A stretch of 64,000 bases of DNA from positions 2,194 to 66,193 of the forward strand of contig JAJYZF010000010.1 of NCBI GenBank assembly GCA_021800165.1, in the 5' to 3' direction. The notes beneath the pieces were generated by a model, which had not been told where the DNA came from, did not search any database, and was given only the letters and a program-made list of their open reading frames with translations. This document shows positions 1-64,000 of the stretch, piece by piece (position 1 is the first letter of the stretch; every line of letters starts with the position of its first letter). The stretch is from Planctomycetota bacterium. Lineage in GTDB: Bacteria > Planctomycetota > Phycisphaerae > WQYP01. The translations under genes and the position numbers were made by a program.

Positions 1-100
1 CCACAGGGTGGCGAAATATTGCCCGGCCAGCGCGAGGCGAGTATGGATGTGGTGAGGGGGGCCTACGAGGTGGCGAAGGAAATAAAGGAGTTCACAGGCC

Positions 101-1246
101 ATGGTGAATGAGCCTCTTCGGCCGCCGCCTTTGCCGGCCCGGGCCGTCTGCCTGGCGGCATTGGTCACCGCCTGCGCCGTCCCATTTTGCAAGGGCGCGA
201 GTCGCGCCACCAGCCTCCCGGAGCGACTACGGCTCGAGCGATACGCCCGCGTGGCGGGTTTGGTTGTCCTCCAAGCGAGGCCGAGCCACCCCCTGATGGT
301 CATGCGAGATGGCGTGGTGGGCCGCCTCGACCTTAAGACGATGAGGGTCCTGCACGGGGTGGGCACGGCGTACAGCAACGTCGTTTTAAGGCACCCAGGG
401 CATCGGCCACGGACGGTGAAAATTTTTTGCACGCACCCAGCGTTCTCCCCCAGCGGACGAGATTTTGTTGTGCTTGTTTCTGTGGGCCACCAACCGGTAT
501 CGCCGATGGAGCTAAAGCTCCGGACGGCGTGGCAGGTGTGGTCCGTGGCGAGGGGCCGGGCGATCGGAACGCTGAGGGGCCAACTGGTTCCACCTCGCGG
601 GCCGGGGCGCCTGGTTTACACCGACGGCGGTAAAAAACTGGCCGGGTTTGGCGGGGGCAGCCTTTATTTCCTGAATCCGCGTTTGGCGGCCAGGCCGAGG
701 CTGGCGGGGGCTTGGGGAGCCGAGTCATTCCACGTAGTGGGGCTGCGGGCGGAGCCGCGCGGACCCTACCTGTTGGCCAAGTGTGCCCGGCCTGGGCGGG
801 CCGAGGTTTGGGACTCGCGCGACCAACGCAGGGTCGTGATAATTCCGCCGCCTCCCCATGCGTCGTGGAGCCCTTACCCGCCTTGGCATGCCGTAATAAG
901 AGCCAACAGAGTGGCCATTGCCTGGGGCCACCATCTGGCGATCTACCGCGCCAGTACAGGCCTCCAGCTTGCCAGCCTGCGCCTGGGGGGCACCTGTGGC
1001 CGCCTCGCCTTGGCAGCTAGCGGAGGGCGTGCGGCGGTGCTGGTCCGCGCGAACGCCACGTGCGCAAAACTGGAGGTTTTTAATGCCTCAGCGGGTCTGA
1101 CTCGCTGCGCCGAGAGCGATCCGGTACCCGTTGGGCACGTCGCGAGCGTGCGGCTGGCGTGGTGGGGGGCGAATCGAGTCGTGGCCTGCGCCCATGGGTG
1201 GATCAGGATTTGGCGCGTCGCTGGCCGGGCGGCGCGCGACCATTGA
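101..1246 (+). CDS. Hypothetical protein; possibly a lipoprotein or the immunity partner of a toxin cassette lying upstream of the window.
   Basis: Long ORF sits directly upstream of the first conserved inter-cassette element (1283-1373). The N-terminus has a hydrophobic stretch ending in Cys (LAALVTACAVPFC). No recognisable catalytic motif. Confidence 0.3.
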   Translation: MVNEPLRPPPLPARAVCLAALVTACAVPFCKGASRATSLPERLRLERYARVAGLVVLQARPSHPLMVMRDGVVGRLDLKTMRVLHGVGTAYSNVVLRHPGHRPRTVKIFCTHPAFSPSGRDFVVLVSVGHQPVSPMELKLRTAWQVWSVARGRAIGTLRGQLVPPRGPGRLVYTDGGKKLAGFGGGSLYFLNPRLAARPRLAGAWGAESFHVVGLRAEPRGPYLLAKCARPGRAEVWDSRDQRRVVIIPPPPHASWSPYPPWHAVIRANRVAIAWGHHLAIYRASTGLQLASLRLGGTCGRLALAASGGRAAVLVRANATCAKLEVFNASAGLTRCAESDPVPVGHVASVRLAWWGANRVVACAHGWIRIWRVAGRAARDH

Positions 1247-1282
1247 GGCCCCCGCCCGGCCAAACTGGGCCTGCGGAGGTAA

Positions 1283-1373
1283 CAGCTTAACCCTTGCCAA
1301 CAGCCTAAGCCTTGCGCATGGGCGTGGGGATACATGGCGAGCGAGAGTGCACGGATAAGCGTTGGCGGTGGCG
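1283..1373. repeat. Conserved inter-cassette element, copy 1. A second copy lies at 5452-5525.
   Basis: Shared blocks cagcttaRcccttgc ... ggtgcatgaataagcgtYggcgg occur at both places, each about 130-450 bp upstream of an RHS-core cassette start. Confidence 0.6.
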
Positions 1374-1537
1374 TGATCCGACAAAGCCGCTGCCGCCGGC
1401 GACCCGCACGCGAGGCAGGAATTGGCGAGGTTGAATGCTTTGGCTCCGGCACCGGAGAAAAAGAAATAGCAGGCCGACGCGCGGCGGGTGCGGTATCATA
1501 ATAGTCCGCAGTGGTTGAAGCCGGCACCGGGAACGGC

Positions 1538-1543
1538 GATAAT
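1538..1543 (+). promoter_or_regulatory. Putative -10 box (GATAAT) 9 nt upstream of the cassette-1 ATG (1553). Leaderless or near-leaderless arrangement.
   Basis: The same geometry is conserved at cassette 3 (GATAAT 5989-5994, ATG 6004) and cassette 2 (TATAAT 3782-3787, ATG 3797). An in-frame stop (TAG/TAA/TGA) lies about 30-50 nt upstream of each ATG. Confidence 0.4.
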
Positions 1544-1552
1544 AGGTGGCGT

Positions 1553-2848
1553 ATGGTAATGGTCGTTGAAGAATTGAGGAGCCGAGGAGGACGCCCCGCG
1601 GGGCGGAATCGCGTCGCAGCACCAGGCATCCCGGCTGGCACCACCAAATACCTCTATTATTCCAGCCAATGGCAGGTGGTGGAGGAACGCTGGAACGGCA
1701 CGGCCGCGAGTAATGTGCAATACCAGTACGTGTGGAGTGCGGCCTATGTGAACGGCACGGTGCTTCGCGATACCTATCTCGCCGGGGCGGTGCAGCCCGA
1801 TCTGCGGCTCTACACCGCCACCGACGCAAATTACAATGTCACGGCCTTGGTGGGGTACGACCCCGCTACGCAGACTTGGGGCGTGGTGGAGCGGTTTGTT
1901 TATTCGCCGTATGGAACGGTGACGGTGCTATCGCCCGCCTGGACCGTGCAGGCGGATGCGTTCAACTGGCAATATCTATACCAAGGCGGCCGGCAGGACG
2001 CAGCCACCGGCTTGTACCTGTTCCAGCACCGCAACTACAGCCCATCGCTGGGCACATGGACCTCGCAGGATCCATTGCAATATATCAACGGTGCGAACAC
2101 GTATCAGTTTGTGATGGGCAATCCGGTTGGGCGAACCGACCTGTGGGGCGATTTCTGGGGCCTAATGAATTTGATGCAGTACGACGCGCCAGACCCCGCG
2201 AAATTCCTGCCAATCGCCGGGGCGAATTTCCGCATCAACGTCATGGGCAGCAGCAGGAACTCGGTGCACGCCAACATAACGCTCAATCTTCCGGCCTCGG
2301 CGCACAACGGGGCGCTCAAATGCTCCAGGATCAAATTTGTCCAGTTCATCAAGGACGGCATAATATGGAAGACCCTTGGCGAACTTTCGGGGAGCACGAA
2401 TATTGGGGCACGGCCTTGGGAGGTCGACTCCAATTTCCCATTCAACTACCTGGTGGTCGCGAGCATCGGCTCTGGACAGATGTGGCCGTTCTACCCCTAC
2501 CAAACGGTGTGGCACGGTTTGCGGCCGAGTGAAAACAGTGCCTTCATGCACGACACCCCGTCGGCCTCCGGGTGGCTCAGCACTCCGCAGCAGCGCCGCT
2601 TCGAGGCACGCGACGTGGCCATTGTTGACGGTGGCGTTGACGACGGTAGGTACGTGGGCGCAATATATTGGGGCTTTTACATGGATTGGACTGGACGCAC
2701 CTACGAGCGGGTCTGGTGGGGCATGCCACGGCACGTCGCGTCGGGCCCCACGTGGGGTAACATTCTGGCAAACCCCTGGAATAACGGCCCCGCTCCTTGG
2801 CGGTCGCCTCCAGTCGTCCGCGGGCAGGCGGTGCCGCCGCAGGAATGA
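1553..2848 (+). CDS. Standalone RHS repeat-associated core domain protein with a variable C-terminal toxin domain (cassette 1). An alternative GTG start lies at 1511.
   Basis: The Rhs_assc_core signature is readable: YQGGRQDAATGLYLFQHRNYSPSLGTWTSQDPLQYINGANTYQFVMGNPVGRTDLWGD, i.e. RxYxPxxGRW...DP..G...N.Y.Y..NP...DP.G. YD-like repeats lie upstream (YVYSPYGTVTV). A roughly 230-aa unrelated C-terminal extension follows the DPxG-type junction. The N-terminal 200 aa are conserved with cassettes 2 and 3. Confidence 0.7.
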   Translation: MVMVVEELRSRGGRPAGRNRVAAPGIPAGTTKYLYYSSQWQVVEERWNGTAASNVQYQYVWSAAYVNGTVLRDTYLAGAVQPDLRLYTATDANYNVTALVGYDPATQTWGVVERFVYSPYGTVTVLSPAWTVQADAFNWQYLYQGGRQDAATGLYLFQHRNYSPSLGTWTSQDPLQYINGANTYQFVMGNPVGRTDLWGDFWGLMNLMQYDAPDPAKFLPIAGANFRINVMGSSRNSVHANITLNLPASAHNGALKCSRIKFVQFIKDGIIWKTLGELSGSTNIGARPWEVDSNFPFNYLVVASIGSGQMWPFYPYQTVWHGLRPSENSAFMHDTPSASGWLSTPQQRRFEARDVAIVDGGVDDGRYVGAIYWGFYMDWTGRTYERVWWGMPRHVASGPTWGNILANPWNNGPAPWRSPPVVRGQAVPPQE

Positions 2849-2985
2849 AGCGACGGCGCTGAAGCGCCCCGCGGGCGGGCTCGCTGCCCACCTCCGACCT
2901 CCAGCCGCCGCGCTGGGGCCTTCCGGCGGCCACCTGCCAGGCCGGGTTCGGTATCGGTTGAGTCGGAATCGGAGAATATAGGCTG

Positions 2986-3621
2986 ATGCACTGGCTACGG
3001 AAATTCCGGGTGTTCGCGCCCGCGTGTTCGATCGCCATCTTGGTAGGAATCATGGTGGCGCTGCTCCCGCGGGTGCCATCCTCAACGCCATCGGTGACCA
3101 AGGGCACGTTGCGGATCCTGCAGTCGGCATTGGCGCAGTTAAGGCACCGGACGGGCCGGAGGCCGGCCAGCATGTGGCGGTTTTTAAGGGACTACCAGTC
3201 GATGTACGCATACCGCCGCGTGGGCAGATTTGGCTCGGCGTGGCGACAGCGCCCCAACTTGGTAACGAAGCTAACATCCTCCCTGGTCGTGGCGGGGCGT
3301 CTCCCCTCCCCGGACGGGACGAACGACCTACCCGGCGTGGTGGAAGTGCTTGATACGTACGGCTACCCAATTCAGTACATGCCGCCGAGATCAGCGGGTC
3401 CTCCGACCGTATATCCTTACCGGGGTGAACGGCTGCCGTCGTGGGTCCGTAAATCCCGGCCCACCCTTGTGTACGTGCCGAACGGTGCCACCACAGCGAT
3501 GCCGCCCCAATATTCTCATACGCCATACTTTTACAGCTTCGGCCCCGGTGGGCCGCAAGCGCCTGGAACTGTCGGAGGTGCGGCAGGCTATGTTCGCAGC
3601 CGCGAAGGCTCGAACAAGTGA
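2986..3621 (+). CDS. Putative immunity protein for cassette-1 toxin (hypothetical, N-terminal membrane anchor).
   Basis: ORF lies immediately downstream of the toxin-encoding 3' end. N-terminal hydrophobic helix (ACSIAILVGIMVALL). No recognisable homology. Assignment is by position only. Confidence 0.35.
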   Translation: MHWLRKFRVFAPACSIAILVGIMVALLPRVPSSTPSVTKGTLRILQSALAQLRHRTGRRPASMWRFLRDYQSMYAYRRVGRFGSAWRQRPNLVTKLTSSLVVAGRLPSPDGTNDLPGVVEVLDTYGYPIQYMPPRSAGPPTVYPYRGERLPSWVRKSRPTLVYVPNGATTAMPPQYSHTPYFYSFGPGGPQAPGTVGGAAGYVRSREGSNK

Positions 3622-3796
3622 AATGGTCGTAGCGTGGTTTGTGCCAAGGAAAGCCCGTGAAGGGAGAAGGCGATCTGGGCCAGCCGATGCATGCGGCGCG
3701 GACCTTCCAAGGAGGCCCCCCCAGGAGTTCCCAACGGTTGCAGCAGCGAGCTTTAATAGTTGATGGGATGCCGAGCGGGTCTATAATGGGCGTACT

Positions 3797-4744
3797 ATGG
3801 TAGCGTTGAATGAATCAATATCGGCGTCCGGGCCGCGTAGACCATCGCGGTGCTATCGCGTCACAGCGAGTTACCCCCAAGGTGGCAATGGTGTTGCGGC
3901 GGGCACCGTGCAATACACCTACTACGATTCGCAGTGGCAGGCCATCGAAACCCGCACCAACGGCACCGCCGCATCCAATGTAACATCGCAAACCGTCTGG
4001 TCCGCTGCATATATCAATGCCCCGATCCTGCAGGACACCTACAACGCCGGTGTGATCCAGCCGAACAGTCGCCTTTACTTCACGCAAGACGCCAATTGGG
4101 ATACGACCGCCGTAGTCGGTTATAACGCCACCACCGGCACCTGGCAGGTCGTTCAGCGCTATGTCTACAGTCCGTATGGCACGATAACGATATTGAATGC
4201 GGATTGGTCGGCAACGCCGACTGGGACGGCCCCCATCGTGAACAATCTCTATCAAGGCATGACGCTCGATCCCGTAACCGGCCTCTACTACGAACGCGCC
4301 CGCTGGTATTCGCCGAGTCTTGGCACATGGATTAGCCAGGATCCACTTTCCTACATCAACGGCGCGAACACGTATCAGTTTGTAATGAGCAACCCGGTGG
4401 GAGGGGTGGACCCCTCGGGCCGTGTGACGGGCAAAGACGTGCTGACGTGGATGACCGCCACCTACCACGAGGTGCCGGGCGGCGGCGAGTGGGTCGACGC
4501 CGCAGGAATAATTTCCCGAACCCTCAGGCCCTGGATTTACAAGACGGCGCAGAATCGGGCGATCCACGATATGGATCGCTGCCCTGCGAAGGGTACCAAG
4601 GACGACCCGTACTACCACGGCCTCATGAACATGGCACAGGGCCAACCTCTCACGACTACGGAGCACGATGCCCTCCAGCGGCGGCTAAATACGGCCTATC
4701 CGTTCTGGGACGTATTCTGGATGCATGTGTTCGACCTTTTTTAG
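3797..4744 (+). CDS. Standalone RHS-core protein with a short (about 100 aa) C-terminal toxin domain (cassette 2).
   Basis: Core reads YQGMTLDPVTGLYYERARWYSPSLGTWISQDPLSYINGANTYQFVMSNPVGGVDPSGR. The first 30 aa differ from cassettes 1 and 3, after which the sequence is homologous (TVQYTYYDSQWQAIETRTNGTAAS...). TATAAT lies 9 nt upstream of the ATG. Confidence 0.7.
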   Translation: MVALNESISASGPRRPSRCYRVTASYPQGGNGVAAGTVQYTYYDSQWQAIETRTNGTAASNVTSQTVWSAAYINAPILQDTYNAGVIQPNSRLYFTQDANWDTTAVVGYNATTGTWQVVQRYVYSPYGTITILNADWSATPTGTAPIVNNLYQGMTLDPVTGLYYERARWYSPSLGTWISQDPLSYINGANTYQFVMSNPVGGVDPSGRVTGKDVLTWMTATYHEVPGGGEWVDAAGIISRTLRPWIYKTAQNRAIHDMDRCPAKGTKDDPYYHGLMNMAQGQPLTTTEHDALQRRLNTAYPFWDVFWMHVFDLF

Positions 4745-4778
4745 CTGCGGGCGGTGGCGGGGCGGTTTTGTTGCGGTT

Positions 4779-5411
4779 ATGTATAGGCTGTTGAGAATGA
4801 AATTCCTCTGGGTCATGCTTTCGGCCTTTGTCGCGGTCGCGGCCGTCGTCGCCGCCCTGGTGATCGGTGGGGAGGCAGGGCGGCGTGCGGAGCGCCTCCA
4901 TCTCAATATGGAAAGGAACCCAACGGCGGGTCTTCCCGGGTCCGCGCCGTTCCACGGCAGGCTTCGGCCCGGGAGCTATTACGGTGTTTTTTCCGGCGGG
5001 CGCGTTGCCATCATCGTCGGGAAGAATGGGGCGCTCGACGTCACCGGGGACTTTTCTGGCGAGAATAAAAACCTTGGTATGCACGCATTTCTGTTCCGGT
5101 TTCGGCGGTCGGGCGAGTTCGGCGTTCCATTACTCTCGGTGACCACCCGGTGGACGCAGATGGCCGGGCCGCGTCGGAACCGTCTGTACCAGTGGGGGGA
5201 CATCGGCGTTTGCGGCAGGCCCAGCTTCGAGGCGGAGCGGAGGTCCCGGGGCGCGGTGTCGCGCAAGCGATGGTGGCTGCGAGGCCGTTGGGTGGAGGGC
5301 GCTGCGGTGCAGCCGCCTTTCTTGGTTTACAAGGGCCTCCGCTACCGCTACGTCCAGGGGTCGGGGCGTTGGCGATCCCAGCCTGGGCGATCGGGGCGGC
5401 CCGGAAAATGA
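4779..5411 (+). CDS. Putative immunity protein for cassette-2 toxin (hypothetical, N-terminal TM helix).
   Basis: Overlaps the 3' end of the toxin ORF. The N-terminus is hydrophobic (MKFLWVMLSAFVAVAAVVAALVIGG). Start chosen at the ATG at 4779 (MYRLLRMKF...). Assignment is by position only. Confidence 0.35.
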   Translation: MYRLLRMKFLWVMLSAFVAVAAVVAALVIGGEAGRRAERLHLNMERNPTAGLPGSAPFHGRLRPGSYYGVFSGGRVAIIVGKNGALDVTGDFSGENKNLGMHAFLFRFRRSGEFGVPLLSVTTRWTQMAGPRRNRLYQWGDIGVCGRPSFEAERRSRGAVSRKRWWLRGRWVEGAAVQPPFLVYKGLRYRYVQGSGRWRSQPGRSGRPGK

Positions 5412-5835
5412 GGGGTGAAACGGGGGCGAAGCCCACGGGGAGCCAGAATGTAACAGCTTAGCCCTTGCGCGTAGGCATTGAGATAAATGGCAAGTAAGGG
5501 TGCATGAATAAGCGTCGGCGGAGGGGTGATTTGCGCATGTGGATGGCCGTGATAACCCGTTGACCAACGCGTAGCGACCCAGAGAATTATGAAGGGGCTA
5601 ATACGGATAATAAGCGATGATTTGGTGGTTATCCAGCGGCCGCGTAATATGGAATTATGGCGATATTTTTAATACCTTCGGTGCCGTTTGCCCGCCAATC
5701 GGCGGGAAAATCCAGCCTTGGGCGCAGCGGGGGTGCGGATGTCGGGGCCGTATCCTGTGCTTCGCATCTCCGCGAAGGTTCAAGCCGCTTTGCGGACTTG
5801 GATATCAACGATCGGCAGTCGCGCTTCGCCGAGAT

Positions 5836-5857
5836 CAGGTGAGAGTTGAACAGGCGA
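5836..5857. repeat. 22-mer caggtgagagttgaacaggcga; a second copy lies at 8996-9017.
   Basis: Exact 22-nt identity, with further similarity in the flanks (…gcgtggtt). One copy precedes cassette 3 and the other lies at the distal end of the array. Confidence 0.55.
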
Positions 5858-6003
5858 TCAATAGAGCGCAAGGACTTATGCGTGGTTCGGTGGACTCCGT
5901 TGCGTGCGATCTGGATTTGAACGTTTGGCCTATCTCTGGTGCGGTATTATAATCGTCCGCAGCTGTTGGAGCCGGCACCGGGAACGGCGATAATGAGCGG
6001 CGT

Positions 6004-7473
6004 ATGGTAACGGTCGTTGAAGAATTCAGGAGCCGAGGAGGACGCCCCGCGGGGCGGAATCGTGTGGCCGCGCCGGGCATTCCTGCCGACACGACGAATT
6101 ACACCTATTACGATTCGCAGTGGCAGGCCATCGAAACCCGCACCAACGGCACCGCCAGTAGCGACGTAACCTCGCAAACCGTTTGGTCCGCGGCCTGTCC
6201 CGGCGCTGCGGCGCTCACTCGGCCTCCGGCCTCGACGGGATTTCGCGGGGTTGAGCCCGGTGGTGTTGTGGGCAGCGGCCCACACCCGCTCAATATCAAC
6301 GCGGCGGTACTGCAAGACAGCTATTACAACGGTGTGCTGCAGGCAAATCAACGCCTGTACTTCACGCAAGACGCCAATTGGGATACCACCGCCGTAATTG
6401 GCTATAACAGCACGACGCAGACTTGGGGTGTCGTTCAGCGATACGTGTACTCCCCCTATGGCACCATCACCATTTTGAGCCCCGATTTCACCACCGCACC
6501 AACCGGCACGGCTCCCATCGTCAACAATCTCTATCAAGGCATGGCCCTCGATCCCGCCACCGGCCTTTACTACGAACGCGCCCGCGGGTACCGCACCGGC
6601 CAAGCTGGGTTGAGGCAGGAGCCGAAATCCCGATATACCGCAGGAGCGGTTCATCGGGAGATCAGCCAAGACCCATTGCAATACATCAACGGTGCTAATA
6701 CGTATCAGTTTGTGATGGGGGATTCGGTGGAGAATGTGGATCCGACGGGGCTGGCGGAAGCGTATGCCCCAAACTGGGGGGCTGGAGCTGGTCCGTTGAT
6801 CTTTAATTACGAGATGCTAAAAATTAGGGTATGCCCGAATGACCTCTCCAAGGCAATTTCACTCGCCCGGCAGGAAATCGGTGATTTCGGTGAATTCAAC
6901 CAAGGGAACGCCTTTAATGTGGAATTTGTCATGTCCCATCTGCCGCAGGTTTACGCAAGCTTCGGCATCAACAGTTGGCTTCAGTGGGCGCTGAATGTCG
7001 CGGCGGGCAACAACTGGCGGGCACCTGTAGCCCTGATATGGCACTACGCCCCGACCTACCTTGAGGCGGTGACCCAGAATCAGCACCCCTTGGTTGGAAT
7101 TCGCCGGTGGTACGTGATGCCATATTCAAGCGGCGCGTTCCTCGTCCTCACCGAGGCGTACGAGCGTGGTCGTGGCCCGATAAACGCGGCAGCCTTGGCC
7201 AATGAGCTGCCATTGCCGCCGGGGCAAACCAGCCTAAAGGAAACCACCGAGGCTCTCTGGGACAAGGAGCCCGGCAATGTCGCCCAGAGCGTGAAACAGG
7301 ATTTCGGACCGGGAGTGAGTTGGGGCAAGTTCCTCAACCACTGGAAGCCGCTGTCCGGCCTGAGGAACCTCAATAACAACCCTTGGATTAATTCCCTGCC
7401 GCCGTCCGAGGGGCCCGGGGCGGTACCGCCGCCGCCCCCACTGTCGCCAGTTTTCCCACCGGGGCTTCCGTGA
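6004..7473 (+). CDS. Standalone RHS-core protein with an approximately 250-aa C-terminal toxin domain (cassette 3); carries two in-frame repeat-element insertions.
   Basis: N-terminus MVTVVEEFRSRGGRPAGRNRVAAPGIPADTTNYTYYDSQWQ is nearly identical to cassette 1. The core ends in QDPLQYINGANTYQFVMGDSVENVDPTGL. Relative to cassette 2 there are +96 nt (6192-6292) and +48 nt (about 6586-6668) insertions. The second destroys the RWYSPSLGTW motif but keeps the frame. Confidence 0.65.
   Translation: MVTVVEEFRSRGGRPAGRNRVAAPGIPADTTNYTYYDSQWQAIETRTNGTASSDVTSQTVWSAACPGAAALTRPPASTGFRGVEPGGVVGSGPHPLNINAAVLQDSYYNGVLQANQRLYFTQDANWDTTAVIGYNSTTQTWGVVQRYVYSPYGTITILSPDFTTAPTGTAPIVNNLYQGMALDPATGLYYERARGYRTGQAGLRQEPKSRYTAGAVHREISQDPLQYINGANTYQFVMGDSVENVDPTGLAEAYAPNWGAGAGPLIFNYEMLKIRVCPNDLSKAISLARQEIGDFGEFNQGNAFNVEFVMSHLPQVYASFGINSWLQWALNVAAGNNWRAPVALIWHYAPTYLEAVTQNQHPLVGIRRWYVMPYSSGAFLVLTEAYERGRGPINAAALANELPLPPGQTSLKETTEALWDKEPGNVAQSVKQDFGPGVSWGKFLNHWKPLSGLRNLNNNPWINSLPPSEGPGAVPPPPPLSPVFPPGLP
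6192..6292. repeat. In-frame 101-nt insertion (net +96 nt) containing a REP-like element in inverted orientation (…gacgggatttcgcgg…).
   Basis: Absent from the homologous position of cassette 2 (ggtccgcTGCATatatcaa). Shares the cgaaatcccg 10-mer with the repeat-island elements. Confidence 0.5.
6614..6659. repeat. REP-like palindromic element (ggcaggagccgaaatcccgat...catcggga) inserted in-frame in cassette 3.
   Basis: Same family as the five copies in the 9.3-10.5 kb island (gccgaaatcccgatgGcgcaggagcc…catcggga). Carries a CCCGAT/ATCGGG inverted repeat. Confidence 0.6.
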
Positions 7474-7483
7474 GGATGTTTAA

Positions 7484-8896
7484 ATGAGGAGGCTCCCCCC
7501 ATCCGAGGCGGCGCTGTGGTGGCTCGTCGTGGCCACCTCGGTTGGCCTCTTTGCCGCCACGGTCGTACCCGTCCTCCTGTATCTCGGCGCAATTGCCAAC
7601 CCGGCCGTGAGTGGGCTTTTTGCGGTGGCCGAAGGCGCTGCCACGCTGGGGGCGTCGCCCGTAGGAACTTTCCTTCTGCTGGGGACCGCTCTGGTGTGTT
7701 ACACCTCGAGCATCAGCGTCGGCTCGCCGCCCGATTTGATAAGATCGCGGCGCACGCGAGGAGGTGGTGTCCGGTTGGTGGTTCTGGCCGTGCTGCTGCG
7801 GCTGGCGGTTGCGCCCTTTATCGGATTTGGCGGTGCCTACGCTTTTTTGGTTTTCATTCCCTTGGGCGTGCTGGGCATCTGGTTAACTCTTTCGGCCGTC
7901 GTCCTCGCAGCCCGCGGGCTGGTGCGGTGGAGGCGGACATGGGACACCGTCCGTGACGGCGTGGGTTGCGGACCGGGATCGTTCGGCAAACGCCATGTGG
8001 GCTTTGGGGCCGGGTTTTGGCTCGAATCTGCAGTGGCGTGCCTCTGGCTCGTGGCCGCAGCCCACGCCGTTGCAGATCGGCTCGGGGCGGCGGTGCCGTC
8101 GCCTCGCGTCTACGGTTGGGGCGGCGACGCGGGGACGTGTGCTTGGAACAGCGCAATCACTTTTCTGCTGCCCCGCGGGGCGTCTGCCGTTCTTGCAAGC
8201 GGTGCCATATTGATGCTACGGGCTCTGCGGGTGCCGCGAACAAGCGGGGTGGGTCCTGTAGGTGCCCGCCTGCGTTTTTCCCTCATGATGGGCGTTGGGG
8301 TAGCTGCAATACTGGCGTTTTGCGACGTGTTTTACCAAGTGAACGTGAGCTACACACCAGCGTGGATGGCGTGGCGGCTGTGGCTGCTTTGGGAGTTTTA
8401 CACCATTGGAGCGGTGGCATTCCCGGTTTCGTCGGTGGTTGTGCTGCGGGATACCACGGCCGCCGCGCGGTGGATTGGCCGCGGTCTGCCGGCGCAGATG
8501 CATGCTGAGGGTAGCAGGCGGTTGGCCAGTGTACATTTCTGGTCCGCATGCACTTTGGGTATTTATGGGGGGTGGGTTGCCCACGGTGGTGCCTCCCGGC
8601 CCACGGATGAGGCTTTAAGGAAACAGGGAACTTGCTGCTGGCAGTGGGCCGTAATGTGCGTGCTCCTTGTGTTGTGTTTTTTTGGTGTGGTCGGTGGTTT
8701 CTGCGTTGCCATTTGCCTGCTCGCCGCCGCGTTAGTTCCGCCGAGTGGTATCGGCGTGGCGCTGGGCGCGTACGAGACCATCGTCGCCATCGCCTACCTT
8801 TGGATTTTTATAGGGTATTCCGTTCGGGCGTACCGACGGGTACTTGCCGGGGGTGAGCCGGCCTACCCAATGGCCAGGGGTTTCAGGCTGTTTTAG
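7484..8896 (+). CDS. Polytopic membrane protein (about 10-12 predicted TM helices); putative immunity protein of cassette 3.
   Basis: Starts 11 nt after the toxin stop. Highly hydrophobic throughout with no recognisable family. Assignment is by position only. Confidence 0.35.
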   Translation: MRRLPPSEAALWWLVVATSVGLFAATVVPVLLYLGAIANPAVSGLFAVAEGAATLGASPVGTFLLLGTALVCYTSSISVGSPPDLIRSRRTRGGGVRLVVLAVLLRLAVAPFIGFGGAYAFLVFIPLGVLGIWLTLSAVVLAARGLVRWRRTWDTVRDGVGCGPGSFGKRHVGFGAGFWLESAVACLWLVAAAHAVADRLGAAVPSPRVYGWGGDAGTCAWNSAITFLLPRGASAVLASGAILMLRALRVPRTSGVGPVGARLRFSLMMGVGVAAILAFCDVFYQVNVSYTPAWMAWRLWLLWEFYTIGAVAFPVSSVVVLRDTTAAARWIGRGLPAQMHAEGSRRLASVHFWSACTLGIYGGWVAHGGASRPTDEALRKQGTCCWQWAVMCVLLVLCFFGVVGGFCVAICLLAAALVPPSGIGVALGAYETIVAIAYLWIFIGYSVRAYRRVLAGGEPAYPMARGFRLF

Positions 8897-10793
8897 GCAC
8901 GCGCGTTGGCGAAGCGGCCGTCCAAAAAAATAGTGACAGGCTACCTATTAAAAGGAATCCCATAATCGCCAACCAGGCGACGACCTCGCCAGAAGCAGGT
9001 GAGAGTTGAACAGGCGACAGCGGCGCACCAAGAAGTTGTGCGTGATTTTAATGGCGTGGTTACCTGCATAGGTTTGGCATCCTGAGGTGGAAAGGCTAGA
9101 TTTTCTTCGCTGAGAAAATGGCTCTTTTGTGCCAGCACTTATGGTTGCGGTGAATGCAACACCTCCAGAGATCAAATTGGCCGCGAGGTATCGCCGCCGT
9201 AAAAACTTCGTTGCCTTTGACCGCTGACCGCCGACCGCTTCCCAACATCCTTTATACGCCCCTGCGTACCTTCGTGCCCATTGTGGTAAAAAACCGTCAT
9301 CGCCGTTAAGGCATGGATGCCGAAATCCCGATGGCGCAGGAGCCGCGCATCGGGACTGACCGCCGACCGCTCATCGCTTCCCAACATCCCCCGCCGTCCT
9401 CTAAATCTGTGAAATCTGTGTAAGGCGTTTATCCCGACGTCCATCGGGATGGATCCCCCCGTCCGTCCTTCGCGCTCCTCTGCGTCCCCAGCGGTGAATA
9501 ATCATCTCCCGTCTCGTCGCGGCGCAGCCGCCAGCCCTCCGTCTTCCTTGAGCTCTACTGTTCACCTGTTCACCTATCACCTTTCTCGCGCAGCGCCCCA
9601 TCCTCTGCGGTCCTCTGCGTCCCCTGCGGTGAACACTCCTGCGGCCGCAGCCGCCTTTAACTCCTAGCTCCCAGATTCTAACTCCTGCGGCCACAGCCGC
9701 CGTCTCCCGTCTCGCGGGCCGCAGCCCGCGCCATTACCCTCCCCCATACCCCGCCTATCACTCATCAAGCGGAACTCCCGATGGAAGGCTCATTCCCGAT
9801 GGCTATTGGGACGCGCCAAGCCTCGTTCCGCCTGACCGCAGGCCCCCAAACCGCCCGCGATCACTGACAAGTAAATACGTACCCCGCCGCGTGGCCCCTC
9901 GAAGCCACAGGCCAGGCACCACACCAAAATAAGGAATTCGACCCATGCCCATGCTGCGCCCACAAAACGAAAAAAAGCCCCCTCAACCCGGAAAATTAAA
10001 AATGTTTGGCCACATTGCCCATCTTGGCCATCTTACCCCCAAAACCCCAACAAAACCGCCCATTTTTCAACCTGTCCAAGACGGCCAACCCCCAAAACCT
10101 TGGCCACCTTGGCCATCTTGCCCGTCCCCGCCCTCCCGCTCTGCGTACCTCTGCGTCCGAAGTTTATCCCGATGTCTGTCGGGACGGTAAAAAATCGTCA
10201 TCGCCGTTGAGGCATGGATGCCGAAATCCCGATGGGGCAGGAGCCAAGCATCGGGAACTCCTGTCTCCTGACCCCTGACTCCTAACTCCCGTCGCGGCAT
10301 GGATGGCGAAATCTCCCGATGTCCCGTAGGCCCAACGCCGTTCGGGAGAGTCGCCAATCGGGAACTCCCGTCTCCTGACTCCTGACTTCTGACTCCTAAC
10401 TCCCGTCGCGGCATGGATGCCGAAATCTCCCGACGCATCGGGACAGGAGCCAAGCATCGGGAAGGCATGGATGCCGAAATCCCGATGTCCCGTAGGCCCA
10501 ACGCCGTTCGGGGGAGCCACCAATCGGGACCTCCCAACTCCTAAGTCCTAGCTCCCAGCTCCTAGCTCCCAACTCCTAACTCCTTACCAAAAAAACTTGT
10601 TGATCTTGTGGATCTTGAGAATCTTACCCAATGCCGCGCGGGTGAAGGGCTTTGGAGAAATGCCGGGGTGTGTCCAAAAATCTTTGCGCCGTGCGAAGAA
10701 TTTGCAGGTTTGTGGCATTGAGTCAGCCGACATGCTACCAGAATGTTCCGATGGTCCAGCCTAAGTACCGCAAGAGAGCCGACCTGATGCGCT
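8897..10793. repeat. Non-coding repeat island between convergent genes.
   Basis: Five copies of ggcatggatgccgaaatc(t)cccgatg start at 9310, 10210, 10296, 10410 and 10464. Palindromes of the form cccgatg...catcggg recur. Other repeats include cgccgaccgct, ctcctgactcctaactcc, ttggccatcttgcc, and the pair tttatcccgaCgtcCatcgggat / tttatcccgaTgtcTgtcgggac. Confidence 0.7.
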
Positions 10794-13700
10794 TCATTGC
10801 GCCGATGCGGCAACCGACCGTACGTCGGCGATTCGCAGATAATAATTACGGATGATCCGGCGATAACCGGACGGGAATTTTTGCCTGGCGAGATTCAGCA
10901 GCCGCAGTTGTTGCAGCGGTCCAAGGTGTTCCCATTGCGCTGGACTGATGCCCAAGGCCGTTATTTGCAAAGGCACCATTCCGGCGCTCGTCAGCGGTCC
11001 CGAAAGGCCCGTTCCGGCGCTGCCCGGCGCGTGGCCCAAAGCCGAATGGCTTGCGCTGCCACTTCCAGGCTTGCCATGATTTCCACCGGCCATAGCTGAT
11101 GACTGCAAGGCGTCAGCCAGCGTTGCCCAGGCCCGGGTCAGCGACTGCGCTGCGGCGATCGCGGCTCCGGCATTGCCGGAGAGCGCTTGTGGTTGGGCGG
11201 CTAGCGCTGCCTGTACGTGTCGGGCTACCGCGGTCATGGTGTTCGAAGGGGTGCGGCCTGCGCCGTCCTGGCTGGAACCCGCCGCAGGACTACCTGCCCC
11301 GGCCGGGCGTTGCCAACGAGTGCCCATCGACGTGTTATGCGCTAGCGTCCTCATTTCCCCGCTGGCCGTACGCATTTCGGCCAGGGCTTGGCCCTGATAA
11401 TTCTGAGCCTCTTGTCGATCCTGGGTGGATTGCGCCGCGGCCGCCTGAGCTTGGGCCGTGTCGGCTCTTTGCATTTGTTGCAAAGCCGTTTCCAGATGCT
11501 CGGCCACATTTGGCGCACCGTCACGAGCTTCTTGTTGTAATTTTCGCCCTTCGGCAATGGCTCTGGCAATGGCCGCGGCAGTCTGGTGCTGGCCGTTTTC
11601 CACCGCTTGGGCTGTCGGTGTGTGATGGGCCGCCGCCGTCCGCGCGGCAAGGGTGGCCTGTCGGCTGGCCAATGCTCGGGCTCGCATGGCTGCCTCGGTC
11701 GCCTGCTGCGCCAAGTGCTTCTGTGATTCAAGGTGTTGCGTCTGGTCGCGTGTAGCCTTTGCCAAATGGTTATAAGCCTTTTGCAACAAACTTGCCCCGG
11801 CACCGCCGGATTGATGCGTGACTTGTTCCACCGCCTGCTTGGCATCGGCTCTGGCCTGAAGCAGATTCGCCCGCTCCCGCCTTGGCGGGTTTTCGTCAAG
11901 CATGTGGTGCACCTGCCGCCGAATGGCATCCGCTGCTGGCACCATGCGGTGCAGCGCTTGTGCCGCGTCTGGTTGTTGCCCAGTGGCCGTTGCCGTTTGA
12001 ACCTGTCGCGAAAGTTGGTTCAAGGATGCTTGATCACGCTTCGCCTGACTGAACTTGTGTTGGGCCGCAGGCGTCTGGGTCTGCTGGGCATACCGGTCCA
12101 ATTGCCTGGCCATGGCCCGCAAGGTCTGCACGATATTGTTACGTGCTTCCCTGGCCACTGCGGCATCGCCGCGGCTTTCCAGGGCGCGGCTTACGGCTCG
12201 CATCATCGCTGGGGTAACCGGCTGCGCCGACGCTGCGGCAATCGTCGGCTTATAGCGCTGGTTGAAACGCGTTATTTGTCGGTTCAGAATCTGCTGTTGG
12301 TCGGCCAGATGCTCCAAAGCGCTCCGCTGGGCTTGCCGAAAAATAGCCGGATGCAAATCAATATTTTCCACCGCCTGTCGGCGCACAATGGTGGCTACTT
12401 GTTGGGCTAACTGGCTGATGGCTGCCGCCATGTGCTTGGCGGCCGGAATTTGCAGTGATGGATGTTGACGCAACAACTGTTGCAGTTGTTGGGCCAAAGC
12501 CTGTTGGTCGTGGTAAGCAAGGTGGCGGGACCCGCTGTGGGCGAGCCTTTGAGCGATGGAGTGCTGCCGACGTGCCAACCGGGCCAGTGAATTCTTCAAG
12601 GCCGCACGAGCCTTGGCCTGATCCAAGGTGTGCAGCAGCCGCAACAGCGACGCTTGCGCTCGCTTTAGCCCCATCCGGCCAATCCGGGCCAACTCTGGCA
12701 TGGAGATGGGACGCGGCTGATCCGCAGCCAGACCGGTGCGGGCCAGATCATTGGCGGCCACCTGCACCGGACCGTGGGCCACACGAATGGCTTGTGCTGC
12801 TACCGCGCCAAAATCGCTCGCCAAGAGGGTCTTGGCCTGTTGCGCCAGAGTCTGCCCCGTGCGCAACACCCGCGCGGCCGCATCGGCCACCGCCGCCTTG
12901 CGTGCGGGATCCACCGCCCTGTACCTGGGCCAACCGACCAGCACCCGGACCTGGGTACGGCCCACCTTTACCGCGGTTAACGTCTGCACAATGGCTTTTC
13001 GCAGCAACTTCCATAATTTGTTATCCTGCCGGGTTTGATATTGGTGCCGCAGGTGGGCATCAACGATAAGCTCATGGCGGGCGGTCATGGCAAAATGGGC
13101 TTGCGGTCGGGCATTATCCAAGGCCTCGAGTTTATAATAAATCGTGTGGGCAGCGGCTCGGCCAGCCGCTCGGATCTGCGATTGCACCGCCATGATCCAA
13201 CTGCTTTTAATGGCCTTGGCGGGCTTGGGCGGTAAGGTCATATTGACGGTTCGCGGGGAAGAACCATCGGTCCACACCAAAGCCCGGATCGCCGAAATTC
13301 CATAGCTGTCGGTAGCGCTAAATACCACCGGTACGTGATCATCAGGCCGTACCCGCACCGTTAAGGCGGGGGTGAGAATATGGATCGTCGGCGGCCAGGC
13401 CGCATCCACCGTCACCGGCCATGGATGTTTGCTGATCGTCTTGACTCCATGGCGGTTGACCAACACCACCGCATAAGTGGCGTTGTGCGTCAACACCAGC
13501 TTCGCCTGATACGCCCGCGGACCATAAGCCATCAGCGGCAGCGTTTCCGGTGGACCGATATTTGGATTTACCATCAGCCGGCTCCCCACCGCCAGCAATT
13601 CGGTGGTATGAATAATCACCTGAACATGTGAACCAAACAGTCCGTGGATGGCTCCGCTGTGGTCATGAATAATTTTTTCCGGCAGCCCGGTATATGCCGG

Positions 13701-14381
13701 AAAGCGGTACCGTTTTTCAAAGAACGTAATCGTCGGCCCTTGTTCCACCGGGCCGGAATGTCGGTGAACGGATACGGCCGGTCCGGCGGCCGCCAGCCAG
13801 GGGAACACCGATCTTTGCACTCCCAGCGTCAGCGTTTGCGGCATCAGTGGCCAAAGGATGGCCCACGTGAGCACCAACGGGGCGCAAAGACCGGCCCAGC
13901 GTATCAATTTGGCGGTGGAAACAGCTTGCTCCGGATCTACAGCGTGCACATCATCAGCCGCCTGGTTAATAACGTGATGAACCAACTGCGGCGATCCCAT
14001 AAAGGGGTCCGGTCGTTTTTGGGCAAATTCCACGGCACTTAGAAAAAGTTCTTGCGATTGCGGTATGAGAGCATCCATGGTAGATGCGGCCGCCTGCAGA
14101 TTTACCCTTCGCAGAGCTGGACCAAGCACCCGCAGACATAACCCCGCCGGCACCACCCAGACCAGCAGAGCCAACACCCAACGCAGCGCCAGGGGCATGT
14201 GCGTGAATTCTCCCAGCAGGAGCACCCCGGCCAAGGCGACCGCCAAACTTACAAAGAGCACCCGTAATACCGCCAGACTGATCCGCACACTACGCTGCCG
14301 CCGCGCCACGCTTTGTAGCGATTCATGCAAGTTATCGGGCATCCGCCCTTTCGTTGCTGGATTGAAATTGCGAGCCATCAT
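10794..14381 (-). CDS. Large membrane-anchored protein with a long Gln/Ala-rich coiled-coil region (hypothetical; possibly DUF4175-like).
   Basis: Two N-terminal TM helices lie within the first 190 aa. A globular domain of about 400 aa follows. The last 600 aa or so are dominated by A/Q/R/L heptad-like sequence. The protein ends ...FPSGYRRIIRNYYLRIADVRSVAASAQ. ATG at 14381 (MMARNF...) is preferred over the TTG at 14420. Confidence 0.5.
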   Translation of the reverse strand: MMARNFNPATKGRMPDNLHESLQSVARRQRSVRISLAVLRVLFVSLAVALAGVLLLGEFTHMPLALRWVLALLVWVVPAGLCLRVLGPALRRVNLQAAASTMDALIPQSQELFLSAVEFAQKRPDPFMGSPQLVHHVINQAADDVHAVDPEQAVSTAKLIRWAGLCAPLVLTWAILWPLMPQTLTLGVQRSVFPWLAAAGPAVSVHRHSGPVEQGPTITFFEKRYRFPAYTGLPEKIIHDHSGAIHGLFGSHVQVIIHTTELLAVGSRLMVNPNIGPPETLPLMAYGPRAYQAKLVLTHNATYAVVLVNRHGVKTISKHPWPVTVDAAWPPTIHILTPALTVRVRPDDHVPVVFSATDSYGISAIRALVWTDGSSPRTVNMTLPPKPAKAIKSSWIMAVQSQIRAAGRAAAHTIYYKLEALDNARPQAHFAMTARHELIVDAHLRHQYQTRQDNKLWKLLRKAIVQTLTAVKVGRTQVRVLVGWPRYRAVDPARKAAVADAAARVLRTGQTLAQQAKTLLASDFGAVAAQAIRVAHGPVQVAANDLARTGLAADQPRPISMPELARIGRMGLKRAQASLLRLLHTLDQAKARAALKNSLARLARRQHSIAQRLAHSGSRHLAYHDQQALAQQLQQLLRQHPSLQIPAAKHMAAAISQLAQQVATIVRRQAVENIDLHPAIFRQAQRSALEHLADQQQILNRQITRFNQRYKPTIAAASAQPVTPAMMRAVSRALESRGDAAVAREARNNIVQTLRAMARQLDRYAQQTQTPAAQHKFSQAKRDQASLNQLSRQVQTATATGQQPDAAQALHRMVPAADAIRRQVHHMLDENPPRRERANLLQARADAKQAVEQVTHQSGGAGASLLQKAYNHLAKATRDQTQHLESQKHLAQQATEAAMRARALASRQATLAARTAAAHHTPTAQAVENGQHQTAAAIARAIAEGRKLQQEARDGAPNVAEHLETALQQMQRADTAQAQAAAAQSTQDRQEAQNYQGQALAEMRTASGEMRTLAHNTSMGTRWQRPAGAGSPAAGSSQDGAGRTPSNTMTAVARHVQAALAAQPQALSGNAGAAIAAAQSLTRAWATLADALQSSAMAGGNHGKPGSGSASHSALGHAPGSAGTGLSGPLTSAGMVPLQITALGISPAQWEHLGPLQQLRLLNLARQKFPSGYRRIIRNYYLRIADVRSVAASAQ

Positions 14382-15313
14382 TGCCCATCCGCTTGAAACT
14401 CTGCCATGGCTTAAAATCAATTATACCCGATCTTCGGCCGCCACAGGCATCTTCAGCTTCAATAAAGGGAGGATACCGCTACTGGGGTGACCGGCGTTCT
14501 CCCCCGGTCAACAGCACGGCAATCCCGATTTAATAGGACCTGCGGAATATTCTCTTATTGTCGGGGTGGCAACCGGTCGAAAAAGCTACTATCCCGGCAC
14601 GGAGGCTATGTCGAGAGGCCAGGGATCGGTAGACAACTTTGCGTGGAAATGCCGGAGTAATGTTTAATGCCAGCCTCTTTGCGAATCACCCTGACCGATT
14701 CGTCGTTTGCTTTACGCATGCTACCCGGAGGTGACGCCGCAACTGCCACGGCCGCCGGCCGTTCTACAACAATTTCCGCTCCGCGCCATCGCATTCATGC
14801 TCATCCTGCGGCGAGCCGCCGGCTCAGGCACAGCGTTCGGTGCCAAGCAACACGACGATTGCCAAAACTCCTGGTTCCAGCGGGCACCACCTTTCCGATG
14901 TGAACATTCCATGGTCTAAACATGATGTCGCAGTTGGGACTGCGGGAGGTTGGGGGCGGCTTGGCTTTGGCCCGGTGGACAGATGGTCCATTTTCCACCC
15001 GCATTTTGTTGCGCGTTCGGGAGTTCGGCGGCAAGAATTGCTGAGGGTTTGGTGGCTTTTTTGGCGTGGCGGAAGCCCGGTGCTCCACGGCCCAATCCCA
15101 AAGGTCCCGTTAGTCGTTCGCAGACCGGGCCAAATGGTGGCGTAGCAGGAGGCGGACAATCCTTTCACCATGCCACCCGTACCCTCGCCGACCGCAAGGA
15201 ATTATCATTGCCGGTTTTGCCGCCCGGCAGACACCTCCCTTGCGTTCCACCGCCGGTCACCATGAAACTGCATCTATCCACAGAAATCGGTGAGCTGGTG
15301 TCATTTGACCTGC

Positions 15314-15343
15314 CTTGACAACTAACAGGATCCCGCGTACATT
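15314..15343 (+). promoter_or_regulatory. Sigma70-type promoter CTTGACA-N17-TACATT.
   Basis: ccttgacaactaacaggatcccgcgtacattat lies immediately upstream of the riboswitch aptamer. Confidence 0.5.
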
Positions 15344-15361
15344 ATTTTGTGGGACAACCAA

Positions 15362-15422
15362 AGGAGATGGAGTCCTCCCGTAACCGCCCGGATCGAGATA
15401 TCAGGGCTAATGACTCCTGGCG
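15362..15422 (+). ncRNA. Fluoride riboswitch (crcB motif), copy 2.
   Basis: AGGAGAUGGAGUCCUCCC-GUAACCGCCC-(GGAUCGAGAUAUCA)-GGGC-UAAUGACUCCUGG shows P1 GGAG/CUCC, a conserved AUGG.GU loop, and AACCGCCC paired to GGGC as P3. The 3' UAAUGACUCCU segment is complementary to the loop GGAGUC, giving the pseudoknot. All of this matches the crcB-motif consensus. Confidence 0.8.
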
Positions 15423-15594
15423 AGTGTCGATGCGCTCGATACGGGCTTGAAGGCAAGCCAGCGTTGAGGTGTTGGTAGCCGGGAATTGATGGTTGCGGGT
15501 AGTTTACAGGCTCCGTCGGATCCTACTACACACGAAAACTTTTCGCTCCGCAGCGACGCCGTAGCCACCCAATGGAATCGGTTGGCGGGTCCGT

Positions 15595-16566
15595 TTGTCA
15601 TGGAGAATCGCTTCAATGCCGCGGATGATAGCATATAACCTTTTGCAGGTGGCAGTGGTGCTGTTGGCCTCGCCGTTGGCGGTGGGCGTGCTCAACCGGC
15701 TCAAGGAGCGGGTACAGTCCAAACAGGGGTCAAGTATCTTTCAGGTGTACCGCGATATTTGGAAGTTATTCCACAAAGATCAGATTATTTCCGACCAAAG
15801 CACCTGGATTTTCCGCTTCACGCCTTACCTGATTTTTGCGGCCCCAATTTTAGTAACACTGCTGATTCCTGTGCTCACGAGTTATCCGCTGTTTTTTGCC
15901 TTTATGGGAGACATGCTGGGGGCTGGTTTTGTCCTGGCGCTGGGCGGATTTTTCGCAGCACTAGCCGCTGTGGACACAGGCAATCCGTATGGGGCGATGG
16001 GAGCGAGCCGCACCCGCATGGTCGGGTTTCTGGCCGAGCCGGTCTTTATGGTGGTGTTTTTCACGGTTTGTTTCGTGGCCAATTCCACCATTCCCTATAT
16101 TGTCCAGCAAACCTGGGTGCACCCGAAATCCAATTTTTTTGACCCATCGCACGTACTTATTGTTATTGCCTTTTTCATGCTTGTTCTTGCGGAAACGGGG
16201 AAAATACCCGTGGATAACCCGTCCGGCCATTTTGAATTGGCGATGATTGATGAATCCAAATCGCTGGAATATTCCGGGGCGGGCGCGGCCCTGGTGAAGT
16301 GGGGCGGCTGCATGAAATTTTTTGTTTTGCTGTGCGTGCTCCTCAATGTGCTCATCGCCCCGTGGGGCCTGGCTTCCGGAACAGGAATCGGCGATGTTGC
16401 CTGGGCAATTCCGCTGGTGTTGCTCAAAATCCTGGCCGCCATCCTAGCAATCACAGTGGTGGAAAGCTCGCTGGCGAAGTTGCGGCTGTTCCGGATTACG
16501 GCATTTCTAGGCCTGGCGCTGGTGGTGGCGGTGGCCGCCATGCTGGCACGTATGATGCGCATCTGA
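15595..16566 (+). CDS. Ehr/Hyf-type membrane subunit, NuoH/HycD family.
   Basis: LKERVQSKQGSSIFQVYRDIWKLFHKD matches the NuoH/HycD N-terminal loop. About 8 TM helices. The true start may be the ATG at 15615 or 15624. Confidence 0.7.
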   Translation: MSWRIASMPRMIAYNLLQVAVVLLASPLAVGVLNRLKERVQSKQGSSIFQVYRDIWKLFHKDQIISDQSTWIFRFTPYLIFAAPILVTLLIPVLTSYPLFFAFMGDMLGAGFVLALGGFFAALAAVDTGNPYGAMGASRTRMVGFLAEPVFMVVFFTVCFVANSTIPYIVQQTWVHPKSNFFDPSHVLIVIAFFMLVLAETGKIPVDNPSGHFELAMIDESKSLEYSGAGAALVKWGGCMKFFVLLCVLLNVLIAPWGLASGTGIGDVAWAIPLVLLKILAAILAITVVESSLAKLRLFRITAFLGLALVVAVAAMLARMMRI

Positions 16567-16570
16567 CCTG

Positions 16571-17263
16571 ATGGAGAAGCCGCCAATGGTAACGCACCCG
16601 ATCATGTCCTGGCTCAACGCTTGGAATCAACTGATGGCCGGCTTTTTCCTGCTTTGCAGCTTTGGACTTATTGCGGCGGCCCAGGTAACCGGCTGTATGC
16701 GCTTTTATGTTCTACAATCTCTGTTTCTCGCCTGTTCGGCGGCGTTGCTGGGCATGTTGGACAACAGCACCGATTTATTTATGGTCGCTGGCATCTATAT
16801 CATTGCCAAGGTGATCCTGATTCCCGTGCTCCTTAAACGCACGGCTCGCGAGGCAATGATCGCCCGGCGTGAACTGGTGCAGGTGATCGGGGTACCTTCC
16901 TCCCTGCTCATTGCGCTGGGCCTTACCCTGGTCGCCTATTATATCGCCCTGCCCCTGACCGCCGGAGCCAATAGCGGTACTCGAATCGGTCTACCCATTG
17001 GACTGGCAGCGGTTTTTATTGCGGCCTACACCATCACGGTACGGCGCGAAGCTTTGCCACAGATGCTAAGCCTGCTGGCCATTGAAAATGGGGCATTCTT
17101 TGCGGGCGACGCGATTGCTCCGCATTTTCCGCTTATTGGCGAACTTGCGGCGGTCTTCGATGTGCTGATGATCGTGTTGGTTCTGGGTGTGCTAAGCACA
17201 CAGGTGCACAGATCACTGGGCAATACGACCGTGGGTTCGCTGGCACAGCTTGGGGAGGATTAA
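16571..17263 (+). CDS. HyfE-like small membrane subunit of a group-4 hydrogenase-related complex.
   Basis: About 220-aa polytopic membrane protein lying between the NuoH-like and NuoM/N-like genes, the same position as hyfE in hyf operons. Confidence 0.5.
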   Translation: MEKPPMVTHPIMSWLNAWNQLMAGFFLLCSFGLIAAAQVTGCMRFYVLQSLFLACSAALLGMLDNSTDLFMVAGIYIIAKVILIPVLLKRTAREAMIARRELVQVIGVPSSLLIALGLTLVAYYIALPLTAGANSGTRIGLPIGLAAVFIAAYTITVRREALPQMLSLLAIENGAFFAGDAIAPHFPLIGELAAVFDVLMIVLVLGVLSTQVHRSLGNTTVGSLAQLGED

Positions 17264-17267
17264 AGAC

Positions 17268-18722
17268 ATGTGGATTGGCCTGACCTTGCTGTTGCCGGTG
17301 GTGGCGATATTGATCACGGCGCTGCCGGTGCGCGCCGCTGTCGCCGGGACGGCTGCGGCACTTCTGGCGGCGCTCAACGTGGCGGTGGCCGCGACAATCG
17401 CGGTGCAATTGGCTGGACACTCGCCGGTAACTTTGGTACCGGGGTGGTTGGCCATTGATTCATTTGGCGGAATCGTACTGTTGCTGGAAACATTCGGGGC
17501 CTTGACAGCCCTGCTTTTTTCCGTCGGGTATCTGAAATCGCCGCACATTTCAGACCGACGGCTCAAGCGGTATCTGCTGTGGCTTCACCTGTTCCTCTTG
17601 GCGCTGTATGCCATTCCACTGCTCAATGAACTGGCTTTGGTGTGGTTGGCCCTGACCTTGACTACGTTGTTTTCAGTCTTTCTGGTGAGCTTTGAACGTA
17701 CTCCCGCAGCGTTGGAGGCGGGTTGGAAATATGCCCTGCTTACCACCTTGGGAGCCGCCTTGGCACTCTTGGGAATTCTGCTGCTTTACTGGGCCCTTAC
17801 CAAGGCCGGAGGCTCAGATTTCACCTGGCATGGGCTGACCCGCGCCGCTGGGGAAATGCCCGGGAGCATTGTCAGTCTGGCGTTTCTTTTGATGCTGGTG
17901 GGTTTTGGCACCAAAGCGGCGTTGATACCGTTTCATGCCTGGCTGCCTGATGCTTACAGTCAGGCACCATTTCCGGTGTGCGCGATGCTGTCAATTCTGG
18001 AAAGCGTGGCGATACCATACGTGATTTTGCGTCTGGTTGGCACTATTGGCGCTGCGCATGGCAGCCACGCCCCACAGTGGCTGCTGGTATTTGGCCTGGT
18101 CTCGGCGGGGGGGGCGGCACTGCTGATTTTGCAAACGCGTGAGTACAAGCGGTTATTCGCGTATTCCACCATTGAAAACACCGGGATTATACTAACGGCG
18201 GGGGCCATGGCCTCCAACCATTTGAAGCAGGCGGCCCTGTGGCAAATGATTGCGCACGGGTTCACCAAGCCGGTCATTTTTCTGGCTGCGGGAATCATGT
18301 TCGTGCTGGTCGGCAAGCTGCGCATTTCCGAAGTTCGCGGGGTGTTATCAGCCTCGTGGGTGGTCGGTTCAGTGGTGATGTTGGCCGGACTGGCCCTGGC
18401 TGGAGCACCGCCTTTTGCGATTTTTTTAAGCGAGTTGGCGATCTTAAAAAGCGGTATGGTGGGCAGTCAGGCTTGGGTGGTGATGCTGCTGGCGGCTTTT
18501 ATGATCGTTTCATTTTGTGCCATCACCTATCACCTCTTCAGAATGGTTTTAGGCAAGGCCCCCGAGGACTCCGCCCGGGATCGGTCGGTTATTGCCATCG
18601 CTTGCTGGTGGGCGCTGGTGGTGGCCTTGGTTCCGGTGGTTGTATTAGGTTGGTGGATGCCTCCATTTCTGCACCATTTAATAACGGGTGGTGCTGCGGC
18701 TCTGGGAGGAACGTCGCCATGA
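17268..18722 (+). CDS. NuoM/NuoN/HyfF-type antiporter-like membrane subunit.
   Basis: Conserved antiporter-family blocks are present: FHAWLPDAYSQAP, AYSTIENTGII, KPVIFLAAGIMF. The ATG at 17268 follows the RBS ggggagga. Confidence 0.75.
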   Translation: MWIGLTLLLPVVAILITALPVRAAVAGTAAALLAALNVAVAATIAVQLAGHSPVTLVPGWLAIDSFGGIVLLLETFGALTALLFSVGYLKSPHISDRRLKRYLLWLHLFLLALYAIPLLNELALVWLALTLTTLFSVFLVSFERTPAALEAGWKYALLTTLGAALALLGILLLYWALTKAGGSDFTWHGLTRAAGEMPGSIVSLAFLLMLVGFGTKAALIPFHAWLPDAYSQAPFPVCAMLSILESVAIPYVILRLVGTIGAAHGSHAPQWLLVFGLVSAGGAALLILQTREYKRLFAYSTIENTGIILTAGAMASNHLKQAALWQMIAHGFTKPVIFLAAGIMFVLVGKLRISEVRGVLSASWVVGSVVMLAGLALAGAPPFAIFLSELAILKSGMVGSQAWVVMLLAAFMIVSFCAITYHLFRMVLGKAPEDSARDRSVIAIACWWALVVALVPVVVLGWWMPPFLHHLITGGAAALGGTSP

Positions 18723-20323
18723 CCAAATTCCCCTCCTCAGAGCTGCGCAACTTTGCCGAGCAATGCCAGAGCTTTGGCCCGGTCGAAATGCTCCCGCAAT
18801 CGGATTCACTCGTAGCGGTGGTCAACTGCCCGTCCGAGGTGCTCAAATCGCTGGCGGAGTTCCTCGTCCATTCCCTGCAGTATAATTTCGGATCATTGGT
18901 GGTGGAGGCACCCCCCAACCAATGGAAACTCATTTATTTGTTCTATGGCCGTGAAAACCCGTCTTTAGTGCAGCTATGGGTATACCTAAAATCGGACCAT
19001 CCACGGGTTGACTCCATCAGCGATAAAATTCACTCCGCCGATTGGCATGAACGGCAGGCGGAAGATCTGTTTGGATTGGTGTTTACGGGACATCCTCGGC
19101 TGGGCGATTTTGTCCTCCATGAGGAATGGCCCGAAGGCGTGAACCCCATGTGCACCGGGTTTAGCGCCACACATCCCGTAAAGGAGCAGGTGGTTGATCC
19201 CGCATGGCGGCCGGCGCGAATATTGGAAACGCCGGGGGCCTTTTTAATGCCCATCGGCCCGGTCTATGCGGACTATTACGAATCGGCGCAGTTTTTTCTG
19301 GAAACTGTCGGCGAAGATGTGGTGCGCATGATTCCACGCTTTTTTTTCAAATATCGTGGTGTGGAAAAACTGGCCGAGGGCCAGCCGTGGCAACGGGTGC
19401 TGCTGATGGCGGAACGATTTTCCGGAACCTCGGCCATTGCCCATTCCACGGCGCTATGTGCAGCGCTGGAACAGATCTACCAGATTCAGCCACCACCGCG
19501 AGCCTTGGGTCTGCGTCTGATTCTGGCGGAAATAGAACGCATACGTCATCACTTTGCGGTGCTCTCGGATATTTGCCACGCCTCGGGCATGTCGGTGCCG
19601 TCGGCCCAGATGGATATTCTGGAAGAACAAGCCCTGCGTTTAAGTGGTCAGTGTGCTGGACATCGTTACCTCTATGGTTGGGTGACGCTGGGGGGGCTTA
19701 ACCGGGATATGACGCTCACCGCCCTTGATACCATTGCCCGTGAAACGCAACTCCTGGCCAAAGCCTCCGCCACCATCCACAGCGCCCTGCAATTTACCAG
19801 CAGCTTTCTGGATCGCTTTGAAGGTGTTGGGGCCATCAGCGCGGCGGGTGCCCGGGAACTGGCTCTGGTAGGCCCTATCGCCCGGGCCAGCGGAGTCAGA
19901 ACAGATTTGCGGCTGATGTTGCCGTACGGGCCCTACGCACAAGATACCGGATTTTTGGCCATGACTGAGCCACTGGAACAGGAAGGGGATGGCTATGCCC
20001 GGATTCGCGTACTTTTTGCGGAAATCCAGCAATCCGTGAAGCTCATCGATGCGACGGTAGCTGCGTTGCCCACGGGGCCGGTGCGGGTGGAGGCTGGCGG
20101 TGTGCGGGGCCAAAGCGCATTTGGATGGGCGGAAGCTCCCAACGGCGCAGCGTTTCATTATGTTCGCCTGGATGCTCAGGGATGTGTGCAACGCTACCAG
20201 ATTGCCACACCGTCGTTTGCCAATTGGCATGGGTTTCATATTGCGGCGGAAAATTTTGCCTTCCAGGATTTTCCCATCATGATGGCTAGTTTTGGACTTT
20301 CCATCGCGGAATCGGATCGTTAG
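18719..20323 (+). CDS. Fused NuoC-NuoD-like large subunit (HycE/HyfG homologue) LACKING the [NiFe]-binding cysteines; Ehr-type.
   Basis: NuoC-like WHERQAEDLFGLVFTGHPRL. In the NuoD/HycE part, HRGIEK is conserved as YRGVEKLAEG. RFSGTSAIAH replaces the R-x-C-G-x-C-x3-H motif. The C-terminus ...PSFANWHGFHIAAENF...SIAESDR replaces DPCxxCxxR. ATGA overlap with the upstream gene. Confidence 0.8.
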   Translation: MTKFPSSELRNFAEQCQSFGPVEMLPQSDSLVAVVNCPSEVLKSLAEFLVHSLQYNFGSLVVEAPPNQWKLIYLFYGRENPSLVQLWVYLKSDHPRVDSISDKIHSADWHERQAEDLFGLVFTGHPRLGDFVLHEEWPEGVNPMCTGFSATHPVKEQVVDPAWRPARILETPGAFLMPIGPVYADYYESAQFFLETVGEDVVRMIPRFFFKYRGVEKLAEGQPWQRVLLMAERFSGTSAIAHSTALCAALEQIYQIQPPPRALGLRLILAEIERIRHHFAVLSDICHASGMSVPSAQMDILEEQALRLSGQCAGHRYLYGWVTLGGLNRDMTLTALDTIARETQLLAKASATIHSALQFTSSFLDRFEGVGAISAAGARELALVGPIARASGVRTDLRLMLPYGPYAQDTGFLAMTEPLEQEGDGYARIRVLFAEIQQSVKLIDATVAALPTGPVRVEAGGVRGQSAFGWAEAPNGAAFHYVRLDAQGCVQRYQIATPSFANWHGFHIAAENFAFQDFPIMMASFGLSIAESDR

Positions 20324-20335
20324 GAGATTAAAGCC

Positions 20336-21091
20336 ATGTTCGGATGGTTTGTGAAGGGTGCCACGTCACGGGTAAGAACCACGCGCTATCCCGCACACGA
20401 CGAAACTGCGCCTGGCGTTACCCCTGGCCGTCCCGTAGAGACCACTTGTGACAACGAATTGCTCGCTATTGGCCTGGCCGCCACCTGCCCCACGGGCGCA
20501 ATCAAGCCCGCAGCGTTCAAGACGACTGCGGATATTTCTCGGTGTGTACACTGCATGGCTTGCACACGCGGCGAAAATACCATGAGTTGGCAGGCAGATT
20601 ACCGCTGGGCCAAATGGGTTGGCGACAACGCGCGACGTGCCGCCCGCCACCGCCCATTTCGAAAATCGCTCCATATTCGTGTGGTGGATACCGGTTCCTG
20701 TGACGCGGTCCTTAGTGAAATCAAACAGCTTGTCAAACCATATTACAACATGCACCGCCTCGGCTTTTTTATCACCCCCACGCCGCGGCACGCCGATGTG
20801 CTTATGGTCGCCGGGCCGGTCACCAGCCAGATGCGTCTGGCTCTATTAAAAACCTACGCTGCTATGCCCGAACCGAAATGGGTGATGGCGGTGGGCAATT
20901 GTGCCATCAGCGGATGTGTTTTTGCTCCCAGTTTTATTGCCAACGGGTCGGTGGCGGGTGTTATTCCCTTGGATGTACAGGTACCCGGCTGTCCACCACC
21001 ACCGCTGGCAATTTTACACGGCTTGCTGCTTTTAACCGGGCGCGAGGCCGAAATGCCACCCGTGGACCAGCCTCTCGGAGGTACCCCATGA
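20336..21091 (+). CDS. Fused ferredoxin-like (NuoI/HycF-type, degenerate) plus NuoB/HycG-type small subunit.
   Basis: C-terminal half reads SLHIRVVDTGSCDAVLSEI...RHADVLMVAGPVTSQM...PEPKWVMAVGNCAISGCVF...VPGCPPPP, so the NuoB fold retains 3 of the 4 N2-type Cys. The N-terminal half has CPTGAI and CVHCMAC only, giving incomplete CxxCxxCxxxCP motifs. Confidence 0.7.
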   Translation: MFGWFVKGATSRVRTTRYPAHDETAPGVTPGRPVETTCDNELLAIGLAATCPTGAIKPAAFKTTADISRCVHCMACTRGENTMSWQADYRWAKWVGDNARRAARHRPFRKSLHIRVVDTGSCDAVLSEIKQLVKPYYNMHRLGFFITPTPRHADVLMVAGPVTSQMRLALLKTYAAMPEPKWVMAVGNCAISGCVFAPSFIANGSVAGVIPLDVQVPGCPPPPLAILHGLLLLTGREAEMPPVDQPLGGTP

Positions 21092-23241
21092 CCATTCTGC
21101 CGGCGCTATTTTTTCTCGCCATGATTGCGTTGTGCGTCACCGGAGCGACGCTTTCAGCTTGCGTGGCTCAGCACCGCATCGGCCCATTGCTGGCGGTGAC
21201 CGGACCCCTGGCCTCACTGATGATTCTGGCCTGCGCAACATGCGTTTTGATCACCCGACAACCGATGCAAATTGACCTTTGGCATTTGCCGCTCTTGGGA
21301 TTGCTGCGCCTGCGGTTGGATTCAGTGTCGGCGCTGTTTGTGCTGGCCTTGGGCATTTCATTTTTACCGGCGTACCTGTTCTCTAAAAGTTATATGAACC
21401 GGTATCCAGCGCATTACAACATTCGCGGCTTTGGAATTTTTTTCCATCTTCTGCTGATGGCCTGCACGCTGGTTCTAGCCGCCGGCGATGTAGTTACGTT
21501 CCTGTTCACGTGGCGATTGATGTCAGCATTGGCAACTTTCCCCATCACCTTGGAACATCGTCAGGATGAGCATCGCCGGGCTGGATACATTTTTCTGGCC
21601 ATGAATGAAGCGGGAATTATTCTTGCCACCGTTGGCTTGCTTTTAATGACCGCGTGGGCGGCGGGCCATATCGGATTTGCGGCGTTGCACCAGGCCATGG
21701 AGCATATCCCGGACGGATGGCGCTGGGCGATTTTTCTGATTATCTTTGCAGGCTTTTCCGTCAAAGCCGGACTGGTTCCCGTCAGTTCCTGGCTACCGCG
21801 GGCCCATCCGGTGGCCCCCGCCAATATGTCCGCCGTTTTATCGGGCTGTATGCTCAATTTCGGCATCTACGGCATCATCCGTTTTGACGCCATCATCATG
21901 GCTCCCATCACGGCAGGACCAGGCCTTGTTGTTTTGGCCATCGGAGGCCTCTCGGCCCTGCTGGGTATTTTATATGCCACCACTGATAACGACCTTAAAC
22001 GCATGCTGGCCCACAGCTCCATTGAAAACCTGGGCATTGTTGCGGTGGATGTCGGTGCGGGGATGGTTTTTGATGCTTATCACATGCCCACCATCGCGGC
22101 CATTGCCTGGGTCGTGGCGATTTACCAGATGATCAACCATTCCGCCTATAAAACGCTTCTGTTTTTGGGCGCTGGTGCCATCGACCATGGTACCGGCACG
22201 CGCGACATGAACCGCCTGGGCGGGCTGCTTAAACGCATGCCGGTGACAGCGGTATTATTTTTGGTTGGTGCGCTGGCTATTTCCGCCATGCCGCCGTTTA
22301 ATGGCTTTGTTAGCGAATGGCTAACGCTGCAAACCATTTTGCGCTCCACCGAACTCGCATCGCGCTTCAGCAGGGTGGTTTTTGCGCTCTGCGGTGCCAG
22401 CTTGGCGTTGACGGCGGCATTGTCCGTCACCTGTTTTGTGAAGACCTTTGCGATGAGTTTTCTTGGATTGCCTCGCAGTGATACCGTCCGCACCGCGATG
22501 GAAAGCCCGCCGTCCATGCGCCTGGCCATGGGAATCCTGGCCGTGGGCTGCATCGCGCTGGGTCTTGGAGCCACATGGATGGTTCCGCTGGTGGACCGCG
22601 CCATGACTCCGCTGACCCACCAGTTGGCCGCCAACGCCCTGGTTCCGCCGTTTTTTACACTCCAACACGGTAACGCCCAATTCAGCCGGGGCTTTCTGAC
22701 CAGTTTTGGCAAAATTGGGGCTGACGTCGGCAGCGCGGTTATTCCAGCACGCAGCCTGGTTGTTCTCCATCAGGGCCAAGCCGCTAATCCGGTGGTTTAT
22801 GCCATGTCTACCTTTTATATAGCCGCAGTGCTGATCGGGATCATGTTGATCGTCTATCTGCTGGTGCGCCTTACCACGCGCCGGCGCGTGGTACGTGTCG
22901 GCGAACCTTGGGCCGGTGGATTGCGCCGCCTCTGGCCGGATATGTCCTACAGCGCTACGGGGTTTTCAAATCCGGTGCGAGTCATATTCAAGTCGATCTT
23001 CAGCCCCGCCCAGCGCGAAGATTCCCAAGTCGCGGTGGCCGGCCATTTCCGCACCGCCATCCGCAAACCTCCGCGAGACACCTACATCGTCGATCGCCTA
23101 TTCCTGCTACCCCTGGTTGCCGGGGTAAAATTGCTTGCCGGATTGATGGCCCGTCTGCATCGGCCCGCAGTGGTCAATGCCTATGCGGCCTGGGTGTTTA
23201 TCGTGCTTCTTTTTGTGCTGGTTATGAATCGTTTATTTTAA
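21088..23241 (+). CDS. NuoL/HyfB-type antiporter-like membrane subunit with a C-terminal extension.
   Basis: SWLPRAHPVAPANMSAVLSG, AHSSIENLGIV and KTLLFLGAGAIDH are NuoL/MrpA-family blocks. ATGA overlap with the upstream gene. Confidence 0.75.
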   Translation: MTILPALFFLAMIALCVTGATLSACVAQHRIGPLLAVTGPLASLMILACATCVLITRQPMQIDLWHLPLLGLLRLRLDSVSALFVLALGISFLPAYLFSKSYMNRYPAHYNIRGFGIFFHLLLMACTLVLAAGDVVTFLFTWRLMSALATFPITLEHRQDEHRRAGYIFLAMNEAGIILATVGLLLMTAWAAGHIGFAALHQAMEHIPDGWRWAIFLIIFAGFSVKAGLVPVSSWLPRAHPVAPANMSAVLSGCMLNFGIYGIIRFDAIIMAPITAGPGLVVLAIGGLSALLGILYATTDNDLKRMLAHSSIENLGIVAVDVGAGMVFDAYHMPTIAAIAWVVAIYQMINHSAYKTLLFLGAGAIDHGTGTRDMNRLGGLLKRMPVTAVLFLVGALAISAMPPFNGFVSEWLTLQTILRSTELASRFSRVVFALCGASLALTAALSVTCFVKTFAMSFLGLPRSDTVRTAMESPPSMRLAMGILAVGCIALGLGATWMVPLVDRAMTPLTHQLAANALVPPFFTLQHGNAQFSRGFLTSFGKIGADVGSAVIPARSLVVLHQGQAANPVVYAMSTFYIAAVLIGIMLIVYLLVRLTTRRRVVRVGEPWAGGLRRLWPDMSYSATGFSNPVRVIFKSIFSPAQREDSQVAVAGHFRTAIRKPPRDTYIVDRLFLLPLVAGVKLLAGLMARLHRPAVVNAYAAWVFIVLLFVLVMNRLF

Positions 23242-23253
23242 GAAAGGTAAGTT

Positions 23254-24525
23254 ATGTTGATTGAATCGGTCACCGCCCTGGAAATACTGGATTCGCGGGG
23301 CAATCCTACTCTCAAGGTTACCGTCCACCTCGAAGATGGCACGCGGGCTGGCGCTTGGGTACCTTCTGGAGCCTCCACGGGTGAACATGAAGCCGTTGAG
23401 CTGCGCGATCACGACCAACAACGCTACGGCGGCAAGGGAGTGTTGAAGGCAGTGGCCGCGGTGAACACCGCCATCGCTTCACGCCTGGCAGGCATGGATG
23501 TTACCCGACAGGAAGAGGTGGATCGGGCGCTCATCGAAGCCGACGGCACGCCCAATAAAAGCCACCTTGGAGCCAACGCCATTTTAGGCACCTCCATGGC
23601 GGTGGCACGGGCGGCGGCCATAGTTCAGCGTGTACCATTATATCAGTATCTGGGCGGCACGAACGCGGCCCGCCTGCCAGTGCCGATGATGAATATTCTC
23701 AACGGCGGAAAGCACGCGGATAATTCGCTGGATTTTCAGGAATTCATGATTATGCCGGTGGGTGCTTCGTCCTTTGCCGAGGCCTTGCGCTGGGGTGTGG
23801 AAACATTTCACGCACTCAAATCCATTCTGCACGCGCGCGGTTACTCCACAGCGGTGGGCGACGAAGGTGGATTCGCCCCGAGTTTAAAGCGCAACCACGA
23901 AGCCTGCGAGCTTATTGTGGAGGCCATCACCGCGGCAGGCTATCAACCGGGCCGGCAAATCGCCTTGGCCATAGATCCCGCAGCCAGTTCTTTTTACCGC
24001 GACGGCAAATATCACCTCGAAAAGTCGGGGGAGGGGGTTAAAACCAGTGCGGACATGACCAATCTGTTTGCATCATGGCTGGATCAATACCCCATCGTGT
24101 CCCTTGAAGATGGCCTGGACGAAAACGACTGGGACGGTTTTAAAGCCCTGACTGCGGCCCTGGGCCGACGCGCGCAGATTGTCGGCGATGACATTTACGT
24201 GACCAATACACGCTTTATCGCCCGCGGCATTCGTGAACACACCAGTAACGCGGTGCTGATTAAACTGAATCAAATCGGTACCGTGTCCGAAACCACTCAG
24301 GCGGTGCAAATGTGCAAACTGGCGCAATGGAAATGGGTTATTTCCCACCGCTCCGGAGAAACCGAGGATGCCTTTATGGCTGACTTTGCCGTCGCCATGG
24401 GCGGCGGCCAGATTAAAACTGGATCTGCGTGTCGGTCTGAACGCATCGCCAAATATAACCGTCTGCTGGAAATTCAGGCGGAACTTGGTGCCAAGGCCGA
24501 TTTCAGCAATCCATTGGTATCCTGA
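23254..24525 (+). CDS. eno: Enolase (phosphopyruvate hydratase).
   Basis: [29 protein letters not shown]...[15 protein letters not shown]...[13 protein letters not shown]...SHRSGETED: canonical enolase throughout. RBS agaaagg. Confidence 0.95.
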
Positions 24526-24548
24526 CCGGGCTTATTGCGGGAGTTTCC

Positions 24549-26552
24549 ATGGGCGGCCTGAACGAAAATCATCGGCGACACCTGCTTTTGGCATTTCAGC
24601 ATGTGGATGAAACCTTGGGCCGGGCCTATGCGGCCGTTCGCCAAGGCGGGAGTGATTCTCCATTTCCGGCCTTCAAGTATGATGTCGCGCTCGACCAGGA
24701 TCGCGTCATTGCCACGTACCTCAACGAGTTACGACGGGCGATGGTCAGAATTATCAACGCCCATGGTATAACGATCCCCGAGGCGCAAATCAGTGCCCTG
24801 TGGGCCTTCCGCAGTGCGCTCCTGGCTGTCAGCAATACCATTGAAGAGTTGCGCCCAGAGTATATGGCTGGTTTTGGTGCTGTGGATGAAGCTGCCAGAG
24901 CGGATCTACAAATGATATCTGCGGAGCTTCTCAACATCATCGATCGATTGAGCAAAAGTCTTGCGGAGGTGCCTACCCATGATATTGCAACGCGGTTGCA
25001 CCAACTCAAGAGTCGCGACGGGGTCGCCACCCTCGCCCGCCGACTTGACGAGATCATCACCCGGCGGAACCTGGTGGAAATTCGGCCGGCGCTGGCCGTG
25101 CTCGTTGAGCGCATGGAACACGCCGAGATTGAAATTGCCGTGTTTGGCCGAGTGAGCTCGGGCAAGTCGTCGCTTCTGAATTTTCTCTGGCAGCATGAAA
25201 TTTTGCCGGTAGGGGCGGTTCCCATTACCACCATTCCCACGCAACTCAGCCACGGCCAGGTCGTCCAAGTGACGGTGAAGATCGGCACTGATCAAGTCAG
25301 GGTTATTGATCCGGATCAAATCAAAGATTTTGTCACCCAGGCCGGCAACCCGGACAATCGCAAGCATGTGACGGCGGTCCAGATCGAGTTGCCCAGCTCA
25401 CGCATGGGCCCAGGTGTCGCTTGCGTGGACACGCCCGGACTTGGATCCCTTGGAGGGCAGGGATCGGCCCATGCACGGGCCTATCTGCCCCGTTGCGATA
25501 TCGGCCTGGTGCTGGTTAGCGCTACTGTCGGATTAACCGACTTGGATATTGAATTGGTTGATGCATTGCGACGGGCCGGGGCTGAAATCATGGTATTGCT
25601 GACCAAGGCCGATTTGCTTCCAGAACACGATCTTGCCTCGGTCTTGGCATACGCCCAAACGCGGCTTCACCAACTTTCAGAGTATCCTCCTGGCCTCTAT
25701 GGTATAAGTGTGCGCCCACCGCGGACACAATTGACGCTGGACTGGTTTGAGAAGCGCTTAGCTCCTCTGCTGGGCCGGGCTGCCGCGCTTCGCGATGCTT
25801 CCATCCACCATAAACTTCAGCAGCTTGGTAGTACAGTGGTCGACGTTCTCAAGCGGCGGGAGCAAGCCGCGGATTCGGTGGTGCCGGGCCAGCAGGATAC
25901 CATTATCCACGCGCTGCTTGCACAGGCCACGACGGTTTTAGATGCCGCAGGGCGTGTCAGTCCGGCGAGCCTGCCAACGGCGCGTCAATTGGCGGAAGAC
26001 ATCATCAACCAGACATCGCAGGTATGCTCTCAAGAACCATGGGACGAGGCGGCGGTGTCCGAAAAATTTGCTTCCGTGGCCCAAGCCGTAGTTGCGCATG
26101 GAGTTCATCATGCCGTCGAGTCGTTGACCATCGCTCGTGCTCAGGTCGAAATGTCGCTGAAGATGGCCTCAAAGTCGCTAGCCAATGCCAGGTACGAAGA
26201 TTTGCCGTCTATCTCAGGGGTGCCTGTTTTTGATCCGACACAACTTCTGGCCGGTGTCCGAATGCATGCGCCCGCGTGGACGGTAATCAACGCATCCATG
26301 CGACGCCACGCTGTGGCCGCGCAACTTCGGGAATTGCTGCAATCCCGCCTGGAGGAATTGCTGGCTGATTACAACAGCAGGTTCTGGCAGTGGCGCCGCA
26401 ACATGCTGGGTGAATTAAGCACCCACTATAACGCTACCGCCGCAGTGCTCCGCAGTTTGGTGGTTACGAGTGCGGATCATTCCGACGGTTCTGTGTCGGA
26501 GGATATTGCCGATTTGGAACACGCCATGGCCCAATTCGCCTCGCCCTGTTGA
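24549..26552 (+). CDS. Bacterial dynamin-like GTPase.
   Basis: G1 GRVSSGKSSLLN, G2 Thr in ITTIPT, G3 DTPGLGS, G4 TKADLL. Long helical regions flank the GTPase domain. Starts 24 bp after the eno stop. Confidence 0.7.
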   Translation: MGGLNENHRRHLLLAFQHVDETLGRAYAAVRQGGSDSPFPAFKYDVALDQDRVIATYLNELRRAMVRIINAHGITIPEAQISALWAFRSALLAVSNTIEELRPEYMAGFGAVDEAARADLQMISAELLNIIDRLSKSLAEVPTHDIATRLHQLKSRDGVATLARRLDEIITRRNLVEIRPALAVLVERMEHAEIEIAVFGRVSSGKSSLLNFLWQHEILPVGAVPITTIPTQLSHGQVVQVTVKIGTDQVRVIDPDQIKDFVTQAGNPDNRKHVTAVQIELPSSRMGPGVACVDTPGLGSLGGQGSAHARAYLPRCDIGLVLVSATVGLTDLDIELVDALRRAGAEIMVLLTKADLLPEHDLASVLAYAQTRLHQLSEYPPGLYGISVRPPRTQLTLDWFEKRLAPLLGRAAALRDASIHHKLQQLGSTVVDVLKRREQAADSVVPGQQDTIIHALLAQATTVLDAAGRVSPASLPTARQLAEDIINQTSQVCSQEPWDEAAVSEKFASVAQAVVAHGVHHAVESLTIARAQVEMSLKMASKSLANARYEDLPSISGVPVFDPTQLLAGVRMHAPAWTVINASMRRHAVAAQLRELLQSRLEELLADYNSRFWQWRRNMLGELSTHYNATAAVLRSLVVTSADHSDGSVSEDIADLEHAMAQFASPC

Positions 26553-26575
26553 TCGACCCGCAAGCCCACTTTGGA

Positions 26576-27315
26576 TCAAAAGAGTTTTCCAGTTTCCAAA
26601 ATGCGTTGCAATCCCGCCTTATCCACGGAGGAAGCATTTATTTTATCGAGTGCCGCGATAGCCTCACGCACAGAATACTCCACGCGGCGCAAGGTAATTG
26701 TGCCATCATCCCACACCGCATAAGAGGCTCTGGGATCGCCATCCAGCGGCTGGCCTACCGATCCTGGGTTTACCAGTTGCCTATTGATATAAGGCCGCAC
26801 GTAAGGCAGGTGCGTGTGGCCCACCATGAGCACATCTCCCAGCGGACCATTGCCCAAATATTCTGTGAGCTTGTTAATGGAAAGATCCGGCGTGAGGCGA
26901 TAATCATAAAGAGGGTCTGTGCGCGATGCGTGAACCACATCAAAAGTTGTACATTGGAATCCCAGGTCAGACGAATCGGCAGGTGCTTCAGCCAGCGGAT
27001 ATCCAGAAGGCTTAGTTGTCCCATAGTCCAGTCGCGCATGGCCAATGCCAGGTGCGCCTTGGTCGGGTTGGCACGAGGGTGCTGGTTATGGGCCACCGCG
27101 TAATCGTGATTGCCGCAAACCGTGATCGCCTGATGACTTTTGAGCCAGGCGATACAGGCTCCGGGATCTGGGCCGTAATTTACCACATCGCCGCCGCAGA
27201 GCACGTAGTCAAAGGCCCCGCAATCCTTGGCGACAGCGTTCAAAGCCCAGGGATTGCCGTGAAGATCAGAAATAAGCAAGACACGCATCTGCGGTACTCC
27301 GTAAAAAGCCTTCAC
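26576..27315 (-). pseudogene. Metallophosphoesterase (YfcE/MJ0936-like), interrupted by a frameshift near 26950-26990.
   Basis: Frame A: MRVLLISDLHGN...GDVVNYGPDP...CGNHD...LKHLP. Frame B continues (T)FDVVHASRTDPLYDY...GHTHLPYV...NPGSVGQP. A switch between frames is needed to reconstruct the complete phosphoesterase fold. The tail of frame A is non-conserved. Confidence 0.55.
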
Positions 27316-27883
27316 GCGAAGGCTTTTCCGGATCTACCGGAGATCGGGATTCAGATTGCAGGGGAAACAGCAATCGTTTCCTGACGCCTGCCAATCGGGC
27401 CGTTCGCACGAAGCAGGAGTCATCAGTCTCGGGGACGAGACGGTTCCGGCGAACTCCATCGCCTTAATCTGCCTACTCCATACTACGCGGGCACCAGGCC
27501 AAATTCAACACGCCCATTTACATCTCACCCTACACCTGGGCAACGCGCCCCGGGGTGTGGCAATGTTTCCCAAAAATGCAATGGCGTAGGAGACTTGGGA
27601 TATTTTAAAACCCGGGCCACCGAATTCAGCACCCCGGATTGGCCCGAGGATCCGATGGTATAAGAACGTGCATCTGAAACATTCATGAAGCAAGCCAGTG
27701 CCTGTTTTATTCCAGCGCAGGCCGAAATCCTCCGGCCGCAGCGAGTCCAAACCACGGGCGTGGCATACCATCCCGGTGTCGAAGCTGAAAACTTTGGTCG
27801 GGCGATCATAGGAAACATACTTTAAACATAGGCGGCTAAAAGCCAAGCCTGATTATCGCGGACGATGGTCCGCAGGGGTTGGT

Positions 27884-27912
27884 TTGACAACTTCATCGCC
27901 CTCCCATTAGAC
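27884..27912 (+). promoter_or_regulatory. Putative promoter (TTGACA-N17-TTAGAC) for the crcB riboswitch transcript.
   Basis: tttgacaacttcatcgccctcccattagac lies about 15 nt upstream of the aptamer. The -10 is weak. Confidence 0.35.
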
Positions 27913-27927
27913 TTTGCTCGTCGTATG

Positions 27928-27996
27928 GTAGGTGATGGAGTTCACCTGAACCGTCCCTGTTCGGCCTCAAGGGCCTGGGGACTGATAACTCCTGAC
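27928..27996 (+). ncRNA. Fluoride riboswitch (crcB motif), copy 1.
   Basis: AGGUGAUGGAGUUCACCU-GAACCGUCCC-(extra hairpin GGCCucaagGGCC)-GGGAC-UGAUAACUCCUGAC. P1 is AGGUG/CACCU. Pseudoknot pairs GGAGUU with AACUCC. P3 pairs GUCCC with GGGAC. Confidence 0.8.
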
Positions 27997-28028
27997 GGCT
28001 GGACCGTCGGGGGTTTGTGCATGGCCGA

Positions 28029-28067
28029 CCCTGGCGGATCAAAAATCAGCCGGGGTTGTTTTGTCTT
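28029..28067 (+). terminator. Intrinsic terminator (the riboswitch expression platform).
   Basis: A CCCUGGC/GCCGGGG 7-bp stem with a 13-nt loop is followed by UUGUUUUGUCUU. Confidence 0.55.
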
Positions 28068-28093
28068 CGGATCAATCTCTTTGGAGCAGCGTT

Positions 28094-28477
28094 TTGAAAA
28101 AGGTATTTTGGGAATGTCTAGCGGTCGGCGGCGGCGGTTTTATTGGTACGTTGGCCCGATTTTTGGTGGCCCGTTTATTTTCCGGTTCGCCATTTCCGGT
28201 GGGAACCATGCTCATCAACCTTAGCGGCAGTCTTTTCTTGGGCTGGTTTGCCACTGTGGCCGGGAACCGCTTGCCCATGTCGGAAAATTTGCGGTTGGCT
28301 GTGGCGGTGGGCTTTGTGGGAGCGTACACCACTTTTTCAACCTATATGTTTGAATCCAACCGAATGTTGGAGGATGGTGCGGGCTTGCGGGCCATGTTTT
28401 ACATCCTCGGGAGTGTCATGCTTGGTCTGCTGGCGGTGCGACTGGGCGTCATTCTGGGCCACCGCATGAACGGTTAG
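28094..28477 (+). CDS. crcB: Fluoride ion channel CrcB/FluC.
   Basis: GGGGFIGTLARF...GTMLINLSGSLFLG...GFVGAYTTFSTY carries the hallmark CrcB motifs. TTG start at 28094 follows ggag. The ORF-track start at 28061 would overlap the terminator U-tract. Confidence 0.85.
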   Translation: MKKVFWECLAVGGGGFIGTLARFLVARLFSGSPFPVGTMLINLSGSLFLGWFATVAGNRLPMSENLRLAVAVGFVGAYTTFSTYMFESNRMLEDGAGLRAMFYILGSVMLGLLAVRLGVILGHRMNG

Positions 28478-28538
28478 CGTACCGGAAGACGACGGTGGCC
28501 AGGGCATGGATATTTTCCGGTTCTGTAAGGAGTCGGCC

Positions 28539-29303
28539 ATGATTGGTGAAAAGATTTTATTGCGGGTTTACCTGCGCAGTTCCGATCTCTACCACTTTGG
28601 CCCCGTTTACGAGCGTCTGGTTCAGGCGGCGAGCCGCCAAAAACTTGCCGGGGCTACGGTGCTGCGCGGCATCGCGGGCTTTAGCTCCCGCGGTATACTC
28701 ATGCCCTCCGACTACCGTCTGACCAGTGCCTCGCCGGTCATTGTGGAACTGGTTGATGCCGCGGAAAAAATTGCGGATTTTGCCCGGCAAGTGCTGCCCC
28801 AACAGATGAAAACCGGTTTGGCTACCCTGGAGCGGGCCTCCGTAATGATGTATCGAAAAAGAGGCGGGTCCCACGAAAGCCGTCTGCCGCTGCCAATGGA
28901 AGGTCTAAGCACGCTGCCGGAATTAAAAGGAGATGCCCTTATGCGAATTGATCACGATGGTGTTTTGCTGCGCATATTCATCGGAGATTCGGACGAATGG
29001 GAAAATAAACCGCTTTTTGAAGCCATTATTCAAAAAGCCCGGGCTGCCGGGCTGGCCGGGGGAACTGTGCTCAAAGGCTCCATGGGCTTTGGAGCCAACA
29101 GCGTGCTGCACACCAACAAGGTGCTGGTGCTATCCACGGATTTGCCTATCGTCATTGAAATCGTTGATTCCCGCGAAAAGATCGCCGCCTTTCTGCCCAC
29201 GCTGGACCAGATGGTCCAGGAAGGCATGATTACCATGGAAGGAGTCCATATTTACAAATACACGCACAATCCGGCAGACGCGGGAAGAAAACAAACGGCC
29301 TAG
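28539..29303 (+). CDS. Tandem DUF190 (COG1993, PII-like) protein, a fluoride-regulon-associated family.
   Basis: Two roughly 110-aa repeats (KILLRVYLRSSD... and VLLRIFIGDSDEW...), each with GATVLRGIAGF/GGTVLKGSMGF. RBS taaggag lies 6 nt upstream. Lies directly downstream of crcB. Confidence 0.6.
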   Translation: MIGEKILLRVYLRSSDLYHFGPVYERLVQAASRQKLAGATVLRGIAGFSSRGILMPSDYRLTSASPVIVELVDAAEKIADFARQVLPQQMKTGLATLERASVMMYRKRGGSHESRLPLPMEGLSTLPELKGDALMRIDHDGVLLRIFIGDSDEWENKPLFEAIIQKARAAGLAGGTVLKGSMGFGANSVLHTNKVLVLSTDLPIVIEIVDSREKIAAFLPTLDQMVQEGMITMEGVHIYKYTHNPADAGRKQTA

Positions 29304-29368
29304 CGATCCCGACAAAAATCACGCCAGGCAACTGCCGGAATTACGGTCCGGTGCGTATAATCCCCAGT

Positions 29369-30367
29369 ATGAATGATTCATCCCACATTTCGCTCGCCGG
29401 CCGGTCTGCACGCCGCTGGCGGGGCCGCCCCGGCCTTGGCCAGCTTGGGGTTGGTTTGGCGCTGATTGGCGTTTTGGAGGCCATTTTATTTGCGTCCGTC
29501 GGCGGCCTGCTTCCCGCCGGTTGGGCCGCATCGATCGGCACGCAGGTGCGCATCCATATCACCCCATGGGCCTGGAGTGCGTACCTGATGGTGTTGTTGG
29601 GGCTGCTGGCACGCCTCGACGGGCATTCGTGGCTGCGGCGGTTTGCCAATCGCTTTTGGGTATGCTGGCTGTGGTCCGTTCCAGCGTGGTGTTACTTTGA
29701 CTGGCTGAACTTTTATTTTATGCGCGATCCGGCAACCGGCCTGCATGCGTGGAACTATCAGGGCATGCCCACGAATCCGTGGGATCGCGGACTGGGCTAT
29801 CTTTTAGCCTTTGCCGCAATCGCACCCGGCATGTTTTTGACGGCGGAGGTTTTTATGCGACTGGGCCTGAAGCGTGTAAAAAGCGGGGGTGTGCGCATTG
29901 CCCGACCGTTGCAGATTATCACATTCATTCTAGGGGCTGGTCTATTTTTGTGGCCTTTCATTTTTCAGAGTTCCATTGCCAATCTGGCCATCTGGGTCAG
30001 CGCTATTTTCCTGCTGGATCCGATTAATTTCTGGTCCGGGCGGCCCAGCATTATCGGCGACTGGCGGCGGGGACGCTGGGGACGCACATTTTCGCTGATG
30101 CTCGGTGGTTTGTGGTGCGGATTGCTGTGGGAATTCTGGAATTATTGGGCCATCGCCAAATGGACGTATCATCTCCCTTTTCTTGGCATCTGGCGGCACA
30201 TCCGCTATTTTCAGATGCCCGTGCCCGGTCTGATCGGTTTTGCCGGATTCGGGGTGGAGGTGTGGGTGATGTGGCAATTCAGCCTGCTGGCCCTGGGCGG
30301 GCTGGTTGAAGGGGAAAGGAAAGACTTACCGGCTGATGTCCGGGTGGCGCGGGATGGATGTATCTAA
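29369..30367 (+). CDS. Hypothetical polytopic membrane protein.
   Basis: Trp-rich TM segments throughout. TATAAT (29356-29361) lies 7 nt upstream of the ATG, a leaderless-type arrangement. No family recognised. Confidence 0.4.
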   Translation: MNDSSHISLAGRSARRWRGRPGLGQLGVGLALIGVLEAILFASVGGLLPAGWAASIGTQVRIHITPWAWSAYLMVLLGLLARLDGHSWLRRFANRFWVCWLWSVPAWCYFDWLNFYFMRDPATGLHAWNYQGMPTNPWDRGLGYLLAFAAIAPGMFLTAEVFMRLGLKRVKSGGVRIARPLQIITFILGAGLFLWPFIFQSSIANLAIWVSAIFLLDPINFWSGRPSIIGDWRRGRWGRTFSLMLGGLWCGLLWEFWNYWAIAKWTYHLPFLGIWRHIRYFQMPVPGLIGFAGFGVEVWVMWQFSLLALGGLVEGERKDLPADVRVARDGCI

Positions 30368-30432
30368 TCCACCGCTGCCAAGACCGTCCGCCGACGATTT
30401 GCACATACCGCCTTTTTTTAGGAGTTTTAGCG

Positions 30433-30897
30433 ATGTCCCAGGTCGAGGCCAATCTGAAACGTTTGGGCATCATTCTGCCCGGTGTTCCAACTCCGGTTGC
30501 TGCATACGTACCGTATGTCATGGCCGACCATCTGGTGTTTGTCAGCGGGCAACTGCCTTTCCAGGATGGCCAGCTACGGTTTATCGGCAAGATTCCCACC
30601 ACGCTGTCGATGGAAAATGGTCAAGAAGCGGCCAAACTGGCCCTCATCAACGCCCTTGCGGTGCTGCACAGCGCCTGCGCCGGGGCGTGGTCCAAAGTGG
30701 ACAGTGTGGTGCGCTTGGGCGTCTTTGTGCAATGTGGCGACGATTTCACCCAGCAATCCACCGTGGCCAACGGAGCCAGCAACCTGCTGCTGGAAATTTT
30801 CGGTCCTGCGGGCCGCCATGCTCGGGCCGCCGTGGGTGTTAATGCCCTGCCGCTGGGTGCTGCGGTAGAAGTGGAACTCGTCGCCCGGCTTAAATAG
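30433..30897 (+). CDS. RidA/YjgF/L-PSP family protein.
   Basis: PYVMADHLVFVSGQLPF...ARAAVGVNALPLGAAVEVELVA is the typical Rid-family core. ATG at 30433 is preceded by ggag. Confidence 0.7.
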   Translation: MSQVEANLKRLGIILPGVPTPVAAYVPYVMADHLVFVSGQLPFQDGQLRFIGKIPTTLSMENGQEAAKLALINALAVLHSACAGAWSKVDSVVRLGVFVQCGDDFTQQSTVANGASNLLLEIFGPAGRHARAAVGVNALPLGAAVEVELVARLK

Positions 30898-30980
30898 GGC
30901 CGTCGTTGGCTCTACCCGCCGGACCGCCATTTCCTGATTGTGACTTTCCATAAGTGCCTTCACCGGCGATACTGTCCATT

Positions 30981-31526
30981 ATGCGATGGATCACCTTTGG
31001 CATCCTGCTGTACCTGGCGACGGCCCTGCAAGTCGCCCACTTCGGACAATGGAGTGAGGCGGGCTATTTTCACGTTGAATTTATTCCCATGCTGGCGGTT
31101 TTTTATGCCCTTTACCCGGCGGAGGATTATGCCCTGCTGGCCTGCCTCTGCTGCGGATTTATGTATGATCTCACCGGGATCGGGCTGCTGGGCGTTAATA
31201 CCATCCTGCTTTCGCTGGCGGGCTATGGAATCACGCGCATCCGGATGAATATTTTCCGCCAGAACCCCATCAGTCAAGCGGTGCTGGTTTTTCTGACGGT
31301 TGTGTTTGTCCTGCTGGGCCGGAATATTCTCACACGGATGGGATTGTGGAGTGCGGATCAACCCATGACGGTATTGTCCGGATATGCTCCCACCATCGGC
31401 ATCACCCTCTCCAGCGCCATCTATACGGCTATTGTGGCACCCTGGGTGTTCCGCGGGCTGTTTATGATCGGCCCGTTGTTGGGTTTTGACGGGCCGTCGC
31501 ATCATGTTCGGAACCGGAACCGATGA
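30981..31526 (+). CDS. mreD: Rod shape-determining protein MreD (putative).
   Basis: About 180-aa, 5-TM protein immediately upstream of mrdA-rodA, the canonical position. Weak family signal beyond topology. Confidence 0.5.
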   Translation: MRWITFGILLYLATALQVAHFGQWSEAGYFHVEFIPMLAVFYALYPAEDYALLACLCCGFMYDLTGIGLLGVNTILLSLAGYGITRIRMNIFRQNPISQAVLVFLTVVFVLLGRNILTRMGLWSADQPMTVLSGYAPTIGITLSSAIYTAIVAPWVFRGLFMIGPLLGFDGPSHHVRNRNR

Positions 31527-31581
31527 ACTCCCGCCCAGGACTTGGTATGATCGGTGTAGATCGTCTGGAGGATAACATGGC

Positions 31582-33675
31582 GTGGTTGGTTTCTTACAGG
31601 TACTCGCCGCGATGCTGAAACGCCGCCTTATTTTGCTCTTTACGTTAGCCTTGGCCGTAGCGTTGATCCTCGCGGTGCGCCTGTATCAACTGCAGGTGGT
31701 GCAGGCCCGGATGTGGAAGGATCGCGCCCGCAGCTTCAGCTATCGGCATCTGGTGATTCCGTCGATTCGTGGGGCCATTGTGGATCGCCAAGGCCGCTTT
31801 TTGGCTCTCGAGCAGCCCTGCAACAATCTTGCCATTGACTATCAGGCGATGAATCGCGATTACGTCTGGATTACCCGTCAGGCGATTGATGAACTTAAAG
31901 ACGACCATCTGACCCGGGCCCAGATTATCGCCCGGCTGCCGGCCACCCGAAAGCAAATTGCCGCCCGGTTGCGGAGGCTGCCCATCGCCATCGCCCGCCA
32001 TTGCCACTTGCCCCTGGCCAAAGTGCTGGAAACCTTGGATATCATCCGCAAACGCATGGCCTTTTTGCGCCAGGATATCTGGACTTTGCGTTACGGCCAT
32101 GACAAGAACGTCCGGGCCGACGTTTCTCCCGCGGATCGACAACAGGATGTGGACCTGGCCCTGACCCAGGGGCTTAACTTACTGGAAGCCCATGAAGCCC
32201 ACACCGTGGTTCCCGATATTTCCGACAAGGTCGCGTTTTATTTTCAAAAGCACTCACGTCGCTATCCCGGCCTGGTTGTGGTACCCAGCCAACACCGGGT
32301 TTATCCATTCAACAGCGTAGCGGCACAGGTGATTGGCACCACGCGTCAGGTGACCGCGGCGGCGTTGCGAAAAAATCCGTTTGTGCTGCCGCGGCTTGTT
32401 CCCGGATCGCTGCGCGATACCCGCGGCAAGCTCAAAGGCTATCTGCCGGGAGACAATATGGGGGCATTTGGGGTGGAATACGCCGCCGAAAACCTCCTTA
32501 GACCCACCCGCGGCGTGGAACTGATACGCCTTGACGGTAAGCAGGTGCCGCAGGATTATCGCGCGCCTATTCCCGGGCGCACGGTGCGGTTGACGTTGGA
32601 TATTAAGCTCCAGCAGCAACTGCAAAGATCCATGCTTAATCCGCAAACACATCTGCTTTACTTCCACGGGGAAATGCACCGTGCCGCGGTGGTGGTGTTG
32701 TCGGTGCGCACCAACCGGGTGCTGGTTATGCTTTCGCTGCCGACGTACAACCTGAATCGTTATCACCATGATTTTTCCAGGTTAATCGCCGATACTCAAC
32801 TTCCCTTGATGAACCGGGCCATCAGCAGCGCGTATCCGCCCGGCAGTATCGTCAAGCCTCTGGAAGCGGCCTATGCTTTGACGGTGGGGGTCATTGAACC
32901 CAATACCGTCCTGAATTGCGGGGCTTATCTGCTGCCCGGCCATCCCAACATTTTTCGCAACTGGACCTATCCGGTCGCACCTGGTCCGCTCAATCTGGTG
33001 GCCGCCCTGGAACAATCCTGCGATACCTATTTTTATCAGGTGGGTATGAAACTGGGGCTTAAGCGACTGGTGGAAGGGTACCGGGCCTTTGGGTTGGGAT
33101 CAGCCACCGGCATTGGCCTGCATGAGGAAACCTCCGGGTATTTGCCTCCCGCACAGCCGCACCGCAGCCAGTTTCGGATAACGGATTGGGCTATTATGAT
33201 GGGTATCGGTCAGGGACCGATGGCGGTAACCCCTTTGCAAATGGCCAATGCGTACACCGCCATGTTGCGTGGCGGAGTCTGGATGCAACCGCAGATTATT
33301 GAACAATTGCATCGCCCGCCTCCTCGATTATTTCATCTCAACAGGCCTGATTTAAGTGCTGTCCGCCGCGGTATGTATCTGGTGGTACATGGCCCCAACG
33401 GCACAGCCCCGGTGCTGCGTATGGGGTTGCCTGTGGCCGGCAAAACCGGTACCGCGCAGACCGCGGAGCGAATCGACATTGACGGCAAAGTAACCATCAA
33501 AAAGGGGGACGACGCCTGGTTTGTAGGCTGCGTGCCAGCCAATCAGCCTAAGTACGTGCTCGCGGCCATTGTTGAAATGGGCGGGGACGGTGGTCGGCGG
33601 GCCGGACCGATTGTTAAAAACTGCATTCAACTGATGCAACAGCGTGGCTACCTGCCACAGGCGGCGACCCCGTGA
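31582..33675 (+). CDS. mrdA: Penicillin-binding protein 2 (elongasome transpeptidase).
   Basis: SxxK at PGSIVKP, SxN-equivalent at SCDTYFYQ, KTG at GKTGTAQ. N-terminal membrane anchor. GTG start follows ggaggata. Confidence 0.85.
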   Translation: MVGFLQVLAAMLKRRLILLFTLALAVALILAVRLYQLQVVQARMWKDRARSFSYRHLVIPSIRGAIVDRQGRFLALEQPCNNLAIDYQAMNRDYVWITRQAIDELKDDHLTRAQIIARLPATRKQIAARLRRLPIAIARHCHLPLAKVLETLDIIRKRMAFLRQDIWTLRYGHDKNVRADVSPADRQQDVDLALTQGLNLLEAHEAHTVVPDISDKVAFYFQKHSRRYPGLVVVPSQHRVYPFNSVAAQVIGTTRQVTAAALRKNPFVLPRLVPGSLRDTRGKLKGYLPGDNMGAFGVEYAAENLLRPTRGVELIRLDGKQVPQDYRAPIPGRTVRLTLDIKLQQQLQRSMLNPQTHLLYFHGEMHRAAVVVLSVRTNRVLVMLSLPTYNLNRYHHDFSRLIADTQLPLMNRAISSAYPPGSIVKPLEAAYALTVGVIEPNTVLNCGAYLLPGHPNIFRNWTYPVAPGPLNLVAALEQSCDTYFYQVGMKLGLKRLVEGYRAFGLGSATGIGLHEETSGYLPPAQPHRSQFRITDWAIMMGIGQGPMAVTPLQMANAYTAMLRGGVWMQPQIIEQLHRPPPRLFHLNRPDLSAVRRGMYLVVHGPNGTAPVLRMGLPVAGKTGTAQTAERIDIDGKVTIKKGDDAWFVGCVPANQPKYVLAAIVEMGGDGGRRAGPIVKNCIQLMQQRGYLPQAATP

Positions 33676-34883
33676 CGGATTCACCGAAAACCGATTCTTC
33701 CCCCACGCCGCTGAACCCCGATGCCCTGCGCCCGGCCCGCGTTATTCACCGCCGCACCAATGACAGTTCCTCCATCGTTTTGCGACTCTGGAATCGGCTG
33801 CTGCCACGTCTGCTGGGCACGCGTATCGCATGGGTTCTTCTGGGCAGCATCCTGCTGCTATGTGCCATCAGCCTGGCGGCCGTGCGGGTTTCCTCGCCGA
33901 CGCTGGCCCGGGTCCAGGAAATTCATATTGGCATTGGTCTGATCGTATTGGTCCTGGCCGTGGCCCCGGCCTATCGGCACATCGGCCGCTACACCTATGC
34001 TTTTCTGGCCTTCACTTTGCTTTTGCTCTTGGCGGTGCTCAAAGCTCCTGCGGTCAACGGCAGCCATCGTTGGTTCATTTTGCCAGGAGGTATCAACTTT
34101 CAGCCCAGCGAACTGGCCAAGATTGCCTTTGTCATGTCGGTGGCCTGGTATCTGCGGTTGCACAAAGATGTGCAGGGACTGTCACGGCTGGTGGTTCCGT
34201 TTCTATTGATGTTGCTGCCCATGGGGCTTATTCTTATTGAATCCGACCTGGGCACGGCGTTGCTTTTTCCACTGGCGCTCTACGCCATGCTGGTGGCGGC
34301 CGGGGCCAGATTGCGCCACCTTGTGGCGATCGCGCTGATTGCCTTATCCGTTGCCCCTGGTTGCTACCCACTGCTGAAGCCCTATCAAAAGCAACGCATT
34401 ATCTCAATGTTTGTGGAAAGTAAGCCGACTTCCGGTGAATTGCATGGCAACTTGTATCAGCAGCGACAAAGCGAAATTGCCGAAGGCAGTGGGGGGCTTG
34501 CCGGTCAGGGACTGCGCGGCGCTGCCCAGATTCGCAATGGTTTGCTGCCGGAATCGGCCAACGATTTTATTTTCGCGGTCATCGCCACCCAATGGGGCTT
34601 CCTTGGTGCGCTGGGAATTCTGATTCTTTACGTGGTGTTCTTTGGAGCTTGTCTGGAAATCGCCGGTTCCACCGCGGATCCTTTTGGCCGGATTATGGTC
34701 GTTGGGTTGGGGTCCATGTTAATGATGCAAACCATGATTAACATCGCCATGACCACCGGCATTATTCCCGTAGTTGGTATTACGCTGCCGTTTTTATCCT
34801 ACGGAGGCAGTGCTATTGCCGCGTATATGCTGGCCACGGGCTTGATCTTGAATGTGGCGGTCCGCAATCGTCGCGCACTCTAA
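33672..34883 (+). CDS. rodA: SEDS-family glycosyltransferase RodA.
   Basis: 10-TM protein with SEDS blocks (GINFQPSELAKI..., GLRGAAQIRNGLLPESANDFIFAV, LPFLSYGGSA). Overlaps the mrdA stop. Confidence 0.85.
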   Translation: MTDSPKTDSSPTPLNPDALRPARVIHRRTNDSSSIVLRLWNRLLPRLLGTRIAWVLLGSILLLCAISLAAVRVSSPTLARVQEIHIGIGLIVLVLAVAPAYRHIGRYTYAFLAFTLLLLLAVLKAPAVNGSHRWFILPGGINFQPSELAKIAFVMSVAWYLRLHKDVQGLSRLVVPFLLMLLPMGLILIESDLGTALLFPLALYAMLVAAGARLRHLVAIALIALSVAPGCYPLLKPYQKQRIISMFVESKPTSGELHGNLYQQRQSEIAEGSGGLAGQGLRGAAQIRNGLLPESANDFIFAVIATQWGFLGALGILILYVVFFGACLEIAGSTADPFGRIMVVGLGSMLMMQTMINIAMTTGIIPVVGITLPFLSYGGSAIAAYMLATGLILNVAVRNRRAL

Positions 34884-35018
34884 AGCGCCGCAACCGCCGG
34901 ATGCGCTGTATCATGGAGCCAACGTGGTTGCCCTTGGCCCAAGCGCCGCATGGCGGGTTGGTGCGCCGATGCGGCTCGCGTCTAGGGTCGCTGGACGGTT
35001 TTTACGGAAGTGGATCTG

Positions 35019-35984
35019 ATGAAAATTGTTATACCCGGTGGCAGCGGTCAGATAGGCACTCTGTTGTGTCGGGCCTTTGTAGCCGACGGACATGACGTGG
35101 TGGTGCTTGGCCGCAACCCGCGGGCCGCGCCATGGAGAATGGTCCCGTGGGATGGTCGATCCATGGGTGGGTGGACCGCGGAGCTCGATGGGGCGGATGT
35201 GGTGATCAACTTGGCGGGGCGCAGCGTTAATTGCCGGTATCATGCGGCCAACCGCCAGGCGATCATGGACTCGCGTGTGCAGAGCACCCGCGCGGTGGGC
35301 CGGGCCATTGCGCAAGCGCGCCATCCGCCGACCCTCTGGCTCCAGGCCGGGACCGCCACCATTTATGCCAGCCGCTACGATGCCCCCAATGATGAAGCCA
35401 CCGGCATTCTCGGCGGTTTTGAGCTGGATGTGCCCAGCCAATGGAAGTTCAGCATTGCCGTAGCCCAGGCGTGGGAACACGCGGCTCAAGAGGCCCTTCG
35501 CCCGGATACCCGACTGGTGATTTTGCGTTCCGCCATGACCATGAGCGCCGATCCGGGGGGAATTTTCGATGTCATGTCCCGACTGGTGCGGCGCGGTCTG
35601 GGCGGCACCGCCGGCCATGGCCGACAATACGTATCCTGGATTCACGAGCGGGATTTTATTGCCGCGATTTATTGGCTCATCAACCACCCGCCCATAGCCG
35701 GAGCGGTGAATGTGGCCGCGCCCAACCCCTTGCCCAACGCGGAATTCATGCGCACTTTGCGCCACGCCTGGGGTGTACGTATAGGACTGCCGGCCCCCGC
35801 GTGGCTGCTGGAACTTGGGGCGGTTTTCATGAAAACCGAAACCGAATTGCTGCTGAAAAGCCGCCGGGTGGTGCCGGGGCGACTGTTGCAATCCGGCTTT
35901 GCATTCTCTTTCCCGCATTGGCCGGAGGCCGCGGACGATTTGTGCCAGCGCTGGCGGGCCATAAAAGACCGGCCCGATCAATAG
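35019..35984 (+). CDS. YfcH-like epimerase-family protein (TIGR01777 / DUF1731 type, NAD-binding Rossmann).
   Basis: MKIVIPGGSGQIGTLL (GxxGxxG) ...DVVINLAGRSVNCRY. The overlapping antisense ORF 34911-35981 is judged spurious. Confidence 0.6.
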   Translation: MKIVIPGGSGQIGTLLCRAFVADGHDVVVLGRNPRAAPWRMVPWDGRSMGGWTAELDGADVVINLAGRSVNCRYHAANRQAIMDSRVQSTRAVGRAIAQARHPPTLWLQAGTATIYASRYDAPNDEATGILGGFELDVPSQWKFSIAVAQAWEHAAQEALRPDTRLVILRSAMTMSADPGGIFDVMSRLVRRGLGGTAGHGRQYVSWIHERDFIAAIYWLINHPPIAGAVNVAAPNPLPNAEFMRTLRHAWGVRIGLPAPAWLLELGAVFMKTETELLLKSRRVVPGRLLQSGFAFSFPHWPEAADDLCQRWRAIKDRPDQ

Positions 35985-36004
35985 CCGCCGCTACGGCTTA
36001 CCGG

Positions 36005-37456
36005 TTACCGGCCGCGTCGCCGACGATCACGCATTTTTCGTTTCTGCTCCGGAGAAAGGCGGCTGGGACGCAAGGCCGGCCCTGCGCCGGCCAGATGGCC
36101 CATGGCCGAGAGGCCTTCCGGGTTCATGGTGCTCATGGCCTGGGCCATTTTCATCTTGGCGCCCATCGAAAGCCCGGACATCTTTTTGGCCATGTCCCGG
36201 GCCGCGGAAAATCCTTTCACCAGCCGTGAGACATCCTCCGCCTGCATGCCGCAGCCGCGGGCAATGCGCCGCCGGCGGGAAGAATCCACAATGTCCGGAT
36301 TTTCCCGCTCTTTGCGGCTCATGCTCTGAATGATCGCCTCGGCGCGGTCTAATTCCTCCTCCGGCAATTGAATATCCTTGAGCGCTGAACCCAGCCCCGG
36401 CAACATGCCCAGAAGCTGTTTCATAGGCCCCATTTTGCGCATGGACCGCATCTGTTCCAAAAAATCGTCGAGCGTGAAACTGGCGTTGGCCAGTTTGGCC
36501 TGCATTTTTTCGGTCTGGGCCTGATCAAACTGCGACTGGGCTTTTTCCACCAGGGTTAAAATGTCGCCCATGCCCAAAATGCGCTGGGCAATGCGGTCCG
36601 GATGAAATTCCTCCAGCATCTGGAGCTTTTCGCCCACGCCCAAAAATTTTATAGGCTTGCCGGTAATCGCCTTCACCGACAGGGCCGCTCCACCACGCGT
36701 GTCGGAATCAAATTTGGTCAAAATGATGCCGTCGAGTTCCAGCTTCTGGTTAAACGCCCGGGCCGAATTCACCGCATCCTGGCCTACCATCGCATCCACC
36801 ACCAGAAATATCTGATGGGGTTTGGTCGTGCGGGCAATGTCCGAAAGCTGCTCCATGAGCACATCGTCAATGTGCAAACGGCCCGCGGTGTCCAGTATTA
36901 CCACGTCCCGACCGCTTTGCCGGGCCAAGGCCACGGCATTGCGACATATCAAAATAGGATTCGCCTCCCCATCCTGCTTGTACACCGGAACATCCACCTG
37001 TTGGCCCAGCGTGACCAACTGGTCGATGGCGGCGGGCCGCTGGGTATCCGCGGCTACCAGAAGCGGATTTTTTCCTTTGCTTTTCAGGTACAGGGCCAGT
37101 TTACCGCAGGTGGTGGTTTTGCCGGAACCCTGCAGGCCGCACATCATGATGATGGTGGGTGGTGGATCAACAAAAAATATGCCGGTATCCACCGGCCCCA
37201 TCAGGGTCACCAATTCATCAAAGACAATCTTGACGATCTGCTGCCCCGGCTCCAGCGAGGCTAGAACCTGCGTACCCGTGGCTTTTTCCATGACCCGCCG
37301 GGTGAAGTCCTCCACCACTTGATAATGCACGTCCGCTTCCAGCAGGGCGCTGCGAATTTCGTCCATGGCCTGGCGCACATTGGCCGGGCTGATTCGCCCG
37401 CGCCCGGAAAGGTTGCGCACCATGAGGGTAAATTTTTCGGAAAGAGAATCAAACAT
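36005..37456 (-). CDS. ffh: Signal recognition particle protein Ffh.
   Basis: MFDSLSEKF...MCGLQGSGKTTTCGKLA...DTAGRL...M-domain MGPMKQLLGMLPG... Basic C-terminal tail. Confidence 0.95.
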   Translation of the reverse strand: MFDSLSEKFTLMVRNLSGRGRISPANVRQAMDEIRSALLEADVHYQVVEDFTRRVMEKATGTQVLASLEPGQQIVKIVFDELVTLMGPVDTGIFFVDPPPTIIMMCGLQGSGKTTTCGKLALYLKSKGKNPLLVAADTQRPAAIDQLVTLGQQVDVPVYKQDGEANPILICRNAVALARQSGRDVVILDTAGRLHIDDVLMEQLSDIARTTKPHQIFLVVDAMVGQDAVNSARAFNQKLELDGIILTKFDSDTRGGAALSVKAITGKPIKFLGVGEKLQMLEEFHPDRIAQRILGMGDILTLVEKAQSQFDQAQTEKMQAKLANASFTLDDFLEQMRSMRKMGPMKQLLGMLPGLGSALKDIQLPEEELDRAEAIIQSMSRKERENPDIVDSSRRRRIARGCGMQAEDVSRLVKGFSAARDMAKKMSGLSMGAKMKMAQAMSTMNPEGLSAMGHLAGAGPALRPSRLSPEQKRKMRDRRRRGR

Positions 37457-37539
37457 GCTTTATGTCAACCTGTCTTACCTGCGGGAAAACGCCTGTGCTT
37501 CCAGGCGTTGGGCCACGCCCGGCCGGAACATGCCCCAAG

Positions 37540-38790
37540 TTACCCCTGGACAATGGGCAGCTTCACTGCGCCGGATTCCATCTTGTCGGCGGCGATTTTG
37601 GCATAGCCGGAGCCTAATTCACCCAGTGGATCCGGCGGGATGATATCCACCAGCTTTTCCCCCAGCCGCGCTTCACCGCGCCGCACCTTTTCCTGAAAAT
37701 TCCGGCACTCTTCCAGCAGGGCGTCAAGAATTTTTTCTTCCGGTACATTGGCCACTTTTTCTCCCTGCACGTATATGATGCCGCGCTTGTCGCCGGCGAA
37801 AATCGCCACGTCCGCACCTTCACATTCCCCCGGACCATTGACCACGCAACCCATCACCGCCACCTTGATCGGCAATGTGATCTGCTCCTTGAGTTTGCGG
37901 TTGACATCCTGCACCAGGGTGAATAAATCCACCTGTATGCGCCCACAGGTGGGGCAGGCGATAAGCTCGGCCCCTTTGCGACTGCGCAGCCCCAGCACGT
38001 ATAACAGTTCCAAGCCGTCCTGCACTTCATAGATTGGATCATTGGCATAGCTGATGCGGATGGTATCGCCGATGCCATTGGCCAAAAGCGTGCCCAGCGG
38101 CACCACACTCCGGATGGTGCCGGTTTCCTTGGGGCCGGCGTGGGTAACGCCCAGATGCAGGGGGTGGTCAAACCGCCGGGAGATCTCCGTGTACGCATCA
38201 AGCACCAGCAGCGGATCAATCGATTTGGCGGAAATCACAATGTCGTAAAAGTTCCGCTCGTAGAAAATATCCAGGTACTCTTCCAGCTTGGTAATCATGA
38301 TCGCCAGCAGGTGGCCGTGATGGCTGTCACTGAAGACCGCTCCCAACTCCTTCATCCGTTTCTGTTTGTCCTTGCGTTCCACAATGGAACCTTCATTCAC
38401 GCCGATCCGGATCGGAATGCGCCTTTCCCGACACGCATCAATCACCGCTTCCACCTGCTTGCGGTCATTGATATTGCCGGGATTCAGCCGGATTTTATGT
38501 ACGCCCGCCGCCACCGCCTCCAAGGCCCGCTGAAAATGAAAATGAACATCGGCCACAATCGGCACCGACACCTGGTGCAGTATTTCCTTCAGGGCCAGAG
38601 TATCCTTCTTTTCCGGCACCGCCACACGCACGATATCCGCACCGGCGGCGGCGAGCTTGTTAATCTCCCGCACGCAACCGTCGATATCGTGGGTGTAACC
38701 GCTGGTCATCGACTGGACTGCCACCGGGGCATCGCCGCCGATAAGAACTTCGCCCACCTTTACCTGCCTGGTTTTTCGCCGGGAAATCAT
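37540..38790 (-). CDS. ispG: 4-hydroxy-3-methylbut-2-enyl diphosphate synthase IspG (GcpE).
   Basis: RRKTRQVKVGEVLIGGDAPVAVQSMT...RVAVPEKK...CPTCGR...GCVVNGPGE are IspG signature blocks. Start at the ATG at 38790. Confidence 0.9.
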   Translation of the reverse strand: MISRRKTRQVKVGEVLIGGDAPVAVQSMTSGYTHDIDGCVREINKLAAAGADIVRVAVPEKKDTLALKEILHQVSVPIVADVHFHFQRALEAVAAGVHKIRLNPGNINDRKQVEAVIDACRERRIPIRIGVNEGSIVERKDKQKRMKELGAVFSDSHHGHLLAIMITKLEEYLDIFYERNFYDIVISAKSIDPLLVLDAYTEISRRFDHPLHLGVTHAGPKETGTIRSVVPLGTLLANGIGDTIRISYANDPIYEVQDGLELLYVLGLRSRKGAELIACPTCGRIQVDLFTLVQDVNRKLKEQITLPIKVAVMGCVVNGPGECEGADVAIFAGDKRGIIYVQGEKVANVPEEKILDALLEECRNFQEKVRRGEARLGEKLVDIIPPDPLGELGSGYAKIAADKMESGAVKLPIVQG

Positions 38791-39161
38791 CCAAAAGCTC
38801 CTGTAAATGCTGTTCCGTTGTGCCTCCCGCACCAAGGTATTGTATCCCCGGACGCGACCAAGCCGCAACCCAGCACTTTTTCGCCCACCCACCGCCCCGC
38901 ACGCCGTAGCCGGCCCAGCGCCACAGCGCGTAAATCTTGCTTATCGCCTCGCGATCGTTGGTCTCATGCCGCACGGGTGGAATGTAACTATGGACAGACC
39001 GCTATGGCCTGTGGCTGGGCGAGACACCGCGCCCTTGCGGGTCAGGCTGGGGTATCTTTGGGGGGGCTTTCGGCTGGGCAGTGGCCACAGAGGTGGCCCA
39101 ACGAGCCTTTTCGGATGGGTGTATGGCACCCCAGAGCAGTCGCGTTACACCATTTTACCCA

Positions 39162-40220
39162 TTACCGGCCATAAGGGGATATGTTGACGTTGCCGAACTC
39201 TGAGACGTTTACCGCTTCCGCATGGCCATCACAGAACGATACATTGATGTGGTCGCCATGGCGGTCCATGGTATTTTGCGGTTGCTGGGGGCTGGCGTTG
39301 ATATTGGAGGGCATCAGATTCCCGGCAATGGGAATGCGATCGCGCAGCCACGGCGTCAGGGCGACACCTTCCAGGGTATTGATGGTATTGGTGGGAAAGC
39401 TGCCGGGAATGCCGGCGTACACGTCATAGTTGGTGGTGTAATACAGGCCGTCGTTATAATTCAGCGCTGCTCCAGGTACGGCTTCCGGCTGCGTGGGCCG
39501 GGTACCGCAGTCGGCGAAAAGCAACGTGGTGCTGGGCGATAGAACCCGCGCGAGCCTGCACCCCAGCGGCTGACCTCCGCCGACACCAGCCGGGCCATTG
39601 GCCACGTCCATGGTGGAGCCTTGGTTGAAGTCGTTGCCGTTTTTGGGATCAACAATGGAGCAGATATCCGCATTGACGCCGTAGGATACGGGGTAGTAGC
39701 TGAACGTTCCATCTCCGGGGTTTCCGGGGGGCGTGGACGACGGGTTGAGGACATTGTTAATGAGTGCGTAGCCCGGCCACGTGTCGTTTAAGGTGGGGTC
39801 ACTGGGGCACAAAAACACCTTGGGGTAGGTTCCGGGGGCGTAGTAACTACCGGGATTACCGCTGGTGGCCATACCTACGAAGTTCTGGTTGCCGCTACCA
39901 CCCATGTAAGGGATTAACGCGCTGGCCCAATCCAGAAGATCCGTTCCCGACGAGGTTGAGCGATAAGCGAAAAGCTGGTGGCTGGGATCTACGTAGGCTG
40001 TAACGACATTGGTGTCGGTATCCGGCTGAAAAAGGCCCTGATGGTCTTGGGTGAATTCGATGGCACCCAGAGCCATTTGCCGAACGTTGGAAAGGCACAG
40101 GACCGAATCCGCCTCCTGCCGGGCCGCCGCCAAAGCGGGCAGCAATAGCGCGATGAGAATGGCGATGATGGAAATCACCACCAATAACTCAATAAGCGTA
40201 AAGCCGCTCTTCGCATGCAT
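39162..40220 (-). CDS. Prepilin-type N-terminal cleavage/methylation domain protein of the DUF1559 (H-X9-DG) type.
   Basis: N-terminus [28 protein letters not shown]-terminus ...[17 protein letters not shown] is the H-x9-DG end typical of the Planctomycete DUF1559 family. Confidence 0.8.
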
Positions 40221-40325
40221 CCGTGAATCTCTGCCCAAGGGTGAGATCCGACCCGAAGAACAATGGCTGGTAATCATGATCAAGACTCCTTGAAAGAGCA
40301 GACCTAAGCCGGAGCGACAAACTCA

Positions 40326-40353
40326 GTTTAACCGGTTAAACTGGTTTGTCAAG
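40326..40353 (-). promoter_or_regulatory. Promoter CTTGACA-N16-TAAACT with an embedded perfect 16-bp palindrome GTTTAACCGGTTAAAC (LacI-type operator candidate).
   Basis: Read on the minus strand: gcttgacaaaccaGTTTAACCGGTTAAACtgag. The palindrome has a central CG and spans the -10 box. Near-identical copies lie at 45645-45673 and 45896-45924. Confidence 0.6.
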
Positions 40354-40450
40354 CACTGCCAAGTCTTAGTTTCCATCTTGTACACTCCAAGTCCTTTCCA
40401 AGGCGAAAGTGCCATTTATTTCATCCGTTGGCGACGATATGCGCCGCCAT

Positions 40451-43400
40451 TTAACGCCACTGCCCCGCCCCTCGGCGGCGCTTGAGCAGCAGTGGTAATC
40501 CGCCAAGCAACAGCCACGCGGCCGACGGCTCTGGTGTTGGCGTGGTCTGTGCTGAGAGCAACTTGTCGGTGGAGAAGGTCAGCATTGCCGCGGACGAGAT
40601 ACCGCTGCCGAAATATTGATCGTAGAGGGCCTGATACGCCGCCATGGTGGCGCTATTTGCACCAACTTGCTGGAGCTTCTGGCCGAAAGGAATGAGATCC
40701 TGCGGCGTAATAACCCCCGTGCCCAGAAAATCCGCCGCCGGATTAAATTCCGTGTTGTTGCTGGCGAGCAACTGGGCCATGGTTTGAACATCAGCCACAT
40801 TGTATTGGCCGTCGAAATTCAAATCACCCAGCCCCGCACCAAAAATGGTGGAGGTATACAGACCGGCAAACCGTTGGATGTTGTAGGTGCCATCCGGCTT
40901 GAATGTCACGACGGTGGCGACATGGTTGCCGCTGGTAAGGCCGTTGGCATTGATGGTCCACAAATTGGTGTCCATCTGGTTGGCCTGCGTGGAACTGTTG
41001 AGCAGGGAGAGAATCTGACTGGCGGTATCCGCGGCGGGCAGATCAAAGAGTACGTTGATGTTGTTAGCCAGGCCGTCCACATTTTCCACCGTCAGGGTGC
41101 GGTTTTGGTTGATACCGGGCACAGTGGCGTTAAAGCTCATAATGGCCGATACCGACGGGGCGGTATCCACATAAATGGTTTGGGTCCAGTCGGTGTACAC
41201 GGGTGGAGCGCCAGGCGTATGGCGTGTGCGGAAAGCGATCACGGTGAGGTAATGATAACCTTGCGAGAGATCACTGGTATTGATGGTTTCGGTATAAAGG
41301 CCGGTACCCGGCGCGGTTCCATTTTGCGGGGCCAACGGACTGCCGGTTTGAAAGGGGAGGAAACCGTAGGCGATGGTGTTTGGCTCAGTGCTGACAAACT
41401 GCTGGCCATTGACCAGTGTGCCACCGTCTATTTTGAAAATGGCGCTGTCGCCGCCGGCGTTGTAGTCAAATAAATTCTGCTGACCCAGCAGATAGACTTT
41501 TTGGGTTTGCAGTTGAATCTGAAATTGCGGACCTTTAACAACCGCCACGTTGCTGATGACATCCTGCCCATTGGCTTGGGGCAAGTTGGGCGTGCTGGTG
41601 GTGGGGGTGGTACCCGCGATTTGGCCGGCGACATTCGTAATCGTCAGCGTGCCCTCAGGTGTCGCCGGGCCGTAGATCAGGTCGCCGCCGCCGGTGCTGT
41701 TGTTGTAGCCGTTGTTGGGGAAGGTGACGTTGACCACGCCGTTGGAATAAACCTGCAGTACCTGCGGCAGGCCCTGGGCCGCGGCGTTGCCGGTAAGCTC
41801 CACCAGGTAGGGTACGTTGTAGGAGTTGAAATTCGTCTGAATGCTGGCCGTGCCGGAGATACCGCCGGTTTGGTTGTTCAGCAGCACCAGGGCGGAATCA
41901 TTGCGTTCAAACGCCAAGTTATTTTGAGTGATATAGCGTTGGATGTAGCCGCCGCTGGAATAACGGTTGCGGATGTCCACCAGGCCGCTGATCTCGTTGG
42001 TGTGGGTAACGCTCATGGTTTGAGTGGGGGCATTATACGTGCTTATGGAATTATTGGCCATGGTGTTGCCGTACACGCCGCCCAGTGCGTCGCCGCGGCC
42101 ATTTTGCGGGAAGGTCTGGTTGCCGGTGTCATAAGGGGTGAGGTTGCCGTTGTAATAGACCAAGGCTTGGCCGGGCATCATCAGGGTATAAGCGGCGGCC
42201 ACATTGGCCAGATAAGGGGCACCGTTGTCCTGGCTTTGCACGAATCGCACGCCGGTGTTACCTGTATGGTTGGGGTCCAGCCCGTCGCTGACGTTGTACC
42301 AACTGTTGGTAAACCCGTTGCCGGTGAGGTTTTGTTGCAGGGAGAAAAACAAAGGAAAGTCCAGAGCGTCCAGGTTGGGCTGCACGGTGCCGATGTTGCC
42401 GGCGGGAGCGCCGTCCGGGTTCATGGGACTTTTCTGGATCACCGGAAAAACGTTGGCGGGATTGCCGTCATAATATTCCTGGAACGAAAAAATGGTTTCC
42501 TGCACGCCATTGAGGTAGGTCCGCGGCGAGGCCCGGTAAACGGCCTGATTGAAATAAGGCAGGGCGGTTTGCCATTCCATATTTTTGGTAGCATCAAGCC
42601 GGAAGCCATCAACCCCCAGCGTTTGCACAAACCACTGAATATTGCGCATCTCGTAGCCGGTGACATTTTCCGCGGTGGGCGAACCAGCCATCGGATTGGA
42701 AGGCGTAAAGGAATTGACCTGAATATTGCCCTGGCCGGTTTGCGGGTTGTAAATAAAAATCGGTTGGCTGTTGGGGTTGGGGTAAAACTGCTGGTTCACC
42801 GGCATGGGCACATTGGCCAGGCGGCCAAAGGCCGGGGTGGTTCCGCCGGGGATGTTGGCGGGATCGCCCGCGGTGGTGGGGCTGCGGATATATTGATAAT
42901 CGGTGTTGAAATTCACATTGACAAGGCCGGCCAGCCGGGCTTCTTCCACATTCTGGGCATACGCGCCGTTAAAATCGCCGTCTATATTGGCCGGCGCGCC
43001 GGGGTTCAGATAGGAATTGCCCGGATAAGAGGTGACAAAACCCGGGTATCCTCCGGCGTTGACAAACGAATTGCCGTTGCCATCGACCGAGGCGGAATTG
43101 GAAAAGCCATTGTGGCCCATGGAATAATCGACGTAAATATATCCACCCATTTCGTGGGTGGCGGCAATAAGCTGCTCATATCCGGAAAGCGTGCCGTAGG
43201 CGGTTGGGTCACCGGGGCTGCCCAAGTCGAAACGGTTATAAATGTCATAGCCCACCGAACCGTTGCCGCTGTCCGCCCGGGTGGGAGGCGGGGTGAGAAT
43301 AGCCCCGTAACCGGCCCCGAAAATATCGGGCATGCGGGCGGTAAGCGCGGTCCAGGGCATACCGAAGGCATCGAGAATGGTCGGCGGTGAATACGGCGTT

Positions 43401-43543
43401 CCGAAAACCTGCGCGGCGGCGGGGCGGCACAGGCTGATGACCGCGGCACCCGCTATCCCGCAGGCCACCACGCGGCAGGCCCGCAGAATCAGGTTTCGGC
43501 GTTGCCGGGTGGAGCCAGAAAAGTTTTTTTTCCTCGGTTCCAT
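40451..43543 (-). CDS. Secreted GH13 (alpha-amylase family) enzyme with a C-terminal PEP-CTERM sorting signal.
   Basis: GH13 regions I, II and IV are present: YIYVDYSMGHNGF, GVDGFRLDATKNM, FVQSQDNG. N-terminal signal peptide. C-terminus TPTPEPSAAWLLLGGLPLLLKRRRG is a PEP-CTERM tail. Confidence 0.75.
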   Translation of the reverse strand: MEPRKKNFSGSTRQRRNLILRACRVVACGIAGAAVISLCRPAAAQVFGTPYSPPTILDAFGMPWTALTARMPDIFGAGYGAILTPPPTRADSGNGSVGYDIYNRFDLGSPGDPTAYGTLSGYEQLIAATHEMGGYIYVDYSMGHNGFSNSASVDGNGNSFVNAGGYPGFVTSYPGNSYLNPGAPANIDGDFNGAYAQNVEEARLAGLVNVNFNTDYQYIRSPTTAGDPANIPGGTTPAFGRLANVPMPVNQQFYPNPNSQPIFIYNPQTGQGNIQVNSFTPSNPMAGSPTAENVTGYEMRNIQWFVQTLGVDGFRLDATKNMEWQTALPYFNQAVYRASPRTYLNGVQETIFSFQEYYDGNPANVFPVIQKSPMNPDGAPAGNIGTVQPNLDALDFPLFFSLQQNLTGNGFTNSWYNVSDGLDPNHTGNTGVRFVQSQDNGAPYLANVAAAYTLMMPGQALVYYNGNLTPYDTGNQTFPQNGRGDALGGVYGNTMANNSISTYNAPTQTMSVTHTNEISGLVDIRNRYSSGGYIQRYITQNNLAFERNDSALVLLNNQTGGISGTASIQTNFNSYNVPYLVELTGNAAAQGLPQVLQVYSNGVVNVTFPNNGYNNSTGGGDLIYGPATPEGTLTITNVAGQIAGTTPTTSTPNLPQANGQDVISNVAVVKGPQFQIQLQTQKVYLLGQQNLFDYNAGGDSAIFKIDGGTLVNGQQFVSTEPNTIAYGFLPFQTGSPLAPQNGTAPGTGLYTETINTSDLSQGYHYLTVIAFRTRHTPGAPPVYTDWTQTIYVDTAPSVSAIMSFNATVPGINQNRTLTVENVDGLANNINVLFDLPAADTASQILSLLNSSTQANQMDTNLWTINANGLTSGNHVATVVTFKPDGTYNIQRFAGLYTSTIFGAGLGDLNFDGQYNVADVQTMAQLLASNNTEFNPAADFLGTGVITPQDLIPFGQKLQQVGANSATMAAYQALYDQYFGSGISSAAMLTFSTDKLLSAQTTPTPEPSAAWLLLGGLPLLLKRRRGAGQWR

Positions 43544-43608
43544 GGTGTTATTCCTTTTTAGCTCAGGGCCTCGGCCAGATTATTTTGCCGACGCGCTGGC
43601 GCTGAAGT

Positions 43609-44598
43609 TTACACGTCTTGAATACTGCTGCGGTCGATTGGCGCCGCCCGGGCTGCCGATCTGCGCCGCGGTATCAGGGCCAAGAGCAGCAGTGAACTTA
43701 AAAGCAGCGCGGCCGGAGCGGGTTCCGGTGTGGCGGTCACTTCCAGATTATTAAAATAGGCATACTGGGAGGCCAGCCCCAAGTTGTCGTTGTATAAAAA
43801 CATCTGGTTTACGGGCAAATCGGTCAGGGTGAGATTGTTAAATGTTTCCGCCGCCGACGGGTCCGCCAAAGGTGTAATGGTGAGATTAAAAGATGTTGAT
43901 GACTCGAGTGTAAAGGCCACCGTGATGCCATTGCCGTTGTTGGGCGTGGCAACGCCGGTGTGCGCGGAGGCAATTCCGGTAAGCTCCGAATGGGCAAACC
44001 CGGTGGTGGGCGAGGTGTAACCGCCGTAACTGATGGCGTAATAATTGCCCGAACCCGCGGCGGCTATCTGAAATAAAGGCGTGCCGTAGGTGGTGGTGGA
44101 GTTGTAGTTTTGAATCTGAAAACCTTCCTGGCCGGGATTGCTCATGTAGCCTGTGGCCATGCTTAGTTGCAGGGTCTGGCCGACTTGCAACGGATTATTG
44201 AGATCACGGTAGGCACCGGGGGCGGCTGGATCGCTGCTGGTGCCGTTGTCGGCCCCCATACTCCAGGATACGCCATTAGTATCAATATTCGGCGTAGCGT
44301 AAGTGCCAAAAACTGTTGATGCGGTTGCGGTGGTAAACCCCCACGTGGCCGTTTGGTCCACGCCTGAACCACTCGGCCCCTGAAACCATTGGCTAAATCC
44401 GGTGCCGCCATTGCTGGTGCCGGACCACGTGCCGCCCGAATAAGCGGAATTGGCGGCGTTATCAGAGGCCAGGATCACAGCACGTACCGCCGCACTGTGA
44501 CCCATGGCCCAGCCGATCATGCCCGCGACAGCCGCACTCGCTACCCGGCGGGCACGCGGCGAACGTGAATCAAAAAAGCTTTTCAAAACGGTGCTCAT
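43609..44598 (-). CDS. PEP-CTERM domain protein (secreted, hypothetical).
   Basis: Signal peptide present. C-terminus reads ...TATPEPAPAALLLSSLLLLALIPRRR. Paralogous to the next gene (ASDNAANSAYSGG.../GGTGFSQW). Confidence 0.65.
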   Translation of the reverse strand: MSTVLKSFFDSRSPRARRVASAAVAGMIGWAMGHSAAVRAVILASDNAANSAYSGGTWSGTSNGGTGFSQWFQGPSGSGVDQTATWGFTTATASTVFGTYATPNIDTNGVSWSMGADNGTSSDPAAPGAYRDLNNPLQVGQTLQLSMATGYMSNPGQEGFQIQNYNSTTTYGTPLFQIAAAGSGNYYAISYGGYTSPTTGFAHSELTGIASAHTGVATPNNGNGITVAFTLESSTSFNLTITPLADPSAAETFNNLTLTDLPVNQMFLYNDNLGLASQYAYFNNLEVTATPEPAPAALLLSSLLLLALIPRRRSAARAAPIDRSSIQDV

Positions 44599-44681
44599 AA
44601 TTGCATCTCCAAAACTCCGTAGAAGCGTTGCCGGGGTCTGAACCGCCGACCCCGGCAACGCACTTCTACCACTAAAAACAT

Positions 44682-45572
44682 TTAGGCCGTCTTACGACGT
44701 CCCACCAGTAACAAGGCTAATCCGCCAATAGCCATCAGACCCAGCGATGCGGGCTCGGGAACCGCGCTGATGGAGAGGCTGTTGAAGTAGCCGTTACCCG
44801 AGGTGTTTTGATCAAACAACTCAATCTGATTTAGCTGACCGCCCGGCAGCGTGCCGTTGGTAATCACGCTTACCGTGGTGCCGCCCACCGGCGTTACGGA
44901 AAGATCATAGGTGGAGGCGGTAACCAGCGTGAAATCCACAGTCATGCCTTTGCCGATGTAGCTGCTAAACCCCAAACTGACCGGCGACTCGTATTCCTTA
45001 CCGCTGTTGCTGCCGTCAATGATGCTCATATTGTCGTAGCCAGCGGTGGCGTCGTATTCGAAGGTGAACTGGTCGATGGGGGCGCTGGATTGCAGCGAAA
45101 AACCGATAGAGGCACCCGTTTCCGGAGAGTTGCCACCGGCACCATCCGATTCCATAGCGATGCTCAATGTTTGGCCGGCATCCAGCTTGCCGCCGGAGAG
45201 ACCGCCAGCCGTCAGGAACGGCCGGGTGAGATCTACCGAGGGGATCACCGCAGGCGGCCCAGCCTGTGGGGTATTTGCATAGACGCCCCAACTGTTCTTG
45301 TTGGTGCTGATGGGCTTGCTGCTGGTATCAAGGTAGGTATCCACATACGGCGGATTGTTGCTGTTAGTAATGGTGACCTGCCACGGCCCAAAGCCGGTAC
45401 CGCCATTGGTGTTGCCAGTGGTGCCCACAGCTCCGGTGTAGCTACTGGCGTTGTCGGATGCGACCATCGCGGCGCTGGTGGACTGGGCAAAACAGCCTGC
45501 TGCCACCACTGCGGCGGTCAATCCCACAAGGATTGACAAAGATCGACGATTGGGAAGAACTTGAAGAACCAT
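44682..45572 (-). CDS. PEP-CTERM domain protein (secreted, hypothetical).
   Basis: Signal peptide present. C-terminus reads ...SAVPEPASLGLMAIGGLALLLVGRRKTA. Confidence 0.65.
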   Translation of the reverse strand: MVLQVLPNRRSLSILVGLTAAVVAAGCFAQSTSAAMVASDNASSYTGAVGTTGNTNGGTGFGPWQVTITNSNNPPYVDTYLDTSSKPISTNKNSWGVYANTPQAGPPAVIPSVDLTRPFLTAGGLSGGKLDAGQTLSIAMESDGAGGNSPETGASIGFSLQSSAPIDQFTFEYDATAGYDNMSIIDGSNSGKEYESPVSLGFSSYIGKGMTVDFTLVTASTYDLSVTPVGGTTVSVITNGTLPGGQLNQIELFDQNTSGNGYFNSLSISAVPEPASLGLMAIGGLALLLVGRRKTA

Positions 45573-45644
45573 GATAGAACCTCCTAAAAAGGAACACTAA
45601 AAAACCTAAACTATCAAAAACCCTTTGGTACCCATTGAACCCAA

Positions 45645-45673
45645 GTTTAACCGGTTAAACCACTCTTGTCAAG
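45645..45673 (-). promoter_or_regulatory. Promoter/operator copy 2 (CTTGACA-N17-TAAACT with GTTTAACCGGTTAAAC).
   Basis: Minus-strand read: cacttgacaagagtgGTTTAACCGGTTAAACtt. Lies 70 bp upstream of the PEP-CTERM gene start at 45572. Confidence 0.6.
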
Positions 45674-45895
45674 TGCTACTTCATCTGTCGCCCATATTGC
45701 GCCTCCATTTCGTTTTTTCTCTAGTACATCCGTTGCATACTCTAACCCGCCGGCACACGCCGACTAAAAGGCTTCCATTCATAATTGCGGCGACCACGCG
45801 CTTACCGCATACGTGCATCTGCAACAACGATTGAAGGAACGACTGCGCGCCATGATTTAAGGTCCATCAAAGGTTCATTCTGCCGCTGTTCATTA

Positions 45896-45924
45896 GTTTA
45901 ACCGATTAAACTACCTCTGTCAAG
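45896..45924 (-). promoter_or_regulatory. Promoter/operator copy 3 (one mismatch: GTTTAAtCGGTTAAAC).
   Basis: Minus-strand read: ggcttgacagaggtaGTTTAATCGGTTAAACtaatg. Lies about 250 bp upstream of copy 2 in the same orientation (tandem promoters). Confidence 0.5.
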
Positions 45925-46565
45925 CCCCGGCATTTTTTTTCTCCGATTCCTCACTAAGGGAGATACCATCCGTGGAGCTAAACTACATGTACCGGCGGGC
46001 AATTGGTCGGCAATACGCCGAAGCCCATTGTTGGCCGCAGCCATACTCAACTGGATACTCTAGCAAGTGGTTCTGCTTAAGTCAAACAAAATCTTTTAAA
46101 AAATTCCTCCCTTGGCGAGCCAACTTTTTTGTGATGGGCGGAACACCAAGTCAAGGCAATTGCCACGGTGTACCGGCTCATCCAGGTCGGCTGCGACCAA
46201 CTGCGCCACGCCCCAATTGCCCACCATGCTCCGCAAGCCGACCAGCCCATCGCCTAAGGCTCTATTATAGGAAAGCTGCCGCGTCATCGGCTTTGCCGTA
46301 CTCTTCAAGCCTGATTTAAGCACCAAAACGCCGGTTTTCGCGTTATCGGACGTTGCTTATGCTACGTCATCGTGGCTGTACACGGCTGAATCTCTCATGA
46401 ATCGCCAAAATAATGCCAATGGAATCGCTCACAACTACGCTTTAGAAGCGTTGCCCCAGCCCAGTTGGCTTTAAATTTCTTCTCTCGCTTGACACTGTTA
46501 AACGACATTGGTAAACTGTTTTAACAACGGCTGGAAAATCGAGCCTGATTTGGAGATAAAACGCC

Positions 46566-47717
46566 GTGCCGACCCGATCGCTGAATTCCTCTCCGGAAAG
46601 TGTACCTGCGGATGTTTTTGCGCCTAGTCGCGAGGCTTCCAAGGAAATAACCGTGCGTTTTAGTAACGCGGGGGGGGAGGAAAAGGCCCCGGAGAAAGTC
46701 AATATTCGCGAGGTGGCCCGGCAAGCGGGAGTATCCGTGGCTACGGTGTCGATGGTGCTCAATGCCAGCCCGCGCATCAGCCGGTCCACGCATATTAAAG
46801 TCCAGAGGATGATCGACAAAATGGGCTACCGGCCCAATCGGCTGGCCCAAAGTCTTTCCGGGAGGTACACCCAAGTGGTTGCCGTCATGCTGCCCCCGCT
46901 TAGGCACGCGTTTGCCGATGCGTACTTTGGGGAGATACTCAGTGGAATTGCGGATCGGGCGGGTAAGCTCGGGCATAAATTACTCATCGAGCAGGCCAAG
47001 CCACAGTTTGTCAAAGAGGGAAAGCATCTGGAATTGTATGAACGCCGATTTGTGGATGGCGTGCTTTGCCTGGGTTTTAATGAAAAACACAGTTTTTTGT
47101 CAGACTTCGCGGCGCGGCGCTATCCGATGATTCTGGTGGACAACCGCTTTGGCGATAACCTGCTGGATTATGTGCACTGTGATTATCGCCTTGGTGCCCA
47201 GCAGGCTATGAACTGTCTGCTGCAGCTTGGGCATCGCAACATCGGCATGGTTTACGCAGCGCCGGAAAGCCCCACCGCCCGGGATGTCGTGGAGACGTAT
47301 ACCGCCAGATTGGTGGAGGCGGGAATAAGCCCGTCGGAAAAATGGCTGGTGGATGGTTGTTTCACCGATGAGGGCGGGGCGGAAGCGGCACGCGTTCTGC
47401 TGACCCGCGATCCGGAAATCTCGGCACTGTTGTGCGGTAACGATAAAATGGCTCTGGGTGCCATCCGGTATCTGACCACCCATGGACACCGGGTGCCCGA
47501 TGATGTTTCGGTGGTCGGGTTTGATGATATTCAGCATCTGGCCTACGCCAACCCCAGCCTGACTACCGTCCATTTGCCGTTGTACGAACTGGGTGTTTTA
47601 GCCTGTGAAAAATTGGTGGAGCGTATTCGCGGCAAGGTGGAACATGTCGCGGAGGTGTTGCCCACCCACTTGGTGTTGCGGGAATCCACCGGCATGATGC
47701 GGACCCTGCGCAGTTAA
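46566..47717 (+). CDS. LacI-family transcriptional regulator.
   Basis: HTH VNIREVARQAGVSVATVSMVLN, followed by a periplasmic-binding-protein-like sugar-binding core (…VVAVMLPP…GFDDI…). Has its own CTTGACA-N17-TAAACT promoter at 46488-46517. The true start may be downstream of 46566. Confidence 0.85.
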   Translation: MPTRSLNSSPESVPADVFAPSREASKEITVRFSNAGGEEKAPEKVNIREVARQAGVSVATVSMVLNASPRISRSTHIKVQRMIDKMGYRPNRLAQSLSGRYTQVVAVMLPPLRHAFADAYFGEILSGIADRAGKLGHKLLIEQAKPQFVKEGKHLELYERRFVDGVLCLGFNEKHSFLSDFAARRYPMILVDNRFGDNLLDYVHCDYRLGAQQAMNCLLQLGHRNIGMVYAAPESPTARDVVETYTARLVEAGISPSEKWLVDGCFTDEGGAEAARVLLTRDPEISALLCGNDKMALGAIRYLTTHGHRVPDDVSVVGFDDIQHLAYANPSLTTVHLPLYELGVLACEKLVERIRGKVEHVAEVLPTHLVLRESTGMMRTLRS

Positions 47718-47884
47718 TCCAGCCGGCTTAAGCGATGACGCGGACGGGCCAGCGCCGGGCGGGCTGCGGAATAATTTCTGATTGCCCGTGCCGAAATAGG
47801 TTACCGGCGTGTATACCCCGGATGACGCATAAGCACAAAGGGTTACGTTTGGCAACCGAATCAATCATTGGAAGGGTTTTCCGA

Positions 47885-50551
47885 ATGGTTAACACTTTAG
47901 GGCCCAGATCGGATTGCACCTCAATCCTGACGGCAGGCTCAGCGCGATGGTTCGGACGACGGTGCGAATTGGGCACATCTCGGCGATTGGGGGCGGCTTT
48001 CCGGCAGACTGGCTTTCGGCTCAACTTTCGCTGGGGGTTGTCTGTGGCGACGCTGGTGCTGGCGGCGTCAGGGCTGGTGAGCTGCGCCAAACGCCCGGTA
48101 CCAAGCCCGCCGATAGCCGCCATCAGTGCTCCGCCTCGTCTGGTGCGGACTTTATTTTCTTATCAGCCAACGGCAAGGCCAGCTTCCGGCCAGGTGAAGG
48201 CGGTCAGCTTGGCCGGCGATTTTAATTCGTGGTCTGTCAGTGCCAATCCGATGACGCGCCGGGGAAATCGGTGGGTGGCCTCCATCCGGCTATCACCGGG
48301 CTACCACCAATACAAGTTTGTCATCAATCACCGCCGATGGATGAATGATCCGTATGCGGTCAGGCGCGTCTCCAACGGCATGGGCGGTTTTAACTCGCAA
48401 GTCGCTGTGGTTTCGCCTTGGCTTAAGTTGCCGCCACCCTCGGCCAACAGCATTAATCCCCGGGCCATTTCCTTCCGCCCCACCAATACCCGCCAGTTTG
48501 ATGTGTTATCCCGTCACGATGTGCGTATAGAGTTGCTGGCGCAGACCGGCGGCTTAAGCCACGTGCGGGTTATGATGCCGGGTTCGCATCCGGCCTCCAT
48601 AGGTTTACACGTGGTGGGAAGCCGTGACGGTGCCACCACCTGGGCCAATGTCATTGCGGTTCGCGGCCGCCGGCTGCGCTATTATTTTGAACTGATACAC
48701 AAAACCTACCATGTCTTTGTGGCTGGCGGATACCTGTATGCCGCGGCCCAGGCGGCCAGCGATAACGCTTATGAATCGCCCATGCGGGCCAATGTGGTGA
48801 CGCCCCAGTGGGCCAAAAAAGCGGTTTGGTACGAAATTTTTCCGGAGCGCTTCCGCAACGGCAGCAAGGCCAACGATCCCGGCCATCATATTCCGTGGCG
48901 GTGGGATTGGACCAAGCCGTACCGTCCGGCCGGCGAAAAAGGCAATTTTTACAGCTATGTCTATAAGCGTTTTTATGGGGGAGATATTCAGGGTATCCAG
49001 CAGGAACTGGGGTACCTGCGGCGTTTGGGCGTCAACGCCCTGTACCTGACACCGGTCTTCGCGGCTCCAAGCATACACAAGTATGATCCGTCGAGCTTCA
49101 TTCATATTGATGATGGATTTGGTATAAAAGGATCGCTGGCTAAAATCAAAGGCGAGCACGTACGTCACCCCGCCACATGGCAATGGTCCGCCTCGGACAA
49201 GGTTTTTCTCTCCATGCTTGCCGCCGCCCACCGGCAGGGGTTTAAGGTGATTATTGATGTGCCTTTCGGCCATTGCGGAGTGGATTTTCCACCCTTTCAA
49301 AATGTACTCAAGTACGGCCGAAAATCGCCCTACGCCAAGTGGTTTCAAATTACCAGTTGGGGACCGCCGGTACAATACCAAGGGTGGGATAAGCCCAACG
49401 GGGCCATGCCGTTGTTTGCCCGAAGCAAACACTACGGCCTGGAGCGCCAGGTGCGCGACTACCTGTTTGCCGCCACCCGTCGCTGGCTGGCTCCCAACGG
49501 CAAGGTGGCCGATGGTGTGGATGGCTTCCGATTGGATACCGCCACGGATGTGCCGCATCGTTTCTGGATTGCCTGGCGGCGATTGGTGAAGAGCATTAAT
49601 CCGCAGGCCCTGATTGTCGGGGAAATCTGGACGCCGGCCCAGGCGTGGCTGAACCGGGGGAACCAGTTTGATGCGGTGATGAATTACCCCTTTGCCCAGG
49701 CCACCACCAAATATTTTGTCGACACTTTGCGCGATGGTGGTCGAGGCCTTTCCAGCGGGCAGTTTGCCGCACGGCTGGAACAAATTCTCGGTTATTACCC
49801 CTACCAGGTGGATCTGGTGAATCAAAACCTGCTTGATAGCCAGGATACGGATCGGTTTGTTTCAAGATTCATGAATCCTAATCTGCCCTTTAACGGTGCC
49901 GACCGGCTGCAAGACAGCAACCCTCATTATAATACGGCTAAACCGACGGCGGAGGCGTATGAGAGGCTCAAAGGCGTGGTGGCTTTTCAGATGGCGTTTG
50001 CCGGAGCGCCCATGATCTGGTACGGCGACGAGGTGGGGATGTGGGGGGCCAGCGACCCGGCCAATCGGCAGCCCATGCTTTGGAAGGATCTGCAGCCTTA
50101 TGATAATCCGGCTTTAACGGTGAACACGTCGCTGCTCCACTTTTACCGCCGGGCCATAGCGGCGCGACGGCAGTTGCCGGCTTTGCAGATAGGCTCATGG
50201 GGCCGACTCCAGATCGTGGGGGCCTCAAGGGTATTTGCGTATTACCGTTCGTTGGGCCATGAACATGTTTATGTGGTGGTCAATCGCAGCAGCCGTGCCG
50301 TGCGTATCCGGATGCCGGTCTTGGCCTTCGATCGCGGCCACCATCTCCTGGACTACCTTTCATCGCGGGACTGCAAACTGGTTTTCCCGCCGGTGCCCAG
50401 CACAAACGGCAGGCCGGTCTTAACCCGTATTCGTCGTGGAATTCTCGCCCGTGCCGGGAAAAAAACACTTAAGCTCACCTTGGGACCGTGGCAGGCCAGG
50501 TTGCTGGCCCGTTATCGCCGGGGCCATTTCGGGGCCGGCTTTTCCCGCTAG
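47885..50551 (+). CDS. GH13 alpha-glucan hydrolase lipoprotein with an N-terminal CBM48/E-set-like domain (pullulanase/neopullulanase-like).
   Basis: Lipobox LVLAASGLVSC. CBM48-like VKAVSLAGDFNSWSV...HQYKFVIN. GH13 region II GVDGFRLDTATDV, region III LIVGEIWT, region IV LLDSQDTDRF. Confidence 0.75.
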   Translation: MVNTLGPRSDCTSILTAGSARWFGRRCELGTSRRLGAAFRQTGFRLNFRWGLSVATLVLAASGLVSCAKRPVPSPPIAAISAPPRLVRTLFSYQPTARPASGQVKAVSLAGDFNSWSVSANPMTRRGNRWVASIRLSPGYHQYKFVINHRRWMNDPYAVRRVSNGMGGFNSQVAVVSPWLKLPPPSANSINPRAISFRPTNTRQFDVLSRHDVRIELLAQTGGLSHVRVMMPGSHPASIGLHVVGSRDGATTWANVIAVRGRRLRYYFELIHKTYHVFVAGGYLYAAAQAASDNAYESPMRANVVTPQWAKKAVWYEIFPERFRNGSKANDPGHHIPWRWDWTKPYRPAGEKGNFYSYVYKRFYGGDIQGIQQELGYLRRLGVNALYLTPVFAAPSIHKYDPSSFIHIDDGFGIKGSLAKIKGEHVRHPATWQWSASDKVFLSMLAAAHRQGFKVIIDVPFGHCGVDFPPFQNVLKYGRKSPYAKWFQITSWGPPVQYQGWDKPNGAMPLFARSKHYGLERQVRDYLFAATRRWLAPNGKVADGVDGFRLDTATDVPHRFWIAWRRLVKSINPQALIVGEIWTPAQAWLNRGNQFDAVMNYPFAQATTKYFVDTLRDGGRGLSSGQFAARLEQILGYYPYQVDLVNQNLLDSQDTDRFVSRFMNPNLPFNGADRLQDSNPHYNTAKPTAEAYERLKGVVAFQMAFAGAPMIWYGDEVGMWGASDPANRQPMLWKDLQPYDNPALTVNTSLLHFYRRAIAARRQLPALQIGSWGRLQIVGASRVFAYYRSLGHEHVYVVVNRSSRAVRIRMPVLAFDRGHHLLDYLSSRDCKLVFPPVPSTNGRPVLTRIRRGILARAGKKTLKLTLGPWQARLLARYRRGHFGAGFSR

Positions 50552-50583
50552 GGATTTGTGGTTGCGTTGCAGGAGACCGGATC

Positions 50584-53502
50584 ATGCTGGATCGAAGAGA
50601 ATTTATGCTTAGAGGCACCGCGGTTGCGGGTGCGGTATTGGCCGCCGGAGGACCAGACGCGGCCACTGCGGAGGCGGTTGGCATCGACAGGGCATGGATC
50701 GCTGAGCGCGTGGTGGTGGGGCATTGGGGGGAAAATGTTTTAAAGATGACGGTTCTCTCTCCGCATATCGTGAGGCTGGATCTGCTGTACCGGGGCCGGC
50801 ACGATCCGGCCACACCGCTGCTGAATCCGCAGGCGCGCTTCCGGGGCGATGCCCGGGCCAACCTTCATGTGGACGCAAAGCGGCTGGAGATCAAGACGAC
50901 GGCGCTGGCGTTGGACATTGCCCGGACCACGGTCGGCCTGACGTTGCGCGACGGCACCGGCAGAGAACTGCTGCGTCCCGGCGACGGGCCAAGCCTATAC
51001 GTGTATCCCAAGGCCACGGGGCGGACGGGCTTTGCATTCCGGTGCAACCAGGGTGTCGGATTCTATGGCATCAGTTGTATTGCCATGCCCGGATGGGGCG
51101 GCAAAAAATACTCCATGGGATCCTCGATGTTACGCAATGGTTCCGGCATGCCGGATGGTACCTACCAGGTGGATGCCGGCGTCGAAGGGGGCGGCGGAGC
51201 ACCGTTCATCTGGACCACCGATGGTTATGGTCTGCTGGTGGACAGCGACGGCGGATTTTTCATGATGGGCCGGGACCGAGTCGCCTTCAATTACGGCAAT
51301 GAGCCGCTCAACGATTATGGCTGCCGCTATCCCAGACCCAACAGCCTCACCTTGTTTGTGCTGGTGGGACAGCCACGCGATATTTTCCGCGGGGTGGCCG
51401 AAATTACCGGCTACATGCCCATGTTTCCGCGCTGGGCGTACGGCTTCACCAATTCCCAGTGGGGCACGGATCAACAGGTGTTGCGGCATTATCTGGAAAC
51501 CTATCGGGCCAAGGATATTCCCATTGATAATTTCACGCTCGATTTTGACTGGAAAGACTGGGGGGCCAATCATTACGGCGAATTTCGGTGGAACCCCGTG
51601 AAATACAGTCAGGCCCTGCTGCCGGTGGACAATCCGCAGAGCCTGCTTGCCTGGACGTCGCGACTCCATTGCAAGCTCACCGGAATTATGAAACCCCGCA
51701 TCATTTTGAGCACCACCCAAGGGCAACTGCGGCCTTTGACCACGCAGGGGGCCGATTCACGCAAGCTGGGCATTTGGTTTCCGGGTGAGAAACCTTTTAA
51801 GGATTATTTTTCCCATCTGTATTCCATTGACGTTAATTTCTATCAGGAGGTGTGCCGCCGCTGGTATTGGAATGCCACGTGGTCTCATGGCTGCATGCAA
51901 CGCGGCCTGGTAGGGTTCTGGAATGATGAGGCCGATTATGGCAACCTGGGGAATTTTGAGTTTTTGCACATGCAGCAGGCTCTCTACGAGGGGCAGCGGC
52001 GCGATCGACCGAATCAGCGGGTGTGGTCGTTGAACCGCAATTTTTACCTGGGTTCGCAGCGTTATGGCTACGCGACCTGGTCGGGGGATATTCCGACCGG
52101 TTTTGACTCAATGGCCCTGCAAACGCTTCGTATGCTGACCATGATGAACCTTGGGCAGATGCGATGGGGGATGGATTCCGGCGGATTTTCCGGACATCCT
52201 TCCGATCAGAATTACGCACGCTGGATCCAGTTCAGCGCCCTGTGCCCGATTTTCCGGGTGCATTGCACGCTGGGCGAGCGTCGCCAGCCGTGGGTTTATG
52301 GCACGCAGGCCTGCGAAACCGCCAAACAGGCTATGCGGTTGCGCTACGCCCTGTTTCCCTATACGTATGCCGCTGATCATGCCGCATGTACGGAAAGTGG
52401 GATCGGGCTGGTGCGTCCGCTGATTTTTGATTATCCCCACGATCCGCAAGTGGCCGATCTAAGCGACCAGTGGATGTTCGGGGATTATCTCTTGGCGGCC
52501 CCGGTGCTGGCTCCGCTGGAACAAAGCGCCACCCGGCGCGTGTACCTGCCCGGCGGAAATGACTGGCTCGATTACTTTCGCGGTACGCGCTACCGCGGTG
52601 GTCAGTGGCTCGATTATGCGCTCAACACGGATTCCTGGATGGATATTCCGCTGTTCATCAAAGAGGGGGCGATTATTGCGACCTTTGAGCCGGTGCCGGC
52701 GCTGCATACCGCCCGGCCCGGCATGGCTTACATTGATATTTTCCCCTCCGCCCATGCTACCCAGGGGGTTTTTTATGAGGATGACGGCGATACGTTCGAC
52801 TATCAGCGGGGGCGATTTCATAAGCAAGTGATCACCGCCGAGCGCCAGGCACGCCACACCCATGTTGCGATTTCGGCGCAGCAGGGAACCTATGCTTCCA
52901 GCGTGCGGGAATTTGTTTTGCGTCTGCATGGTCAGGCGGCCACAGCGGTGCATGTCACCGGCCCGGGCGGTCCCGCGGCGGTGGTGCAAACATCGCGGGA
53001 TGTTTTTGGAGCTTTCACCACCGTGCGTGTGCCGACAGGCGTTGCCTTGACCGTCGATTTTCATGGCCAAGAGCCTGCGCTGCCGCAGGTGGAAACCCTT
53101 GCTTTGGCTCAGGCGTCGCTGATAGGGCCTTCGCCGGAGCGGCGTGCGCTGCTGGTGCACGGCGCGGCGGGTCAGGTTGGTGGTTATATTACGCGTCTGG
53201 ATGTTGCGCAAGCCGGGGCCGGCTTTTACCTGCAGCGCCGCCGCAGGGGCCATTACGCGGTGAAGATTCGTGCCGCCAACGCCCAGGCGCATCAGGCTGG
53301 CACGCTCAACGTTTATGTCAATGGCCGGCAGGTGGCCGTACTGAAGGTTGCCGCGGCGTCGGAGCCGGATGTGTGGCAGGAAATCACGCTGCAATTGCCG
53401 CTGGCTGCGGGCAATAACACCATCCTGCTGCGCCACGATACGGACAATGCTGGATCGTTGCACCTTTCCGCCATTGCGGTTCCCTTCGAGCCCAACGCGT
53501 AG
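50584..53502 (+). CDS. GH31 alpha-glucosidase-family enzyme with a Tat signal.
   Basis: Tat-like DRREFMLRGTAVAGAVLAAG. GH31 nucleophile block GFWNDEADYG and acid/base block TWSGDIPTGF...GMDSGGF. Confidence 0.75.
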   Translation: MLDRREFMLRGTAVAGAVLAAGGPDAATAEAVGIDRAWIAERVVVGHWGENVLKMTVLSPHIVRLDLLYRGRHDPATPLLNPQARFRGDARANLHVDAKRLEIKTTALALDIARTTVGLTLRDGTGRELLRPGDGPSLYVYPKATGRTGFAFRCNQGVGFYGISCIAMPGWGGKKYSMGSSMLRNGSGMPDGTYQVDAGVEGGGGAPFIWTTDGYGLLVDSDGGFFMMGRDRVAFNYGNEPLNDYGCRYPRPNSLTLFVLVGQPRDIFRGVAEITGYMPMFPRWAYGFTNSQWGTDQQVLRHYLETYRAKDIPIDNFTLDFDWKDWGANHYGEFRWNPVKYSQALLPVDNPQSLLAWTSRLHCKLTGIMKPRIILSTTQGQLRPLTTQGADSRKLGIWFPGEKPFKDYFSHLYSIDVNFYQEVCRRWYWNATWSHGCMQRGLVGFWNDEADYGNLGNFEFLHMQQALYEGQRRDRPNQRVWSLNRNFYLGSQRYGYATWSGDIPTGFDSMALQTLRMLTMMNLGQMRWGMDSGGFSGHPSDQNYARWIQFSALCPIFRVHCTLGERRQPWVYGTQACETAKQAMRLRYALFPYTYAADHAACTESGIGLVRPLIFDYPHDPQVADLSDQWMFGDYLLAAPVLAPLEQSATRRVYLPGGNDWLDYFRGTRYRGGQWLDYALNTDSWMDIPLFIKEGAIIATFEPVPALHTARPGMAYIDIFPSAHATQGVFYEDDGDTFDYQRGRFHKQVITAERQARHTHVAISAQQGTYASSVREFVLRLHGQAATAVHVTGPGGPAAVVQTSRDVFGAFTTVRVPTGVALTVDFHGQEPALPQVETLALAQASLIGPSPERRALLVHGAAGQVGGYITRLDVAQAGAGFYLQRRRRGHYAVKIRAANAQAHQAGTLNVYVNGRQVAVLKVAAASEPDVWQEITLQLPLAAGNNTILLRHDTDNAGSLHLSAIAVPFEPNA

Positions 53503-53728
53503 CTTCCGGGCGTACCCCACCATGGCTGCGGCTGCGAGACGCGAACACGCCAACGCCGTGTGGGAGACGAGCTTGGGGGAGGCCGCACGGGGGAGAAAAT
53601 CTTGACGTGTTGCAAAAAGAGCAGCGGATTGTGCCGCAGGAGCCTCAAGACATACGATCATCCGTGGGTGTGACGAGATCGGCACTCCGGTCCTCCCTTT
53701 GAGAACCGGTTTCGGCTATAGTTGAAGC

Positions 53729-55234
53729 ATGAGCGTTGCAGGCACTGCTATTTCTTCGCCTCTCCTGGAACAAACCTTTCGGCGCACCTGGCCAGAGGTG
53801 GTAGTTCCCCAAGCTCCTCTGGTGACGCACAGTTCTCCCGGACGCATTGACTTGCTGGGCGGCCTGGCGGCGGAGGTGGGGGGGATGGTCGCCCAGATGG
53901 CGTTATCACGGCGGGCGTCGGTGGCGGTGCAATGGCGCACCGATGGCCGACTGGCCATCTATTCGGCCCGCCTTACCCCCGCCAGCGGACCCAGTCCAAT
54001 TATTCTCAATGCCGACCAATTTGCCGCGGCACCGGGTACGCCGGTGCGCTCGCCGCGGGAACTATTGGATTTATTGCCCCGTCCCGCACCCCATCCGGAC
54101 GCACCTGGATCCCAGCCTTGGGCAGCACCGCTGGTGGCGTTGTTCGAGTTGGTTTTAAGCCATCCTCAACTCGCCACCGCCAGTCCGCTGCGTGACCGCC
54201 GCACCGGGCGATTCTCGGGGGCCACGGTCTTCATTCACTCGGATATTCCCATGCATGCCGGACAGGCCAGTTCCACGGCGGTGATCACGGCTTTAACGCA
54301 GGCCATTTGTCGTTGTTTGCCGGTGGCCATCAGCACCGTCGAAAAGGCCGTCCTCATTCAACAGGCGCAGAACATGTTTGGCGGCACGGGCAGCCATGTG
54401 GTGGACGCTTTAACGACATTGTGTGCGCTGGAGGGTCCGCCAGCGCACATCCTGCGTTACAATGCGCAGCCACACGACTTGGTCGGCCAGATTCCCCTGC
54501 CGCCGGATCTGAAGATTTTAGCCCTTAACACGGGGGTACCCGCCATGAAAGGCGGGCAGACGGTGCGTTCACTTCGGCTCGCGGGGGCGATGGGCCTGCA
54601 GATTATTCAGGTGATTTACAGCGATCTGGGGAGGCAAGAAGCGCCCTTGCACGGATATCTGGGTAATTTATCGCCGAGTTTATACCGCCGTTATTTTCGC
54701 GCCTTGCTGCCGCGGCGTCTGCGGGGGCGCGATTTTGTGCGATCGTACGGCCCCCTGCCGCCAAGTGCCGGTGAAATTCACCCCGACCAGTTCTACCGGG
54801 TGCGCACGGCCATCGACCACCTGATTTCGGAACACGAACATGCGGAGCACTTTTTGCATGAAATGGAACAGCCGGTGGAACCCGCCGTCGGTCCTCGGCG
54901 GTCACAAACGTATCGCGATTTAACCTTGCGCCGGGCCGGGCGGCTGCTGCTGGCTTCGCATCATAGTTATCGTCTGCGGCTGGGACTTTCCTGCTGGCAG
55001 GCGGATTGGCTTATTGATCGCCTGATGAGCTTTGGGCCGGAGCACGGCATCTTCGGCGCACGCATCGGCGAATGTGGCGGCGGCGGCACGGTAACCGTGC
55101 TGACCGATTGCTCCCCTGCCGCCACCGAAGCCATACTCGCAATCATACCTGCCTACCGCACCACAGTCGGCGGCACGCTGCATGTGGATGTGGCGGGCGG
55201 ACCGGGCAGCGCCGGAGCACTGCTGGTTCGATGA
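53729..55234 (+). CDS. GHMP-kinase family protein (galactokinase-like sugar kinase).
   Basis: N-terminal SPGRIDLLGGLAAEVGG resembles the galactokinase signature. The GHMP ATP motif PxGSGLGSSAA appears as PMHAGQASSTAV. Confidence 0.5.
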   Translation: MSVAGTAISSPLLEQTFRRTWPEVVVPQAPLVTHSSPGRIDLLGGLAAEVGGMVAQMALSRRASVAVQWRTDGRLAIYSARLTPASGPSPIILNADQFAAAPGTPVRSPRELLDLLPRPAPHPDAPGSQPWAAPLVALFELVLSHPQLATASPLRDRRTGRFSGATVFIHSDIPMHAGQASSTAVITALTQAICRCLPVAISTVEKAVLIQQAQNMFGGTGSHVVDALTTLCALEGPPAHILRYNAQPHDLVGQIPLPPDLKILALNTGVPAMKGGQTVRSLRLAGAMGLQIIQVIYSDLGRQEAPLHGYLGNLSPSLYRRYFRALLPRRLRGRDFVRSYGPLPPSAGEIHPDQFYRVRTAIDHLISEHEHAEHFLHEMEQPVEPAVGPRRSQTYRDLTLRRAGRLLLASHHSYRLRLGLSCWQADWLIDRLMSFGPEHGIFGARIGECGGGGTVTVLTDCSPAATEAILAIIPAYRTTVGGTLHVDVAGGPGSAGALLVR

Positions 55235-56283
55235 TGGGTACGCATGGAAATAGTCGCCAGCGCAGTCAAGATTATGTGCGCGAGCTGGTACTTACGTATG
55301 GCTACCACGCCAACGCCTATCAAGTCCTCAATCCCGGCATGCGTCACTGGTTTTCCAGCCATGATCCGGCCGTTGTAGGCTACGTTAAACGCGGTTGCTG
55401 GTGGGTGGCGGCGGGAGCGCCGATTTGCGATCCGGCGAATCTGCTGCAGGTCGCACTGGAATTTCAGGCTGCTGCCCAGCGCCACCGTTGCCGGGTATGT
55501 TATTGCTTTGCCGAGCAGCCGCTGGTGGATTGCTTAGAACCTTTGGGGCACAAGGTTATCGCTCTGGGTGCCCAGCCGGTATGGATTCCGGACCACTGGC
55601 CGCATCTGCTGCAAAGTCACCGATCGCTGCGGCAGCAGATCAGACGGGCCCAGAATAAGGGAGTTTACATTCAAACGTTTACGCCGGCGCAGGCGATGGC
55701 GGATATGCGATTTCAGGACTCTCTGCGTCTGTGGCTCCAGCATAAACCCCTGGCACCGATGGGTTTTCTGGCGGAACCACGGGCACTGGAAGCGGGTTAT
55801 CCGGATCGGTTGATTTGGGGAGCCATGCAGCGCCAGGGGGATGAGGGGGAAAAACTCCTGGCCTTTTTGCTCTCCTCACCGGTACCGCGCCGGAGTGGAT
55901 TTTTAGTGGAACAGATCATTCGCCATCCCGCGGCCCCCAATGGCGCAGTGGAAATGCTCATTGACGCGTGCATGAGAGAACTACACCGGCGCGGGTCCGA
56001 GTACCTGACGCACGGCCCGGTGGCCTTAAGTCGCTACGCACCCTGGGCCATGGCCTCCAATCCATGGTGGATGCGCGGTTTGATGCAGTTGACCCGCCGA
56101 CATCTGGGACGCTGGTATGGCTTTCAGACGCTGGAATCTTTTCGCGTTCGTCTTAGGCCAAACCGCTGGGAACCCGTGTACGCTATTGTGCATGGCCGCC
56201 GCTTTATTCCCGCCGCGTTCTACGCGATGGCCGGGGCGTTTTTTCGGCCGCATCGGGTGGCCGATGCCGGCGACACCGATTGA
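55231..56283 (+). CDS. Hypothetical protein, possibly DUF2156-like (MprF C-terminal aminoacyl-PG synthase-like fold).
   Basis: The start region YGYHANAYQVLNPGMRHWFSSHDPAVVGYVKRGCWWVAAGAPICDP resembles the start of DUF2156. ATGA overlap with the upstream gene. Weak assignment. Confidence 0.3.
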   Translation: MMGTHGNSRQRSQDYVRELVLTYGYHANAYQVLNPGMRHWFSSHDPAVVGYVKRGCWWVAAGAPICDPANLLQVALEFQAAAQRHRCRVCYCFAEQPLVDCLEPLGHKVIALGAQPVWIPDHWPHLLQSHRSLRQQIRRAQNKGVYIQTFTPAQAMADMRFQDSLRLWLQHKPLAPMGFLAEPRALEAGYPDRLIWGAMQRQGDEGEKLLAFLLSSPVPRRSGFLVEQIIRHPAAPNGAVEMLIDACMRELHRRGSEYLTHGPVALSRYAPWAMASNPWWMRGLMQLTRRHLGRWYGFQTLESFRVRLRPNRWEPVYAIVHGRRFIPAAFYAMAGAFFRPHRVADAGDTD

Positions 56284-56334
56284 CGGCCAGGCGCGGATGC
56301 CGCCAGCAATGGTTATCATGGGGCGGCGAAAGGA

Positions 56335-57522
56335 GTGTCTTTCATGCCCATTGCCGATTCGGATTTGACCACCCTGCGCTGGCTCTGTGATATTCCAACT
56401 GCGCCCTATCACGAACATTTTGTGGTTGCGGCGCTGCGTCACTGGCATCAGAGCCATAGCCGCCATCGCCATATACGCTGGCGTTGCGATCCCGCGGGCA
56501 ACATCCACTTGGAATATCATCAAGGACGTGCGAACTCCCGCCTGCTGGTGCTGGAGGCCCACCTGGATCATCCGGCCTTTGTGGTCACGTCCAGGGGACG
56601 CCACGGCACAGTGCGGGCCATTTTTCGCGGCGGTGTCAAACCGGAGTTTTTCACCGGGGCCCGCGTTCTGCTGTGGAACGCACCGGCACCGCCGGCAACC
56701 CGGCCCGAACCCATCGGCGTACCGGCGCAGGTGCTGGCGGTGACACCCGCCACCAAATCACAGCCGTTGCGGGCCATATTGCGGGCTGACCGAACGGCTA
56801 TCCGCACCGGTGCCATCGGCACCTGGCACCTGCCTGATGCGGCAGTACACGATAACCTCTTCACCGCGCGGGCCTGCGATGATCTGGCCGGGGTGGCGGC
56901 TTGCTTATGCGTGCTCGACCGATTGATCCAGCGCCGGGCGGCAGCCCGTGTGCGGGTGCTATTGACGCGTGCCGAAGAGGTGGGGTTTGCGGGTGCGATC
57001 GCCGCTGCCCATCAGGGTTGGATTCCCAAGACCTGCGCGGTCATCGGCCTGGAAACCAGCCGCACGACGGCCCAGGCCAGGCTGGGCCACGGCCCGGTGA
57101 TTCGGGTGGGGGATCGCAGCAGTGTATTTGATGGTGCGTTGACCGGTTTTATGGCCACCATCGCCGCCCGCGTGGCTGCGGCTGTGCCGGAATTCAAATT
57201 CCAACGAGCATTGATGGATGGCGGCACCTGTGATACCACGGCCTTTGACGCTTTTGGCTATCAGGCCGGTGCCGTGTGTCTGGCTTTGGGTAACTATCAC
57301 AACATGGCCGATCTTCCGGCGGACCAAGGCTTGGCGGCTGTTACATCCGCAGGACCGACGATAGCGTCGGAAACGATTGACGTTCGCGATTTTGCCGGGG
57401 AAGTGGAATTGCTCACGGCGTTGTGCCGGGAGTTTTGGCGTTTCCAGCCGGGAACGGCCGCGTTGCGTAAAAAGTTATGCGCATTACACTACCACACGCA
57501 AAAAAAGTTATTATATTCATAA
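56335..57522 (+). CDS. M42-family metallopeptidase-like protein.
   Basis: LEAHLDHPAFVV (compare AHMDEIGFMV), ARACDDLAGVAAC (compare ALDDRAG), MDGGTCD. Confidence 0.55.
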   Translation: MSFMPIADSDLTTLRWLCDIPTAPYHEHFVVAALRHWHQSHSRHRHIRWRCDPAGNIHLEYHQGRANSRLLVLEAHLDHPAFVVTSRGRHGTVRAIFRGGVKPEFFTGARVLLWNAPAPPATRPEPIGVPAQVLAVTPATKSQPLRAILRADRTAIRTGAIGTWHLPDAAVHDNLFTARACDDLAGVAACLCVLDRLIQRRAAARVRVLLTRAEEVGFAGAIAAAHQGWIPKTCAVIGLETSRTTAQARLGHGPVIRVGDRSSVFDGALTGFMATIAARVAAAVPEFKFQRALMDGGTCDTTAFDAFGYQAGAVCLALGNYHNMADLPADQGLAAVTSAGPTIASETIDVRDFAGEVELLTALCREFWRFQPGTAALRKKLCALHYHTQKKLLYS

Positions 57523-57551
57523 AAATCAAGCTGTACCAGAAAGGGTTTGCC

Positions 57552-59576
57552 ATGTCGGAAAAATTGTATCGTCGACGCTTTGTGCAACTGATGACCGCCG
57601 CGGCCGCAGTGGCCATCTGGCCACATTCATTGGCTCTCGCTGCTTTCCATGGCCGGGGCCCGCAACGAAAAGTGCGCCTGGAAGATTTGGATCTCTCGCT
57701 GATGCGCCAGGGTTGGGGCGATCCGCACAAAAATCAAAGTGTGGTGGGTACGCCTCTGCAAATCGGCGCGGTCAAATTTGCCCATGGCATCGGCACTCAT
57801 GCCCCGAGTGCGTGGAACATTGATTTGCAAAAGGCCGCGGTCCGATTTACCGCCTGGGTCGGTGTGGATCATCAAAAACAGGGGCCAGGCGCGGTGATAT
57901 TTGAAGTGCTGGTGGATGGCAAAGTGGCTCTCCGCACGCCGGTGCTGCGCCAGGGCCAGGCCCCGTACAAAATAGATCTGAATTTAAGGGGCGCTAAATC
58001 CATGCTGTTGCTGGTGCATCCGGGCCGGGCGGGAATTGACTTTGACCATGCCGATTGGGCCGACCCGGTGATTACCATGAGCCGTGCGTCCACCGCCGTA
58101 CCGGCGGCGGTCGGACTTGACGCGGGTACCCAACCGCCCGAACTCGCCGGCGGCGATCCTCCGACACCGGAATTTCATGGCCCGCGGGTCATCGGCACCA
58201 CGCCGGGACGCCCCTTTCTATTTCAGGTGCCGCACACCGGTACCCGCCCCATCACCATCGAAGCGGCAGGTTTACCGGATGGGCTAACCATGACCCCTGG
58301 CGGCCTGATCACCGGTACGGTTCATGCCAAGGGCCAATACCATGTAAAACTCACGGCCCGCAACGGTCTGGGCCACGCCACACGTACGCTGCGCATCGTT
58401 GCCGGAGAGCATCAACTGGCTCTGACACCCCCAATGGGTTGGAATTCCTGGAATGCCTACGGCATGAATAACTCTGCGGCCAAAACCCGCGCCGCCGCCG
58501 AAGCGATGGTCAAAACCGGCTTGGCGGCCAAGGGTTTTATGTACATTAACATCGACGACGGCTGGCAAAATGGCCGCACTCCGTCCGGGGAAATCAAAAC
58601 CACCCCGGCCTTCGGTGATATGAAGGAGTTAGCCGATTACGTTCATGCCCGCGGCTTGCGCTTCGGCCTATATTCTTCGCCGGGACCCACCACCTGCGGC
58701 GGCCACACCGGCAGCTACGAGCACGAACCACAAGATGCCCGCACCTATGCGGTCTGGGGCGTGGATTACCTGAAGTATGATTGGTGCAGCTATGGCCGCA
58801 TTGCCGGACCGCATCCGGATCTGGAACAGTTCATCAAGCCCTACGCGACCATGCGCACCGCTCTGGACAATGTTCCGCGGGATATTTTCTTGAGCCTATG
58901 CCAGTACGGCATGGGCCACGTATGGACCTGGGGTGGTAGGCCGCCCGTTTTTGGAAACAGCTACCGTATCAGCGGAGATATTAACGATTCATGGGGGGCC
59001 GTGTGCCGTAACGGCTTTGCGGCAGACGGCCGACTGTTTCCTTTCGCCGGCCCGGGCCATTGGAACGATCCGGATATGCTGGTGGTGGGTTACGGTTATT
59101 TTGAAGATGGCCCGCTGCATTGGACCAAGCTGACCCCATGGGAACAAGTAACGCACGTCACGTTGTGGTGTATGTTGGCCGCCCCATTGCTTTTGGGCTG
59201 CGATCTGGAAAAGCTAAATCGCTTCACCCTTAACCTGATGACCAACACGGAAGTGCTGGCGGTGAATCAGGATGAACTCGGCCAACAGGCTCAGCGCGTG
59301 GCTCGAAAGGGCCAGATGGAGGTATGGGCCAGGCCATTGTGGGATGGCACGGTGGCGGTGGCCATTTTCAATCGCGGCTTTGTGCCGGCAACCACGACCC
59401 TTACCTGGGCGGAAATAGCGCCGGTGATTCCCTCCGGCAAAATGCTTGTGGGCCGTCAACCGGTACGAGATCTCTGGCGCCGCCAAGACTTGGGCGTGCA
59501 GGATCATTTTGCGGCCACTGTGGCACCCCATGGTGCGCTCATGCTGAAGGTGGGCACACCGGACCAGATGGATTGA
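57552..59576 (+). CDS. GH27 alpha-galactosidase-family enzyme with an N-terminal NPCBM-like carbohydrate-binding module.
   Basis: The GH27 hallmark reads PMGWNSWNAYGMN...GFMYINIDDGWQ...LKYDWC. The N-terminal module is QGWGDPHKNQSV...AHGIGTHAPSAW. Tat-like RRRFVQL signal. Confidence 0.75.
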   Translation: MSEKLYRRRFVQLMTAAAAVAIWPHSLALAAFHGRGPQRKVRLEDLDLSLMRQGWGDPHKNQSVVGTPLQIGAVKFAHGIGTHAPSAWNIDLQKAAVRFTAWVGVDHQKQGPGAVIFEVLVDGKVALRTPVLRQGQAPYKIDLNLRGAKSMLLLVHPGRAGIDFDHADWADPVITMSRASTAVPAAVGLDAGTQPPELAGGDPPTPEFHGPRVIGTTPGRPFLFQVPHTGTRPITIEAAGLPDGLTMTPGGLITGTVHAKGQYHVKLTARNGLGHATRTLRIVAGEHQLALTPPMGWNSWNAYGMNNSAAKTRAAAEAMVKTGLAAKGFMYINIDDGWQNGRTPSGEIKTTPAFGDMKELADYVHARGLRFGLYSSPGPTTCGGHTGSYEHEPQDARTYAVWGVDYLKYDWCSYGRIAGPHPDLEQFIKPYATMRTALDNVPRDIFLSLCQYGMGHVWTWGGRPPVFGNSYRISGDINDSWGAVCRNGFAADGRLFPFAGPGHWNDPDMLVVGYGYFEDGPLHWTKLTPWEQVTHVTLWCMLAAPLLLGCDLEKLNRFTLNLMTNTEVLAVNQDELGQQAQRVARKGQMEVWARPLWDGTVAVAIFNRGFVPATTTLTWAEIAPVIPSGKMLVGRQPVRDLWRRQDLGVQDHFAATVAPHGALMLKVGTPDQMD

Positions 59577-59789
59577 GCGTAAGCCTATCCGGGCGATTAA
59601 TCAGCCAGACAAGACCACCCTTGATTTCCATTAATCGTAAAAGCGAATTGCGGAAAGTGCTTATTTCTGCAAGAAACATGTTCCGTTAGCCGTTAAGACT
59701 TGTTAGGATGTATAACGTGGTACCGACCATGGTTCTCCCGCCCTTGGGGCGACTGTGTTATCGCCGGGCAGTTTTAAGGAGTTGTGCGT

Positions 59790-61298
59790 ATGCGAAGTTC
59801 ATGGTGTAAACATCTTGGAGTTGCTGCGGCCGCTTGTTTGGCTGGTTTATCGCTGGCTCTACCCGCTGGAGCGTTTGTCAATCCCAAAGCTTGGGTTCCG
59901 CCGCGGGCCCACCATGTGCGAATGGCCGCAGGTGAGGCGACCGCGCCCTTGCCCTTGCCGGCCACGCCCCAGCGCCGCTCCGAGCATAAGCGCAAGCCCG
60001 CACCACCCGCCCTGATCGGCATGATCGATATGAATCAGATTGTGGGCCACCGGGTGGAGAATTACCCCACGGAAACCATTGATATTGAAACCCTGATGAA
60101 CTGGACCAATTCGCAATTGGGTCTGCACTACCGATACGTACAGGTGGATTTGTCCCGTTTCAGTTGGAGTCCAACGCAATTGCCGGTGCTGTACCTGACG
60201 GGATGGACGCCGCTGCCGAAATTCAGTCCGCTGATTCTGGCAAAAATGAGAGGCTTTATTACCGCGGGCGGTACGCTTTTGATCAATGCCAGTTGCGGCC
60301 GGCCGGAATTTAATAAAAGCGTGATTCGGCTGGAACATCAGTTATTTCCGAATCGTCCTTTTGGCCCGCTGCCGCTGGATGATCCGATGTATCATTGCCT
60401 GAATCACATCTCGCAAATGGCGGTGCGCAACGGCACTGGTCCGTGGAAGGAAATTCCGCCGTACCTGGATGTGATGTACATGGGCTGCCGCGCGGGAATC
60501 ATTTTTTCGCCGGTGGACATGAGCTGGGGCTGGAATGCGGCGACCAGGCCGATCAAGGGTGGGGTTCTTTATGCGCAAGGCGATGCCCTGCGGCTGGGAG
60601 CCAACATTTTAACCTACGTGCTGGCCAATTATCAGTACGGCCGGGCGTTTGAAATTCAAAAAATTTATCAGCAGTCGAAAATTGCCACCCGCGATCAGTT
60701 GGTGATTGCCCAGGTGATGAACAATGGCGATTGGAACCCCACGCCGCACGGCCTGCCGAACTTACTCAAGTTCATTGACCAGAAGACCACGCTAAGCGTG
60801 CAATTCAAGCGGGCCAAGGTTTCGCTGGATTCGCTAAGCGTGGGCCAGTACCCTATTTTGTACATGACGGGCTTGCGGAATTTTGCCTGGACGCCCAAAG
60901 AAGTGCAAAATCTGCATGCCTACCTTCACGCCGGAGGCATGTTATTTGTGGATTGTGCCATGGGGTCCGATGCATTTGATGAAGCGTTCCGTGCGGAAAT
61001 TAAAAAGGTCTTGCCGCACCATAAGCTCAAGATGCTTTCCATGAAATCGCCGGTTTATAACGATGTATTTCAAATCCGTCGGGTGAACTATTCACCGGTG
61101 GTGGCGGCCGCGGATCCCGGCTTGCACGCACCGGTGCTCGAAGGCATTACCATCGATGGTGCGCCCGCTGTGGTATACAGCCGGATTTCGCTTTCCAACG
61201 GCTGGGAAGACCTGCCCAACCCCTATGCCAAGGCCTACGCCACTGCCGACGCCTTGAAGTTGGGAACAAATATCCTGGTGTATGGCTTGACGCACTGA
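59790..61298 (+). CDS. Secreted protein with two tandem DUF4159-like repeats.
   Basis: Signal peptide present. Internal duplication: PVLYLTGWTPLPKFSPLILAKMRGFITAGGTLLINASCG...ALRLGANILTYVL versus PILYMTGLRNFAWTPKEVQNLHAYLHAGGMLFVDCAMGS...ALKLGTNILVYGL. SD aaggag lies 8 nt upstream. Confidence 0.4.
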   Translation: MRSSWCKHLGVAAAACLAGLSLALPAGAFVNPKAWVPPRAHHVRMAAGEATAPLPLPATPQRRSEHKRKPAPPALIGMIDMNQIVGHRVENYPTETIDIETLMNWTNSQLGLHYRYVQVDLSRFSWSPTQLPVLYLTGWTPLPKFSPLILAKMRGFITAGGTLLINASCGRPEFNKSVIRLEHQLFPNRPFGPLPLDDPMYHCLNHISQMAVRNGTGPWKEIPPYLDVMYMGCRAGIIFSPVDMSWGWNAATRPIKGGVLYAQGDALRLGANILTYVLANYQYGRAFEIQKIYQQSKIATRDQLVIAQVMNNGDWNPTPHGLPNLLKFIDQKTTLSVQFKRAKVSLDSLSVGQYPILYMTGLRNFAWTPKEVQNLHAYLHAGGMLFVDCAMGSDAFDEAFRAEIKKVLPHHKLKMLSMKSPVYNDVFQIRRVNYSPVVAAADPGLHAPVLEGITIDGAPAVVYSRISLSNGWEDLPNPYAKAYATADALKLGTNILVYGLTH

Positions 61299-61429
61299 CG
61301 GCGGAGCACTCAAGATAAAAGGCCCTTAGGGCCGATAATACATTCAACCACAATGGCCTGACCGTGCTGCTGTGGTGGGGTTGTTTTTTATCGCGATTGG
61401 AGTTGGGCTTAAGTAAGGATACCAAGACG

Positions 61430-61606
61430 ATGGAAGAATACGAAAATCTAAAAAAAATTCTGGAAGCCTGTGCCGAAGATATTGCCAAGGCCCAGGGCGG
61501 CAATAAAATGGCCGGAACCCGCGTACGCAAAGCCATGCAGGATATTCGAGCGACGGCCCAGCTTATTCGTAAGAAAATCTTGGAAATGCGCACCCAGACG
61601 CCGTGA
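61430..61606 (+). CDS. Small Hc1-like (histone H1-like) DNA-binding protein.
   Basis: 58 aa. KAQGGNKMAGTRVRKAMQDIRATAQLIRKK aligns with chlamydial Hc1 N-domain KAEKGNKAAAQRVRTESIKLEKIAKVYRKE. Confidence 0.5.
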   Translation: MEEYENLKKILEACAEDIAKAQGGNKMAGTRVRKAMQDIRATAQLIRKKILEMRTQTP

Positions 61607-61875
61607 AGTGCCAAGCCGGCCGGACCGCTTTAGCCAGCCAATCCGCCGTCGATCCGCACGGACCACTGCTAAGGCCGTGCGACAAAATCAGTTGCCCCAG
61701 GATCGCGCAGAAATTTGGACCGATGGCAGGGCGTTTGCGAAGCGCATGTCCGGATGGAAAGTAACCAGCGGGCAACGCCGCCTGCGGGCAAAAGAACCGG
61801 CCGGAATGCTCAAGTTATTTTGTCTCGCTGGCTAAGCGCTGCGGTTGTAACCAGGACCAAGCTGGCGTATGTTAT

Positions 61876-62385
61876 TTGGGCATTCGGGTGTTCAACTGGA
61901 GTACTCTGTTCGTGGCACCACCGCTTCTATACGATTTAAGCCGCTTGGATTTATCGAAAATTGAGGTTCCGCTGGAGGAAATTCGCAAAGTCAACCCGCA
62001 TCGGTTTGAAATGGAGCAACTCTCTGGAATTGTGCATATAGACCGGGAAAATATTACGATTGTGGGCGTGCGCGAAGTGAGGATGGATGAATTTTGGGTA
62101 CGCGGCCACATTCCGGGTCGGCCGCTGCTGCCGGGTGTGCTGATGATTGAGTCAGCGGCGCAGCTCTGCTCTTACGCTGGTCGAGTGCTGCTGCCGGACA
62201 TGGGCTTCATCGGCTTTGCCCGGTGCGAGCACGGTAAATTCCGCGGTGCTGTGATTCCGCCCAGCACCTTGTACGTGATTGCCAAAATGGTGGATGTGAG
62301 TCGGCGGCGCATTGTGGCGGATTGCCAAGGCGTTTGCAACGGTACTCTGGTATTTGAATGTAAAATTACGGGAATGCCCGTGTAG
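61876..62385 (+). CDS. fabZ: FabZ/FabA-like hotdog-fold 3-hydroxyacyl-ACP dehydratase.
   Basis: LEEIRKVNPHRFEMEQL...VRGHIPGRPLLPGVLMIESAAQL matches the FabZ PHR(Y/F)PFL...GHFPG.P..PGVL..EA.AQ pattern. Start codon uncertain (TTG/GTG). Confidence 0.65.
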   Translation: MGIRVFNWSTLFVAPPLLYDLSRLDLSKIEVPLEEIRKVNPHRFEMEQLSGIVHIDRENITIVGVREVRMDEFWVRGHIPGRPLLPGVLMIESAAQLCSYAGRVLLPDMGFIGFARCEHGKFRGAVIPPSTLYVIAKMVDVSRRRIVADCQGVCNGTLVFECKITGMPV

Positions 62386-62437
62386 GCCCACAACAGCGCG
62401 GCAAGAACCGGCACCATCCATTTTTGGGTTTAAGATC

Positions 62438-63778
62438 GTGGATACGCCAACCACCTTGTCGGATCTGCTGCCGCAGCGTGTCGAATTGCCGGAAATTCCC
62501 ACGGATCTGCTCGACCCGGCGACCGACGGTCGAAATTTGGATATTGCCTTGGCCACCGTGCCGGCCAAGCCCGCTGTTTACGCGCTCCTGGACCACGCGG
62601 GGCGGCCCATCTTGCTTTCCAGTACCGCCAATTTGCGAATGGGGTTGCTGCGCCGCTGTACCCTGCCCTCCGCGGAAGAATTTCATCGGCGTCGCACCGA
62701 TTATCGCCAGATCACGCGGTGGGTCGATTATCGCCGCGTCAGCAGCACCTTTGCGGCCAATTTATGGTTTCTGCGCGTGGCCCGGCTGCTCTATCCGGAC
62801 CGGTACCGCAAAATGCTGGCGTGGAAAATGGCGTGGGGGGTTATGGTAGACTTGCAAGCCGAGTTTCCCCAGTTGCTGGCCGTTTCCGCCGCCCGCGCGC
62901 CGATCGGCCAATGGCTGGGGCCGTTTCCCGATGCTGTGAGTGCCCGCCAGGCCATACACGTATTGGAAGACACCTTCGACTTGTGTCGGTATTATGATGT
63001 GCTCCGAGAGGCACCGCACGGCAAACCATGCGCCTACAAGCAAATGGGTAAGTGTCCGGCCCCCTGCGATGGCAGTACCACCTTGGCGGAGTATCGCCGG
63101 AGCATGCGCAGCGCCGTGGAGTTTCTGGTGGGAAGTGAAGCGGGCTTAGACGTCCATGGGAAGGCGGCTGCGGCGGTTCGCCAGACCTGGCGGCAAGCCC
63201 AGCAATTGCAGATGCGCAGTGCCGCAGCCAAGCTGGACTTTCTGACCGCCGCACGAATCAAATCCCGAATCAATGCTGCGGCCTCTCTTTCCGGGGAAAA
63301 AATGGCCCATGTTCACCGTTTGTCCGGACTTAAATTTTTCATTCTCCAGCCCGGCGAAACTCCATCGTGGATCGAACCATTTTTTTTTCAGGCCGGGAAC
63401 ATTGTTGTCGGCGAACCGGTGCGGAAGAAACAGGTCACCAGCACGCTGGCCCATTGGTGCCACCAGATCAACACATCGCTGCCGGTTGCGGATGGTTCCC
63501 GCGATGACCCGGCAGACCTGGTAAGCCTGCTGTGCTATCACCTGTTCCGATCGCGTGATTCCGGATTGTACATTGCCGCCGATGAGCCTTTGCAGGTTCA
63601 GACGCTGGCGGATCGGTTAAGCGCCTGGTGGGCGCAAAAGCCGCGATCTTCGGATAATATGGAACAGTCCTCGGATTCGGCGGAGGCTCTGGATCCCGGT
63701 CCAACCGCGGGCCAGCCACGCTTACCGATGGATCAGGACGGCCCAAACCGTCCGCCTCATGGAAGGGGCACATGGTGA
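62438..63778 (+). CDS. UvrC-like N-terminal half only: GIY-YIG nuclease, Cys4 and UVR domains (Cho-like/truncated excinuclease C homologue).
   Basis: GIY-YIG KPAVYALLDHAGRPILLSSTANLRMGL. Cys cluster KPCAYKQMGKCPAPCDG (compare UvrC RPCL.Y.I.RCLAPC). UVR-like QMRSAAAKLDFLTAARIKSRI. No RNase H-like or HhH C-terminal half. Confidence 0.5.
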   Translation: MDTPTTLSDLLPQRVELPEIPTDLLDPATDGRNLDIALATVPAKPAVYALLDHAGRPILLSSTANLRMGLLRRCTLPSAEEFHRRRTDYRQITRWVDYRRVSSTFAANLWFLRVARLLYPDRYRKMLAWKMAWGVMVDLQAEFPQLLAVSAARAPIGQWLGPFPDAVSARQAIHVLEDTFDLCRYYDVLREAPHGKPCAYKQMGKCPAPCDGSTTLAEYRRSMRSAVEFLVGSEAGLDVHGKAAAAVRQTWRQAQQLQMRSAAAKLDFLTAARIKSRINAAASLSGEKMAHVHRLSGLKFFILQPGETPSWIEPFFFQAGNIVVGEPVRKKQVTSTLAHWCHQINTSLPVADGSRDDPADLVSLLCYHLFRSRDSGLYIAADEPLQVQTLADRLSAWWAQKPRSSDNMEQSSDSAEALDPGPTAGQPRLPMDQDGPNRPPHGRGTW

Positions 63779-64000
63779 AAAGCGGTAGCGTTAATCCAGT
63801 CAATTCCGCTGTACCAGCGGCGGCAGGCAATACGATCAGCGGCCTTGTGCCCGAAGATATTGCCGCCATCCAGCAATTTTGTTTATACGTGGATACGGAA
63901 TTGGGATTGTCCGCCAACACCCTTGCGGCCTATCGCACTGACCTGACCGATTGGGCATTATTCTCTGCGGGCCATGGCCCCAAACGCATGATTGAAGCGG
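63772..64000 (+). CDS. Tyrosine site-specific recombinase, XerC/XerD-like (5' partial, runs off the window).
   Basis: N-terminal core-binding motif IQQFCLYVDTELGLSANTLAAYRTDLTDW. Overlaps the preceding stop (ATGGTGA). Confidence 0.55.
   Translation, partial: MVKSGSVNPVNSAVPAAAGNTISGLVPEDIAAIQQFCLYVDTELGLSANTLAAYRTDLTDWALFSAGHGPKRMIEA

Follow-up and report, generated by a model that had tools for sequence, protein, structure and literature searches.

The DNA examined is a window of 64,000 nucleotides from a Planctomycetota bacterium (assembly GCA_021800165.1, contig JAJYZF010000010.1, positions 2,194-66,193, forward strand); all coordinates given here are those of the window, and all features described lie on its forward strand. 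The region of interest belongs to an ordinary chromosomal rhs polymorphic-toxin locus of the planctomycete, of which it forms the downstream part: a giant main rhs gene and its partner imm0 are followed by three orphan modules. Of the main gene, the window includes only the 3′ end (1-111), which codes for the C-terminal toxin tail, and the gene runs on upstream beyond the edge. A JGI metagenome contig (L001), which overlaps the window by 5016 nt at 100% identity, adds the upstream DNA: it encodes a YD-repeat protein of at least 767 aa whose stop corresponds to window position 111, and the main gene matches Pfam RHS_repeat with E = 4e-20. Since L001 shows a main YD-repeat rhs gene upstream, the array is a classical main-plus-orphan array, and the cassettes, which the original prediction had described as standalone, are the orphan modules of this gene. 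The putative immunity gene of the main toxin, imm0 (101-1246, 381 aa), overlaps the main-gene stop by 11 nt, is preceded by AAGGAG and encodes a hydrophobic, lipobox-like N-terminal segment. The pair formed by the main C-terminal domain and imm0 was seen again in two other loci (L018 and L042) with 73-75% identity. Full-length main RHS proteins of the lineage are 2.5-4.2 kaa long with DUF1349, fn3 and RHS-repeat domains; the one full-length protein scanned for PAAR and VgrG domains had neither.

The three orphan ORFs, cas1 (1553-2848, 431 aa), cas2 (3797-4744, 315 aa) and cas3 (6004-7473, 489 aa), have about 200 aa of N-terminal sequence in common. The presence of an RHS core in all three, proposed from the letters alone, was confirmed by an HMM search: the Rhs_assc_core model TIGR03696 (curated cutoff, 32.5 bits) scored 63.9 bits for cas1, 69.0 bits for cas2 and 39.9 bits for cas3, where the match is split into two stretches. 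In cas1, the start block and leader (1553-1612) are followed by the RHS core fragment (1613-2149) and the C-terminal domain CT1 (2150-2848). In cas2, the start block and leader extend over approximately 3797-3850, the core fragment reaches to about 4420, and the helical CT2 covers 4421-4744. In cas3, the start block is followed by an interrupted core fragment and, from about 6757, by CT3. The amino-acid identity to the core of the main gene is 71% for cas1, 47% for cas2 and 40% for cas3. The full YD-repeat shell present in the upstream main gene is absent from cas1-3, each of which has a shell of about 200 aa without a Pfam RHS_repeat match. An AF2 model of cas2 predicted the strands of a beta-hairpin shell and a disordered leader, and the best fold matches of residues 35-150, all of them weak, were to Rhs and TcC shells.

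The C-terminal domains (about 232, 107 and 239 aa for CT1, CT2 and CT3) agree well with the predicted sizes of 230, 100 and 250 aa and are indeed mutually unrelated. None of them had a sequence match in Pfam or the PDB or a recognisable toxin fold, and the structure model of CT1 (pLDDT 32) gave no usable fold. The junction motif before the tip is VDPTGL in cas3, VDPSGR in cas2 and TDLWGD, without the proline, in cas1. The cas3 core carries two in-frame insertions of repeat elements (6196-6291 and 6592-6660), one of which falls in the self-cleavage region and disrupts the segment just upstream of VDPTGL. Each ATG is preceded by an in-frame stop, as had been noted, at a distance of 16 (cas1), 11 (cas2) and 17 (cas3) codons.

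Small mobile repeats are abundant in the locus. A putative inter-cassette element, previously placed at 1283-1373 and 5452-5525, does exist, with its two copies at 1299-1377 and 5452-5530 (77% identity over 79 nt); no copy was found in any other locus compared. The 5′ end of another orphan class has left a remnant at 5826-5900, repeated at the end of the array (8986-9060), which resembles the DNA upstream of the 'VERTGLRGKG' orphans in L103 and L104.

Every cassette is followed by a partner ORF, as expected, but these are not all small: imm1, a putative cognate immunity gene (2986-3621), encodes 211 aa, the putative immunity gene imm2 (4725-5411) 228 aa if read from the ATG at 4725 (alternative start, 4797), and imm3, likewise a putative immunity gene (7484-8896), 470 aa. 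imm1 has an N-terminal membrane anchor, imm2 one membrane helix, and imm3 is a multi-pass membrane protein. Shine-Dalgarno-like motifs precede the immunity genes (GGAG for imm1, GAGG for imm3) and not the orphan ATGs. imm3 starts 10 nt past the cas3 stop, cas1 and imm1 are 138 nt apart, and cas2 and imm2 overlap if the ATG at 4725 is used. Homologues of CT1 and imm1 (64% identity for imm1) adjoin in L040, those of CT2 and imm2 in L061 and L028, and a partial homologue of imm3 is present in L060. The dN/dS values against the L040 homologues are about 0.17 for CT1 and 0.16 for imm1. We conclude that toxin ORFs are passed on together with their immunity ORFs and that both are under purifying selection. 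The single hydrophobic N-terminal segment in three of the putative immunity proteins, together with the membrane protein imm3, suggests that the toxins act in the envelope.

The cores of the cassettes are mosaic, which points to recombination. From its exact leader/core junction onwards, the cas1 core is 93.6% identical at the DNA level to the main-gene core of a related MAG (L005), and the same toxin/immunity pair occupies the main position in some genomes and an orphan position in others (the main-type pair is an orphan in L042). Near-identical DNA common to the cassettes and the adjacent main gene was not found: the identity is at most 72%, and the longest exact matches are 39 nt (cas1), 13 nt (cas2) and 11 nt (cas3). 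The core dN/dS is 0.1-0.24, also for the pair L039a/b, whose leader and junction are shared; these low values could alternatively stem from gene conversion by main genes. Mosaic divergence, the likeness of the cas1 core to that of a main gene in another MAG and the exchange of pairs between main and orphan positions all demonstrate tip swapping and make the proposed opposition between independently transcribed genes and silent recombination substrates a false choice.

Upstream of each ATG lies a promoter-like site: TTGAAG-17-GATAAT for cas1 (1515-1543, with GATAAT at 1538-1543), TTGATG-16-TATAAT for cas2 (3760-3787, with TATAAT at 3782-3787) and TTGGAG-17-GATAAT for cas3 (5966-5994, with GATAAT at 5989-5994). 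The -10-like hexamer indeed ends exactly 9 nt before ATG-GTA in all three cassettes, and KATAATN9ATGGTA has three matches in the 64 kb and none in 100 shuffles; the three sites are paralogous and therefore not independent events. The cas2 site was the top match in the promoter scan (10/12), whose consensus may not be that of the host phylum. The scan also returned a distal site for cas3, TTGGCC-17-TATAAT (5925-5953), and cas1 has a CATAAT (1497-1502), so that both carry a further hexamer about 50 nt upstream. The upstream DNA of cas1 and cas3, said to be identical over about 60 nt, is alike over about 66 nt with about 88% identity. Hexamer and spacing (KATAAT-9 nt-ATG) are also present in 10 homologues of cas1-3, and in six homologous cassettes of the cas2 type the two hexamers have a conservation of 0.94 and 0.97 versus 0.67 in the 5′ half of the spacer. 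Of 31 instances, 23 have a hexamer within 60 nt upstream that agrees with TATAAT in at least 5/6 positions, versus a background of 13-21%; in other cassette classes, the best -10-like hexamer is 32-44 nt upstream.

Leaderless bacterial genes lack a Shine-Dalgarno sequence and carry their -10 element a few bases ahead of the start codon. cas1-3 and their homologues resemble such genes in the 9-nt distance of TATAAT or GATAAT from the ATG and in their AT-rich, unstructured first codons, and no Shine-Dalgarno sequence was found before the ATGs of the cas2 type. They differ in that cas1 has AGGTGG 3 nt before its ATG. The classes with 32-44 nt and the distal hexamers of cas1 and cas3 make leaderless transcripts one option only.

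The three cassettes belong to about 30 orphan cassettes from several related MAGs that open with the same block of 9 codons, ATGGTnGCn...GAAACAAT.TCGG (MVA..ETIS). The conservation of this start block was evaluated for 17 representatives of at least 10 unrelated upstream classes, drawn from a limited number of MAGs. The information content per column is 0.22-0.35 bit before the ATG, 1.22 bit in positions +1 to +24 and 0.54 bit thereafter; homology between cassette classes starts exactly at the ATG, and none of the 32 start blocks found at the DNA level has lost it. In all 27 cassettes with RHS homology within 600 nt, this homology is in frame with the block, although it is joined at 14 distinct junction positions (p ~2e-7 if the frame were random). 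The core fragment, about 200 aa in the cassettes, ranges from 36 to 560 aa. The GC content of the first 30 nt is 33-53% versus 52-66% in the next 300 nt, and prediction of a consensus RNA structure over the start region found none. The synonymous choices in GAA ACA of the block are almost invariant, implying a constraint at the nucleotide level. No copy of the block was found at the end of the array or inside main genes, its orientation is always the same, and it shows no clear dyad symmetry. Eight of the approximately 27 leader-bearing cassettes (about a third) are broken. The conservation of the 5′ module and its constant frame relative to the core argue for independent translation. Of the original prediction of independently transcribed mini-RHS toxins, the start codons and the promoter-like hexamers hold up and the standalone status does not; independent transcription and translation is a candidate that comparison supports and is unproven.

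We favour, with moderate confidence, the explanation that this is a main-plus-orphan rhs array whose modules are expressed from their own conserved start modules. Each module combines a 3′ RHS-core fragment, in which the self-cleavage region lies, with a toxin tip unlike the others and a putative cognate immunity gene. With a conserved start codon and promoter-like signals on each cassette, the modules are probably expressed on their own: each would have a sigma-70-type promoter of its own and use the conserved ATG as its translation start, and in the cas1-3 types the 5′ untranslated region may be very short or missing altogether. The predicted product, co-produced with the immunity protein, is a truncated RHS-tip protein that is not exported. 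The likeliest benefit would be constitutive expression of spare immunity genes and an intact module, whose integrity may be kept by coupling or anti-polarity effects or by a toxin-antitoxin-like dependence, and thanks to the core fragment the tip could still be recombined onto a full-length rhs gene. The broken cassettes and the cas3 core insertions count against expression of the modules on their own.

The array has a known layout, seen in the orphan rhs-CT/rhsI modules that follow a main rhs gene (Poole et al. 2011, PMC3150448; Koskiniemi et al. 2014, PMC3967940) and in polymorphic toxin loci with arrays of toxin cassettes (Zhang et al. 2012, PMC3482391): a main gene and its immunity gene are followed on the same strand by 3′ core pieces ending at the DPxG region, each with a unique tip and a small partner ORF, the tip/immunity pairs are fused to longer RHS genes in other genomes, and the cores are mosaic and recombinant. 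However, classical rhs orphans usually lack translation initiation signals, whereas the cassettes described here have the in-frame ATG block and promoter-like hexamers; the host is a planctomycete, with very long main proteins and neither PAAR nor VgrG in the one scanned. Orphan cdiA-CT/cdiI modules, which belong to contact-dependent inhibition loci (PMC3150448), likewise form arrays of displaced tips and immunity genes with a short conserved upstream piece (the VENN motif), but on another toxin scaffold, and in most of them an initiation codon is missing. The closest precedent is found in the Rhs-CT/RhsI modules of S. Typhimurium, which are internally expressed and act as toxin-antitoxin loci of type II (Starsta et al. 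2020, PMC7043789), so that orphan expression per se is not unprecedented. Those modules have their own promoters and are translated independently of the delivery part and together with the immunity gene, as predicted here from sequence alone. The Salmonella promoter P2 lies inside the conserved core coding sequence just upstream of PxxxxDPxGL, with translation from a weak CTG, whereas here the signals lie about 600 nt before the motif, in a dedicated leader outside the RHS sequence, and the predicted start is a canonical ATG.

A narrower version of the favoured explanation assigns promoter and translated ORF to the downstream immunity gene only, by anti-polarity or translational coupling, and leaves the truncated toxin without a role. 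This is a sub-case of own expression rather than an exclusive rival, and we regard it as a real, if tentative, possibility. The immunity ORFs are close to or overlap the toxin ORFs (main/imm0, cas3/imm3 and possibly cas2/imm2), the part of an orphan module that is expressed has been taken to be its immunity gene (PMC3150448), and in-frame junctions are the expected product of selection against polarity. Nevertheless, the immunity genes have Shine-Dalgarno-like motifs of their own, the gap between cas1 and imm1 is wide, CT1 is under purifying selection, and a promoter directly before the immunity gene would be simpler.

It is unlikely that the cassettes are classical silent orphans, an unexpressed reservoir for recombination whose ATG block and hexamers are relics of ancestry spread by duplication and transfer. 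The upstream main gene, the mosaic cores with the main-type core of cas1, the broken cassettes and the insertions in cas3 would all fit such a reservoir, and enterobacterial orphans usually act by recombination and have no initiation signals (PMC3967940, PMC3150448). Relics would, however, hardly keep the frame at every junction, show homology between classes that begins exactly at the ATG, or be preceded by -10-like hexamers enriched in unrelated upstream sequences; moreover, the homology to the adjacent main gene is poor in comparison with Salmonella LT2 (95% over 522 bp).

Toxin-antitoxin-like addiction as in Salmonella, where an intracellular truncated Rhs-CT is toxic and is neutralised by the immunity protein, so that the module is stabilised and growth modulated, appears improbable here. 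It has an experimental precedent in the main and orphan rhs of S. Typhimurium (PMC7043789) and would agree with the conserved start module and the co-inheritance of toxin and immunity. However, the putative immunity proteins are anchored N-terminally or are integral membrane proteins, suggesting non-cytoplasmic targets; a truncated toxin of an envelope-acting type would be harmless in the cytoplasm, which weakens this variant. In addition, the promoter is outside the RHS homology, upstream of the 200-aa core, whereas Salmonella P2 sits just before DPxG. We give similarly little credence to the MVA..ETIS block and promoter being a portable expression module that defines a distinct class of mini-RHS proteins with a function of their own, which could be, for example, loading or export via the N-terminal tag, or coordinate control of translation through the invariant block; either function would exceed the storage of tips and the expression of immunity. 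Finally, it is very improbable that the 24-30 nt block is no translation start but a DNA-level site that delimits the cassettes, for instance an attachment or recombination site or a mobile-element end: the position of the block exactly at the 5′ boundary and its joining to many core positions, the near-invariant synonymous codons and the abundant repeats would suit it, but the block is absent from the array end and the main genes, has one orientation and no clear dyad, would require neither in-frame junctions nor an ATG as its first base, and the ten large window ORFs scanned against Pfam gave housekeeping families only and no recombinase or transposase.

Orphan toxin cassettes are usually regarded as silent spare parts that become active only once recombined onto a full-length gene. 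Here, a whole lineage retains a conserved start module, with the reading frame preserved at every junction. Failing confirmation of expression, the locus would be no more than an ordinary rhs orphan array. If expression is confirmed, orphan arrays in these bacteria would be active gene sets, that is, immunity repertoires and possibly internal toxin/immunity pairs; the signature would offer a simple way of finding such cassettes, and what was observed in Salmonella would hold in a distant phylum as well, one in which the RHS proteins show no type VI secretion domains.

The three orphan RHS cassettes had been described as standalone, which was ruled out when we located the main rhs gene on a JGI contig (L001). 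This contig overlaps the window by 5016 nt with 100% identity, reaches 2193 nt further upstream and encodes a YD-repeat protein of at least 767 aa (Pfam RHS_repeat, E = 4e-20), which runs into the window and ends with a stop codon at 109-111. The stop is overlapped by the start of a 381-aa ORF (101-1246; imm0, the putative immunity ORF of the main gene). The layout is thus a main rhs gene, its immunity ORF and three orphan modules, and the locus is very probably a classical main-plus-orphan rhs array, an arrangement known from polymorphic toxin loci generally and, in enterobacteria, from rhs and cdi loci (PMC3150448, PMC3967940, PMC3482391). The last 205 core residues of the main gene share 71%, 47% and 40% identity with the cores of the orphan ORFs cas1, cas2 and cas3. 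The rest of the window carries housekeeping genes of the chromosome (for NADH dehydrogenase subunits, enolase and a penicillin-binding protein), and a Pfam scan of ten large window ORFs revealed no recombinase. All relatives came from Planctomycetota MAGs, labelled mostly Planctomycetota, Phycisphaerae or Phycisphaerales and in a minority Gemmataceae, Gemmatales or Planctomycetaceae. The full-length main RHS proteins of this lineage have 2.5-4.2 kaa and contain DUF1349, fn3 and RHS repeats; in the single one compared with Pfam, neither a PAAR nor a VgrG domain was present. A conserved protein of 520-640 aa with many HTH_23/28/29 domains precedes the main rhs genes of the lineage (contigs L103, 3779-5701; L104, 2233-3792; L105, 1472-3058), and in L103 a phage-type integrase is encoded ~4 kb upstream.

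The ORFs themselves were as predicted. cas1 (ATG 1553-2848, 431 aa), cas2 (ATG 3797-4744, 315 aa) and cas3 (ATG 6004-7473, 489 aa) matched TIGR03696 (Rhs_assc_core) with 63.9, 69.0 and 39.9 bits, respectively, all above the curated cutoff of 32.5 bits. In-frame stops lie 16, 11 and 17 codons 5' of their ATGs, from which the predicted N-terminal peptides include (M)VALNESISASGPR and (M)VTVVEEFR. The N-terminal ~200 aa are common to all three, the C-terminal parts (CT1, CT2 and CT3; ~232, 107 and 239 aa) are mutually unrelated, and ORFs of 211, 228 and 470 aa (imm1, imm2 and imm3) follow. None of the tips matched a sequence in Pfam, NCBIfam or the PDB; AlphaFold gave no usable model of CT1 (pLDDT 32), and the helical tip modelled for cas2 had no structural match. 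CT1 and imm1 are adjacent again in locus L040 (66% and 64% identity), CT2 and imm2 occur jointly in L061 and L028, and imm0 reappears in L018 and L042 directly 3' of an RHS core fragment, in L042 a short orphan one. The dN/dS ratios were ~0.17 for CT1 and ~0.16 for imm1. Judged by these comparisons, both the toxin ORFs and the immunity ORFs are genuine genes. One N-terminal hydrophobic segment each in imm0, imm1 and imm2, together with the polytopic imm3, hints at toxin targets in the cell envelope. Since the homologue search apparently yields only proteins near the query length, an all-short list does not amount to a short family. In an exhaustive search of 1.84 billion representative proteins, the CT1 family comprised just six clusters, all of short proteins, and no full-length RHS protein bearing a CT1 tip was found. 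Three of the six clusters (P0254, P0256 and P0257) open with the MVA.NE form of the start block, the conserved ATG-proximal segment of the orphans.

To follow this block, we derived a DNA profile from the starts of the cassettes. It identified 32 instances in related loci, all on the RHS strand and all retaining the ATG, and about a dozen further start blocks occur among longer orphans. By upstream sequence, they form at least 10 unrelated classes, and the consensus of the instances from +1 to +24, ATGGTnGCn..nTGAAACAAT.TCGG, encodes MVA..ETIS. In the ATG-aligned instances, the information content was 0.22-0.35 bit per column upstream, 1.22 at +1 to +24 and 0.54 beyond; this jump indicates that homology between the classes starts at the start codon itself. 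The GC content is 33-53% in the first 30 nt versus 52-66% over the next 300 nt. A metagenome scan with a strict start-block pattern gave 25 matches, all chance occurrences in unrelated genes. The RHS cores joined to the block retain from 36 to ~560 residues. In a frame-blind test on the instances with an RHS-homologous segment no more than 600 nt away, this segment was in the frame of the ATG in 27 of 27 cases. These joins span 14 distinct junction types, corresponding to p ~(1/3)^14 = 2e-7 for a random frame. About 18 of 27 cassettes are open through the tip, and the five instances lacking an RHS segment nearby appear to be secondarily decayed. The in-frame junctions are the strongest available evidence that the ATG serves as a start or that selection keeps the frame behind it open.

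As to the origin of the leader, the non-RHS segment before the core, it may be a copy of the 5' end of a main gene, and the orphans would then be internally deleted rhs genes; we regard this as an unproven lead. Seven of the retrieved full-length main RHS homologues begin with MVQAKxK (P0134-P0140; in common MVQAKxKxRG...RKF...PWLAQ), and the likeness of a few orphan leaders to this N-terminus (MVTANKKTQGR in L019, MVMQANKK in P0005) hints at descent of the start block from the start of the main gene. The region upstream of the main genes is a different one, with AAAGG, and the L024 main gene, compared with the orphan leaders by its 5' DNA, scored no better than shuffles. A reading of the leader as a decayed YD repeat was not supported: the similarity was weak and the conservation between classes is gone 5' of the ATG, and the joining of the start block to many core positions further opposes any relic repeat. 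Likewise, a reading of TATAAT/GATAAT as relic Y/D-N codons of the RHS repeat 'YDxxNRL' found no support, the similarity being weak for both DNA and protein. A structured RNA or known RNA family was dismissed, as Rfam gave nothing relevant and RNAalifold predicted 0 consensus pairs in the start region.

GATAAT, TATAAT and GATAAT are indeed located exactly 9 nt before the ATGGTA of cas1, cas2 and cas3; this pattern had three matches in 64 kb and none in 100 shuffles. In the cas2 type (8 sequences, 3 genomes), an ATTTTRG tract and a -35-like TTGATG are followed by a spacer and by TATAAT, 9 nt before the ATG. Six members were analysed: their spacer is 16 nt long, and conservation was 0.94 and 0.97 for the hexamers, 0.67 for the 5' half of the spacer and 0.70 for DNA farther upstream. 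The cas1/cas3 type reads TTGAAG-17-GATAAT-9-ATG, with a distal CATAAT or TATAAT ~50 nt upstream (5948-5953 for the TATAAT of cas3), and other classes have TATAAT at -32 or TAGAAT at about -43. A match of at least 5/6 to TATAAT within 60 nt upstream was present in 23 of 31 instances versus 13-21% of background windows. Shine-Dalgarno motifs are missing at the orphan ATGs but present, as AAGGAG, GGAG or GAGG, at the adjacent immunity genes. The hexamer spacing and the missing Shine-Dalgarno motif make a leaderless or near-leaderless transcript, as had been proposed, plausible for cas1-3, although, with the distal hexamers and the positions in other classes, it is one reading among several. We found no paper on promoters or leaderless mRNAs of planctomycetes. 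The ATG at 53729, with TATAGT 6 nt upstream and no Shine-Dalgarno motif (53714-53731), is a possible further leaderless start in this genome.

The original prediction viewed the cassettes as expressed units rather than recombination substrates, but recombination is evident too, as the cores are mosaics. Among cassettes with a common leader, core dS is saturated (0.7 to >2) and leader divergence far lower, so the cores do not share one history. In MAG DBS1-1.bin122 (L005), a long RHS gene has a 3' core with 93.6% identity to the cas1 core (1613-2131), and the match opens exactly at the leader/core junction; the remainder of that gene has only 72% identity to the main gene of the window. cas1 and the adjacent main gene are also 72% identical, lower than the corresponding 95% over 522 bp in Salmonella LT2 (PMC3967940), and the longest exact matches to the main gene are 39, 13 and 11 nt for cas1, cas2 and cas3. 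By these measures, the adjacent main gene is a poor recombination partner. The core dN/dS of 0.1-0.24 fits translation under selection, which gene conversion from main genes could mimic. The ratio is in this range even for the L039a/b pair (dS 0.26, dN 0.05), which presumably diverged as orphans, given its common leader and junction.

Several repeats interrupt or flank the cassettes and point to decay and turnover. A 96-nt (32-codon) element at 6196-6291 within the cas3 core also occurs in the cores of L046 (1783-1876), L005 (3698-3788), L040 (2090-2146) and L008 (8114-8424, ~four tandem copies). Its translation, 'PGAAA..RP..TGFRG.E...PLN', is in frame in the RHS cores of several cassettes and is always open, with no stop. 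A 69-nt palindromic repeat (6592-6660) divides the Rhs_assc_core match of cas3 in two. It belongs to a family filling 9.2-10.6 kb, where short palindromic repeats are dense (9200-10600; unit GCCGAAATCCCGATG...CATCGGGA, plus several other families); the RHS cores of L010 and L041 hold insertions of the same family. Beside this field lies an Ala/Gln-rich ORF of 1208 aa (10794-14420, minus strand), which has a membrane segment at its N-terminus and matched nothing in Pfam. A ~75-nt direct repeat (5826-5900 and 8986-9060) flanks cas3 and its immunity gene and is similar to the 5'-terminal DNA of another orphan class (GTG start, 'VERTGLRGKG'; L103 17096, L014 9085); its copies are probably remnants of lost cassettes. 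The predicted inter-cassette element exists as a 79-nt repeat ~40-50 nt 3' of two immunity ORFs (1299-1377 and 5452-5530), found in this window alone among the sequences compared, with copies 77% identical. The DNA upstream of cas1 and cas3, predicted to be identical, is similar at ~88%.

Of the proposed independent transcription, the standalone and non-recombining parts fell, and the conserved in-frame ATG and the promoter-like hexamers stand in its favour. The nearest precedent is the Salmonella rhs tips, which are expressed from internal promoters as toxin-antitoxin-like modules (PMC7043789); unlike there, the putative signals here are those of a dedicated leader outside the RHS sequence, in which a canonical ATG precedes a long core fragment. 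Comparison of the related loci thus supports, short of proof, the somewhat favoured view that these orphans would be expressed on their own.

Follow-up and report, generated by a model that had tools for sequence, protein, structure and literature searches.

Palindromic repeat elements inserted in frame in an orphan Rhs toxin cassette of Phycisphaerae

How can the conserved core of a toxin gene be interrupted twice by small repeats and still be read through to its end? The question is raised by a window of 64,000 nt (the whole stretch of DNA analysed here) from a Planctomycetota bacterium of the Phycisphaerae, where three Rhs cassettes lie on the plus strand: cassette 1 (1511..2848), cassette 2 (3797..4744) and cassette 3 (6004..7473). 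The first two are uninterrupted comparators, both insertion sites being empty in cassette 2, and the third, an orphan Rhs C-terminal cassette, comprises a leader, the final ~200 aa of the Rhs core, which carry two insertions, and a variable toxin tip. A first-pass annotation of this DNA had described a net gain of 96 nt and another of 48 nt in cassette 3 relative to cassette 2, and both figures are borne out by a MAFFT alignment of the three cassettes, where they also hold against cassette 1. Both changes are multiples of 3 and, as had been noted from the start, the frame survives, with the ORF at 6004-7473 open throughout despite the two insertions.

The three cassettes lack the full YD-repeat shell and the N-terminal delivery domain of Rhs proteins, and they are regarded here as orphan modules because they are only 315-489 aa long, with short leaders at their start. 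They align to the TccC3/Rhs plug; the homologues of cassette 3 are Phycisphaerae RHS proteins, and its toxin tip has homologues elsewhere (P0003 and P0005). No Pfam match at E <= 0.01 was obtained for any cassette or neighbouring ORF, and NCBIfam was used instead. The Rhs_assc_core profile TIGR03696 (cutoff 32.5) scores 63.9 bits in cassette 1, 69.0 in cassette 2 and 39.9 in cassette 3, where the match is broken into two stretches because of the second insertion. The Rhs motif is defined by two DPxG(L) sequences ~17 residues apart, followed by a variable toxin (PMC8636562). In cassette 3, the two DPxG motifs of the aspartyl autoprotease (DPLQY ... DPTGL, 6670..6753 on the plus strand), located through the translation and by alignment to TcdB2-TccC3 (PMC8636562), are intact and canonically spaced (DPLQY-INGANTYQFVMGDSVENV-DPTGL), and they lie directly 3′ of the second insertion. 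The strand that precedes the first DPxG, R-x-Y-x-P-x-x-G-R/T-W/F, is kept in TccC3 (RYYQPWIGRW) and in both uninterrupted cassettes and is gone from cassette 3, where RGYRTGQAG and a 17-aa insert are found in its place. A JGI contig that carries cassette 3 begins at window position 5270; it is identical to the window, and so does not amount to an independent assembly.

The second insertion (6610..6660, plus strand) is a short-type element of an in-gene subfamily, with a length of 51 nt or 17 codons, which is preceded at 6586..6609 of the same strand by a diverged “scar”, the codons GYRTGQAG in place of the conserved WYSPSLGTW of the Rhs core. The region 6586-6660 thus has 74 nt in place of 26 nt of cassettes 1 and 2, for the net +48 nt, and RWYSPSLGTW is replaced in cassette 3 by RGYRTGQAG followed by LRQEPKSRYTAGAVHRE. 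The element contains two hairpins, GGC-AGGA-GCC and TCCCGAT..ACCGC-AGGA-GCGGT..ATCGGGA, and shares its two-hairpin fold with the intergenic copies described below, with a DNA MFE z of -5.0 versus -3.1 and -3.5 for two of those copies. When aligned to the intergenic sequences at 9305-9355 and 10206-10256, 42-43 of 54 positions match (z = 14.5 versus shuffles), the full range for intergenic copies being 41-43 of 51-54 positions (z 12.7-14.5), and the 12-mer CGAAATCCCGAT has four exact occurrences in the window, at 6623, 9321, 10222 and 10475. The scar itself is identical in P0002 and P0006, which are up to 100% identical to cassette 3 in 30-nt windows starting at 6589 (in P0006 also at 6604), and other lineages bear other scars. 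The C-terminal aspartyl-protease plug is buried in the Rhs shell (PMC8636562). The second insertion is located in this plug, 3 residues upstream of the first DPxG, and not in a surface loop as the first-pass annotation had proposed for such inserts; of that proposal there stands only the first insertion, which is modelled as coil between two strands with low confidence. The AlphaFold model of cassette 3 residues 1-262 (pLDDT 55) is too poor to inform on the second one. Among the peptides that span the inserts are ...SRYTAGAVHR and GVEPGGVVGSGPHPLN...

On sequence and predicted structure, this second insertion is a member of a dispersed palindromic repeat family. It had been counted five times in a repeat island at 9.3-10.5 kb, and five intergenic copies were indeed found there, all on the plus strand: a copy of the GGCATGGATGCC subfamily (9305..9355), a second short-element copy (10206..10256), a long-loop variant (10291..10363), a copy with a nested TCCCGACGCATCGGGA hairpin (10405..10462), whose same variant is borne inside the gene by P0002 and P0006, and another long-loop variant (10463..10529) in tandem with the latter. 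Repetition extends beyond the window, as copies of the family are also intergenic in at least ten related Planctomycetota/Phycisphaerae MAGs. The short type amounts to ~60 copies at 31 loci of related MAGs in the genome fragments sampled; most of these loci have no rhs DNA, the copies outside rhs are all intergenic, and multi-copy matches to the family pattern come from Planctomycetota/Phycisphaerae MAGs only. The hairpins covary: in 34 copies, 87% of cells are paired, and double-sided stem changes number 37 versus 12.6 in shuffles, a value that was reached by 0/500 of these. Clustering of the ORFs in the fetched flanks of the 31 element-bearing loci yielded rhs and spurious ORFs encoded by the repeats themselves, and nothing that resembled a transposase or RAYT partner. 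The inverted repeats in the elements are the hairpin arms alone, and no IS with matching ends was seen. No Rfam family was recovered, the sole match being a chance-level miRNA (E = 0.18) that falls far under its gathering score.

The first insertion is of a different type. It corresponds to a long-type element on the minus strand (6197..6294, unit GTCCCGG...GCTCAAT), placed between VWSAA(Y) and INA at what we call site B. In the alignment of the three cassettes, the net +96 nt corresponds to 6199-6294, 32 codons that are read as PGAAALTRPPASTGFRGVEPGGVVGSGPHPLN; these extra bases are flanked by GCGGCCT and ATATCAAC, and a shared AT leaves their edge uncertain by 2 nt, an ambiguity found at long-type junctions in general. 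Its orientation is set by GTTGAG...CGAAATCCCG...CGGGA, and the same unit occupies the same site in P0004, P0014, P0028, P0036 and P0053. Long-type units have the invariant blocks ATCCCGGCGC, CGGGATTTCGCG and CCGCTCAA, separated by hairpins that differ from unit to unit; their closing stem does not change, and the changes in the inner hairpins are compensated as judged by eye. Folding energies of the long type reach a z of only ~ -1, so that single sequences are not distinguishable from shuffles, and that of the first insertion is no better than shuffles (z ~0). The first-pass annotation had taken this segment for the short element in reverse, a view that is upheld in part. The motif gacgggatttcgcgg is found at 6232-6246, and the reversed insertion has three ordered motifs and the reading frame in common with the short element, but in global alignments its reverse complement shows no significant similarity to the short consensus (z <= 3.4) or to the long-loop intergenic copies. 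On account of the three ordered motifs, both elements probably belong to the same superfamily, although not provably. In the AlphaFold model, residues 64-101, which correspond to the first insertion, are coil with a pLDDT of 30-38. No intergenic copy of the long type was seen within the ~0.9 Mb looked at, and for this reason the long type may have ceased to be a free mobile element, if it ever was one. A DNA scan of metagenomes with the pattern ATCCCGGCGC N20-35 GGGATTTCGC was flooded by chance matches, with 1 real case in 120 stretches (L182). Two known RNA or DNA motifs were weighed for the long units and set aside. Read as hammerhead-like, CUGAUGAG in some of them lacks the GAAA after stem II, and the motif is missing in most copies. 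An integron attC needs RYYYAAC ... GTTRRRY, whereas GTTGAGC and GCTCAAC are arranged here the other way round, and conservation between units does not extend to the inner copy.

Neither insertion is private to the strain. The comparison with cassettes of related genomes that had been called for at the outset places both of them, in frame and at identical codon positions, in cassettes of other MAGs, and elements also occur at about eight further sites in cassettes. Preservation of the frame is general across these other cassettes: the long-type units measure 95, 98 or 101 nt (17/17), with indels in steps of 3, the in-gene short copies each add 51 or 57 nt, and the length variants all differ by multiples of 3. 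Rhs HSPs cross the elements in one frame, including those at loci found by DNA pattern alone (L058, L089, L100 and L112); much of the in-frame evidence as a whole comes from protein searches, which return open reading frames only. The elements are also amplified in tandem, with one to four copies at one site and up to four between the two DPxG motifs, in units of 93-102 nt that are always in frame. Peptide searches among 5.8 billion proteins found the in-gene forms only in Rhs-cassette contexts (47/47 for the long type and 3/3 for the short type), and the in-gene copies are subfamilies of their own, distinct from the intergenic copies and found in Rhs cassettes only.

Comparison of sequences shows that the short form of the gene is ancestral and both insertions are derived, since most homologues, the TIGR03696 profile and the solved Rhs/TcC structures all lack the two segments. 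This polarity had been named in the first-pass annotation as a point on which the idea of insertion could fail, and on this point the idea stands. The converse scenario, in which cassettes 1 and 2 are deletion products of an ancestral long form, has in its favour the segments at the same positions in several other genomes, but is hardly credible: most homologues lack them and their presence is patchy on the core tree, the profile and the solved TccC3/Rhs structures can be aligned through both sites with no such segments, the second insertion is homologous to an intergenic repeat family, and the same elements are found at other, unrelated gene positions. As for the route of spread, the insertion states are scattered patchily over the core tree, and a near-identical pair of filled and empty alleles (P0025 and P0092) has an upstream flank that is 100% identical, followed by 59 nt in place of 8 nt; past the element, the next 35 nt are ~80% identical, then identity returns to 100%, and no target-site duplication is present in this pair. 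Together these patterns suggest spread by recombination between cassettes. Hybrid junctions between in-gene copies (L100, P0002, P0013, P0024, P0082, P0143 and P0165) point in turn to the footprint expected from recombination between those copies, which would delete the core between them. Among seven cassettes, identity in the element arms is 97% and 90% (96% and 86% when third codon positions alone are counted), versus 73-78% for the flanking core of the same seven (53-58% at third positions). To explain arms this similar, the elements must have spread very recently, been converted over short tracts or been selected directly as DNA, the last of which is not predicted by a pure “passenger” model.

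The best explanation, to which we give a probability of about 60%, is that of REP/RPE-like selfish repeats that are tolerated by silent Rhs cassettes, which selection keeps open. On this reading, the conserved core of cassette 3 has been interrupted twice by small GC-rich palindromic repeats, REP/MITE-like in nature, which behave like the Rickettsia palindromic elements. A few founder insertions would have reached rhs cassettes, which would be dispensable, exist in several copies and stay silent until recombination brings them into an expressed rhs gene, and these insertions would then have been copied between cassettes by homologous recombination or gene conversion. Only variants with the downstream toxin in frame would persist, because a cassette would be useful only if translatable once swapped in, and the extra peptides would be passengers. 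Under this explanation, the 32-aa segment probably bulges out as a loop between two strands of the shell, and the 17-aa segment inside the autoprotease plug may well impair self-cleavage, as it replaces the conserved YSPSLG(T/R)W. Some observations sit less easily with this explanation. With neither a transposase/RAYT-like partner in the fetched flanks nor a target duplication in the allele pair, transposition is a candidate route only; the arms are far more alike than the flanking core, and most frames of such GC-rich elements are stop-free anyway; and the only full-length Rhs recovered (P0172, 3169 aa) has no element, which makes translation of the inserts putative.

Those stop-free frames, 5/6 in the short element and 4/6 in the long one, would also fit a decaying pseudogene, with cassette 3 hit twice by repeats and its frame kept by chance and ascertainment. 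The second insertion abolishes a motif that is conserved between TcC toxins and Rhs, no element-bearing protein is longer than 667 aa, and one element-bearing cassette (L012) has an in-frame stop in its core. However, we consider this scenario improbable: the ORF is open for 489 codons, through a toxin tip with homologues, the frame is preserved at all of about ten different insertion sites, the 17 long-unit lengths are congruent modulo 3 in three length classes, four tandem units remain in frame, and the frame is likewise kept in copies that were located by their DNA pattern, independently of any ORF. Selection of the inserted peptides at the protein level, for instance as linkers, cleavage sites or recognition sites, appears very unlikely. 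The frame is constant for each element type, giving the conserved residues PGAAA..GFR..LN and LRQEPKSR..HRE, but exactly these residues come from the invariant DNA blocks and the arms of the stems, where third codon positions are conserved too, whereas those encoded by the loops vary freely, and AlphaFold gives no structure for the first insertion.

A further alternative places the selection on the DNA itself. The elements would have been co-opted either as portable, translatable homology blocks or as hairpin sites for a recombination protein, and diverged Rhs cassettes would recombine through them, so that toxin tips are swapped, cores trimmed and copy numbers changed. The arms are much more conserved than neighbouring synonymous sites, several independent hybrid junctions fall exactly at elements, identity switches at the element in P0025/P0092, and there are many mini-cassettes composed of leader, element, INGANTY..DPxG and toxin; in addition, the in-gene subfamilies are confined to rhs, and the elements cluster at the core/tip boundary, at the site of the second insertion and at site E. 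On the other side, deletions and conversions arise from any repeat within a gene family without selection for them, recombination between non-equivalent sites destroys the shell, the sole full-length Rhs seen has no element to serve as a recombination partner, no dedicated recombinase was found, although an integrase adjoins one array, and recent spread can also give a high arm identity. Co-option as a whole is accordingly a doubtful reading, and it is a tentative proposal that the in-gene elements, rather than being mere passengers, have been domesticated as a recombination module that can be translated and that belongs to Rhs toxin arrays alone.

Among the closest known counterparts of the favoured reading, selfish repeats tolerated in silent cassettes, are the Rickettsia palindromic elements (RPEs), which are in-frame palindromic insertions (Ogata et al. 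2000, summarised in PMC10969869). In both cases small palindromic repeats occur in non-coding DNA and in frame in genes, where they add a peptide and leave the ORF unbroken. However, RPEs are found in many unrelated housekeeping genes of the AT-rich Rickettsia, whereas the in-gene copies described here were found only in Rhs cassettes of GC-rich Phycisphaerae, belong to subfamilies distinct from the intergenic ones, are amplified in tandem and apparently spread by recombination between paralogous cassettes. The likeness is one of functional class, and a sequence relationship to RPEs is not expected.

With REP/BIME/REPIN sequences our elements have in common imperfect, GC-rich hairpins of 35-55 nt, compensatory stem changes and tens of dispersed intergenic copies, often in tandem clusters. 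The flank of REPs is a GTAG head, whereas the flanking signature here is GTTGAGG / CGAA, and unlike in REP/RAYT systems no RAYT gene was found near any copy. REPs are moreover extragenic by definition, whereas here there are also in-gene copies. The short type shows both the hairpin and the dispersed extragenic copies of REP/REPIN sequences; the long type does not show the dispersed copies. MITEs (Correia/CREE, ERIC, BOX, Nezha) are likewise short, non-autonomous repeats that can lie inside genes, where they create in-frame fusions (PMC10969869), but in our case the terminal inverted repeats are hairpin arms only, the filled/empty pair has no target-site duplication, and no parent IS was found. 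The gene context itself resembles that of orphan Rhs and polymorphic-toxin arrays, with tandem modules of core end, toxin and putative immunity gene and mosaic recombination between cassettes; in the literature, we found no such array described with repeats in the conserved core or between the DPxG motifs. In-frame variation of copy number at one site, from 1 to 4, is also reminiscent of intragenic tandem repeats and contingency loci, although there the unit derives from slippage of native coding sequence, whereas here a dispersed palindromic element is its source or its relative.

In-frame “selfish DNA” in bacterial genes is best documented for Rickettsia, and the present case comes from a distant, GC-rich and free-living phylum, where the spread has taken another form. 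The in-gene repeats occur in a single, recombining family of toxin genes only, within the catalytic region that is most conserved there, where they expand in tandem and are associated with deletions and with the exchange of patches between cassettes. For annotation, the consequence is that profile-based searches of such cassettes return a split or weakened Rhs core match. For the biology of Rhs toxins, these elements open the questions of how far the autoprotease plug tolerates insertions, whether selection keeps silent toxin cassettes translatable, and whether dispersed repeats are recruited as recombination joints in polymorphic-toxin arrays. If the module reading were true, a hairpin-forming DNA block would be held in one frame, and diverged cassettes could trade tips, lose core sequence and change in copy number at defined joints, whatever the homology between their cores.

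Between 1.5 and 9 kb, the window holds three modules in tandem, each made of an ORF and a second ORF, and the first ORFs are here called cassettes 1 (1511-2848), 2 (3797-4744) and 3 (6004-7473). Pfam gives no match in any of them, and all three correspond to the RHS repeat-associated core (TIGR03696) among the NCBIfam profiles, while a search of solved structures aligns residues 116-209 of cassette 2 with the end of the TcdB2-TccC3 and Rhs shells. Each cassette is therefore an orphan Rhs cassette in its make-up, with a short leader, the last ~200 Rhs core residues with two DPxG motifs at their end, and a variable toxin tip. Homologues come nearly all from metagenome bins of Phycisphaerae/Planctomycetota.

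Several features surround these modules. The 470-aa ORF after cassette 3 (7484-8896), whose product is highly hydrophobic (many membrane spans predicted by eye) and matches no family, is presumably its cognate immunity protein. A perfect 22-nt direct repeat, CAGGTGAGAGTTGAACAGGCGA (5836-5857 and 8996-9017, spacing 3160 nt), which extends to 32 nt at 88% identity, flanks cassette 3 and this ORF; it recurs in no other part of the window and in none of the fetched loci, the identical JGI contig excepted, and could represent the boundaries of a module insertion or duplication. Orphan cassettes open with conserved leaders (MVTVVEEFRSRGGRPAGRN... or MVALNESIS...) fused to differing points of the Rhs core, as seen in the window (1487-1659 versus 5938-6110), in the homologous proteins P0143 and P0121, and in cassettes of loci L012 and L089 from other MAGs. 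Those of cassettes 1 and 3 share 86% identity across 173 nt, the stretch upstream of the start codon included, which suggests either a shared 5′ junction module or orphans that are translated independently. A 1208-aa ORF on the minus strand (10794-14420), with no match in Pfam or NCBIfam, adjoins the repeat island, and a 1221-aa ORF, likewise without Pfam hits, is similarly placed next to the L012 array.

Alignment of the three cassettes with MAFFT bears out the two in-frame length gains that the first-pass annotation had described in cassette 3 relative to cassette 2: a 96-nt block (6199-6294, insertion 1) missing in cassettes 1 and 2, and 74 nt in place of 26 nt at 6586-6660 (net +48 nt, insertion 2), the ORF being open through both. 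The second block comprises diverged codons followed by a 51-nt element (6610-6660). Aligned with the intergenic copies at 9305-9355 and 10206-10256 in the 9.3-10.5 kb island, this element agrees at 42-43 of 54 positions (z = 14.5), and it folds into the same two hairpins (z = -5.0). Within the 64 kb, there are exactly four occurrences of the 12-mer CGAAATCCCGAT.

Insertion 2 is a member of a genome-wide repeat family. When one genome per species was scanned for the pattern, multi-copy hits were limited to Planctomycetota/Phycisphaerae MAGs (on at least 12 contigs in MAS4.bin39), with scattered single chance hits elsewhere. This short type has the consensus CCGTTGAGGCATGGATGCCGAAATCCCGATGCGACAGGAGTCGCCAATCGGGA (~60 copies) and is frequently found in tandem with a period of 46-54 nt. 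Among 34 distinct copies, 87% of cells are paired, and double-sided changes in the inner stem number 37, against 12.6 in shuffles (0 of 500 shuffles reach this value); slid controls collapse. Of the ~31 element-bearing loci identified by DNA pattern, just 5 include rhs-like DNA, and the copies outside rhs all lie between genes or within a 5′ leader. CT-rich runs of CTCCTGA/CTCCTAA-like heptamers flank intergenic hairpin elements in the window (10258-10290, 10372-10404, 10530-10585) and in other MAGs (L001 ~6864; L010 ~5640), so at least two types of repeat make up the islands. A related element, ATTGAGGCAGGAGGCCGAAATCCCGATAGCGGCAGGAAGCCGCGTTATCGGGA, is present in two good copies (L039 6595-6647, and L040) on large contigs of a Spirochaetota-labelled bin (JTS-AC436), which could reflect horizontal transfer, a broader host range or a binning error.

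The copies inside genes, which carry GGCAGGAGCC where intergenic ones have GGCATGGATGCC and always translate as LRQEPKSR...HRE, form a separate subfamily. They occupy the insertion-2 site in the window and in L001, L002, L003, L004, L089 and L112, and also a second site in the YD-repeat region, where QSWTLDSQGNWSSYTSNG becomes QSWTLDTDYVL-LRQEPKSRLSEGAAYRE-TSYTSNG (+17 codons); reversed copies occur in P0053 (NPDWRFRPASGFRLPWLN) and P0028. Directly 5′ of the called start of P0053, two tandem reversed elements of the intergenic type (L014 687-798) share a stop-to-stop frame with its Rhs ORF, so this gene may be interrupted there as well.

Insertion 1 corresponds to a long-type unit of ~96 nt that starts with ATCCCGGCGC, has CGGGATTTCGCG in the middle, ends with CCGCTCAA(Y), and is always translated as (Y/N)PGAAA...GFR...LN. 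P0004, P0014, P0028, P0036 and P0053 carry this unit at the same position (site B); it is also present at sites labelled A, C, E and F and, in the more canonical Rhs protein P0133, in the linker following DPxGL. In an alignment of 14 units, hypervariable, hairpin-forming blocks lie between three DNA blocks that do not vary, and indels come solely in threes. The proposal that insertion 1 is the island element in reverse stands in part: its reversed order, (G/A)TTGAG - hairpin - CGAAATCCCG - loop - CGGGAT, reproduces the short element's architecture, and its reading frame is that of genuine reversed short copies. Since global alignment of the two types is not significant and no intergenic long-type copy was found in the ~0.9 Mb examined, their kinship is rated as probable.

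Both segments are absent from most of the 120 closest homologues, the TIGR03696 profile and distant solved structures align straight over both sites, and elements also sit at unrelated positions elsewhere in the gene; for these reasons the short form is ancestral, against the converse possibility of an ancestral long form. As for the frame, 17 of 17 measured long units are 95, 98 or 101 nt (inserts of 93, 96 or 99 nt) and short copies within genes contribute 51 or 57 nt, figures to be read bearing in mind that protein searches return open frames only, that most frames of both elements are stop-free, and that descent may be shared among copies at the same site. The copies that were identified from DNA pattern alone (L058, L089, L100 and L112) are likewise in frame. 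Between QDPAGY and INGANTY, L058 has an in-frame tandem of four long units (33+32+32+34 aa), within the 17-residue spacer separating the two DPxG motifs, where relatives have 1, 2 or 3. A short orphan cassette in L012 (4439-5371) has an in-frame TAA within the conserved core (LY*ERARWYSPSLGTW) and a site-E element still in frame with the toxin tip; it is a decaying element-bearing cassette.

The suggested placement in a surface loop does not hold for insertion 2, which replaces YSPSLGTW and ends 3 residues ahead of the first DPxG motif. The two DPxGL motifs, 17 residues apart and with the catalytic aspartate in the second, are part of a C-terminal aspartyl-protease plug deep within the shell, where cleavage is required for toxicity (PMC8636562); from this position, insertion 2 may impair self-cleavage. 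An AlphaFold model of residues 1-262, of low overall confidence (pLDDT 55) and too poor to inform on insertion 2 or the plug, shows insertion 1 as unstructured (pLDDT 30-38) between confident strands (pLDDT 77-88).

In several cassettes, a single element is bordered on the left by the flank of one site and on the right by that of another, as would be expected from recombination between two in-gene copies. Such hybrid junctions link the YD site to the insertion-2 site in L100, whose precursor state is represented by P0025, with copies at both; site A to B in P0002, P0013, P0024 and P0082; site A to E in P0143 and, as regex and core-HSP patterns suggest, in P0144, P0145, P0147, P0149, P0150, P0154 and P0155; and site F to E in P0165. 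On a tree of 115 cores, insertion states are scattered. Over the ~230 nt upstream of the site, P0025 and P0092 do not differ; at the site they have 59 nt versus 8 nt (GCCGGTGG, encoding G-R-W), and beyond it they show ~80% identity over 35 nt and full identity over 57 nt before unrelated toxins. This filled/empty pair has no target duplication, and the difference looks like patch exchange rather than transposition. An HTH_17 gene and a phage-integrase-family gene (L237 4591-5391) lie directly 3′ of the Rhs orphan array with the empty-site cassette P0092.

What a model of purely tolerated passengers chiefly fails to predict is the conservation seen in the DNA: across seven cassettes, identity reaches 97% and 90% in the element arms (96% and 86% at third codon positions) versus 73-78% (53-58%) for the flanking, highly conserved core, and sliding identity profiles agree. 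Recent spread, short conversion tracts and selection on DNA are each compatible with this. Among database proteins, the elements were found only in Rhs. Concatenated long-type peptides retrieved 47 new proteins among 5.8 billion, 43 with an Rhs core match and 4 with orphan-type leaders or a start inside the element, and short-type peptides retrieved three, all Rhs orphans. Of 259 proteins collected, 82 bear elements, and none of these 82 exceeds 667 aa; P0172, which has the tip of P0092 and, at 3169 aa, is the sole full-length Rhs recovered, has no element, a single example of little weight.

The closest described behaviour is that of the Rickettsia palindromic elements (PMC10969869), from which the present ones differ in that they are restricted to one gene family, form separate subfamilies within genes, amplify in tandem and spread by recombination. 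Membership in the REP/RAYT or MITE classes cannot be claimed, because no transposase (in ORFs around 31 element-bearing loci), target duplication or separate terminal repeats were found. A more novel reading, where the elements act as recombination joints for Rhs arrays, seems to us unlikely. The best-supported account is that REP-like hairpin repeats would have entered dispensable, multi-copy and normally silent cassettes in a small number of founder insertions, would have spread between cassettes through homologous recombination, and would have been retained only as frame-preserving variants.

Follow-up and report, generated by a model that had tools for sequence, protein, structure and literature searches.

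Reports of the crcB motif, the aptamer of the fluoride riboswitch (RF01734), in front of genes carrying a formate hydrogen lyase annotation go back to 2010 (Weinberg 2010, PMC2864571), and the novelty that the original prediction implied for the locus described here was thus overstated. In its passage citing Baker 2012, a review lists "formate hydrogen lyase" among the commonest riboswitch-associated classes (PMC11139923); the regulon typically includes Na+/H+ antiporters and enolase (PMC11139923). Fluoride is described in the literature as entering in the form of HF, a weak acid, whose influx makes the cytoplasm more acidic and diminishes the proton-motive force. Ehr complexes, as presented in the relevant passages of two papers drawing on Marreiros et al., 2013 (PMC6349859, PMC4758237), have a group-4-like large subunit without Ni/Fe ligands and bring together NuoB-like, NuoH-like and Mrp antiporter-like subunits, both of which are features of the gene cluster analyzed here. 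The Hyq endo-hydrogenase of Azorhizobium and Rhizobium (hyqRBCEFGI; PMC3357923) also comprises six subunits of the same types. In the riboswitch literature that we searched, the target is taken to be formate hydrogenlyase and the missing NiFe site goes unremarked. In our searches, no paper described these targets as lacking NiFe or as near-obligately tied to the riboswitch, none placed a dynamin-like GTPase in the fluoride regulon, and none reported an Ehr complex as fluoride-regulated.

We analyzed a 64,000-nt stretch of DNA from a member of the Phycisphaerae (hereafter, the window; Table 1). Our main reading, to which we assign a probability of roughly 0.7, is that a fluoride riboswitch controls one 11.2-kb operon (15350–26552) encoding a NiFe-less, Ehr-type six-subunit complex together with enolase and a dynamin-family GTPase.

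Table 1. Features of the riboswitch-headed operon and the adjacent fluoride island, in window coordinates.
Feature	Position	Strand	Description
Candidate sigma70-like promoter	15315-15343	+	TTGACA-17 nt-TACATT, 10/12 consensus positions
Fluoride riboswitch aptamer (RF01734, crcB motif)	15354-15426	+	P1, P3, 6-bp pseudoknot; Rfam match
Leader, ~190 nt	15427-15615	+	Between aptamer and NuoH-like start
NuoH/HyfC-like membrane subunit	15616-16566	+	316 aa; PF00146 6e-30; very high family conservation
HyfE-like small membrane subunit	16571-17263	+	230 aa; NF008556 (hydrogenase 4 membrane subunit) 3.9e-18, under curated cut-off
HyfF/NuoN-like antiporter-like subunit	17268-18722	+	484 aa; alternative TTG start 17250
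Fused NuoC-NuoD / HycE-like large subunit	18719-20323	+	534 aa; without [NiFe] ligands
Ferredoxin-like + NuoB/HycG-like fusion	20336-21091	+	Cys51, 70, 73, 76 / Cys122, 189, 194, 219
HyfB/HycC/NuoL-like antiporter-like subunit	21088-23241	+	717 aa
Enolase (eno)	23254-24525	+	423 aa; Enolase_C 1e-117, Enolase_N 2e-57
Dynamin-family GTPase	24549-26552	+	667 aa; PF00350 1.1e-20; last operon gene
Second fluoride aptamer	27407-27472	-	53.3 bits RF01734; heads metallophosphoesterase gene
Third fluoride aptamer	27922-28001	+	Heads crcB, 2xDUF190 gene, membrane protein gene
crcB	28061-28477	+	Behind third aptamer
2xDUF190 gene	28506-29303	+	Behind third aptamer
Uncharacterized membrane protein gene	29351-30367	+	Behind third aptamer

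Fluoride Aptamer and Operon Structure

Homology and covariation together confirm the fluoride aptamer in front of the operon as genuine. The RF01734 search of the leader, proposed beforehand as a test, returned 49.3 bits (E = 1.2e-10, model positions 1–64 of 64) against a gathering score of 34 bits, and our own covariance model R1 scored the same copy at 61.4 bits. The original prediction had placed a crcB-motif aptamer at 15362–15422, which is the core of this match, and every structural element that it named (P1, loop, P3 and pseudoknot) was found. P1 (GGAG 15363–15366 with CUCC 15375–15378) and P3 (GCCC 15386–15389 with GGGC) can be read directly from the letters, the pseudoknot joins GGAGUC at 15369–15374 to GACUCC at 15412–15417, and all 14 aptamer pairs are formed in the window copy. 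Across 130 related aptamers, 97.3% of cells were paired and compensatory double changes occurred in 13 of 14 pairs, among them five of the six pseudoknot pairs, although the pseudoknot had been left out of the search model. None of 500 shuffles, and no slid control, matched the observed pairing and covariation values.

The aptamer occupies the same-strand 5′ UTR position typical of fluoride-response genes, represented here by eno within the operon and by crcB elsewhere in the island. It begins 11 nt past a sigma70-like site, which agrees with the promoter predicted there and is a candidate by consensus match, with a predicted transcription start at ∼15350, immediately 5′ of the aptamer. In a 16-kb scan (14400–30500) this site was joint best with one at 27884–27913, directly 5′ of the third aptamer. 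Promoter-like matches as a whole occurred at chance level, so it is their placement alone that is informative.

Eight close-packed genes follow on the same strand. Profile matches bore out the predicted series of NuoH-, HyfE-, NuoM/N-, NuoCD-, NuoI-NuoB- and NuoL-like genes followed by eno and the GTPase, with short or overlapping spacing, although the HyfE-like protein had no match in the Pfam search. The intergenic gaps are, in order, 4, 4, −4 (ATGA overlap), 12, −4 (ATGA overlap), 12 and 23 nt, the last two having been given earlier as 13 and 24. Every start has a Shine-Dalgarno-like motif, and no terminator-like sites beyond chance were found between the operon genes. Read-in is not expected from the next upstream gene (10794–14420), which is encoded on the opposite strand, and a convergent gene follows the GTPase gene. 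Enolase is present in the window only as this copy.

No terminator or promoter pattern suggests that the operon is driven from elsewhere. We consider it improbable that the riboswitch governs only the first gene or genes while eno and the GTPase gene, or even the whole operon, are expressed mainly from internal or other promoters. Weak promoter-like matches do occur inside eno (23696–23724) and the GTPase gene (25330–25358), but at 9/12 they are at chance frequency, and the 12- and 23-nt gaps leave no room for a terminator. In several relatives (L018, L021, and L030) eno follows the cassette behind its own aptamer, which indicates that cassette and eno are separable modules; other Phycisphaerae, however, carry a single aptamer followed by phosphoesterase, eno and cassette in one string.

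Leader and Expression Platform

The window leader contained neither a hairpin plus U-tract nor a visible canonical terminator or nearby RBS sequestor. One segment, 15478–15517, has sequence complementarity to each of the two aptamer halves (15412–15421 and 15366–15384); a C-rich, G-poor tract lies at ∼15520–15575, and GGAG is found 9 nt 5′ of the first ATG. The leader shares 91% identity with that of relative L001, in which the anti-aptamer candidate is kept, with changes that are one-sided and pair-preserving, without compensation, and its fold z-score is only −1.45. Among relatives, a hairpin followed by a T-tract is present in 37 of 69 cassette leaders, and in ∼20 of these 37 the 5′ arm of the hairpin begins at GACUCCU, the pseudoknot strand. 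Based on the behavior of the class and on the relatives in which the terminator and the 3′ pseudoknot strand overlap, we infer that the window switch is probably an ON switch; the signal might be transmitted in a Rho-dependent manner or through a long-range alternative helix.

Linkage to the Riboswitch Among Relatives

Relatives were examined as the best 80 of 420 tblastn-confirmed loci. Among these, 68 of the 70 loci with enough upstream DNA have an aptamer on the same strand at the head of the same six-gene cassette, and one of the two exceptions (L005) is truncated. The 80 loci (1.31 Mb) hold 133 aptamers, and six of the seven weakest leader aptamers scored above the gathering score when rechecked by Rfam. 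Linked loci span more than eight phyla, including Planctomycetota, Desulfobacterota, Nitrospirota, Acidobacteriota, Alpha- and Gammaproteobacteria, Verrucomicrobiota, Bacteroidota, and others. Firmicutes sister clades at ∼30–36% identity (Lucifera, Desulfosporosinus, an Alicyclobacillus-like contig, and Desulfotomaculales) keep the gene order of the cassette behind an aptamer, and the distant relatives L087 and L088 have only sub-threshold aptamer matches 5′ of the cassette. Homologues of the GTPase gene stand immediately behind fluoride aptamers at seven other loci. Since almost all of the relatives examined show this pairing, the complex appears to be a dedicated part of bacterial fluoride defense.

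The window has two further fluoride aptamers beside that of the operon. The metallophosphoesterase gene headed by the second (27315–26576, minus strand) is interrupted by a frameshift. The third has its own promoter-like site (noted above) and is overlapped by a terminator-like hairpin, CTCCTGACGG..CCGTCGGGGG TTTGTG.

A Hydrogenase-Like Complex Without NiFe Ligands

The membrane complex resembles a hydrogenase but, by its ligand residues, cannot be one. Aligned with HycE (7Z0S_E), the window large subunit has S234, S237, S527, and E530 at the four NiFe-ligand cysteine positions, with ERFSGTSAIAH in place of RxCGxCxxxH and GLSIAESDR in place of DPCxxCxxR. Among 81 family members, cysteine was counted 0, 0, 1, and 0 times at these positions, and no member has the full set. 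The description "cysteine-less Ehr-type" therefore held for the NiFe ligands and failed for the other cysteines, which are conserved. At the positions of the complex I quinone ligands H224/Y273 (E. coli NuoCD), the large subunit has Tyr186/Gly235, as counted on the alignment. The cluster cysteines of the ferredoxin-like and NuoB-like fusion are 91–100% conserved across the family and are consistent with two [4Fe-4S] clusters. The fourth ligand covaries perfectly, being C125/G194 in 62 sequences and V125/C194 in the 13 in which Cys194 replaces Cys125 (the window, L001–L007, L009, L012, L019, L022, and L024). With the NiFe cysteines and complex I quinone ligands gone and the cysteines for two [4Fe-4S] clusters kept, the complex is best classed as Ehr-type and not as a formate hydrogenlyase.

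A review nevertheless reads the riboswitch association as one with a hydrogenase (PMC11139923), such that fluoride would shift metabolism to fermentative H2 by way of a real formate hydrogenlyase or energy-converting [NiFe] hydrogenase. Homologues are indeed annotated "formate hydrogenlyase subunit 5" or "Ni,Fe-hydrogenase III large subunit," and the closest solved structure is E. coli FHL HycE. Given the replaced NiFe cysteines, we find this reading barely credible: genes for FdhF-like proteins, HycB-type ferredoxins and Hyp/HycI maturation are absent among the eight operon genes and immediate neighbors, a formate dehydrogenase partner, HycB-type and Hyp/HycI genes are likewise absent from the Pfam context of six relatives, and NCBIfam matches of the operon proteins all fall far under equivalog cut-offs. 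NuoEFG (the NADH-oxidizing N module) and NuoA/J/K are also absent from the operon, leaving the HyfE-like protein as the sole small membrane subunit.

Ion Channels and Proposed Function

Both antiporter-like subunits have an invariant TM7 Lys, TM11 His/Lys, and TM12 Glu. The TM5 Glu, a residue that matters for proton pumping by complex I, is replaced in the window's Planctomycetota/Acidobacteria subclade by Arg in the HyfB-like subunit and by Thr/Ala in the HyfF-like subunit (Arg and Thr, respectively, in the window), so that proton pumping of the canonical kind may have changed or been lost there. Counted across the family, the HyfB-like Arg occurs in the window plus 15 relatives, and Thr, Ala or Ser in the HyfF-like subunit in 19, window included. 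A buried Arg-Lys pair could serve as an anion-binding site and, combined with the near-obligate linkage to a fluoride sensor, might suggest that the complex moves fluoride itself, as a redox-driven anion pump or F−/H+ exchanger, at least in the subclade with Arg. This is very unlikely: the TM5 Glu persists in about three quarters of family members, with equally tight riboswitch linkage, CrcB in the same island already provides a dedicated exporter, and we know of no precedent for anion transport by Mrp/Nuo-type subunits.

The large subunit has 111 positions at least 97% conserved over more than eight phyla, including E231, R232, H241, S527, and E530 at the former metal site. Together with the conserved FeS ligands, this would fit a NiFe-less pocket carrying out specific chemistry for fluoride stress on a soluble or membrane substrate or on quinone, as in Hyq or complex I, with ion pumping secondary or absent and the complex serving as a fluoride-insensitive stand-in for a sensitive energy-conserving enzyme. 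Azorhizobium Hyq is also NiFe-less and has been proposed to react with quinone (PMC3357923), and the enolase and phosphatases of the regulon are extra copies of fluoride-inhibited enzymes (PMC11139923). We regard such pocket chemistry as unlikely, however, since Tyr186/Gly235 occupy the quinone-ligand positions and the Hyq operon, which we checked for a fluoride aptamer and found to have none, is itself without riboswitch control. The two antiporter-like subunits are moreover always present in the cassette with invariant channel Lys/Glu, which argues that ion translocation belongs to the function.

We therefore return to an ion-translocating complex and tentatively propose, at somewhat less than even odds, a redox-driven cation pump that counters uncoupling by HF/F−. 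The candidate promoter would transcribe the riboswitch and the whole operon, and a rise in cytoplasmic fluoride would cause the Mg-F-bound aptamer to fold its pseudoknot and the operon to be expressed. The complex would draw electrons from a low-potential donor, e.g., ferredoxin, and hand them to a putative acceptor; no donor or acceptor gene was found in the operon or conserved around the cassette. Electron flow would drive expulsion of H+ or Na+, restoring the cytoplasmic pH and membrane potential drained by HF inflow and by F− exit via Fluc/CrcB. The extra enolase would take the place of the fluoride-inhibited enzyme, and the GTPase may serve membrane maintenance.

Comparison With Known Systems

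The window GTPase shares with bacterial dynamin-like proteins (e.g., DynA, BDLP, LeoA, and IniA) a Dynamin_N domain with G1 (P-loop GRVSSGKS), G3 (DTPG), and G4 (TKAD) motifs and a long helical C-terminal part, but it has no close named family, its NCBIfam matches being far under cut-offs. Compared with RF01734 riboswitches in general, the aptamer architecture, conserved nucleotides and 5′-UTR position are the same, as are the kinds of downstream genes (crcB, enolase, phosphoesterase, FHL-annotated, and MutS-related), whereas the window leader differs in its ∼190-nt length and in having no overlapping intrinsic terminator.

The Q and P modules of complex I and the Pyrococcus MBH/MBS complexes (PDB 6CFW, 6U8Y) have homologous NuoB-, C-, D-, H-, and L/M/N-type subunits, with conserved Lys/Glu channel residues and an FeS chain leading to a NuoD-like pocket as in the window, which however lacks NuoEFG and the quinone ligands and has lost the TM5 Glu in its subclade. 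E. coli FHL/hydrogenase-4 (Hyc, Hyf; PDB 7Z0S) provides the best solved matches (HycE 8.7e-50, HycC 5e-59, HycG 9e-26) and has the subunit types HyfC, E, F, G, H/I, and B in common with the window operon. The window complex differs in lacking the four NiFe cysteines, FdhF, HycB/HyfA, maturation genes, and HyfD, in fusing a ferredoxin-like domain with one 4-Cys set only to the small subunit, and in its gene order, C-E-F-G-(HI)-B. In Hyq, HyqG is a fused NuoC::D without both CxxC motifs and HyqI keeps four cysteines (PMC3357923). Identity to the Rhizobium HyqG region is only ∼30%, HyqB is encoded first in the Hyq operon and last in the window cassette, HyqI has no ferredoxin-like domain, and the Hyq operon has a protein regulator but lacks a fluoride aptamer. 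Published Ehr examples, in the passages of PMC6349859 and PMC4758237 that treat them, are taken up in connection with formate dehydrogenase partners or viewed as evolutionary intermediates, unlike the riboswitch-headed complex of the window.

Fluoride Riboswitches and Operon Architecture

An Rfam scan of the whole window, with the gathering score of 34 as cut-off, returned three fluoride riboswitch aptamers (RF01734). The first bears out the fluoride aptamer of the original prediction, and the P1, P3 and pseudoknot pairings also named there are readable in the sequence as GGAG/CUCC, GCCC/GGGC and a 6-bp GGAGUC/GACUCC helix, respectively. This aptamer heads an operon made up of a six-gene Ehr-type set (hereafter the cassette), an enolase gene (eno) and a gene for a dynamin-family GTPase. 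The eight genes are separated by 4, 4, −4, 12, −4, 12, and 23 nt, two of the junctions being ATGA overlaps, and a Shine-Dalgarno-like motif was found at every gene start. The operon is bounded at its 3′ end by a convergent gene, and the nearest upstream gene lies on the opposite strand. This divergent ORF (1208 aa) had no Pfam match, and ∼900 bp of apparently non-coding DNA lies between it and the promoter-like site. A consensus scan found two sigma70-like 10/12 matches in 14400-30500; because promoter-like matches in total were at chance level, only their placement before aptamers 1 and 3 is informative. GC content was flat across the region (0.54–0.59) and gave no compositional sign of a horizontally acquired island.

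With its three riboswitches, the stretch at 15.3–30.4 kb of the window forms a fluoride island. The riboswitch-controlled metallophosphoesterase gene is split into two overlapping ORFs, which marks it as a pseudogene with a frameshift or else reflects an error in sequencing; its relatives are single ORFs of 236–239 aa (e.g., L019:7321-8040 and L002:1118-1828 in related loci). The 338-aa multi-pass membrane protein encoded 3′ of crcB-DUF190 had no Pfam or NCBIfam match, and a homologue (405 bits) occurs in the related island L002 at ∼13256(−).

Coordinates of features in the window and in related loci (L handles)
Feature	Position	Strand	Remark
Divergent ORF	10794-14420	−	1208 aa
Sigma70-like match TTGACA-17-TACATT	15315-15343		Consensus 10/12; ends 11 nt 5′ of aptamer 1
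Aptamer 1	15354-15426	+	RF01734, 49.3 bits
NuoH/HyfC-like	15616-16566	+	
HyfE-like	16571-17263	+	
HyfF/NuoN-like	17268-18722	+	TM5 replacement Thr, residue 136 counted from TTG start at 17250
Fused NuoC-NuoD/HycE-like	18719-20323	+	Large subunit
Ferredoxin-like plus NuoB/HycG-like fusion	20336-21091	+	
HyfB/HycC/NuoL-like	21088-23241	+	TM5 replacement Arg, residue 144 counted from 21085
Enolase	23254-24525	+	
Dynamin-family GTPase	24549-26552	+	
Metallophosphoesterase	26576-27315	−	ORFs 26770-27315 and 26576-26938
Aptamer 2	27407-27472	−	RF01734, 53.3 bits; heads metallophosphoesterase gene
Sigma70-like match TTGACA-18-TAGACT	27884-27913		Consensus 10/12; ends 9 nt 5′ of aptamer 3
Aptamer 3	27922-28001	+	RF01734, 40.8 bits; heads crcB, double-DUF190 gene, unknown membrane protein
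Membrane protein	29351-30367	+	338 aa
Dynamin-family GTPases	L038:4244-6073, L044:2269-4068, L026:3416-5188, L032:2321-4078, L021:1648-3465	−	
Dynamin-family GTPases	L048:3628-5451, L037:4824-5078, L083:2820-4568, L088:1985-3835	+	
MutS domain V genes	L058:12301-13932, L023:2130-3674, L019:8636-10192, L006:3128-4645, L006:1070-2620, L065:5699-7240		
Tandem aptamer matches	L083:4620-4882	+	Three within 260 nt
Aptamer	L082:7786-7846	+	Heads solitary NuoCD-like gene
Aptamer	L082:10704-10764	−	Heads sigma-70 family sigma factor

Riboswitch Linkage Across Relatives

Eighteen large subunits were aligned and used for a pattern scan of the genome collection, which yielded 420 confirmed relatives; the best 80 of these loci were analyzed. 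Within this collection the closest to the window is L001, a Phycisphaerae MAG (86% identity in the large subunit, 91% in the leader). Our own covariance model, built from 31 regex-found aptamers, located 133 aptamers in 1.31 Mb of these best 80 of 420 loci. Enough upstream DNA was present in 70 of them, and all but two of these (68) have a same-strand aptamer 5′ of the gene for the large subunit. Cassette gene order was identical in every locus, and the aptamer was mostly ∼3.1–3.6 kb 5′ of the large-subunit gene, at the cassette head. In seven loci it was ∼5.1–5.5 kb upstream: six from Phycisphaerae (L002, L004, L006, L007, L012, and L024), where phosphoesterase and enolase genes stand between aptamer and cassette, and L037, where a dynamin-like gene stands first. 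The GTPase gene follows the cassette in L002, L006, and L024, and these differing arrangements among Phycisphaerae indicate that modules have been shuffled within one regulon. One of the two exceptions, L005, begins inside enolase and has its aptamer in the sister contig L004; it is thus truncated and no true exception. For the other, L048, a model match 6.4 kb upstream heads a dynamin-cassette string and falls under the Rfam gathering score. When the seven weakest leader matches were re-tested with Rfam, six reached at least the gathering score and the L032 leader failed.

Across 130 aptamers, 97.3% of cells were paired and 13 of 14 pairs showed compensatory changes, with none of 500 shuffles and no slid control near the observed values. 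The pseudoknot is absent from the model, yet five of its six pairs showed compensatory changes.

In seven loci, a gene for a dynamin-family GTPase (∼580–615 aa) comes immediately 3′ of a fluoride aptamer of its own, and such genes are present in more fluoride islands; no paper connecting dynamin with a fluoride riboswitch was found in the literature searched. In six cases the gene immediately 3′ of a fluoride aptamer encodes a MutS domain V protein (∼505–545 aa), a “mutS” class having already been noted in 2010. Genes for these proteins co-occur with the cassette in L083 (Lucifera), L087 (a Ktedonobacteraceae MAG), and L088 (a JGI contig).

At ∼30–36% identity, the cassette was recovered with unchanged gene order and an aptamer in front from Lucifera butyrica, Desulfosporosinus sp. 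PR, an Alicyclobacillus-like contig and a Desulfotomaculales MAG. The Lucifera locus carries its tandem matches directly 5′ of the cassette, two at or above the Rfam gathering score and the third a model match only; four further aptamers in the same 17 kb precede MutS-related, dynamin and GGGtGRT-neighbour genes. In L087 and L088 the cassette lies amid MutS-related, DUF190, dynamin and Usp genes, and aptamer matches before it are only sub-threshold.

A plasmid of Alicyclobacillus sp. ALC3 from acid mine drainage (L082; NZ_CP066785) holds five aptamers that pass Rfam, or seven by our model, in 17 kb. One heads a sigma factor gene, suggesting a cascade in which a riboswitch controls a sigma factor, and another a NiFe-less NuoCD-like gene that stands alone, away from any genes for membrane subunits. 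This gene raised the idea that the large subunit works alone, which is the less likely reading: the closest relatives of this copy all have the full cassette, making it more likely a rearrangement remnant.

Regulatory Logic of the Leaders

A hairpin followed by a T-tract lies 3′ of the aptamer in 37 of 69 cassette leaders, and in ∼20 of these the 5′ arm starts at GACUCCU, the pseudoknot 3′ strand. Such a hairpin is, in these relatives, the predicted signature of the classical fluoride ON switch acting by anti-termination, as described for this class (PMC2864571, PMC8752731). An overlapping terminator-like hairpin is also present at aptamer 3. No such terminator was found in the operon leaders of the window (consensus scan and hairpin plus T-tract scan) or L001 (hairpin plus T-tract scan). 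In the ∼190-nt window leader, the segment 15478-15517 can pair with both aptamer halves, and substitutions in L001 preserve these pairs via one-sided changes only; the leader fold is no stabler than shuffled sequence (z = −1.45). As expression platform of this leader, a long-range alternative fold or control through Rho may be considered. Small ORFs of 76–81 aa between aptamer and NuoH-like gene in several loci were considered as a seventh subunit and rejected, their translations being unrelated; the 52-codon ORF of the window leader has no start codon in L001.

A NiFe-Less Complex With Conserved Iron-Sulfur and Channel Residues

Ehr-type complexes are widespread kin of complex I and energy-converting hydrogenases, and we know of no substrate or physiological role for them. 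The solved structure nearest to the window large subunit is HycE of E. coli formate hydrogenlyase (FHL; 7Z0S_E, 8.7e-50), a likeness that could suggest a real hydrogenase. However, HycE RVCGICGFAH aligns with ERFSGTSAIAH, and the C-terminal DPCxxC with GLSIAESDR. At the four positions that hold the NiFe ligands in HycE, 81 family sequences have S/A/T/N, S/A/T/G, S (80 sequences, with one C) and E (81/81). Tyr186 and Gly235 align with the complex I quinone ligands H224 and Y273 of E. coli NuoCD. With both NiFe cysteines and quinone ligands gone, the complex is neither a [NiFe] hydrogenase nor complex I by their defining tests, and a working hydrogenase is scarcely credible. NCBIfam matches of the complex subunits all fell far under equivalog cut-offs. 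The predicted complex answers to the published description of Ehr complexes, which are group-4-like, lack Ni/Fe ligands and have Mrp-like subunits (PMC4758237, PMC6349859). Across phyla, 111 large-subunit positions are ≥97% conserved, and the predicted protein is not decayed. The conserved NiFe-less pocket might carry out a specific catalytic reaction, a reading that we consider unlikely.

In the fusion subunit, the four cysteines of the ferredoxin-like domain are kept (97–100% conserved), as is the NuoB-type set. Residues 125 (canonically the second Cys of that set) and 194 are Cys/Gly in 62 sequences and Val/Cys in 13 (the window and 12 Planctomycetota relatives), a perfect covariation with no mixed cases except four sequences that keep Cys125. 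In the Planctomycetota clade, the NuoB-type cluster appears to have exchanged Cys125 for Cys194 as its fourth ligand, and the covariation speaks for selection on both [4Fe-4S] clusters.

The HyfF-like and HyfB-like antiporter-like subunits show no variation at TM7 Lys, TM11 His/Lys or TM12 Glu. Of 68 HyfB-like sequences, 16 have Arg in place of the canonical TM5 Glu, and of 73 HyfF-like sequences, 19 have Thr, Ala or Ser there. These substitutions mark a Planctomycetota/Acidobacteria subclade that includes the window, L001–L007, L009, L010, L012, L019, L022, L024, L041, and L042, and Glu is kept in the rest of the family. On a radical version, replacement of this buried Glu by Arg and Thr would go with a complex that moves fluoride itself; we regard direct translocation of fluoride as very improbable.

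Proposed Function

Entering HF makes the cytoplasm more acidic, export of fluoride relies on the proton-motive force, and common riboswitch targets include Na+/H+ antiporters and enolase (PMC11139923). We propose that the cassette complex would be made only when fluoride is present and would use redox energy to pump H+ or Na+ and so offset the HF-in/F−-out cycle. Such a pump (probability about 40%) best fits the FeS wire, the two intact-looking cation channels and fluoride-only expression taken together, although TM5 Glu replacement in both antiporter-like subunits cuts against simple proton pumping in the window. It is decidedly doubtful that the cassette is a dedicated fluoride-stress machine with chemistry new to bioenergetics, whether as the first Ehr with a defined role (a redox-driven pump against HF/F− uncoupling) or as a F− translocator, with the GTPase an unrecognised regulon member.

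The linkage supplies an inducer, fluoride, for one large Ehr clade whose members nearly all stand under a sensor with known specificity, and it places an uncharacterised branch of the complex I/hydrogenase superfamily in a physiological setting that can be tested. At low pH, fluoride tolerance, internal pH and membrane potential would be the phenotype to test, and the cassette is carried by cultivable bacteria such as Lucifera butyrica and Desulfosporosinus.

Comparison With Known Systems

Formate hydrogen lyase genes have been on record downstream of the crcB motif since 2010 (PMC2864571), and a 2024 review, citing Baker 2012, places FHL among the most common riboswitch-associated enzymes and reads this as a fermentation shift (PMC11139923). 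The original prediction of a fluoride riboswitch heading an Ehr-type operon is confirmed as an observation and supported in its interpretation, and its novelty is lower than supposed, the pairing having been published. For riboswitch biology the locus is ordinary and adds another case to a known riboswitch-target pairing. No paper linking the fluoride riboswitch with Ehr, complex I-like or other hydrogenase-related complexes was found in the literature searched, where targets that are NiFe-less, keep their FeS clusters and show near-obligate linkage to a fluoride sensor across many phyla appear to be unreported. Among the 81 close members and six distant relatives examined, the “formate hydrogen lyase” regulon class contains no hydrogenase, which corrects a textbook-level reading; a fluoride-induced shift to fermentative H2 metabolism is thus unsupported by this association. 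The Hyq complex of rhizobia is also NiFe-less (PMC3357923), but the Hyq operon of Rhizobium leguminosarum differs from the cassette family in its ∼30% identity, its gene order and its lack of an aptamer, which rules out that the two are the same and makes Hyq a negative control for the riboswitch linkage.
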